This document shows, one piece after another, positions 1 to 32,724 of a stretch of 32,724 nt of DNA. Location: the IMG/VR virus record IMGVR_UViG_3300048503_000069. One strand, 5' to 3'. The stretch is from an uncultured virus (IMG/VR IMGVR_UViG_3300048503_000069) (taxonomy: Duplodnaviria; Heunggongvirae; Uroviricota; Caudoviricetes). The notes below the pieces were generated by a model. The model was not told the DNA's origin and searched no databases. It saw only the letters and a program-made list of their open reading frames with translations. The position numbers and the translations under genes were made by a program. Each line of letters starts with the position of its first letter. Position 1 is the first letter of the stretch.

Positions 1-2
1 AT

Positions 3-308
3 AAAGACATAATTCTAAAAGCGGCTCGATTTATGCCGAGTGCGCTTATGATTGACGAATGGCGAGCATTAATGGAATACGACCCGTTACCCGATGGAGA
101 TGGTGAATGTTTCGTTGTACCAATTAACGTGCAGGTTCTCTCTAGTCTAAAGAAAGGCATTGTGCAGGTTCCGGCCGTCGCGCCACCACCGCAAGCCGGT
201 AAAGAGGCATATGGTGAGACTCAAACGCCGTTCGGAAAGATTCGCGGTAAGAAGACGAAGCGACTCCGCGATTTAGAACGATACACACGACGACCGAGGA
301 AACAATAA
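3..308 (+). CDS. Portal protein, C-terminal part (HK97 family; 5' truncated by window edge)
   Basis: Frame is open from nt 3 (KDIILKAARF-MPS...). The segment LMIDEWRALMEYDPLPDGDGECFVVPIN matches the 'T.NE.R...G..P...GD....P.N' C-terminus of HK97-type portals. It lies upstream of protease and capsid genes. Confidence 0.8.
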   Translation, partial: KDIILKAARFMPSALMIDEWRALMEYDPLPDGDGECFVVPINVQVLSSLKKGIVQVPAVAPPPQAGKEAYGETQTPFGKIRGKKTKRLRDLERYTRRPRKQ

Positions 309-535
309 TGCCTACAAAATTGCCAATTATCACCTTAATGCCGCCCGACCACTGCGCTAACTGTAAAACGTCGTGGTTTAACGACGACGGTTCATCAAAA
401 CGATTTACATTATTTGGAACTCCCGAACATCTAAAGTGGCTCTGTAATCCGTGTTTTATAAAGCTTGCAACGCTCGAGAAAGAAGAGCAGAACAAGTTAA
501 TCGACGTGAAGTTGCTGCCTAACGATAATACCTAA
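308..535 (+). CDS. Small Zn-finger-like protein (CxxC...CxxC)
   Basis: HCANCK...WLCNPC; start overlaps the portal stop (TAATG). Confidence 0.65.
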   Translation: MPTKLPIITLMPPDHCANCKTSWFNDDGSSKRFTLFGTPEHLKWLCNPCFIKLATLEKEEQNKLIDVKLLPNDNT

Positions 536-548
536 CGGCGGTGGAATT

Positions 549-1160
549 ATGGAAGACTTAAAGAGGGACGTTAAGGCCGTTAAAACCGAACTTGACGCGG
601 AACTTAAGAAAATTAATGAGTTTAGTTCCAAGTTAGAAAAAAGTACCTCACTTATCGAAAGCATACGCGACGAACAAAAGCACGTTTCGCTTGTGCATAA
701 AGAAGAATTAGGCGCCATGGAAAACTGCGTGAAACAGTGTCAAATAAGCCTCGGTCAGCACGACGAGCGTCTTAAAGCGTACGAGGCAAACAGTATTCGA
801 CAAAACGGCATTCTTAATAAGCTCGACGAAAAAATCGACGAGTTGGGTACGGATATTCACGGCATTGTAACAAAAGTCGACGCTATGGATTTAAACATAG
901 CAAACCGGATGAACTCGATTGAGCGAAATGGCATAAAGCGAGAAAGCGCGACCGAAAAAGCAAGACTCGCCAGCGATGCAGCAACGAGAATAGCAACCAC
1001 GGAAGACATAGGCGAACTGCGTGCGGAGTTTATAAAACAAAACGCCGTAGAAACAAGCGCACTTCACTGGAAGATTATAGGCGCGCTTTCGTCACTTGCG
1101 TTCCTGTTTATTCTTGTATTTATTTCATATTCATTTCACGTATTTGGTGGATTACCCTAG
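549..1160 (+). CDS. Coiled-coil protein with a single C-terminal transmembrane helix
   Basis: Charged heptad-like body, then hydrophobic IIGALSSLAFLFILVFISYSF near the C-terminus; GGTGGA upstream of ATG. Confidence 0.7.
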   Translation: MEDLKRDVKAVKTELDAELKKINEFSSKLEKSTSLIESIRDEQKHVSLVHKEELGAMENCVKQCQISLGQHDERLKAYEANSIRQNGILNKLDEKIDELGTDIHGIVTKVDAMDLNIANRMNSIERNGIKRESATEKARLASDAATRIATTEDIGELRAEFIKQNAVETSALHWKIIGALSSLAFLFILVFISYSFHVFGGLP

Positions 1161-1249
1161 CCACAACGGGGGTATGAATGATGTTAATTCATTTATTAGA
1201 GAAAAACGGCATCTCGCTAGAGCATAAGACTGACGATAAGAGGTAGGAC

Positions 1250-1684
1250 ATGAGCGATAGACGCGCGTATTATGTAGAATACTGGCAACTTAATAAAGAG
1301 AGAATACACGCGCGACAAAGAAGGTATCGTCAAGAAAACGCTGATAAGATACGAGAGCGAAACCGCGCGTATTATAATACTCATCCCGAAGTTTGCCATG
1401 CGATACTAAAGCGCGCTAATCATAAACGCAGAGTGAATAAAGCAGGCAATGGCGGTTCGTTTACATTCGACGAAGAAATGGAACTCTTCGCTTGGCAGCG
1501 CGGCGATTGTCATTACTGTGGTGAATTTTTGTACGTGGCTATGCCATATCACGTCGACCACAAAATCCCGATTTCTCGTGGTGGGTCGAATAATATTGAT
1601 AATATTGCGTTAACGTGTCCGTCTTGTAACCGTAGACAACATGCGAAGACGGAATTAGAATTTTTACAGGAGCTGGCTACATGA
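1250..1684 (+). CDS. HNH endonuclease
   Basis: CHYC...HVDHKIPISRGGSNNIDNIALTCPSCN; N-terminal basic helical repeats (YWQLNKERI, YRQENADKI); RBS GAGGT; stop overlaps the protease start (ATGA). Confidence 0.9.
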   Translation: MSDRRAYYVEYWQLNKERIHARQRRYRQENADKIRERNRAYYNTHPEVCHAILKRANHKRRVNKAGNGGSFTFDEEMELFAWQRGDCHYCGEFLYVAMPYHVDHKIPISRGGSNNIDNIALTCPSCNRRQHAKTELEFLQELAT

Positions 1685-3927
1685 CACTTACAAAAGACGT
1701 GATTCAAGGCACGCCGCGTTTTAAGACGCTAAAACTATCGGAGGTTAAAGACGTTTCGACACCTAGTGCGATGCGTCTCGCTTTTACGATTAGTAACGAA
1801 GAGATAGACCGCGATGGCGATAGTTTAGACGCAAAAGGCTGGACGCTCGGGAACTATGTTAAAAACCCCGTCGTTATGTGGGCGCATCAGTACGATAAGT
1901 TGCCCGTTGGTAAAGCTATAAAAACTTGGGTAGATGTAGACGCGCTTAAATCCGTTGTTGAATTTACACCAGATGAACTTTATTTAGACGAGAAAGGTAA
2001 CGACACCTATAAAGGAATACGTGGTTCAACGTGTTTTAATTTTTATAAAAATGGATTCTTAAACGCCGTTTCTGCCGGTTTTTACCCAATAGATTGGGAA
2101 GCAATGAAAAAACAAGACGACGGAGCGAATAGCATGATAGGCGGTACGCACTTTATGAAGCAAGATTTAATTGAATACTCTTGCGTACCTGTGCCGTCGA
2201 ATCCCGGAGCGCTGCAAATAGGCGCGAGCGCGAAGGACGTTACGAATAATGAACTTAAATCAATGAGAGCAGAGGTCAAGAAATGGGCCGAATATGCCCT
2301 TAAAAATTGTTCATGTCCTAACGAAAAAGCGTTAGGAGTTTCAGATGAGGCCGCAGGTGGCGCACTTGTGCCTGAAGGCGGCGACACTAATAATAAAGGA
2401 GATGTCAAAATGCGAAAAGGAGCGATAAGTTATAAAGACGCTCACCCAAACGGCACGCCACTCTCTGCTAAAGACGCCACGTGGAACGCTAATTTAGAAC
2501 GCTCTAAGGCTACTAAGGCGGAGCACTTCAAGGCGATGCACGCAGGATTTACCGGCGATGACGAGTCGACTAAAGATGGTTATCAATATGCACATCACAC
2601 AGGCGACGCGCCTCACGAAGTTAATCTAAAAGCGGTTAAGCGAATCGGTAAAGCCGTCGCTGCACAGCTACTCGTCACACCAGAACAGGACGACGAGGGA
2701 CATATGAAACAAGCCGCTACACAAGAAGGCGACGTTGACCATCTAGGTTTTACGCAAAATGATAATCAGATTATTCTCGACCATATGAATCAACATATGA
2801 GCGAGTTTAAAGAAAACATACCGTGGGATACAAGTACTAACGGTCAATCCGGCTCTGCTAAGCAAAAGGAAGTTGAATCTAAAGAAGATGCCGTAGAATC
2901 TAAAGACGTCGAAGACGAAACTAAAGACGTCGAAGAGGCTACGAAAGAAGTCGACGAGAAAGCTCTAGCAGCTAACGAAGACGCGTGCGGCGAGTGCAAG
3001 AACTTCAAAGACGGGCAGTGCAATCAAGATGAAACTCCCGACTCGTGCGATAACGCAAACGAAGATGAAGAGCCGCCTAAAGACGAAGAGAAGCACGAGA
3101 AGAAGGAAGTAGAGGGTACGACGACTAAGGGTGCAATTCCTTATATGAAAACACCACTAGCCAGTGAAGACGCCGCGTGGGACGGCCCCGGTCAAATCGC
3201 AGCAGCCGAACCTGATGATTTAAAGATTATGTGTACGTGGGTCGACCCTGATGGTGACCCCGACGCGAAGAGTAGTTACAAGCTTCCGCATCACCAATCA
3301 AGCGGCCAGCACTCGTGCGTATTAAACGGCGTGCGTGGTTGCGGTGGAGCAATACAAGGAGCACGTAGTCCGCTTAAAGTTCCTGCTGGCGATATTGCGG
3401 CTATTAAATCACATCTCGAGAAGCACTACCACGATTTCGGCGATAGCGCACCGTGGGAGTCCGACGACGAGAAAGAAGCGACTAAACTATTCGAAAAAAT
3501 GATGGATATTACGACGACGAAGGCAGGTAGACGAATCTCTAAGAGTACCGGAGAAGCACTTAATGAGGCTCTCGGTAAATTTAGCGAAGGATTCGGGCAT
3601 CACGAAGCCGGTATGAAAGCACACGAGTCAGTCACAAAAGCGCACGCGAAAGCGGCAACAGCTCACGATGAGGCTATAAAGTGCTATAAAGCTGGTTTTG
3701 ATGCAGTTAAATCGGTTCTCGATAAGGAAGAGGGCGGTGACGACGAACAGAACACCGAACCCGAAGACCAAGAGCCGGTAACACCCGGACAAGAACCGAT
3801 TACACCCGGACAACCGACCGCAAAGAAACTCGAAGACGTCGAAGAAGTCTACATCGTCGACGTGAATGAGCTTGGTGAGATGTTAAAAGACACCGTAACC
3901 GAGCTTAAAAAGCAATTAGATTTGTAG
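1681..3927 (+). CDS. HK97-family prohead maturation protease with ~500-aa C-terminal extension (scaffold/core-like)
   Basis: IDRDGD...YVKNPVVMWAHQY...PVGK, LNAVSAGF, LIEYSCVPVPSNPGAL are typical HK97 protease motifs. The extension holds a duplicated domain, acidic repeats and KAGRRIS. Confidence 0.92.
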   Translation: MTLTKDVIQGTPRFKTLKLSEVKDVSTPSAMRLAFTISNEEIDRDGDSLDAKGWTLGNYVKNPVVMWAHQYDKLPVGKAIKTWVDVDALKSVVEFTPDELYLDEKGNDTYKGIRGSTCFNFYKNGFLNAVSAGFYPIDWEAMKKQDDGANSMIGGTHFMKQDLIEYSCVPVPSNPGALQIGASAKDVTNNELKSMRAEVKKWAEYALKNCSCPNEKALGVSDEAAGGALVPEGGDTNNKGDVKMRKGAISYKDAHPNGTPLSAKDATWNANLERSKATKAEHFKAMHAGFTGDDESTKDGYQYAHHTGDAPHEVNLKAVKRIGKAVAAQLLVTPEQDDEGHMKQAATQEGDVDHLGFTQNDNQIILDHMNQHMSEFKENIPWDTSTNGQSGSAKQKEVESKEDAVESKDVEDETKDVEEATKEVDEKALAANEDACGECKNFKDGQCNQDETPDSCDNANEDEEPPKDEEKHEKKEVEGTTTKGAIPYMKTPLASEDAAWDGPGQIAAAEPDDLKIMCTWVDPDGDPDAKSSYKLPHHQSSGQHSCVLNGVRGCGGAIQGARSPLKVPAGDIAAIKSHLEKHYHDFGDSAPWESDDEKEATKLFEKMMDITTTKAGRRISKSTGEALNEALGKFSEGFGHHEAGMKAHESVTKAHAKAATAHDEAIKCYKAGFDAVKSVLDKEEGGDDEQNTEPEDQEPVTPGQEPITPGQPTAKKLEDVEEVYIVDVNELGEMLKDTVTELKKQLDL
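2866..2961 (+). repeat. Acidic ~7-aa (21-nt) tandem repeats inside the protease extension
   Basis: KEVES/KEDAVES/KDVEDET/KDVEEAT/KEVDEK; the exact 16-mer CTAAAGACGTCGAAGA occurs at 2900 and 2921. Confidence 0.8.
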
Positions 3928-3960
3928 GCTGCGCCTGTTCGTAACTTAAAATAGCGCAGC
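3928..3960 (+). promoter_or_regulatory. Intergenic stem-loop between protease and capsid genes
   Basis: GCTGCGC (3928-3934) pairs with GCGCAGC (3954-3960) around an AT-rich loop. Confidence 0.55.
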
Positions 3961-3980
3961 TTAAAGATGGAGATATATCT

Positions 3981-5225
3981 ATGGAAGAAGCACATATGAC
4001 GCGCAATGATATTAGCGCGTTGATTAAGGAGATGCTTGCTCCCGTTATGGAAGATGTTAAGAAAGGCGCGGCAATCCGCGACAATCTTAACGTTCGTTCA
4101 CAACTTGGAGGCGAGCAAACCTCTACGAAAACCGCTGCTTCAGCTCAGATGGGAAATACGGTTAGCGGATTCATTAAAGCTCTCGTTATGGCTGAGAAGA
4201 ACCGTGAAAGCCCACTTAACTTCGCAACTAGAGTCTTCGGCGATAAAGCCGAAGTTACAAAGGCTCTTAGTGCGAATCAAGATGTTAGTGGTGGGTTTTT
4301 GGTTCCAGAAGTCCTATCGACTGAGATTATTGAATTCCTAAGACCCGCCTCTGTTATGCGTTCTATGGGCGCTCGAGTGCTACCCCTCAACAACCTTCAG
4401 ATGAGTATTCCGAAGGTGACGGGTGGTGCCAATGCAACCTATGTTGGTGAGAATATTAACATTCAAGCCACGGAACAGAGCTTTGGTCAAATAACACTTG
4501 CAGCTAAGAAACTAGCCGCACTTGTCCCAATCTCAAACGAGCTTTTGCAGGTAAACACAATCGCTGCCGACCAAATCGTACGAGAAGACCTCGTTAAAGC
4601 GATGGCGCAGCGCGAAGACCAAGCCTTTATGCGCGGTGACGGCACCGTGAATACCCCGAAGGGTCTCCTTAACTGGATTAGCCCGACGAACGTATTCGCA
4701 GCCACGCAACCCGCAGCACAGACTGGTACGCCTACGTATTCTAACCTTCAGAGTGTCACGAATGACCTCGCGACGTGCATCCTCAAATTGCGCCAAGCCA
4801 ACATTCCAATGACAAACTGCGGTTGGATATTCGCACCTCAGATTGAGTATTACCTTATGACCATAAGGGATTCGCTCGGTAACTACGCTTTCCAGCCCGA
4901 AATGGCGACAGGCAAGTTGCTTAGATTCCCCTACGCTGTCACGACTCAGATTCCGACTAACCTAACTGATTCAACTACAGGTAGTCCGGTTTCTAACTGT
5001 TCAGAAATCTACTTTGTGAACTTCGATGACGCGTTCATTGGCGACTCGATGCAGGTTCGAATAGACGTTAGCAATACGGCGGCTTATTACGATGGAATGA
5101 ACGTCGTAGCAACCTTCTCGGAAGACCAGACGGTTATTCGAGCGGTTAGTATGCACGATTTCGCAATGCGATACGACCTCGCTGGCGCTGTTATGAAGTC
5201 AGTTAAAGGTTGGGGCGCTGCATAA
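3981..5225 (+). CDS. Major capsid protein, HK97 fold, with N-terminal delta domain
   Basis: KALSANQDVSGGFLVPE, YVGE, FGQITLAAKKLAALVPISNELL, GDGTVNTPKGL, IRDSLGNYAF; RBS GGAG. Probable cleavage after K94. Confidence 0.95.
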   Translation: MEEAHMTRNDISALIKEMLAPVMEDVKKGAAIRDNLNVRSQLGGEQTSTKTAASAQMGNTVSGFIKALVMAEKNRESPLNFATRVFGDKAEVTKALSANQDVSGGFLVPEVLSTEIIEFLRPASVMRSMGARVLPLNNLQMSIPKVTGGANATYVGENINIQATEQSFGQITLAAKKLAALVPISNELLQVNTIAADQIVREDLVKAMAQREDQAFMRGDGTVNTPKGLLNWISPTNVFAATQPAAQTGTPTYSNLQSVTNDLATCILKLRQANIPMTNCGWIFAPQIEYYLMTIRDSLGNYAFQPEMATGKLLRFPYAVTTQIPTNLTDSTTGSPVSNCSEIYFVNFDDAFIGDSMQVRIDVSNTAAYYDGMNVVATFSEDQTVIRAVSMHDFAMRYDLAGAVMKSVKGWGAA

Positions 5226-5239
5226 AGGAGTGAGGAAAA

Positions 5240-5866
5240 ATGAGATATTACGATATTTCAGGTAGAGTACAGGTTGTTAACCTCGCTCACGCAGTAACGG
5301 TTACGCCCGGCGCGTCTCCCGCTACAACGCACATCGACCCCGGAGATACAAACTGTCTCTTCATCGACCGAACTGGCTACTACTCGTATATTCTACAAGT
5401 AGTGCTAAAGGGTGCGATGACGGCCACGAACACCACATCTCTAGCTGTTAAAATGCAGTCTTCGACCGATGGAACTTCGTTCACGAGTCCTACGGACTTC
5501 ACGAGCGTTACCTCAACCGACGCGGACTATAAACAGCTCTACTTTAACGCAACCGGTTCGACAGCCGCATATAACGCGGTTCCTGCGGGATTCCAAGACC
5601 AGCCGTATGTGTTTACGTCGCCTACAGGCGCGTCCGCAACGGCTACCGTTCTCGACGCCCGAATCTTTGGGTCACTTCGAGACGCTAACGTTATTGGAAA
5701 GTATATCGCGCCTTATGTGACTTTCGTTAATACGAAGGTTGCTGGAAACGCGGATACTACGCTTACCGCAGACGTTAACATACTGCTTGGCGCTGGCGAC
5801 TCAATGCCCGTTATAAGTGGCGGTACGATGGGCGGAACTAAGCCCTACTACTCCGCAGGGCAGTAA
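5240..5866 (+). CDS. Putative capsid decoration/cement protein
   Basis: Directly after the MCP; IDRTGYYS...AVKMQSSTDG pattern seen in beta-sandwich head proteins; strong RBS (GGAGTGAGG). Confidence 0.55.
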   Translation: MRYYDISGRVQVVNLAHAVTVTPGASPATTHIDPGDTNCLFIDRTGYYSYILQVVLKGAMTATNTTSLAVKMQSSTDGTSFTSPTDFTSVTSTDADYKQLYFNATGSTAAYNAVPAGFQDQPYVFTSPTGASATATVLDARIFGSLRDANVIGKYIAPYVTFVNTKVAGNADTTLTADVNILLGAGDSMPVISGGTMGGTKPYYSAGQ

Positions 5867-5874
5867 GCGAGAAA

Positions 5875-6081
5875 ATGAGAGAAATACAATTCGTGCAAGT
5901 AGTACCACCGTATAACATAGGTGAAATAGCGTCCTTTTCCGAAGAGGAAGCACATAGACTCGTCTTAAGCGGCGTAGCTCGATACGTCGAGCATAAACGC
6001 CCCGAGCCTAAAGTTTCTAAAATGGTAGAGACGCCGCCGAAAGATAAGATGGTTCGAAGCGCGAATGTAAAGAAAAAGTGA
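5875..6081 (+). CDS. Small head-associated protein
   Basis: YNIGEIASFSEEEAHRLVLSGVARYV...PPKDKMV, a pattern commonly found just downstream of MCP genes. Confidence 0.6.
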   Translation: MREIQFVQVVPPYNIGEIASFSEEEAHRLVLSGVARYVEHKRPEPKVSKMVETPPKDKMVRSANVKKK

Positions 6082-6118
6082 GAGAAAACTCTCTCACCCT
6101 CCCTTTTTTAAAAGGAGG
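6078..6118 (+). promoter_or_regulatory. Tandem hairpins; the second occludes the RBS of the next gene
   Basis: GTGAGAGA-AAAC-TCTCTCAC (6078-6097), then CCTCC (6098-6102)/T6/A4/GGAGG (6114-6118). Confidence 0.6.
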
Positions 6119-6123
6119 CGAAA

Positions 6124-6708
6124 ATGACAAAAACATTAGTTTCTGCTGATTCGGCTGGTTGTCTTTACGTAGACTATACGTGTGCGTTTAAAACCGCTGA
6201 TATTGCAAGTAAGGCAGTTACCACGGCCTTAATTAATGACCAAGCCGTTACAGCAGCACAAATAGCAAACGGCACGATTACCACAACGCAGGTATCCGCA
6301 ACAGCAGGTATTCTCGGTTCTCAATTAGGCGCTGGAACGATTCATCAAGTGAAAGGAACCGTAACGTGGAACGGTGGCGCTACACAGGCAATAGCGACAC
6401 TTCCCGCAGGCGCGATTCTACTTCAAGCAATTTCTGTTTGTACTACGGCTTTCGATGGCTCAGGCCCAGCGGTAACGATTGGTTATACAGGCAATCAAAC
6501 TAAAATAATTACCGCTTCGACATTAACGCTTAACGCTGTAACTGGCGAAGTTGCATCTTCATTAGGTGCAGACCTCTACGACGCGACGGCTATGAAACGT
6601 GTAAAGTTTTACGCAGCTCAGACGGTAGTTAACGGCTATCTTACCGCAGGCGGTAGCGCAACAGTCGGTTCGCTTGACGTTTATCTAATCTACGTTCAAA
6701 CCGCTTAA
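6124..6708 (+). CDS. Putative head fibre/decoration protein
   Basis: 10-aa repeats IASKAVTTAL/INDQAVTAAQ/IANGTITTTQ, then a beta-sandwich-like ATLPAGAIL...TAFDGSG domain. Confidence 0.55.
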   Translation: MTKTLVSADSAGCLYVDYTCAFKTADIASKAVTTALINDQAVTAAQIANGTITTTQVSATAGILGSQLGAGTIHQVKGTVTWNGGATQAIATLPAGAILLQAISVCTTAFDGSGPAVTIGYTGNQTKIITASTLTLNAVTGEVASSLGADLYDATAMKRVKFYAAQTVVNGYLTAGGSATVGSLDVYLIYVQTA

Positions 6709-6722
6709 GGAGGTTCAAGAAG

Positions 6723-7226
6723 ATGAGCTTCCCAAAGAACCCACGCGTCGGTATAGATACTGAAGGCGATATGAGTGGTGCTGCGTGGAACGCGGCTGCT
6801 ACCGCTAAAATCGAATGGGCTGATTTGTTTAACAGCCTAATGACGACCGATTCTAATTCGAATCCTGCACTTAACACGAAAGTCGCCGTAACTGTTGATA
6901 CCGTTAGTTTAGAAGGCGTAAGCGCTGTAAATGACACAATTCCCGTTACAATAGTTGCACCGACGACCAATGTCGATGGCGCAATTACTGAGTCTGATAT
7001 GCTCGCACATCGCTTCGAGACTCTTTCAACGCCGTGCGGGGCGCGGATTAGAGTAGTCGCTGACGCGGGTAACGGCGTTTCCGGTGTTTTAATCGGTAAC
7101 ACGAACACACCACACTTCCCACTATATGCGGGTCTTTCAATCGACCTCGCGTGCTCGGATTTACATAATCTCTACTACCAGTTTCAACACGCAGGCGATA
7201 AGATTTACTACATAACAACGGCCTGA
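6723..7226 (+). CDS. Putative virion structural protein (small C-terminal beta-sandwich)
   Basis: RBS AAGGAGGT; IRVVADAGN...VLIG...FPLYAG.SI...LY pattern; located in the head module. Confidence 0.5.
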   Translation: MSFPKNPRVGIDTEGDMSGAAWNAAATAKIEWADLFNSLMTTDSNSNPALNTKVAVTVDTVSLEGVSAVNDTIPVTIVAPTTNVDGAITESDMLAHRFETLSTPCGARIRVVADAGNGVSGVLIGNTNTPHFPLYAGLSIDLACSDLHNLYYQFQHAGDKIYYITTA

Positions 7227-7236
7227 GAGTGAGATA

Positions 7237-7908
7237 ATGAAGCGCTCTATTAACGTGATAACGCCGCCACAAGACGAGAGTGGTAATCCGGTTTATCCCG
7301 TCACGTATGACCAAGCGTGCGTCTTTCTTCACGTCGACCCATCTAACCCGACGGCGCAACAGGACTTAATAAACGGTTGCATAGCTGCGGCTACGGGAAT
7401 GGTCGAGAAATACATAGGTAGAGCGCTCTTAACGCAAACGCTTCAAATGGAGTTTATGCCGAATCCACCCGAGATTCTACCGTTTAGACTTCATTTATTT
7501 AGAGCTGCACCATTACAGAATGTTTTAAACGTAACCGCTTACGACCAAGAAGGCGTCGCGCACGTGCAAAATTCAGATGTTTACCACGTCGACACGATGA
7601 CAATTCCCGGAAGACTTCAGCTTCTTATGGGTTTTTGGTGGGATTACTACGTTTTTGGCTATTATACGGTCGAATACGTAGCTGGATTCGGGGATGACCC
7701 AAGCGCAGTCCCGCCGGAGATTAAACAAGCGATATTAGCACAGACCTCTCAAATTTATCAATCTGCGGAAGATTTCGATTATGCAATGGCACCACAAGCC
7801 GAGGTTCTATTACAGGATTGGAAACTAGACGAATTCGACTACACCGACAGCTCAGCCGTGAAGTGGAGTCCGTTCGGCACGGCCTCGCTTGGCTACGGGT
7901 ATCGATGA
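7237..7908 (+). CDS. Head-tail connector/adaptor (HK97 gp6 / SPP1 gp15-like)
   Basis: LINGCIAAATGMVEKYIGRALLTQT, APLQNV, VEYVAGFGDDPSAVPPEIKQAIL. Confidence 0.9.
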   Translation: MKRSINVITPPQDESGNPVYPVTYDQACVFLHVDPSNPTAQQDLINGCIAAATGMVEKYIGRALLTQTLQMEFMPNPPEILPFRLHLFRAAPLQNVLNVTAYDQEGVAHVQNSDVYHVDTMTIPGRLQLLMGFWWDYYVFGYYTVEYVAGFGDDPSAVPPEIKQAILAQTSQIYQSAEDFDYAMAPQAEVLLQDWKLDEFDYTDSSAVKWSPFGTASLGYGYR

Positions 7909-8000
7909 CGAAAATAAAAGGGGAGTCGCTTAGCTTAAAAGCGCGCTTAGCGAAGAAATTCCCGAACGGGTTTCGAAAGAAGAAGAAGGCTAGAAAATGA
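7905..8000 (+). CDS. 31-aa highly basic peptide
   Basis: MTKIKGESLSLKARLAKKFPNGFRKKKKARK; ATGA overlaps with both neighbouring genes and it fills the gap exactly. Confidence 0.55.
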   Translation: MTKIKGESLSLKARLAKKFPNGFRKKKKARK

Positions 8001-8440
8001 CGATAACCGACATCAGGTTTGACCCGTCACCAGCGCCAACTAAACGAAACCCGCGAAACACCCTTTATCAGTTACGTAGAAAAATCGTCTTTCAGCGCTA
8101 TAATGGTCTAAAAACCGGCGATGAACTCCACGGTCACCCGTATAACGACTATCAAGATTATCTAGTAGGTATAGATGGCACCGGCATAGACGCGGACATT
8201 CAGACGCCCAACCCAAGCGACGTAATAATAGCCGGTCAAATGCAAGAGATTCTTACTCATTCGATTCTTGTGCGTTACGACCCTCGAATAGACCCGCGAA
8301 TGATTATTAAATATACAAATCAGGACACCGGCGTATCGAGGTACTGGTATATCGTAACGCTTACGAATCCCGACTTTGAGTGGCATTATTGGAGAATCGG
8401 CGCGGTAGAAATCGTAGAATTCGACGACGAGGGAATATAA
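7997..8440 (+). CDS. Head closure/stopper protein (SPP1 gp16-like)
   Basis: LRRKIVFQ...THSILVRYDPRIDPRMIIKY...YI; position after the connector. Confidence 0.85.
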   Translation: MTITDIRFDPSPAPTKRNPRNTLYQLRRKIVFQRYNGLKTGDELHGHPYNDYQDYLVGIDGTGIDADIQTPNPSDVIIAGQMQEILTHSILVRYDPRIDPRMIIKYTNQDTGVSRYWYIVTLTNPDFEWHYWRIGAVEIVEFDDEGI

Positions 8441-8916
8441 TGGTAGGCGCAGGTTGTGATGTCACAGGCATATCGGCAGTCGTCGCACGATTCGGCGACC
8501 TTCAAGCGACAGGCACATCAACCGCGTTAGTAGCCGCGATAAACGCAGGTTTAGCAATCGTAGAAACGTCGGCTAAGGTGAAGGTTCATTCAAAGAGCGG
8601 TCAGCTTAAAATTAGTATTCACACGATACCGGCAACACCCGGCAATTTAGAAGGGCGTGTCGTCACCGGAAAGACATACGGGTGGTATGTAGAGAAAGGA
8701 ACGAAACCACACATCATTGTTCCGGTAAACAAGTTAGCGTTACACTTTGAATGGGAAGCGTACGGCGCGGAAGTGTTCACAAAGCAGGTTAATCATCCGG
8801 GTTCTCAGGCGTATCCGTTTCTACAACCTGCGTTAGAAGAGAACGTAGAAGACATAAAAGCTTCCGTTATGCTCGCGCTTCAAATGGAATTTATGAAGAA
8901 TGGTCTTTCACTATGA
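8440..8916 (+). CDS. HK97 gp10-like neck/tail completion protein
   Basis: SGQLKISI, YGWYVEKGTKPHII, VNHPGSQAYPFLQPAL. The start is more likely ATG 8440 (TAATG overlap) than 8380. Confidence 0.85.
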   Translation: MVGAGCDVTGISAVVARFGDLQATGTSTALVAAINAGLAIVETSAKVKVHSKSGQLKISIHTIPATPGNLEGRVVTGKTYGWYVEKGTKPHIIVPVNKLALHFEWEAYGAEVFTKQVNHPGSQAYPFLQPALEENVEDIKASVMLALQMEFMKNGLSL

Positions 8917-9410
8917 GCAGCTCAGGAATTCTAGTTAAACGCCACGCAGGCTATGATTTGCGCTTATTACTCGTAAACGTACTCATGAACGACCCGACGC
9001 TCACAACGGCAACATACGAAGACGAGCACGGTAATAACATTAAAGTTAGAATTTACGACACCGTACCACCGGGCGTAAAGAAACCATATATTGCTATCGG
9101 TAAAGCGGCGATTAACATTGATGAGCGTCAGACGAAAGACCTCTTCATTGATAAATATCTCGTCGAGATTGACATATTCACGCACTACGGCGGGAAAAAA
9201 CAGGTTTCCGAGATAATGAATGATGTTATTTTTGCGCTATCGTCGGCGTGGGCGAGTGACCCTCAACAGCTACAATTCCCCGAAGAGAGCCCCTTCTTAA
9301 TCGGAACATTTGAAATCGGTGTGCGCGGCGAGGACGTTAGCGTATGGGGCGCGAAAGAAGCAGAACACGACGTCCTAACGTGCAACGTACAGGTCGCGCA
9401 GGTACTATAA
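8913..9410 (+). CDS. Tail terminator/completion protein (DUF3168 / SPP1 gp17-like)
   Basis: IYDTVPPGVKKPYIAIG, IDIFTHYGGKKQVSEIMNDVIFAL. Confidence 0.85.
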   Translation: MSSSGILVKRHAGYDLRLLLVNVLMNDPTLTTATYEDEHGNNIKVRIYDTVPPGVKKPYIAIGKAAINIDERQTKDLFIDKYLVEIDIFTHYGGKKQVSEIMNDVIFALSSAWASDPQQLQFPEESPFLIGTFEIGVRGEDVSVWGAKEAEHDVLTCNVQVAQVL

Positions 9411-9427
9411 AATTAATCGAGGTTATG

Positions 9428-9889
9428 ATGGAAGAAAAGAAGAACGAAATTAAAGAACAGGTCGTGCTTGCGGCCGCAGAAAAGGCAACGGTCGAGGCAA
9501 TACCAGTAGAGTCTAAAAACGTGTCTTCCACAGTGCGCGACTTAGCGAAGACTCTACGTGATAGATTAACAGGTGTTAATATCATCGTTAACCCGTCGGA
9601 GAAAAAGTATCCCTACGTAGAAATCGGAGACGACTTCGGCGAGTGTGAGTTATCATTTGAAAAAGTAGCAAATACGCAGGTAAGGCTGCATTGCTACGTA
9701 GAAAAAGGATATGATAGCGAACGCCGCGCAAGAGCGTTCTCTCAGCGCGTGCTTAAAGTAGTGGCTGATGAGTATCGTCTCGGCGCTACGCGCGTTAAAA
9801 CAACTTTTTCACAACATACTGAACATAGCGAAGGTGGCGCGCGATACGTGACGTTATGCCTCACCGTCATGCGAGCCCCGAACGCTTAG
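9428..9889 (+). CDS. Second, divergent DUF3168-like protein
   Basis: KYPYVEIGD...VRLHCY...G.DSERRARAFSQRVLKVV; RBS GAGGT before ATG 9425/9428. Confidence 0.55.
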   Translation: MEEKKNEIKEQVVLAAAEKATVEAIPVESKNVSSTVRDLAKTLRDRLTGVNIIVNPSEKKYPYVEIGDDFGECELSFEKVANTQVRLHCYVEKGYDSERRARAFSQRVLKVVADEYRLGATRVKTTFSQHTEHSEGGARYVTLCLTVMRAPNA

Positions 9890-9919
9890 AATTTAAAATA
9901 AATTATAGGAGATTAGAAG

Positions 9920-10426
9920 ATGACTATTAGTAAAAGCACTGCGTCCGGTTTTCTAAATGGGCGTTTTACTCGATTCTTCGTCGATACGAGCGGTTCAAAT
10001 ACCGGCGTGCCGTCGTGGACAATAGTCGGCGGTGAGTTGACCGGCAAGTGGACAATCGACCCACAGCTCGAGGATTATACAACCAAAGACGCAGACGCAA
10101 TCGTTTACTACCCAACCCGATATAAGTGGAACGGCAGTTTTGATACAAATTATCTAGACGACGACACTGGTCAAGAGATGTGCCGAGACGTTATTCTCTC
10201 GGTAGGGCAGTCCGCACCAATCGGTAAAGCACCCGGCCCAGTTGTAAGAGTTGGTTGGAGAATTCAAGAGGATATACAGGGCGTTACGCCTTCGACGCAA
10301 GCACATATGGTCGGACTCGTAGCGCTGAAAGTCGATTACCAGATGGACGACGCTAAGATGGGTAAAATGACGATTACCTTCACCGGCAGCGGCGCAATCG
10401 ACCTCGCGACAGACCCGGGTACATAA
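9920..10426 (+). CDS. Major tail (tube) protein, TP901-1-like
   Basis: NGRFTRFFVD...WTIVGG...EDYTTKD...KWNGSFD...ITFTGSGAI; RBS AGGAG. Confidence 0.8.
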   Translation: MTISKSTASGFLNGRFTRFFVDTSGSNTGVPSWTIVGGELTGKWTIDPQLEDYTTKDADAIVYYPTRYKWNGSFDTNYLDDDTGQEMCRDVILSVGQSAPIGKAPGPVVRVGWRIQEDIQGVTPSTQAHMVGLVALKVDYQMDDAKMGKMTITFTGSGAIDLATDPGT

Positions 10427-10443
10427 TCTGGTGGTGAAGAAGC

Positions 10444-10842
10444 GTGACTGTAACATATACAAACAACTCAGTTCAAGCGATTAACACGACGTGGAACTCA
10501 GACGCGACGCTCGTGGGGCTTACACCAACACTAACAAACGCGTGCCACACCGGCGGCAGCGCGGGTGATAGCTTCACTAACACAGGTCGCGAGTTTATCT
10601 ATATCACGAATGGCGCGTCTTCAGAAGCGCTTACCGTGACGGTAAACGACCAATCGGCCTGCGACCACGGATTCGACCACAATGTTATCGCAAACATCGC
10701 ACCGAACACGGGGCGGATGCTCGGCCCATTCCCGGTTAACTGGTTTACGGCTACAGCGTTAGTCACGTATACCGGCGATGTAACGGGAACCCCTGAAATA
10801 AGCGTAATACAACTACCGCAAACCTCACCATTCCCCGAGTGA
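10444..10842 (+). CDS. Putative tail-associated structural protein
   Basis: GTG start after GGTGGTGA; GDSFTNTGREFIYITNG...TVTV...GRMLGPFP beta-rich pattern; follows the tube gene. Confidence 0.55.
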   Translation: MTVTYTNNSVQAINTTWNSDATLVGLTPTLTNACHTGGSAGDSFTNTGREFIYITNGASSEALTVTVNDQSACDHGFDHNVIANIAPNTGRMLGPFPVNWFTATALVTYTGDVTGTPEISVIQLPQTSPFPE

Positions 10843-10853
10843 GCTAAAACGAA

Positions 10854-10893
10854 GCGCGCACGAGTGACAGAAAGTGTCTCGATGAGTGCGCGT
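10854..10893 (+). terminator. Intergenic stem-loop after the tail tube block
   Basis: GCGCGCAC/GTGCGCGT outer stem, GACA-GAAAG-TGTC inner stem, followed by TCTTTCTT. Confidence 0.45.
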
Positions 10894-10932
10894 GAGTCTT
10901 TCTTGTTACCCAATAGGAGGTACAAAAAGAAA

Positions 10933-11385
10933 ATGAAGTTAAAGAATCCGCAACGCGGCTTTATCGAATTAGACATAGATAAAGATAGAGAGTTTCTAGA
11001 CTTACCAGAAGACGAACCGATATATCTAAAATACACTTATAATGCAATCTCATTAGCTGACCGTCAGTTAAAGAAAGCAAGCGGCGCTAGTATGATGCTA
11101 CTCTTAACTAATCCGAGGTCGATAACGACCGACGACTTACGAATCCTACTCGCTGAAGGGTTACGGCATCAATTTCCGGGTATCTCTATCGACGTATGTG
11201 GCGATATTCTCGAGCACGAGAAATTCTTTAAGATACTCCCGAAGATTATCGAGGCCGCTAGTATCATTATGGAAGAGTGGTTCGATGGCGACGCAGCAGC
11301 GGATATTAAAAATATGCGCGTGCGTGCAGTTGCCGTAAGTGGTAAGGAAGACCCCGCTGAAGCGGTGGGGGAACCAAAAAACTAG
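10933..11385 (+). CDS. Tail assembly chaperone (gpG-like)
   Basis: LKYTYNAI...DDLRILLAEGLRH; ends EPKN at a slippery site; RBS AGGAGGT favours ATG 10933. Confidence 0.85.
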   Translation: MKLKNPQRGFIELDIDKDREFLDLPEDEPIYLKYTYNAISLADRQLKKASGASMMLLLTNPRSITTDDLRILLAEGLRHQFPGISIDVCGDILEHEKFFKILPKIIEAASIIMEEWFDGDAAADIKNMRVRAVAVSGKEDPAEAVGEPKN

Positions 11386-11912
11386 AATACGACTTTAAAG
11401 CGCTACTAAAGATAGCTACGGGGCCGCTAAACCTAACTCCCGAGCAGTTTTGGGAGTTATGCCCGTTTGAGTTTCAGCTACTCTATGATGGCTACGAGTT
11501 TCGAAGAAGAGAAACCGAATATCGTACCGCGTGGGCGTTAGCGAACGTACTCAATGCGTGGAAAGGTAAAGACGATAAGGCGATAAAAGTCTCTACGTTG
11601 CTACCGTGGGCGAAAGAAGACGAATTAGAGCGCGAAGAAAACTTAGACCGTGAGGAAATAAAGCGTCGTAAGAAATCGCTTAAATCACGTAAATCTAGTA
11701 AACCTCGAGATTTACCTAAACAAAAAAGCATCGACGAATTAGTTGATACATATCTCATAACGGCCGGTAAGAAAAAGGAAGACCTAACACCGGAAGAACT
11801 CGCAGAAATTCGCGTGAATGCGATAAATCAATCAGTCGCGAATGAAGTAGACGCGCCGGGTCTTAGACTCTTTAGAAAAGCGCCGAAGGAATGGTGTAAC
11901 TTTCCCGATTAG
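11376..11912 (+). CDS. gpT-like -1 frameshift extension of the tail chaperone (gpGT)
   Basis: A-AAA-AAC at 11376-11382 just before TAG. The -1 frame is open to 11912 and reads LEYDFKALLKIATGPLNLTPEQFWELCPFEF..., a typical gpT motif. The listed 11598 ORF is its 3' part. Confidence 0.88.
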   Translation, partial: KKLEYDFKALLKIATGPLNLTPEQFWELCPFEFQLLYDGYEFRRRETEYRTAWALANVLNAWKGKDDKAIKVSTLLPWAKEDELEREENLDREEIKRRKKSLKSRKSSKPRDLPKQKSIDELVDTYLITAGKKKEDLTPEELAEIRVNAINQSVANEVDAPGLRLFRKAPKEWCNFPD

Positions 11913-11919
11913 GTGAAAC

Positions 11920-12240
11920 GTGGTAAAGAAAGCTAAAGCGGTAAAACACGCCAAAGCACACGCTAAAGCACACGCAACCGCGAGTAAAACCGCTAAAGCA
12001 CATCATAAGACTACGGAAGCGGCACACCACAAAACCACAACGAAAACACACCATAAGACGACCGTAGAAGCACACCCACAAACAAAGACAAAAGCGAGCC
12101 ATCTATCAAAAAAATCGGGAGACACATCGACGAAACCGACGCTTCACGTTAAAATAAAGGTACAGAAACAGAAGAAACGCGCACCGACGAGCTTCGTCGC
12201 GAAAACAACGGCGCAAGCACGGCACATAGCTAAGTTTTAA
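11920..12240 (+). CDS. Lys/His/Thr/Ala-rich basic protein (histone H1-like composition)
   Basis: GTG start after AGGTGA; KAH repeats and three HHKTT repeats. Confidence 0.65.
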   Translation: MVKKAKAVKHAKAHAKAHATASKTAKAHHKTTEAAHHKTTTKTHHKTTVEAHPQTKTKASHLSKKSGDTSTKPTLHVKIKVQKQKKRAPTSFVAKTTAQARHIAKF

Positions 12241-12252
12241 AGAAAGGTAAAC

Positions 12253-15200
12253 ATGGCAAGTCTCGGCGAATTGATGGTCATTATCACCGGCAACGCTGAT
12301 GGTTTAAAGGCCGCGTTAGCCGAAGGTAGCGAGTCGACAGAAGCGTTCGGCGGCGAAATGGACGCGGCTGGCGCTAGTGCAACTGGTTTCGCTGCGGGTA
12401 CTGGTGAAGCAGAAGCGTCGGCAACTGGTATGGCTGCCGGTATGGATGATGCGACCGCGAGTGCAGGAGAGCTAGAAGGTGGTTTAGGCGACGCTGCGGT
12501 AGCTGGTGGCGCTGCTGCTGGCGGATTAAAAGACACAGAAGCGGCAGCTACCGACGCGAAAGCGGGAATGAGCGACGCAGCTACCGAAGCTGGTGGCCTA
12601 GGTAGTGCGCTTACAAGCGCGGGTACGTTAGGTGCAGCAGGTATAGGTATCGCCACCGTTGCCGTTGCGGCGTTCGCTATTAAGTCCGGTGAAACCGTTG
12701 ATAATGCTTATTCTCAGATGGGAAAAGCAACTGGCTTACAGGGTACTCAACTTCAATCACTTGAGACGCAGTGGGGTAACGTTTATGCGAACGTTCCTGC
12801 AAGCGCGAGCACCGTAGCGACGGTTATTGATAAAGTAAATAACTCGCTTGGATTACAGGGTGACGCGTTAGGAAAAGCAACGCAAGATATTATTGATTAT
12901 AGTATTGCGACCGGAACCGACGCCACTAGCGATACCGACTCTTTTACGACCGGCTTAACAGAAGCGAATCGTGGGCTCCAAGCGATGCACGAGCCCCTTA
13001 TGACGACCGCGCAGTTATCTGATATGTCTACCGTAGCGTTTCAGAAGACCGGAAAGGGAATCCAAGATTGGGGGCCGGCGTTCGATAAAGCTACCGCGTC
13101 GATGACTGCGATGGGAATGTCTATTCCTCAGCAAGTCGCGGCTCTTTCTGCGTTCTCACAAGCTGGAATACCCGCTAGACAGTTAACTTCTTTATTACAG
13201 GGAATCGGCCCCGCCGCCGATAAAGCGGGAGAGAGTCAACAGGCGTTTTGGCAACACTTACTCGAAGATGGAAAGACGGGTGTTTATACTCAAGATGAGC
13301 TTAAGCTTCTCGGCAAGAACCAAGATAACTTCACCGCAGCGGTTAAGTCGGGGACTATCACTAATCAGGCGTATATAAGCTCTCTTCAGAATAGCGGTGG
13401 TGCGACTGAAAAAGCCGCCGAATCAAACGAGACGTTTGGCGAAGCGTTAACCGAGCTTGAAAATAAGTTAACATTAGCGTTTGCCCCGCTTGGGACTACT
13501 ATACTTACCATATTAAAGAACTTCATCGTCGCGTTAACGCCGGTAATTAGTTTTATTGGTCTTTTAGCGAAAGGCTTCGCGGCTCTACCTATGCCAATAC
13601 AAGCGGGTATGCTCGCTATAGGGCTTATAGCCGGTGGTGTCGCTGCTGCCGGACTCGCGCTTAAAATGTTTAATATTAATATTGGAGATATTATTACGAG
13701 CATCACGAAGCTAAAAGGTGCAGGTCTTAGCGATATAACTAATCAACTTAAAGAATTTGTTGGTTTAGGTGGTAGTGGTGCGGCTAAAGGCGTAGAGGCC
13801 GAAGCAGAGAGCGCCGTTGGCAGTGCAAGCTCGAAAAGACCGTGTCCGATAGACCCCGCGTGTTTTGATAAGTGTACTCAGAACGCGAAAGGCACGACGA
13901 GCGAACTAGAGAATATGCAGAATAAGGGGCAGGGCTTCGATAATCTTCTTCAAGACGCTACAGGAAAAACGTCGAATCTCGGTGATGTTATAGGTGACGC
14001 GTCTGGAGAAACGGGAGAGCTTGCCGCCGGTGCAGGTGACGTTGGCGAAGGATTAGCCGCCGCCGGTGAAGGTGGGGGGATTCTAAGCGGTATAATGGGT
14101 GCTCTTCCGGGGCCGCTCGCGGGAATTCTCGGTAGCGTAGGCGGAATAGGTGAAGGACTACTTGGTGGTGCCGGTGCGGCAGGGGGACTAACGGGTGGCT
14201 TAGGTGCTGCTGTAGCAGCGTCAGGGCCGTTAATACCAATAACCGGCGCTGTAGCTCTTGGTTTAGGTACAATGGCCGCTACGTCTGGAACGTTTAGAGG
14301 TATGCTCGGCGGTGCGGCTACTGCTGCTGGCGGCGTTATGACTCAAGTGCAGGGCATAGCTGGCGCGCTGATGAGCGGTAACTTCTCACAAGCAGGTCAA
14401 TTACTTCAACAGGGATTTCAAGGCGCGATAGACTCACTTAAGAACTTCGATTTCGGTGAGTGGGCCGCGCAGATGATTCAGTCGATTAAAGAATCCGTTG
14501 GTAATATCGGCGGAATGATTCTTAACGGGCTTTCTAGCTTATCTAACATAGCCGATACGATAATGAACTGGCTAAACGGCATTGATTGGAACAGCGTCGT
14601 AGATGGTCTTGTAAAAGCAATCACCGGCTTATTCGGCGGTGGTGGCGGTGGCGGTGGCAAGTCTGCTACGACTTCAGTAAGTACCGGAATGAATAAATCA
14701 CTCGTAGACGGCGCGACACAAGCAGCGCCTACGGTTTTAATGAAACTCGTGGGGGCGTTGGGGGGTCTCGCTGTTGCGTTATTATCGATATTCCCGAAGA
14801 TAGCGATGGCACTTGGTCAGGCGATTCTTAATTATTTAGTAACGCTCGATTGGGGAAGCATCGCGAATCAGCTATGGAGTGCGATACAGGGGGCTTTAGG
14901 AACGTTAGGCACGTGGGTGTGGGGTTTGCTCGTGCAGGTTCCGGGTCTTCTATGGCAGGGATTCACTTCAGCTCTAGGAACGTTAGGCACGTGGTTATGG
15001 GGACTGCTTACACCGATTCCGGGCGAATTATGGAACGCTTTCGTTAGCGCTATTGGAACGTTTGGAACATGGTTATGGGGTCTACTTTCACCGATTCCGG
15101 GTGAGTTATGGAATTCGGTAACGACACAGAACTGGGGACAGATAGGGCAAAACATTCTAACAGGCGTTGTAAGTATCGGTGGTAGCGTTTTAAGCGCCAT

Positions 15201-15729
15201 TACGGGTCAAGATTGGGGGCAGATAGGGCAGAATATCCTAAACGGCATCACGAGTTTAGGTGGACAGATGGGAAGCGCAATATCTGGTGCCGTAACGAGC
15301 GCGCTTTCGGGCGCGAATATCACGTTTACTATCCCGATTATTAATAAAACAGTCTCGTTTAACTTAGCCGAGGGTGCGTATATCGCAGCCCGTTCGGGCG
15401 GCGTTTTAGCGGTTATCGGTGAAGGTGGCGAAGATGAATACGTTATTCCCGCTTCGAAGATGGGCGACCCGACGGCTATATCGGGTCTACCGAGATTAGC
15501 AGGCGGAGCGCTAGTCACTGGGAGCGTTGGTAACACGAACGTTTCAAACGTTATGAGATTAAGCGCGGCTACACCGAGCACGAGCGCACAACAGAGCGGT
15601 GGCGATATGCACATTCATTTCGATGGCCCAATTCATACGGTATCTGTGCAAGAAGCGCGACAGTATGCGAAAATTGTCGGCAATGAATTCGATAGCTATC
15701 GACGTCGGAAAGGGCAGATGAGAGGTTAA
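12253..15729 (+). CDS. Tail tape measure protein
   Basis: N-terminal LGELMVIITGNADGLKAAL; minor-tail-type region (KATGLQGTQLQSL); Trp repeats; C-terminal LAEG...AVIGEGGEDEYVIP; follows the chaperones. Confidence 0.93.
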   Translation: MASLGELMVIITGNADGLKAALAEGSESTEAFGGEMDAAGASATGFAAGTGEAEASATGMAAGMDDATASAGELEGGLGDAAVAGGAAAGGLKDTEAAATDAKAGMSDAATEAGGLGSALTSAGTLGAAGIGIATVAVAAFAIKSGETVDNAYSQMGKATGLQGTQLQSLETQWGNVYANVPASASTVATVIDKVNNSLGLQGDALGKATQDIIDYSIATGTDATSDTDSFTTGLTEANRGLQAMHEPLMTTAQLSDMSTVAFQKTGKGIQDWGPAFDKATASMTAMGMSIPQQVAALSAFSQAGIPARQLTSLLQGIGPAADKAGESQQAFWQHLLEDGKTGVYTQDELKLLGKNQDNFTAAVKSGTITNQAYISSLQNSGGATEKAAESNETFGEALTELENKLTLAFAPLGTTILTILKNFIVALTPVISFIGLLAKGFAALPMPIQAGMLAIGLIAGGVAAAGLALKMFNINIGDIITSITKLKGAGLSDITNQLKEFVGLGGSGAAKGVEAEAESAVGSASSKRPCPIDPACFDKCTQNAKGTTSELENMQNKGQGFDNLLQDATGKTSNLGDVIGDASGETGELAAGAGDVGEGLAAAGEGGGILSGIMGALPGPLAGILGSVGGIGEGLLGGAGAAGGLTGGLGAAVAASGPLIPITGAVALGLGTMAATSGTFRGMLGGAATAAGGVMTQVQGIAGALMSGNFSQAGQLLQQGFQGAIDSLKNFDFGEWAAQMIQSIKESVGNIGGMILNGLSSLSNIADTIMNWLNGIDWNSVVDGLVKAITGLFGGGGGGGGKSATTSVSTGMNKSLVDGATQAAPTVLMKLVGALGGLAVALLSIFPKIAMALGQAILNYLVTLDWGSIANQLWSAIQGALGTLGTWVWGLLVQVPGLLWQGFTSALGTLGTWLWGLLTPIPGELWNAFVSAIGTFGTWLWGLLSPIPGELWNSVTTQNWGQIGQNILTGVVSIGGSVLSAITGQDWGQIGQNILNGITSLGGQMGSAISGAVTSALSGANITFTIPIINKTVSFNLAEGAYIAARSGGVLAVIGEGGEDEYVIPASKMGDPTAISGLPRLAGGALVTGSVGNTNVSNVMRLSAATPSTSAQQSGGDMHIHFDGPIHTVSVQEARQYAKIVGNEFDSYRRRKGQMRG
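14872..15290 (+). repeat. Trp-containing tape measure repeats (3 x 26 aa, then 2 x 27 aa)
   Basis: GGAACGTTAGGCACGTGG recurs at 78-nt spacing; WGQIGQNIL recurs at 81-nt spacing. Confidence 0.8.
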
Positions 15730-15730
15730 G

Positions 15731-17167
15731 ATGGGAAGCTCGCAGAAACTAACTTTCGCCGGTCAAGACATCACGCAAGCACCGTATAATGCAGTTATGA
15801 CGATGCAAGCGAAGTATTGGTGGTTAGACGGCTTCACGTCGACACAGTATCCGACAAGCGCCACTTCTTTAGTGAATTCTAAGACCTATCTAAAGGATTG
15901 GGTTATCACGATTTATCTAAGAATCATCTCTCCTGATATGACTCGCGCGACGATGCAATCAAGTTATAATGCGCTTGCACAGCTTTTTAATCCGCTAAAT
16001 GGTGACCAGCAGCTTATCTTCGATGAGTTTCCTCTATCGTATTTCATAGCGAAAGGTCAGAAGTTCGCTATAACGAAAGAGGATTCTGCGAAGCATATCA
16101 TAGAACTCGAAGTCGATTTTGCCTGCACCGGCCCACCGCGTAGCTTAAGCGAAACGGTCGTGTCGAAAAACATAGCAACCTCACCACAGAGTCTACCGAT
16201 TTTTTCATTAGGCGACGTGCAAAGTTCTCCACGGTATCGCTTCACGGCCGCGCAGGCATACACCGGAAACGTTACAATTAGTAATTCCGTCACGAATGAG
16301 CAAGTCATATGGAATGGTGCGCTTGCAGCAAACGACGTCCTAGATTTTATTATGGACGTTGACTACGGAACGCCTTATACAGTTTTACATAACGGCAATC
16401 TTTCTATTTCAACAATACAGGGGCCAGCGTGGCCTCATATACCACCTAACGATTCTAGAGTTTCATTAATGGGGCCACATAGCGGCACGTTTGAAATTCG
16501 GTGGCGCGATAGGTGGCTAGTTGGACAACAGTCGTTAGGCTTACCGACGAATATCTTATTAAGCGCTAATTACGGCACGCCGTCTCTAGGACAAAACGTT
16601 ACGTTTAACGTTCAGTTAAATAACACAATGGGGCCAATGTCGAAACCTATCATCGTTTATCATTATACCAATGGTCTTCGCGTTGATGATTTCACTGCGA
16701 CGACCGACGTAAACGGTCAGTATAGCCAGCCTCTTGAGATGGGCTTACCCGAAGACGCCGTTTATTATGCAGGATATAGCGGCGACGATAAATATTCTCC
16801 AAGCATTAGTAGCGCGGTAACGGTAATTACTCGAGCGAATTCGAGACTTACGTTCACTGTATCGCAGACTAACGTTCACGTAAACACAAATACGGTATTC
16901 TCCGGTCAGCTACAGTGGTGGAATCCGCTTAATAACGAATGGGAAACCGTACCTGTGCCGAACGAACCAATTCAATTATATTATTATCCTAAAAGCGGTG
17001 GCGCAACCGTTGGCCCAACTACCTTCTTCACAGACGTTAGTGGTAATTTTACGTTTAACGGAAATTGGAGTAAGATTATAGATAACGTCTATTACGTGTA
17101 CTTCCCGGGCGACGGCGTATATGGCGCGGCACAAAGTCAGAACATAGAAGTTAGTACTTATGCGTAG
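15731..17167 (+). CDS. Distal tail protein (Dit) with two C-terminal Ig-like domains
   Basis: Follows the TMP; LIFDEFP..YF.A, GDVQSSP, ITISN, P.IPPN.....IRWRDRW. Then two GQNVTF...TTDVNG...YYA.Y.GD..Y type Ig repeats. Confidence 0.8.
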   Translation: MGSSQKLTFAGQDITQAPYNAVMTMQAKYWWLDGFTSTQYPTSATSLVNSKTYLKDWVITIYLRIISPDMTRATMQSSYNALAQLFNPLNGDQQLIFDEFPLSYFIAKGQKFAITKEDSAKHIIELEVDFACTGPPRSLSETVVSKNIATSPQSLPIFSLGDVQSSPRYRFTAAQAYTGNVTISNSVTNEQVIWNGALAANDVLDFIMDVDYGTPYTVLHNGNLSISTIQGPAWPHIPPNDSRVSLMGPHSGTFEIRWRDRWLVGQQSLGLPTNILLSANYGTPSLGQNVTFNVQLNNTMGPMSKPIIVYHYTNGLRVDDFTATTDVNGQYSQPLEMGLPEDAVYYAGYSGDDKYSPSISSAVTVITRANSRLTFTVSQTNVHVNTNTVFSGQLQWWNPLNNEWETVPVPNEPIQLYYYPKSGGATVGPTTFFTDVSGNFTFNGNWSKIIDNVYYVYFPGDGVYGAAQSQNIEVSTYA

Positions 17168-17351
17168 TAACGAAAGCAAAGACGAGCCGGTTATTAAGCT
17201 CGTCGAAAAAAATAGAATGTTAGTAATTCCCGAAGCGTTTTACGCGGGGGGATTGTATCGAACACCCTTCGATTTAGGGGTGAAAGAGTGGGAGCGCGTG
17301 CATTATCTGTACGCCTCAGATATTGAAATACTTCAAGAAAAAGGAGAGTAA
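17160..17351 (+). CDS. Small hypothetical protein
   Basis: Overlaps the Dit stop and fills the gap to the next gene. Confidence 0.45.
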   Translation: MRSNESKDEPVIKLVEKNRMLVIPEAFYAGGLYRTPFDLGVKEWERVHYLYASDIEILQEKGE

Positions 17352-17356
17352 GTTAA

Positions 17357-17734
17357 ATGAGTTTAACTCAAACAGGATGGGCGTGCATCGCATCATCTCT
17401 TGTTAACGACGCCTCATATAACCCGTTTAATAATGCAAACGCGTTTCTAGGTGTTGGCGACTCGAGCAATGCGTTCGTAAACACGCAAACGGATTTGCAG
17501 GGTTCGAATAAAACGCGGCAGGGAATGAACGCGAACTATCCCTCGAGAGCGAGTAACGTAATAACGTTCCAAGCGACATTCGGAACAAGTCAGGCAAACT
17601 ATCAGTGGAACGAAGACGGTATTTTTAACGCTTCGTCTGGTGGACAGATGCTCACGAGAGCCGTGGAAACGCTCATCACGAAAACGAGCGCAGTCTCGGT
17701 GGTTTTCACTAAAACTTTAACGATACAATCTTAA
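17357..17734 (+). CDS. Small beta-rich virion protein (tail-collar/fibre-attachment-like fold)
   Basis: LGVGDS...TQTDL...YPSR..NVITFQATFGTSQANYQWNEDGIFNASSGGQMLTR; RBS AAGGAG. Confidence 0.7.
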   Translation: MSLTQTGWACIASSLVNDASYNPFNNANAFLGVGDSSNAFVNTQTDLQGSNKTRQGMNANYPSRASNVITFQATFGTSQANYQWNEDGIFNASSGGQMLTRAVETLITKTSAVSVVFTKTLTIQS

Positions 17735-17735
17735 A

Positions 17736-18182
17736 ATGAGTTATAGGCGCTTCTATAATCACAAGCGGCGTTATAAGAAAGAACGCAACGCGGAACTAGA
17801 ACAACACCACGCACATAGCGACACGTATTACATACGAAACCCCGAGCACGCGGCTAACGTCGCGACGCCGGAGGGCGTTAAGGAGTTTAACATCGATAAG
17901 GAGAACTTCTCTGACGGGGTGAATATGCGTTTTAAAGTGATAGAACCAACCGTTACGGTAAAGAACTACACTAGCGACTTACCGCCGGATAAACGGACTA
18001 TCTGCAAGACGTGTTTTCATAGTAAGAACCCGCGCGACATAAACGACGGGTTTTATAGGGTCTGGTGCAACGACGCGTTTAGGAAAGGCGGTAACGCAGA
18101 AAAACGCGAGCCCACTGATTCTAAATTTGTTAATAACGGCTGCCGTGATTGGCGACCTAAAAACGTAGATTGTATAGGTTAA
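17736..18182 (+). CDS. Hypothetical protein with C-terminal CxxC...C...CxxW metal-binding motif
   Basis: ICKTCFHS...VWC...GCRDW. Confidence 0.55.
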   Translation: MSYRRFYNHKRRYKKERNAELEQHHAHSDTYYIRNPEHAANVATPEGVKEFNIDKENFSDGVNMRFKVIEPTVTVKNYTSDLPPDKRTICKTCFHSKNPRDINDGFYRVWCNDAFRKGGNAEKREPTDSKFVNNGCRDWRPKNVDCIG

Positions 18183-18194
18183 GGAGAAAAGAAA

Positions 18195-18551
18195 ATGTTG
18201 GATATTACATTAACGAAAGAACAAGAAGAGCAATGTCGCTGTCCGACGTGCTCGACGCTTACACTAAATAAGCTCACCGGCGCACCATTTTGTGCAAAAG
18301 GCACGAGTAAAAAAGCAATGGGGCTTAAGCTTCATAACGGCTGCTCGTGTATTGGCTGTCAAATGAGAAAAAAGCACGATATAGTCTGTAGGGGGGTTTT
18401 ATATTGTATGCTCGAAGACGGAAAACATACACCCGGCGCGTTCGAAGAAGGCAATAAAGTAGGCGAAGCGTCGAAAGATGCACCGAATAAAGTGGAAGTT
18501 GAAGTTACACCCGCTGGTGCGGATGCTGGCGCCATTGAATTAGAGAGGTAA
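18195..18551 (+). CDS. Cys-rich DUF2769-like protein
   Basis: CRCPTC...FCAKG.S...GCSCIGC...LYC spacing resembles the mainly archaeal DUF2769; RBS AAGGAG. Confidence 0.6.
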   Translation: MLDITLTKEQEEQCRCPTCSTLTLNKLTGAPFCAKGTSKKAMGLKLHNGCSCIGCQMRKKHDIVCRGVLYCMLEDGKHTPGAFEEGNKVGEASKDAPNKVEVEVTPAGADAGAIELER

Positions 18552-18556
18552 AAAAG

Positions 18557-19102
18557 ATGGCAAGTCATATGTGGTCTAACGGAATAAATTACCTAACGGC
18601 CGGTCTATCGACAGGGGCAACTATTACACCTGCCGATATGGTTTCGTGGACGCAACCATATACAGGGGTTTCTGCTACCGCGACGGCACCGTATAACGCG
18701 TGGTCTGGTTACCTTCGTTGTTCGCTTAACTCGGGCATGGGAACCTACACCTCGAGCACGTTCGAAAACACACAAACAGAAATCACCGGAACAAGTTACA
18801 TCTCACTTGGTGCAGATATTACCGGCGCGGGCCACAATCAGACAAGCGTCTCGGTTAATAGCTCGCATATCGACTACGTAGCGAGTCAATCAGATACGTC
18901 ACCAGAATGGCTAACGATGACGACAAATTCTCCGTATCCACAGTACGGCTCGATATTCGCGTCTACAGGGACTCGAAGCTCAAGTCCGGTTCTTTGTGTG
19001 TTCGACTTCGGTACTACGTATCAATGCACGGCTGGTACTTTTAGTATCACATTCGGCACAGACTCGGTTGCTCACACCGTATTCGCAATAACTGTATCGT
19101 AG
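18557..19102 (+). CDS. Small beta-rich virion structural protein
   Basis: TEITGTSY..LG, PEW..., VLCVFDFGTTYQCTAGTFSITF resemble a widespread phage family (EVSGTGYTAGG...DFG...T.GTFTI); RBS GAGGT. Confidence 0.65.
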   Translation: MASHMWSNGINYLTAGLSTGATITPADMVSWTQPYTGVSATATAPYNAWSGYLRCSLNSGMGTYTSSTFENTQTEITGTSYISLGADITGAGHNQTSVSVNSSHIDYVASQSDTSPEWLTMTTNSPYPQYGSIFASTGTRSSSPVLCVFDFGTTYQCTAGTFSITFGTDSVAHTVFAITVS

Positions 19103-19104
19103 AT

Positions 19105-19144
19105 GAGGCGGGTTAATGCTCGTCTCGACCCTTTATTCTAAGGG
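19105..19144 (+). terminator. Tandem intergenic hairpins
   Basis: GAGGCGGG/CTCGTCTC (19105-19126, two G-U pairs) and CCCTT/AAGGG (19129-19144). Confidence 0.45.
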
Positions 19145-19174
19145 ACGTTCTATTCTAGCGGAGCTTATCATTAA

Positions 19175-19483
19175 ATGACACTTTACTCGAAAGTCGGCAC
19201 ATTTACGACGCCAACGAGTACCGGCAATCAGACGGTTAGCGGCATAGGCTTTACGCCAGTTGCGGTTATTATATGGGGAATTGCAGACGACGGCAATGGG
19301 TGGGTTAGTGACTCACAATTCGGTATGGGGTTTTCTGCATATAACTCGGCAAAAAGCGCATTTCAACAGGGTGCGACCTCAACGGCGGGGGCCAGTGGTG
19401 TAACTACTCGACAAACCCTTTTTCTTTTAACTAGCGGAGGTTATTTAGGACAGAGGCCTCAATTAGCGGAGCGTATATGGTAG
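19175..19483 (+). CDS. Short, possibly truncated tail-fibre-type beta domain
   Basis: VGTFTTPTSTGNQTVSGIGFTPVAVIIW is a typical fibre-domain start. The last ~25 aa lose this character and overlap the next ORF. Confidence 0.55.
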   Translation: MTLYSKVGTFTTPTSTGNQTVSGIGFTPVAVIIWGIADDGNGWVSDSQFGMGFSAYNSAKSAFQQGATSTAGASGVTTRQTLFLLTSGGYLGQRPQLAERIW

Positions 19484-21942
19484 TAGGGATTCCAACATAC
19501 ATTGCAGCGGTAGCAAGTGGAACGAGTGTCCTTACGGTATTTAACGTAGGCGCTGATGCAGTACCCTACGCAACGTACTCTATTGATGGGGGGGCTACGT
19601 GGACCGCGTGGACTAATACTAACATAGGGGGTTATGGTGTCGTAGCCCCCCCAATAGCTGTTTCTTCCGCGAGCAACACCATCGACCTTTTTGTTTATAA
19701 CGGCACCTCTATTTATTGGAATCGTTGTACAAACGTTACAAGTCATACTTGGGCGGGTTTTACAGCACTCGCTTCACTTCCTTATGCCCCTTACACTGGC
19801 ACTAATATGGCCGTCTCTTCACCAGGGAGCGGCGTTCTAGATATAGTATATACTGCTTCAACACAGGCCGTCTACTGGAACCATTATAACGGTTCAACAT
19901 GGAGCGGCTGGTCAACTCTCAGTGGTGGTACTACCTACACCGCCTCAGTTATGTCTCTCAGCACCACTAGCTTAATTGTAGGTGTAGCTGGTGGTGCTGG
20001 TGTTTTTTATTACAAACTGTATTCGGGCAATTGGGGGCCATGGACAAGTATTAGTGGGGCCACCCTCACAGGTGCTCCGTCTTCCACTAAGTATTCCACC
20101 AACAACGTATTTTTTGCCATAGACGCCTCTAACAAGGTTTGGTGTTCAGTTAATTATGGCACCTTCGCCCAAATATCTTCCGGAGTAGGTTCACCCGTAG
20201 CCGTTGGGGCGGCCCGTACCTCGTCTGATACTGTTGTTGTTATACGGAATACTGCTGCAAGCAACTACCTTTATGCTGCTCATGATACAGGTTCGTGGGG
20301 TTCGTGGGCCGCAGTTGACTCAACGCACGCGCTTTCGACGTTTGGTCCGGTAATCATCGCAGGAGCAGCGGCAAACCAAGTAGACGTCTTTTATATCGAT
20401 ACAAATGGAGCTATATGGCACACCGCTTATGCGGGTACAAGCTGGACCACCCCCAACTCAGTACCAAATATTGCTCAAGATGCCACAGTATCGCTTACAC
20501 CAATCTCAAGCGCTGCGGCAACACAAGCACCGACGTTACGTGGTGACGCTAACGTACCCACACTTACTTCAATTTCAAGCGCGGCAGCGACACAAGCACC
20601 GACGATAGCGCGAGCGGACGCTAAATTAGCTACACTTACCCCGATTTCAAGCGCAGCAGCAGCTCAAGCACCGACGATAGCCGAAGCAGATTGTAACATA
20701 CCAGCATTATCACCCATCACAAGCGCGGTCGCACCCGTCGCACCAGCATTGCGGGGTGACGCTAATATACCGACTTTAACGCCGGTTTCTAACTCAGCCG
20801 CGAGCGTGGCGGCTACTATCGCGCGAGCGGACTGTAACATACCCGCGCTCACACCGATTAGCTCAACTGCGGCGACAATTTCGTTATCTTCTCTTATAAT
20901 AAGCGTTGGTCTTACGTTATCCACAATTACTAACACCGTTGCACCTATTACGCCGACGGCCCGAGCTGATGCTATAGTACCCACGCTTACACCTATTAGC
21001 TCATCGGCTTCGATTATTTCGCCTACGACAGTAGTAAGCGTAGCTGTTTTATTAGCCGCGATTAACGCAACGGCCGCAGCTATAGACGCTTCTATAGCTC
21101 AAGCAGATGCAATATTATCCCTCTTATCACCCCCGGGTGCGGTAGCGAGCGTCACATCACCAGCTCTCACAATTAGCGCCGCACTCACACTTTCACCCAT
21201 TAATGTTAATTCGTCTATAATAGCACTTTCTTCTCTACGTGCAGATGCTATTATCCCCTCACTTACACCGATAACAAGCACGGCAGCGACCGTAGGCGTA
21301 ACCGTATCGACCGGCTCGTTTGTACATATTCTTCTCACACCTATTGGTTCAAACGCGGGGGTTATCGCTCCCGCGCTTCGTTCTGACGCGGTTTTACCTA
21401 CGTTAACACCCGTAACGAGCACCGCTGCGCCAGTTACCCCGCTAATATCGACGAGTGTGGCAATCATCTTAGCGACGATTGGTGCAACTGCTATAGCAGT
21501 AGACGCAAGTGTTTCACAGGCAGACTCATTCATAAACGTTTCACCAATTCTCTCTTCAGCATCTACTTTCGATGTTTCGGTTTATGTTGGTGCGCTTCTT
21601 AGCATATTAGCCTCGGAAGCGCTCGTAATAAACATTCTCGACACGCAAAATGGTTTGTACTTACCAGAGAGCGGTCAATTATTCCAATACGAACAAATAA
21701 GTCTTAATACAACTCTTGATAGAGTTATCTTAGTCGCTAGTGACATAATAAACGAAATTGCACTACTTACACCGATTGAATTTATACTTCCCGAGACGCG
21801 AGTAGGTGAAAGCATAACACTTACCGATGAAGAAGGAAACGAAACCGATACGAGTGTATTAGAGAAAATATGGCGACCCGCTTCGATACCGGAACCGGCT
21901 ACGATTATTGTATTAGAGACGTCAAACGTGGAGGAAATCTAA
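19477..21942 (+). CDS. Tail fibre/adhesin: lectin-like beta-propeller plus repeat stalk
   Basis: Trp-rich blades (DIVYT...VYWNHYNGSTWSGWSTLSG), ~16 Ala/Thr/Ser repeats, and acidic E..L.P.E repeats at the C-terminus; GGAG 5 nt before ATG. Confidence 0.75.
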   Translation: MVVGIPTYIAAVASGTSVLTVFNVGADAVPYATYSIDGGATWTAWTNTNIGGYGVVAPPIAVSSASNTIDLFVYNGTSIYWNRCTNVTSHTWAGFTALASLPYAPYTGTNMAVSSPGSGVLDIVYTASTQAVYWNHYNGSTWSGWSTLSGGTTYTASVMSLSTTSLIVGVAGGAGVFYYKLYSGNWGPWTSISGATLTGAPSSTKYSTNNVFFAIDASNKVWCSVNYGTFAQISSGVGSPVAVGAARTSSDTVVVIRNTAASNYLYAAHDTGSWGSWAAVDSTHALSTFGPVIIAGAAANQVDVFYIDTNGAIWHTAYAGTSWTTPNSVPNIAQDATVSLTPISSAAATQAPTLRGDANVPTLTSISSAAATQAPTIARADAKLATLTPISSAAAAQAPTIAEADCNIPALSPITSAVAPVAPALRGDANIPTLTPVSNSAASVAATIARADCNIPALTPISSTAATISLSSLIISVGLTLSTITNTVAPITPTARADAIVPTLTPISSSASIISPTTVVSVAVLLAAINATAAAIDASIAQADAILSLLSPPGAVASVTSPALTISAALTLSPINVNSSIIALSSLRADAIIPSLTPITSTAATVGVTVSTGSFVHILLTPIGSNAGVIAPALRSDAVLPTLTPVTSTAAPVTPLISTSVAIILATIGATAIAVDASVSQADSFINVSPILSSASTFDVSVYVGALLSILASEALVINILDTQNGLYLPESGQLFQYEQISLNTTLDRVILVASDIINEIALLTPIEFILPETRVGESITLTDEEGNETDTSVLEKIWRPASIPEPATIIVLETSNVEEI
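20476..21590 (+). repeat. Type-A repeats, ~16 x 22-25 aa (R-ADA-x-I/V-P-T-L-T-P-I-S-S-x-A-A)
   Basis: e.g. GDANVPTLTSISSAAATQAPTIAR / ADAKLATLTPISSAAAAQAPTIAE. Confidence 0.85.
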
Positions 21943-21943
21943 T

Positions 21944-24900
21944 ATGTTACCGCTTATTTATTACGTTCCTCAGAATAGCTCAACGTGGACGAATCTCGGC
22001 TCAGCAGGAACCGCGTATAACGGAAGCGTTAGTGTAAATAGATATAACGCACCAGACTCGACGCACGGCGCGCCGTTTTGGGGCCGAACTGATACGAACG
22101 ATTATATTTGTTATAAAGGTACTGATATTGATAATCTAAATACAATCGGTTTCGAAATCGGTTTCGAATATGCTGCCTATAACGGAACCGGCCTCGCAAA
22201 ACTTTGGGATAAAGGCGTTGGCACGTTTTTCCTACAGATTAACGAAAACACACATAAACTACTTCTCTATCGAACAACTAATCTTTCCGGCGGCGGTCAG
22301 GGTGAGGTCTATTGGACCGCAACAACAACGTCACTCACATCAGGTAATGAGTATTATATCCAAGTTGGCTGGACGTGCGGCACGCCAGCGAGTCCGGGTA
22401 CTCCGCACATATACATAAGCGCTAACGGCGGAACACCAGCATTACAGAGCCTAACATATTCGGGCGCGTCGAGTGGAACGTGGGCGAGCGACGCAGGCCT
22501 ACCTGCAAATGTCTTTAACTATAGCTCAAGTTCTAATTGTCCGAGCAGTTCCGGCAGCTATGGTTTAACAGGATATCTATACGTATTTCGACAGTACAAC
22601 ACCGACATATCGAGTTATATCACTAGCGCGAGTAATGGTTCATGGTACATAGATAAGCGTCGAATGTATTCGTGGATTACAAACTATGGTAGTGGACTTA
22701 ATACTTTCTTCGGCTATGAGACGATTAGCGGCAACTCGGCTTTCCCTAAAAGCGGCACGGCTATTGGAAACGTCGACCAACTTGCGGGATTTACCGGCCA
22801 TTCTCATTACGATGGTTCATTATGTTATGCGCCACTAGGCACGAGTTACGCGCAGTGGGTATGGCAGAATAATAACGATTATATCTACACAAACGGCGCG
22901 TATTCGCTTACGGCCCCGGCAATTAACGATGTAGCCGTTTTTTCGTCAGAGATTGCCTTTTATTATGACGGTAATTGGGGTTCCGCGACGTATCCGCGAA
23001 TATTTTCGAAAATGGATTCTAGCTCAGGAGAGTTCACACTATATCTCGATGCGTCCGGCGGCGCTGACACTGGTAACCTTATTCTTCAGCGAGAGTGTAC
23101 CGACGGTAGCATTGACACGTGGATGACTACCACGACAAAGTTAACGGCGGGTAACTGGTATGAAGTACAAGTCTTGTGGGTGTGTGGGTGTGGCCCTAGC
23201 TCGCCCCCGTACAGCGCACCAGTTATTCACATTAACACCGTCACTCAATACGTCGCTCATAATCAAATCGGCGGGGCGGATTGGGTTTTCGACGGAGCGG
23301 GTAATTTAGTAATTGGTAACCGCGACGGTTCGCTCGGGCTTGGCGAATGTATGCAGGGAAGCCTCGTTATCTTTAGATGGTATCCTTATAATGCGTCGAG
23401 TCTTTTCGCGTCGGATTACGCGAGCGATAGCCAGCAGTGGCCGCTAACCGCAAGTTCGATTTCGATTAGCGCACCGGCTTCGGCTATACAGAGTCAGAAC
23501 TTTACGATTAGCGGCACGCTTTCTTATGCGTCCGGCGGAATCTCCGGTGCGACTATCTCACTCTTAAACGCGGATACTATGGGTGTTATTACTACTACCA
23601 CCACAGACGGTAGTGGCAACTATTCGTTTAGTATTAGTTCATCGACATTAGGCTCTAGCGACTTTAAAACCTCTTTTGCCGGTAATTCTACGTATTCTAG
23701 TTCAATAAGTGCGGAAGTAACCGTTACTATATCATCCGGCATCATTTACGACGTCGACGGTGCGATTGTAACTAACTGTCAAGTAGAGTTTATAGGCTCG
23801 TCTTTTCCATCATCCGGCACAACGATAACAAACGTCGGACAAGCTTCGGGTGAGAACGGAACTGCATATCAAAATGATTATACGTTAGTAGCTGCCGGAG
23901 ACGCGGGATGGGTGTTCCCGAATAATCCATCTGATATGATAACCGTACCTGCTAATGCGGTCTTAGATGATATGCAGGCGGTGACGTATGAATTTCTTGT
24001 TTATTATGCGGGTGGTAGTGGAAATTTATATTCTAAAGGGGACGCCTCAAATCTAAATTACCCCTTAATGTCTATACAGTTTAATTCCACAAGTAACTGC
24101 CTACAAGTTAATAAAGTCGCTTCTACTGGCACGCGTTGGAATACGTGGTTTACAACTACTACACCAGTAACGGCCGGTAACTGGTATTTTATTCAGATAA
24201 CGTGGAACGTCGGCACAACTGAAGGAACTGCAAATCCGATTTGTTATATTAATAATGTTAATCAAACGATTTCTCAGGCGCTAACGAACACTGGAAGTTG
24301 GACTACCGATGCAGGGGGTATCATATGTATCGGGAATGAGTACCCCGCTGCAAATCCGAGTCAGTTCTACGGGACTCTAGTAGTAGCTAGAATTCATAAC
24401 GTTATCCTTACCTCCGGTGCAGGTAGTCAGCTAGAAGGTAATTATAACGCGAGTAAATGGCGCGCACCTACAATTAAAAACGCATATGTAAACGTTGATG
24501 TGCCGGGTGCCGCTGCTGCACTAATCACACTAAGCAAAATACGAACCGACGCGAAGCTTAACGTTTCATCTATCGTTTCTAATGCGACAGCAGTTAGTTC
24601 CGTTGTTTCTCGCGCAGACGCGAAAATTAACGTTGCCACTATTACGAGTACGGCCGCACCTGTAACGTGTATTCCGGGACTCGGGCATTCTATTACCGTA
24701 GACGTACCGGGCGCGGTAGCTGCACCCATCACGCCATCCGCGTTTACTACCGGCATTACCTCGCCGGAAACCGACTCACTCGCCGCGTCTACAGAAGCGG
24801 GAAGTTTAAGTAACGTAACCGTAACCATAGCTGAAGCCGATTCCCTAGCGCCGTCTGAAAACGTTTTATCGAATACTTCAATAGCCGAAACGGATGCGCT

Positions 24901-27900
24901 CATAGCGTCAGAGACGCCGAACGTCGCGCTCGAGGCCGATGAGGTTAGTACCCTTACACCAATCGAGGCACCATCAACCGTAGCTACATTAGCCTCTACC
25001 GAAATAGACACACTTATACCAATAGAAGCGTTAACGATTGAAGAAGATATAACGATAGGAGAAACCGACGCGCTAAGCGAAGTAGAACAATCGGGAGTCG
25101 GTGGTAATTATGAGTACGTTAACGCATCAGAAGACATTATATTACTCAACCTCGAAACGCAAGCGTTAAGTGCGACCGCAGAAGCAGACGAGACGCAGGT
25201 TCTAACACCGGACGAAGAGGTTATAGATGAAGCTGATTTAACTGAAATCGATACGATTATACCCATAGAAGCGCCAGCAGGCGAGGTAGATGTCGGCGAG
25301 ACTACTTTAATATCATCAACAACTGAGACTATCGATACCGAGGCGTACTATTCGCCGGTTATACACGAAACCGTTGTACTTACGCCGATAGAAGCAACCG
25401 GCACGGATAGCGGAATCGTAGCATCGGTAATCGTTAACGAGTTTATTACACTAAAACCTCTTGAATTAACCACCCCTCAGATTCCGGTGCTTGTCGCCGA
25501 ACCGGAAATACTCGTCACTTTCGAAGAGATATTACCCGAGGTTGTTATCGATTATGCCGATAGCGATACGCTAGACATAACCGAATCTATAAGCATCGAA
25601 GCGAAGTTCTCTCCGTTACAGGGACTCGTAGAAAGTGACGCGCTTAATCCTCTAGAAACGTCAACGTTCGCGTCGACGCTTAGTATTAATGAATCTACGA
25701 AACTCGCGCCGTCTGAAACCGCGCATCTTACACTAGCAGAAGTCGAATATATAACGCATAACGAAGTGATATACCTCGACGCCGAGGACTCAACGCTTAA
25801 CGACCCCGTTGTACTAATACAGACGCCACACGGTCCCGCGACGATAGACGCGCTTGAGGTACAAATTAACACTACTGAATCTAACAAGCTTAATTCTATA
25901 GAAGTCGCAGATATTAATCCGAATGTCTATCACGCACCACCTCCGCTAGTTGATTATGTCTTAGAAGTTCGAAAGAAGGACGGTAAAAATTGGGATTTAG
26001 TAGGCGTATTAGAAAACCGCGTCGCACCAGAGTTACAATGTGAAGTAGGTGCGGCCGACCAGCTTACCTTTAACCTCCCACTTTCCGACCCAAAATCGCT
26101 TTTATTTAACGCATCTAACACGCGTGGATTAGAGGTATGGTATTACGGTAGAGACTCGAAGCTTAAACAAGTTTTTACGATTACCGGCGGCGGTAAGACA
26201 GAAGGCTATCGAGACTACGGCGGAAACCCAGGTGGAAGCGGTAGCACGCTCGGAACCGGCTCGGGAGATTGGCTCTACGTTACCGCGATTGGGCCTGAGG
26301 CATATCTAACAATGTATTATGTCGCAGACTACACCGCAACGCAAAAGTATGTTTCTTCGATATTAAACGCTATTTGTGGAGAAATAATAGATGATGGATA
26401 TATAACCGCCATTCTCGTTGACCCTGCTCTTAATAAACTAATTGATATTGACTTATCGTGGGAAAACCTACAGAGTGCGTTAGGTAACATCATTCAACAA
26501 ACCGGCGGCTATATGCGCGTCTTAGTAAACTCGAATAACCCGTCGAGTCGAGTACTATATCTCTCAAGTGAAGTCGCTTCAGACATATTCCCGATTAATC
26601 TCGGCGGCGTGACGGCTGATTCGGTGGGCGTTTGCTCGTGGGGGCCAAATAGATTAGACTTATTCGCGCGAGGCGAAAACTCGAGTATCTATCATAAATA
26701 TTGGAACGGTACTTCGTGGTCTGGTTGGGCTACTCTTGGCGGAACCACTGATAGCGCGCCTACCGCGTGCTCGTGGGGGCCGAATAGAATAGACGTTTTC
26801 GTTCGCGGAACTGATAATATATTATATCAAAAATATTGGAACGGTGCGTGGTCTACATGGATACCACTCGGTGGCACGCTCACCTCTGCACCAGCCGCAG
26901 CTTCGTGGGGGCTAAATCGCATCGATGTAGTTGCTCGCGGAACGAACAATCAACTATACCACATATACTGGAACGGTATAAATTGGTCAACGTGGGGTAC
27001 TCTAGGCGGCGACTGCACGAGCGACCCGGCTATAGTATCGTGGGGTGAAAACAGACTAGACGTCTTCGTGCGCGGCACCACTATGGAGTTGTATCATACG
27101 CGATGGGACGGTTCAACGTGGTCGACGTGGGAAAACCTCGGCGGTTATCTAACCACCGGCCCGGGCGCTGCGTCGTGGGGGGAGAATAGAATAGACGTTT
27201 TCGCTGGCGGAGAGGATAACGAGCTAGAATGGCAATATTGGGGTGGCGACGTTGGTACTCCAATTCACCAGCAGGGAATCGCGTTCGACGGGACGTATTA
27301 TTATTATACAACGGATTCTACGATTTATAAGCTCGACGCAAGTTATAACGTCATTGCGTCTAACGCAAACGCGGCCACGCAGTGTGGTGGTGACCACCTC
27401 GGCGGTTTAGGCATACATAGCGGAACTATATACCAATTCTGCACAACGGATGAGACGCCGCAAGTTATGATGGTTGGATTATTTAATACGAGCGATTTAA
27501 GCTTTATAAGAAATGTCGATTTAACGAAAGTCGCCGGGAATCCGCCGACGTGGAGTACTTATAACATCGGCGGCGTGGGTGTAGACGCTGCGAATAACGA
27601 ACTTGTAGCGATTCACTTCGGTGACGCCGGTAGTCTGTCAGTCGTGGCCCCAAAGGTGTTTAAATTCAACTTGAGCACGTTTGCGTACTTAGGTTACATT
27701 ACTGGAACGGGCGACTTAGGAATCTATTATCAAGGCATCTGCCCGTATGATGGGGTTTATTATTACACCGTCGATAATTCGTCAAACGCCAACTCACCTA
27801 CGCATCTACTCGGCGGCGTGTATATGATGAACCCTGACGGAACGGGCCAGACGATGATAATACCTGCGTCTGTTTTCAATAATGCGGTATCCGATTTAGC

Positions 27901-29116
27901 GTGGAGTGGTGAGATAGAATCACTCAGCGTGACGGACGCGGGTATTGTTGTGCTTTGTGGTGGCTATATCTTTACCTTCTCTCTTGAACCGCCATATACA
28001 TTACAAAGCGTCACACCGGGACTACAAGAATTAACGCCTGTGTGGTCTGGATGGGAGTCTTTAGGTGGTTACGTTCAATCATCACCGGCCGCTTGTAGTT
28101 GGGGATATGGAAGAATCGACGTGTTTCTCGAGGGGCCGGATGGTGCAGTCTATCAAATGATATACCAAGAAGACGTGTGGCAGCTAAAGAAAAAGAATAG
28201 CCTAACTAAACACGGACGCGTAGACTGTCCTAAATGCCCGAAGGCCGTGAGAAAAGAAGCAGCCGAGCGTAAAGAAGCAGCCGGAGACGTAGAACCGCAA
28301 AACGTATGGTCTAATTGGAACGCGCTCGACGTAGACCAGATTCAGCCACCGGTCCCGATTATAAAATACGATGTATTCCCGAGTATGGGTGACGTGATAA
28401 ATAACGACTTAGGCGATAGCGCATACGACGGAGTTGCGTTTAATAACGGTTTCACACAACTTCAATGCGGCGTTGGTGCGTGGGTGTTTAACGCGCCGCA
28501 AGACGTCACGTGGACGAATAACATTCAAATTACGAGTGGGCCGGATATTACGGGATTAGCAGATATGACCCTTAGTATGTGCGTATATATCGACGCGAAT
28601 CAAACGGCGGTAAATAACCCGAGGCTATTCTCGAAACAACAGGAGAACGGCGCGTTTGAGCTAATCTACGACACGTTTAACCAAGCACTCATACTTAGAC
28701 GATACACAACAAATAACGATTATGACGAGTGGAGAAGCGCACAGAACTCAGTTCCGATAGGCGATTGGTATTATATTCAGTTAATATGGCAAAGTAGCGT
28801 TAGCCCGGAAACAGAGAGTCCGCCGGTTATTATCGTTGATAACGAGCAGTTAACACTTGTTAATACAGAAGCCGGAACGGGATGGTGGTCGCCCGACTAC
28901 TCCAACAATCTCTATATCGGTAATAGCTACTTATTAGATGGCAGCGGTGATTTCGTTGGCATAATGAGCTTCTTTAGCCTATATGGCGCGGCTATAGTAG
29001 ACCCAACAGACGACTTTAACACTAACGCGTGGCGGCGAGACCCCGCCGACGTAGACGCGCAGCTTGTTTATAATTTCTTCCCACAAATAGTAACTTCCGA
29101 GGTGGCAAGTCAGTGA
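21944..29116 (+). CDS. Giant mosaic tail protein: LamG-like x3, Ig-like, repeat stalks, N-half of Tal/hub, lectin propeller, inserted propeller, LamG-like
   Basis: GNWY.IQ.TW/L.IGN LamG-like motifs; repeat blocks; DYVLEV...QLTFNLP...ALGNIIQQTGGY hub-like segment; SWGPNRIDVFVRG repeats. Confidence 0.8.
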   Translation: MLPLIYYVPQNSSTWTNLGSAGTAYNGSVSVNRYNAPDSTHGAPFWGRTDTNDYICYKGTDIDNLNTIGFEIGFEYAAYNGTGLAKLWDKGVGTFFLQINENTHKLLLYRTTNLSGGGQGEVYWTATTTSLTSGNEYYIQVGWTCGTPASPGTPHIYISANGGTPALQSLTYSGASSGTWASDAGLPANVFNYSSSSNCPSSSGSYGLTGYLYVFRQYNTDISSYITSASNGSWYIDKRRMYSWITNYGSGLNTFFGYETISGNSAFPKSGTAIGNVDQLAGFTGHSHYDGSLCYAPLGTSYAQWVWQNNNDYIYTNGAYSLTAPAINDVAVFSSEIAFYYDGNWGSATYPRIFSKMDSSSGEFTLYLDASGGADTGNLILQRECTDGSIDTWMTTTTKLTAGNWYEVQVLWVCGCGPSSPPYSAPVIHINTVTQYVAHNQIGGADWVFDGAGNLVIGNRDGSLGLGECMQGSLVIFRWYPYNASSLFASDYASDSQQWPLTASSISISAPASAIQSQNFTISGTLSYASGGISGATISLLNADTMGVITTTTTDGSGNYSFSISSSTLGSSDFKTSFAGNSTYSSSISAEVTVTISSGIIYDVDGAIVTNCQVEFIGSSFPSSGTTITNVGQASGENGTAYQNDYTLVAAGDAGWVFPNNPSDMITVPANAVLDDMQAVTYEFLVYYAGGSGNLYSKGDASNLNYPLMSIQFNSTSNCLQVNKVASTGTRWNTWFTTTTPVTAGNWYFIQITWNVGTTEGTANPICYINNVNQTISQALTNTGSWTTDAGGIICIGNEYPAANPSQFYGTLVVARIHNVILTSGAGSQLEGNYNASKWRAPTIKNAYVNVDVPGAAAALITLSKIRTDAKLNVSSIVSNATAVSSVVSRADAKINVATITSTAAPVTCIPGLGHSITVDVPGAVAAPITPSAFTTGITSPETDSLAASTEAGSLSNVTVTIAEADSLAPSENVLSNTSIAETDALIASETPNVALEADEVSTLTPIEAPSTVATLASTEIDTLIPIEALTIEEDITIGETDALSEVEQSGVGGNYEYVNASEDIILLNLETQALSATAEADETQVLTPDEEVIDEADLTEIDTIIPIEAPAGEVDVGETTLISSTTETIDTEAYYSPVIHETVVLTPIEATGTDSGIVASVIVNEFITLKPLELTTPQIPVLVAEPEILVTFEEILPEVVIDYADSDTLDITESISIEAKFSPLQGLVESDALNPLETSTFASTLSINESTKLAPSETAHLTLAEVEYITHNEVIYLDAEDSTLNDPVVLIQTPHGPATIDALEVQINTTESNKLNSIEVADINPNVYHAPPPLVDYVLEVRKKDGKNWDLVGVLENRVAPELQCEVGAADQLTFNLPLSDPKSLLFNASNTRGLEVWYYGRDSKLKQVFTITGGGKTEGYRDYGGNPGGSGSTLGTGSGDWLYVTAIGPEAYLTMYYVADYTATQKYVSSILNAICGEIIDDGYITAILVDPALNKLIDIDLSWENLQSALGNIIQQTGGYMRVLVNSNNPSSRVLYLSSEVASDIFPINLGGVTADSVGVCSWGPNRLDLFARGENSSIYHKYWNGTSWSGWATLGGTTDSAPTACSWGPNRIDVFVRGTDNILYQKYWNGAWSTWIPLGGTLTSAPAAASWGLNRIDVVARGTNNQLYHIYWNGINWSTWGTLGGDCTSDPAIVSWGENRLDVFVRGTTMELYHTRWDGSTWSTWENLGGYLTTGPGAASWGENRIDVFAGGEDNELEWQYWGGDVGTPIHQQGIAFDGTYYYYTTDSTIYKLDASYNVIASNANAATQCGGDHLGGLGIHSGTIYQFCTTDETPQVMMVGLFNTSDLSFIRNVDLTKVAGNPPTWSTYNIGGVGVDAANNELVAIHFGDAGSLSVVAPKVFKFNLSTFAYLGYITGTGDLGIYYQGICPYDGVYYYTVDNSSNANSPTHLLGGVYMMNPDGTGQTMIIPASVFNNAVSDLAWSGEIESLSVTDAGIVVLCGGYIFTFSLEPPYTLQSVTPGLQELTPVWSGWESLGGYVQSSPAACSWGYGRIDVFLEGPDGAVYQMIYQEDVWQLKKKNSLTKHGRVDCPKCPKAVRKEAAERKEAAGDVEPQNVWSNWNALDVDQIQPPVPIIKYDVFPSMGDVINNDLGDSAYDGVAFNNGFTQLQCGVGAWVFNAPQDVTWTNNIQITSGPDITGLADMTLSMCVYIDANQTAVNNPRLFSKQQENGAFELIYDTFNQALILRRYTTNNDYDEWRSAQNSVPIGDWYYIQLIWQSSVSPETESPPVIIVDNEQLTLVNTEAGTGWWSPDYSNNLYIGNSYLLDGSGDFVGIMSFFSLYGAAIVDPTDDFNTNAWRRDPADVDAQLVYNFFPQIVTSEVASQ
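24765..25920 (+). repeat. Type-B acidic repeats, ~18 x 17-24 aa (E-x-D/x-x-L-x-P-x-E)
   Basis: ETDSLAASTE, EADSLAPSE, EVSTLTPIE, EIDTLIPIE, ETVVLTPIE, ESDALNPLE. Preceded by ~4 type-A repeats (24476-24750). Confidence 0.8.
26597..28170 (+). repeat. PLL/DUF346-type lectin beta-propeller blades (5 contiguous + 1 displaced)
   Basis: LGG...S.P.A.SWG.NR(L/I)DVF.RG.D..LY..YWNG..WS.W repeated at ~46-47 aa; the sixth blade follows an insertion of ~260 aa. Confidence 0.85.
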
Positions 29117-31629
29117 GTATAGTAACCGTAGAATCCGATGAGATTGCAGTTTTATTACCGTATGAACAGATTCCTTTTTCGAGTATAGAAGCGGACGAAG
29201 TGTCTACGCTACTACTCGATGAGGTAACGCTTCCCGAATCGTGGTATCTAGAAGAAGCAGGAGTAAGCGTCGTTAGCACGCTTGTTCCGAACTTCGGTGC
29301 CGCTGGAACGGACTATCACGCTTATGGCGCGCAAAATGACTTTATAACGCTTCCGAGCGGCGCGACAGCGTGGCAGCTTAGCGGCAATATGGATTATATA
29401 GCGATTCCTCGCGGCGTTAGTATTGATAACGTAACGCAAACGACCTTCGAATGGTTGTTCATCCTTAATGATTATAGTGGTAACCACGCCGGTAGATTAT
29501 GGTCAAAACGTCAGACTCACGACGGAAGTTTTGATGTTTACGTAGACGATATAAACGGCTGTATCGTAATTCAACGAGGCACGATTCTAAACGAGCTAGA
29601 CGTGTGGCAGACGCCAAATAACGTAATAGACGTAGGTCAGTGGTGCAACCTTCAGATAACGTGGAACTGTGATATTTCGGCCGGTGGCGACGCGCCGATA
29701 ATTATAATAAACGATACACCTCAAGAACTTCTTCACACGAACGTTGCGAATCCTGCTCTATGGGCGGATGATAGTAACGACGACGCGTTTATTGGAAATG
29801 TTATAGGTGGCGGCTATAATCTAAATGCGACAATAGCGGTATTTAGACATTTTACGACCATAAAAACCCCGTCGAAGCTTACTACGGACTATCTCGCCGA
29901 CGTGTGGCGCACGAGTAATAAACAATTAGGCCCGATTACCGTCTCATCGGGACCAAGTAACGACACCGACCCGATACTCACTATTGAAAAGAATCTTAGT
30001 AACATCTACGCACAGACTGATTTCTCGACGGTCGTCACGCAATGCGAGCCGCGAGGCATAGGACAAAAGCCAGCAGAGCTTCGATTTAATAATCCTAATT
30101 ATTATCCTAATGCACAAGCGTTACAGCTCTATACAACCGACACGAGTTGGGCGTATTTTAGACTTCAAAGTCCTTATGTTTATGCTAACGCTACATATTC
30201 TGGACAGCCGTTGCCTAGCACTATGCTCGTAGGAACCGGATTAACTGATTTCTGCAATATTTCGCCTACATTACAAGCCGATAGTACATACCCCGACCCT
30301 AACATGGGAGAGTCACCGCCAGCACCTTATGACGGTCAGCCGATTGGACGTGATGACTTTGCTGGACACGGACTCGTTTTTAAACTAAACGCTAATACGC
30401 GTTTCACCGACGCTAGTTTTTTCTTATATAAAAAACCGGCAGCGACGGCCGGTCAAAAAGCGCATCAGTTTCTAGTAGGAATTTATTATATACAAAACAC
30501 CCCCGACGCGGCCCTAAATGAATACGTTCCATCTCAGGGGCCGTTAGTTTGGTATATCGGTGACCTCGACCAGATTCAGCCGGATACGTGGGCGTGGTAC
30601 ACATTCCCCTTACAACAAGCAGCGATAAGTCATACACCGTGGGATTGGTACGCTCTAGTGATTTCAGTGTATCCGACGACCGGCGCGAATTGGGAAGGCG
30701 ACATTCTTTGGGTCGGTTTTAAGATGACGAATGTAGAACCGACACAAAATACCCCGTATCAGTTTATGTGGACGTTCGCAGGTAATCCCGCGTACTCTGC
30801 CGGAAGTAATGTTAAGAATTGGGCAAGCGCAGCAATGGCCGCGAAAGCACCGGGTGCTATGTCGCGCCCTGCTTGCGTTCTTCATTCAATAACAACAGAT
30901 TTAACGAGCGAGTTTCAACAGAGTCTAAACGCGTGTCCGGGCTGGCAGCTTAAAATGCCGATAGCAAAATACTCGCCGACTTCGCAATATTGGGCGCATT
31001 ACCAACAAGCGCCGTGGCTTATCGATTGGGAGGCGTATTCGACAATGGGTAAAGTAGAAGGAACCTATAAATCAGACACGCTTTCCTCACACGACGCGCT
31101 CTTTAATGCCGGTGCAAATTATCTATCAACGGTGTCTAACCCGACTTATACAATTTCGCTAAGTGCATTAGACTTATACGATTTAGACCCACAGAAGAAT
31201 TGGGCGGAAGAGCTTCGTCTCGGAACGACGGTTATGGTACTCGACGCCGAGCTTAATATTCAAGAACAATGTCTCGTAACGAAAATTACTAAAGATAACC
31301 TCGAGCAGCCTCACGACATACAGATAGAATTAAACAGTTTATACGCGACTGCGGCGAGGTCGATGGCGAACATAAATCAATCGAGTATTACCTATCCAAA
31401 GTATCTAAGCGGCCAAACGGTCTCTGCACCGTATATAATGAGTGGTGCTTGCACTGATACGACCCCGGCATCACTCTACTTTGAGATAAAAGAAGGGAGT
31501 ACGCTTGTTCCGTCGGTTACGATAAGCATAAACCCGACACCATATCAGGTGGCGACGAGCACCGGCGTTACCTCTGATACAAGTACCTCTACCGCGTTTA
31601 AAATGAAAATAGACGGTGTAGTGGTGTAG
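29113..31629 (+). CDS. Tail protein: LamG-like plus C-half of Tal/hub (prophage tail endopeptidase-like) plus start of spike C-domain
   Basis: GTG overlapping TGA, RBS GAGGTG; IEKNLSNI...D.STVVT...PRG; L...G..YL...SNP..T...SALDL...LRLG..V.V.D.ELNI......VTKI. Confidence 0.8.
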   Translation: MSIVTVESDEIAVLLPYEQIPFSSIEADEVSTLLLDEVTLPESWYLEEAGVSVVSTLVPNFGAAGTDYHAYGAQNDFITLPSGATAWQLSGNMDYIAIPRGVSIDNVTQTTFEWLFILNDYSGNHAGRLWSKRQTHDGSFDVYVDDINGCIVIQRGTILNELDVWQTPNNVIDVGQWCNLQITWNCDISAGGDAPIIIINDTPQELLHTNVANPALWADDSNDDAFIGNVIGGGYNLNATIAVFRHFTTIKTPSKLTTDYLADVWRTSNKQLGPITVSSGPSNDTDPILTIEKNLSNIYAQTDFSTVVTQCEPRGIGQKPAELRFNNPNYYPNAQALQLYTTDTSWAYFRLQSPYVYANATYSGQPLPSTMLVGTGLTDFCNISPTLQADSTYPDPNMGESPPAPYDGQPIGRDDFAGHGLVFKLNANTRFTDASFFLYKKPAATAGQKAHQFLVGIYYIQNTPDAALNEYVPSQGPLVWYIGDLDQIQPDTWAWYTFPLQQAAISHTPWDWYALVISVYPTTGANWEGDILWVGFKMTNVEPTQNTPYQFMWTFAGNPAYSAGSNVKNWASAAMAAKAPGAMSRPACVLHSITTDLTSEFQQSLNACPGWQLKMPIAKYSPTSQYWAHYQQAPWLIDWEAYSTMGKVEGTYKSDTLSSHDALFNAGANYLSTVSNPTYTISLSALDLYDLDPQKNWAEELRLGTTVMVLDAELNIQEQCLVTKITKDNLEQPHDIQIELNSLYATAARSMANINQSSITYPKYLSGQTVSAPYIMSGACTDTTPASLYFEIKEGSTLVPSVTISINPTPYQVATSTGVTSDTSTSTAFKMKIDGVVV

Positions 31630-31633
31630 AACG

Positions 31634-32641
31634 ATGACAACATACGCAGCGTATCAATTATGTGCAGAATCATTCTCAAACTATGCTCAACTTAAAAGTC
31701 AGGGATTTATTGACCTCGTTCTAATTGAAAATATAAATAGTAGTTGTAACGCGTGTCCGGTTCCGCAGGGCTTTATAAACGGATGTACTGCGCAGGGAAT
31801 GGGTTCGCTCTTAAATAACGGTAATGACGCTGGCGGAGGTGGGGGTGGCGCGAATCAGTCATACTATGCCGGACTAAAAAAGCAGGGATTAAGTGGGGCC
31901 GGTGGTGAGTCTGAAAGTCTAGATGAAGTTAACGCCATTTTAGCAAACACAGATAGTACGTTTGTCTTTATGAACTATGGTGGACAGGGAACCGGCGGCC
32001 CAACAGGTAATAATAACATATGGGCTTCGCAGGGTGGTCACTGCTCGTATAGTGGTGGTGCAACGATAGGCTCAGGACAAAAAGTCTCTTCGTTTATAGA
32101 ACCTTACGCACCGGGACTAATGTCGACTGAAGAGGTAGAAACCGAAGCCGGGTACAATAAAGACGCTGGTTGTTTTGAGGTTGGGATTTTAATAGTAGAT
32201 TGGTTCCCCGGTGCTAATTATGCGGGATATGCAGACGCGGTAATATCCTCAGGAGCTACCTTCGGGGGTTTTCAGTTCTGGTATGTAGAAGGAGACAGCG
32301 CGAGCGGAAGTAATAATTGGGGACCCGGAAGTAGCGATATAAATAATATGATGAAACAGTTTCCGCCGAATACTAAAAACATAGTGCAGCGCGCCGGTGG
32401 GTCGTCACCCGGTGGCGGCGGAGGTGGGGGGTCGGGGCCCGGTAGTAATATTCCGGCAATCACAGGCGGTAATACGTTCGGCGGTAATAGTGAGGTTGAT
32501 ATTTTACCATATCTAACGCAAAATCATCAGGGTCAGCCAACGCCGGGTGTACACTACGTAGAGCTTAGTTCGGCAGATGGAATACGCGCACAAGTAACCG
32601 CTTCAGTACGCGTACGAACTTGGCAGCCAAAGGAGATGTAG
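31634..32641 (+). CDS. Putative TIM-barrel/glycoside hydrolase-like domain, Gly linker, and end of spike C-domain
   Basis: Alternating beta/alpha pattern ending GGFQFWY; GGGGGGGSGPG linker; EVDILPYL...G.H.VEL....IRA.V C-terminus. Confidence 0.55.
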   Translation: MTTYAAYQLCAESFSNYAQLKSQGFIDLVLIENINSSCNACPVPQGFINGCTAQGMGSLLNNGNDAGGGGGGANQSYYAGLKKQGLSGAGGESESLDEVNAILANTDSTFVFMNYGGQGTGGPTGNNNIWASQGGHCSYSGGATIGSGQKVSSFIEPYAPGLMSTEEVETEAGYNKDAGCFEVGILIVDWFPGANYAGYADAVISSGATFGGFQFWYVEGDSASGSNNWGPGSSDINNMMKQFPPNTKNIVQRAGGSSPGGGGGGGSGPGSNIPAITGGNTFGGNSEVDILPYLTQNHQGQPTPGVHYVELSSADGIRAQVTASVRVRTWQPKEM

Positions 32642-32649
32642 ATTAGATA

Positions 32650-32724
32650 ATGTCGCAATATATCTACTACAAGTTTGATAAAAGTTCGACTACAATCACA
32701 GTACTCTGCGTTGATACCACTGCT
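32650..32724 (+). CDS. Start of next gene (3' truncated)
   Basis: ATG 8 nt after the previous stop; frame open to the window end (MSQYIYYKFDKSS...). Confidence 0.45.
   Translation, partial: MSQYIYYKFDKSSTTITVLCVDTTA

Follow-up and report, generated by a model that had tools for sequence, protein, structure and literature searches.

The tail tip of an uncultured siphophage probably carries a Tal/BHP gp27-like hub that is not a single protein but a set of polypeptides, its pieces being distributed over three to four adjacent genes. The stretch of DNA analyzed, here called the window, is 32,724 nucleotides long (IMG/VR IMGVR_UViG_3300048503_000069) and represents the tail module of an 80-kb phage from peat soil; all coordinates given below refer to it and all features lie on its + strand. 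An earlier note on the sequence had proposed that the hub is divided over consecutive genes. This division was recovered, with the fold of the hub N-half in gene 1, a PF06605 match in gene 2, and a further hub segment, termed (a), in gene 3. The observation made in the earlier note is confirmed. Its interpretation, in which the hub would reassemble by split-domain complementation, is supported in part, namely for the division of the hub, the single chain in relatives and the conserved gene boundaries.

The gene order of the window (TMP, Dit-like, six ORFs, gene 1) places the hub downstream of the tape measure protein (TMP) and Dit. The TMP (1158 aa, 12253..15729) was assigned by PHROG 991 (E 1e-19) and PHROG 167 (E 2e-15), both described as 'tail length tape measure protein', and the Pfam scan gave a below-cut-off match to PF10145 (E 1e-5). 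The Dit-like distal tail protein (478 aa, 15731..17167) has an Ig-like extension and sub-threshold matches to PF22768 SPP1_Dit and PF05709; in L007, the protein encoded after the TMP (1508 aa) contains a part 47% identical to it. Between the Dit-like gene and gene 1 are five small ORFs and the gene of the 821-aa P0004. The usual Dit-Tal adjacency has no counterpart in the window, and this was counted against the hub reading. In L007, the TMP, an evolved Dit, the N-half gene and the C-half gene are directly adjacent. PF06605 was absent from the other 10 tail-region proteins scanned, and no rival hub candidate was found among them.

Gene 1 (21944..29116, from the ORF list and its translation) encodes the 2390-aa P0001. 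This protein is composed, in order, of an N-terminal ConA/LamG-like and Ig-like array, an acidic repeat stalk (residues 831-1331; 17% D+E, 3% aromatic), the hub N-half, a DUF346 propeller region, and a C-terminal LamG-like domain. The propeller region matches PF03984 DUF346 (E 1.7e-16) and is lectin-like, while residues 2137-2380 share 43.5% identity with the end of P0010 that bears PF13385. The hub N-half occupies residues 1335-1538 (25946..26557) and is assigned as TT1 (HDI) with a secretin-N0-like insertion (HDII/Ins1). The stretch DYVLEV..RVLYL, which had been described as buried inside the large ORF, is indeed found there at residues 1336-1540.

Sequence searches do not recognize this segment. 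No Pfam match at E<=10 and no NCBIfam match at E<=0.01 was obtained for window positions 25901-26623, and PF24650, PF06605 and TIGR01665 all fail on it. Searches against PDB sequences, with the single sequence and with an 11-sequence profile, returned nothing significant; matches to a beta-lactamase (E 0.64) and a fusion protein (E 1.8) were taken as noise. The AF2 model of the N-half (pLDDT 80.8, pTM 0.75) was more informative. In Foldseek, the check suggested in the earlier note, it gave 39 PDB matches at E<=1e-3 with hub proteins topmost. Alignment with VIA-align gave Z 12.4 to 80alpha Tal (6v8i_AE; rmsd 2.8, 177 residues aligned), Z 12.2 to NF5 Tal, Z 9.2 to T4 gp27, and Z 9.1 to VgrG1 residues 5-190 (180 aligned). 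The best 30 VIA-align matches are all hub, VgrG or spike-complex chains, and residues 124/130-213/214 also match secretin N0 domains. As modelled, the gene-1 piece is two complete domains, TT1 and the secretin-like insertion, predicted to fold alone. The first break (break 1) had been read as a split within a domain, and this part of the earlier interpretation is contradicted by the model.

Gene 2 (29113..31629) has a GTG start and encodes the 838-aa P0002. Besides the hub C-half, this protein contains two acidic stalk-type repeats, a LamG-like domain and, at its C-terminus, a putative truncated beta-sandwich. The start of gene 2 overlaps the gene-1 stop (GTGA), and GAGGTGG 7 nt upstream serves as RBS. 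The expected continuation of the hub, beginning with ILTIEKNLSNI at nt 29974, was correctly placed in this next gene with its own start and RBS. The hub C-half spans residues 270-835 (29920..31617) and corresponds to tail-tube domain 2 with insertions (HDIV/HDIII). PF06605 matches residues 255-754 at 54.4 bits (cut-off 31.3, E 1.9e-14), covering profile positions 62-250 of 250; judged by this score, the match is far beyond chance. TIGR01665 matches P0002 through its positions 221-305. Searches of PDB sequences with P0002 and with profile A1 gave nothing significant, the best match being a scaffoldin (E 0.14), and in tblastn against 50,697 phage records P0002 matched one, at 26% identity across 19% of its length. 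The hub itself showed no lysin domain.

The C-terminal beta-sandwich (~residues 763-838; 31399..31626) was delimited from alignments A2 and A5. It ends with ..FKMKIDGVVV*, which, as previously described, falls just before strands that stay on the same chain in relatives: in P0022, P0023 and P0034, the chain goes on past this point and reaches ..DILPY..NHxGxPTPGxH.. after 11-14 more residues. An AF2 model of the contiguous C-terminal domain of P0023 (residues 2701-2893) predicted one sandwich that spans model residues 84-193 and includes (a), with a mean pLDDT of only 56. Its structural matches, at best Z 6.0 and so within background, are jelly-roll sugar-binding domains and CBMs, and the model was taken as a weak hint.

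Gene 3 (31634..32641) starts 4 nt past the TAG of gene 2 and encodes P0003 (335 aa), which consists of a passenger domain, a poly-Gly linker, and two C-terminal segments. Segment (a) (residues 281-312, 32474..32569; TFGGNSEVDILPYLTQNHQGQPTPGVHYVELS) corresponds to the continuation of the hub C-terminal domain in fused relatives, with BLASTP matches to the C-termini of P0023 (71% over 24 aa, E 1.7e-7), P0022 (1e-5) and P0041 (5.6e-7). The remainder of the hub domain, SNIPAITGG..EVDILPYL..VHYVEL, lies in gene 3 behind a poly-Gly run, as had been reported. Segment (b) (residues 320-335, 32591..32638; ..ASVRVRTWQPKEM) is a C-terminal tag of passengers and forms the extreme C-terminus in 13 of 14 passenger genes from 6 lineages. 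This second strand, the fourth gene, and the mobility of (a) between hub and passenger did not feature in the earlier note.

The start of gene 4 (P0014) lies at 32650..32724 and the rest extends beyond the window end. In L001 (14227-15222), P0014 is a 331-aa protein with a LamG-like passenger, a Gly linker and (a)+(b), and the last 248 nt of its gene are 82.7% identical to the gene 3 end. P0003 has no Pfam or NCBIfam match; ESM Atlas gave sub-threshold TIM-barrel / GH18-like leads for its passenger (score 0.88, TM 0.54), and 'hydrolase-like' is therefore a putative label. Domains homologous to this passenger occur in L002, L007 and L014. Unrelated domains are carried on the same tails, namely a papain-like C1 peptidase (PF00112), LamG-like domains and P0003-like domains, through Gly or Thr-Pro linkers. 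None of the 324 candidates scored in a word-index search proved to be a longer protein with the P0003 tail, and no hub with fused (b) was found. The suggestion that passengers are plugged in as separate polypeptides stands for genes 3 and 4; it does not stand for the LamG, lectin-propeller and stalk regions, which are covalent parts of genes 1 and 2.

Relatives traced by an exhaustive phmmer search and through their loci bear out the earlier statement that these segments can form one contiguous chain. In BLASTP, residues 2-210 and 258-797 of P0018 map onto P0001 1335-1538 (51% identity, 5e-49) and P0002 270-835 (37% identity, 7e-96). Likewise, residues 983-1211, 2244-2854 and 2866-2889 of P0023 map collinearly onto P0001, P0002 and P0003 (1e-37, 8e-81 and 1.7e-7), and P0022 and P0041 show the same mapping. 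The N-half, C-half and (a) are on one chain in P0022, P0023, P0041, P0045 and L011. The two halves are fused in one compact chain in P0018, whose exact sequence occurs in 10 contigs from 3 sources, and in L014, which was seen as DNA. The two breakpoints vary independently, and all four fused and split combinations were found.

All 6 lineages for which DNA context is available encode (a) at least once. The hub lacks (a) in four of them, and in all four a downstream passenger has it; in the two lineages where the hub has (a), none of the five passengers does. Segment (a) moves between hub and passenger among relatives. Some loci do not fit a simple model in which each hub subunit has a single (a) and a single (b): the window has two (a)+(b) passengers, and L014 has one (a)+(b) and two (b)-only passengers. 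The N-half tree of 15 sequences, which leaves out the fragments P0027 and P0028 as well as P0041, P0045, L011 and L014, is silent on whether fission or fusion came first because its backbone is weak (6 of 12 inner branches unresolved) and its root arbitrary. When rows with the N-half or the C-half alone were aligned to P0018 by MAFFT (A3), the first ~215 residues of the C-halves were misaligned, and the alignment was discarded.

The two breaks differ in position. In 80alpha Tal, residues 1-89 match PF24650 (TT1), and residues 97-314 match PF06605 over its positions 8-224. The C-half of this hub family starts at PF06605 position 93-96 and TIGR01665 position 167 of 316, and break 1 therefore lies mid-way in both family models, at about residue 183 of 80alpha Tal. 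Since the N-half comprises complete domains and the break precedes the second tube domain, this is a subunit-level split like lambda gpL/gpJ. All four hub domains are on one polypeptide only in relatives (P0018, L014, P0022, P0023, L011). Break 1 falls between domains; break 2 probably falls inside a domain, which would fit strand donation.

The breaks recur in relatives, as a comparison of gene boundaries in L002, L003, L005 and L006/L007 revealed. L002 (54% identity; identical to L008) has the same GTGA overlap, whereas L003 (39% identity) has TAA, a 9-nt spacer and its own GGAG. The start and end of gene 2 are the same in both. L005 and L006/L007 are also split: the N-half gene ends with ..AVLPQ*, and the C-half gene of L007 starts with MSVQPPIMTIGKNL. 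On this comparison, the breaks are not errors but gene boundaries retained among relatives, and a start codon of its own opens each downstream gene.

An assembly can be proposed from the homology, the collinearity, the conserved breaks, the N-half fold and the complementary distribution of (a). Gene 1 would supply TT1 and Ins1 (HDI+HDII) embedded in a huge adhesin, and gene 2 the second tube domain with its insertions (HDIV/HDIII) together with an incomplete C-terminal beta-sandwich. We infer the physical assembly, geometry and stoichiometry of these pieces as follows. The hub halves would associate in a trimeric hub, in which the two tube domains must still pair, and TT1 and TT2 would form a quasi-sixfold ring that docks on Dit, as do lambda gpL and gpJ. 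Genes 3 and 4 would provide passengers, a putative hydrolase-like domain and a LamG-like lectin, joined by a flexible Gly linker to the two strand segments. Of these, (a) would be the missing end of the hub sandwich and (b) a passenger tag. Both may insert into or extend the gene-2 sandwich, so that the tail tip would display interchangeable enzymes and lectins.

A more specific version of this proposal has, in our estimate, slightly less than an even chance of being correct. The hub jelly-roll would be a deliberately unfinished socket, with its last strands, (a) then (b), donated by the C-termini of interchangeable passengers: a hydrolase-like domain, a papain-like peptidase or a LamG-like lectin. 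This would be the phage counterpart of pilus donor-strand complementation. During evolution, the break point may have slid along the strand order, giving hub / a / b, hub-a / b and hub / a+b. A new tail-tip enzyme would need just a ~16-55-residue tail, and the 83% nucleotide identity of the gene 3 and gene 4 tails may mark a recombination handle.

Three other explanations were weighed. It is barely credible that the breaks reflect artefact or decay, whereby assembly or sequencing frameshifts, or degeneration of a prophage, left one giant Tal gene in pseudogene pieces. Genes 1, 2 and 3 do each use a different frame and are separated by hardly any spacer, and single-chain versions are known in relatives; however, the same boundaries occur in independent contigs at 39-67% identity (L002 = L008, L003, L005, L006/L007), and window positions 18424-32700 are 100% identical to the independently stored IMG/VR contig L001. 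Each downstream ORF has its own start codon and Shine-Dalgarno motif. In addition, gene 2 has extra N-terminal repeats and gene 3 a whole passenger domain, which a frameshifted continuation would not give. Programmed recoding is marginally more plausible but still very improbable. In this case translation would pass from gene 1 into gene 2, and perhaps on into gene 3, by a -1 frameshift or stop read-through, and some of the product would be a single covalent hub chain. Relative to gene 1, gene 2 uses the -1 frame, which is open from nt 29074 onward and thus for 40 nt ahead of the gene-1 stop; the L003 genes share a frame and are apart only by TAA and three more codons, and fused forms are viable in relatives. 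Yet no X XXY YYZ slippery heptamer was seen by eye in the 40-nt overlap, and gene 2 comes with a canonical RBS and start codon. Nor is the junction geometry conserved: the genes overlap by 4 nt in the window, L002 and L007, but L003 has a 9-nt spacer and TAA. Gene 3 would require yet another shift.

The third explanation accepts that the hub halves assemble, but takes (a)/(b) as an autonomous C-terminal anchor or oligomerization tag whose partner is not the hub sandwich (but Dit, P0004 or another such tail), and attributes its fusion to the hub in some relatives to ordinary domain shuffling. We regard this as unlikely, though less so than the other two. In both window passengers (a) is accompanied by (b), and the two could form a hairpin on their own; L014 is not explained by a model with one socket and one strand. 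No (b)-fused hub was found, and the sandwich model is of low confidence. Against this, only 11-14 residues separate the hub ..VDG strand from (a) in fused forms, homology extends up to the break, and TF.G...VDI is kept in P0034 and in passenger tails. Segment (a) is present at least once in 6/6 loci and never on a passenger when the hub has it. Its strand is among the best-predicted parts of the AF2 model (pLDDT 76-78; model mean 56), and most of the 50 sandwich matches listed have alignments that extend through to residue 193.

The hub of several polypeptides resembles the Tal/BHP proteins of Gram-positive siphophages (80alpha gp59; PF24650 TT1_Tal + PF06605 Prophage_tail; TIGR01665) in the fold of its N-half, the PF06605 match of its C-half, and its place after TMP and Dit. 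The portion of the 80alpha report available describes an N-terminal domain of TT1, Ins1 related to the secretin EscC, and TT2 with Ins2, in which TT1 and TT2 merge into one sheet (PMC7048315). The N-half here likewise has a secretin-N0-like second subdomain. In contrast to Tal, TT1+Ins1 and TT2 are on two polypeptides, each with hundreds of residues of lectin-like domains, and enzyme-like domains are separate passengers of a hub without detected lysin. According to the sections available, two CBMs lie inside the gp27 fold of S. thermophilus pac group B Tals (PMC7533335). Such 'evolved' Dit/Tal proteins of lactococcal and streptococcal phages are similar in having sugar-binding modules in loops of the hub scaffold. 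DUF346 repeats and LamG-like domains sit between the N-half and C-half here, and within a single chain in P0022 and P0023, but the insertions are much larger, with LamG-like and propeller domains that make up ~760-1100 aa. The gene break of the window lineage falls inside this insertion and separates two LamG-like domains that are neighbours in P0022.

Hubs of two consecutive proteins are also known. Within the excerpts available, lambda gpL is HDI and gpJ is HDII-HDIV (PMC10721106), and the hub (g13) and megatron (g15) of the Rhodobacter capsulatus GTA together superimpose on T4 gp27 (PMC7296036, PMC10038345). As far as these excerpts describe, those gp27-like hubs assemble non-covalently. 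The break of the present hub comes one domain later than in lambda, after HDII/Ins1 instead of HDI. Unlike lambda gpL, it has no Fe-S Cys quartet, with no (nearly) invariant Cys in the 11-sequence alignment A4. Furthermore, fused and split forms coexist among relatives at 40-55% identity here, and the second break probably lies inside the C-terminal domain. Split hubs in lambda and GTAs are known only as fixed, ancient arrangements, whereas fused and split hubs at 30-55% identity, with two independent breaks, provide a natural experiment on the fission tolerance of a multi-domain machine part. They also bring a caution for annotation: the hub N-half was hidden in the middle of a 2390-aa ORF and was missed by every sequence profile tried.

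In chaperone-usher pili, an incomplete beta-sandwich is completed by the terminal strand of another polypeptide, a process called donor-strand complementation. The logic proposed here would be the same by analogy, as also for lambda gpI-gpJ, where beta-sheet augmentation is described in the text available (PMC10721106). A literature search found nothing joining strand complementation with phage-tail receptor-binding proteins, and the papers listed by two further searches did not contain 'donor strand complementation' and 'gene fission', respectively. The arrangement suggests a natural plug-and-socket attachment of enzymes and sugar-binding domains at the tail tip. If the (a)/(b) tails act in this way, they would be a compact, transferable docking tag for siphophage tail-tip enzymes or lectins, with bearing on the host-range evolution of soil phages and on phage-tail engineering. 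In contrast to pili, the putative donor strands are C-terminal and belong to enzyme or lectin passengers that are unrelated to one another; in some relatives these strands are contiguous with the acceptor.

All long ORFs of the window lie on the + strand and follow the order of a siphophage structural module. An HK97-type capsid protein (3981-5225, PF05065), head- and tail-completion proteins, a tape measure protein (12253-15729, PHROG 991 and 167) and a Dit-like protein (15731-17167, weak PF22768 and PF05709 matches) are followed by five small ORFs (17357-19483), the 821-aa propeller-and-repeat protein P0004 (19477-21942) and three consecutive genes: gene 1 (P0001, 2390 aa, 21944-29116), gene 2 (P0002, 838 aa, 29113-31629) and gene 3 (P0003, 335 aa, 31634-32641). 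The 80-kb IMG/VR contig L001, which is 100% identical to window 18424-32700, reveals a fourth gene of this set (gene 4, P0014, 331 aa), whose first 25 codons occupy 32650-32724 of the window. A 748-aa ORF without a Pfam match (1681-3927) precedes the capsid gene and may be a portal or terminase missed by the profiles; directly upstream, and overlapping it, is an HNH endonuclease (1250-1684, PF01844, E 4e-15). One of the five small ORFs matches DUF2769 (E 2.4e-6). The last of them (19175-19483) shares 53% identity with the N-terminus of a 1508-aa evolved Dit in the related contig L007, which suggests that fusion and splitting differ between relatives in the Dit region, too. P0004 opens with a propeller, for which matches to the CV39L and BP39L lectin families are weak and far sub-threshold, and continues with about a dozen ..ARADA.IPTLTPISS.AA.. 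repeats; by BLAST it resembles the DUF346 stretches in P0022 and P0023, two large tail proteins of relatives.

The earlier note proposed that a Tal-like baseplate hub is divided over genes 1 to 3, and all the stretches it quoted were found in the translations where it had placed them. The Prophage_tail family (PF06605) matches gene 2 only, with a score of 54.4 bits (cut-off 31.3), and the match spans positions 62-250 of the 250-position profile. The N-half in gene 1 has no match to Pfam (at E<=10), NCBIfam or PDB sequences; phmmer, run exhaustively over 1.84 billion representatives, returned 12 relatives at 43-55% identity. Its AF2 model, built from an 11-sequence alignment, has a pLDDT of 80.8 and a pTM of 0.75. 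Foldseek retrieved 39 PDB matches at E<=1e-3 with this model, baseplate hub proteins on top. In VIA-align, it superposes on 80alpha Tal (Z 12.4, rmsd 2.8, 177 residues aligned), phage NF5 Tal (Z 12.2), Mu gp44 (Z 10.6), T4 gp27 (Z 9.2) and VgrG1 (Z 9.1, 180 residues aligned, chain residues 5-190); for its second subdomain (model residues about 124-214), secretin N0 domains are further matches. The N-terminal domain of 80alpha Tal is described as a tube domain TT1, a secretin (EscC)-related insertion, and TT2 with a second insertion, TT1 and TT2 joining in a single beta-sheet (PMC7048315). Together, the fold matches and this description identify the gene-1 piece as TT1+Ins1, or HDI+HDII in the T5 nomenclature (PMC10038345).

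As the earlier note had stated, the pieces are contiguous in related tail proteins. By BLASTP, residues 2-210 of the 802-aa relative P0018 correspond to P0001 1335-1538 (51%, 5e-49) and residues 258-797 to P0002 270-835 (37%, 7e-96). The 2893-aa P0023 adds the third piece in collinear order: residues 983-1211 correspond to P0001 1342-1573 (1e-37), 2244-2854 to P0002 217-835 (8e-81) and 2866-2889 to P0003 289-312 (71%, 1.7e-7). The same mapping holds in P0022, in P0041 (3168 aa, NCBI) and in P0045 (Logan). The exact P0018 sequence is carried by 10 contigs from three sources. DNA-level checks identified a compact 797-aa fused hub in L014, with 41% identity to P0018 over its full length, and an all-in-one giant in L011, a close relative of P0022, that runs off the contig end (2854 aa seen). 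In P0022 (about 673-1206) and P0023 (about 693-990), a DUF346-type propeller of several hundred residues splits TT1, with the first hub strand (..PYTLEVRQ..) on one side and the remaining TT1 (..YIGVLDGRIAP..) on the other. In these two proteins, the propeller marks a third insertion site, within the tube domain's first hairpin.

On sequence comparison, the breaks are real gene boundaries. Gene 2 begins at a GTG that shares nucleotides with the gene-1 stop (GTGA) and is preceded, 7 nt upstream, by GAGGTGG; its TAG lies 4 nt before gene 3. Both its start and its end recur in relatives at 71%, 54% and 39% identity, and the comparison of gene boundaries in L002, L003, L005 and L006/L007 bears out the division. 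Contig L002, to which L008 is identical over 15.2 kb, encodes genes of 2413 aa and 862 aa, overlapping by 4 nt as in the window. In L003, gene 1 is only 824 aa, comprising the stalk, the N-half and one LamG-like domain; a spacer of 9 nt separates its TAA from gene 2. In L005 and the 97% identical pair L006/L007, a small gene that ends in ..AVLPQ* encodes the N-half, and the next gene of L007 begins MSVQPPIMTIGKNL.. without a LamG domain; in the fused L014 hub and P0018, ..(V/I)(L/I)PQ runs straight into a basic linker. It is unlikely that recoding joins the split genes, since no slippery heptamer was seen in the 40-nt overlap of genes 1 and 2 in the window and the junction geometry varies among relatives.

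While this division is real, the first break does not cut through a domain, contrary to the split-domain complementation of the earlier note: it falls between domains, and the N-half is predicted by AF2 to fold alone. The C-half begins at position 93-96 of PF06605 (in P0018 from residue 278, in P0022 and P0023, and in P0034 of L007 from residue 11) and at position 167 of 316 in TIGR01665, thus mid-way in both models. On 80alpha Tal, residues 1-89 match PF24650 (TT1_Tal) and residues 97-314 match PF06605 positions 8-224. The break corresponds to about residue 183 of that protein, after Ins1 and before TT2, at an inter-domain boundary. The LamG-like domains that end gene 1 and open gene 2 are adjacent in P0022 (1419-1653 and 1655-1815), which places the window's break in a linker inside a large insertion.

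The second break falls within the C-terminal sandwich of gene 2, which ends ..FKMKIDGVVV*. In P0022, P0023, P0034 and the L011 giant, segment (a) comes 11-14 residues further along the chain: ..DILPY(L/V)..NHxGxPTPGxH(Y)I... The missing remainder was correctly located at the C-terminus of gene 3: segment (a) forms P0003 residues 281-312, preceded by a poly-Gly linker, with a second copy in P0014. P0034 and the tails of these downstream passenger genes share TF.G...VDI, and the homology reaches up to the break. A further conserved segment, (b), ..ASVRVRxWQPKxM*, is C-terminal and follows (a) in the window's passengers.

The distribution of segment (a) is complementary between hubs and passengers. 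The hub lacks it in the window, where P0003 and P0014 carry (a) and (b); in L002, where P0015 carries (a) only and P0016 and P0017 carry (b); in L003, where P0012 carries both and the contig ends; and in L014, where one passenger has (a)-like and (b)-like ends and two have (b)-like ends only. The hub contains (a) in L006/L007, where P0035, P0036 and P0037 each carry only (b), and in L011, where two passengers have only (b)-like ends. The (b)-like ends of L011 and L014 were missed by the regular expression and recognised by eye in the C-termini. Segment (a) is therefore encoded in all six loci with DNA context: a passenger carries it in 4/4 loci with a hub lacking it, and none of the five passengers does where the hub has its own. 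Segment (b) ends 13 of 14 passengers from six lineages. The two breakpoints vary independently, with all four combinations seen: both split (window, L002, L003), the first only (L007), the second only (L014, P0018) and neither (L011, P0022, P0023).

Passengers are of three recurring types, joined to their tails by Gly or Thr-Pro linkers. The P0003-like domain has no family match; ESM Atlas gives TIM-barrel and GH18-like leads, all sub-threshold. A LamG-like type (P0014, P0012, P0016, P0037) is weakly similar by BLAST to the LamG-like N-terminal parts of P0001. A papain-family peptidase type (P0017, PF00112, E 9e-11; P0036) has no copy in the window. P0036 (L007:13322-15316) has an intein insertion (PF14890 Intein_splicing, E 4.6e-16) that harbours an HNH_3 endonuclease; inteins are unusual in tail accessory enzymes of phages. 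Over their final 248 nt, genes 3 and 4 share 82.7% identity (window 32395-32639 against L001:14979-15220), although their N-terminal domains are unrelated; gene conversion would fit this pattern, and so would a recombination handle through which passenger cassettes are exchanged.

Homology, collinearity, break conservation, the N-half fold and the complementary distribution of (a) are the demonstrated part of this analysis. The products of genes 1 and 2 would co-assemble as a hetero-hexamer with three copies of each, TT1 and TT2 forming a quasi-sixfold ring under Dit, as in lambda gpL/gpJ and the RcGTA hub and megatron. Strands (a) and (b) of the passengers would complete the gene-2 sandwich. 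The sole structural hint for such completion is the AF2 model of the contiguous P0023 end, with a mean pLDDT of 56 and the (a) strand among its best parts (76-78). Structure searches with it aligned from about residue 84 to 193, thus covering (a), and matched jelly-roll sugar-binding domains and CBMs with Z values of no more than 6.0, the background level for the tool. In the window, the two (a)+(b) passengers would compete for sockets that presumably number three; L014 offers one such passenger and two with (b) only. Gene 2 starts with two acidic repeats, ESDEIAVLLPYE and EADEVSTLLLDE (29113-29247, P0002 residues 1-45), of the motif found in the gene-1 stalk (24930-25260, P0001 997-1110), EADEVSTL being identical in both; the two L003 genes likewise have such repeats in common. 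The repeats might act as a zipper between the two hub halves.

A tree of the N-halves is poorly resolved and unrooted, and is compatible with both fission and fusion. The only host hint for this phage group is L008 (JBEKNL010000005.1), a 95-kb contig with 100% identity to the L002 phage over 15.2 kb, binned in a Candidatus Korobacteraceae (Acidobacteriota) MAG; this could equally be a binning artefact.

Split hubs and sugar-binding insertions in the gp27 fold are already known. In lambda, gpL supplies HDI and gpJ HDII-IV, and together they form the ring (PMC10721106); in RcGTA, hub and megatron likewise form it jointly (PMC7296036). In S. thermophilus pac-B Tals, sugar-binding modules are inserted in the gp27 fold, an arrangement called unique in 2020 (PMC7533335). 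The tags common to passengers are new, with no description found in the open-access papers searched, as are the second break, within the C-terminal domain, and the occurrence of fused and split forms side by side among fairly close relatives. Interest in the finding would rise if strand donation were confirmed. Also new is the position of the first break, which, in contrast to that of lambda, lies one domain later.
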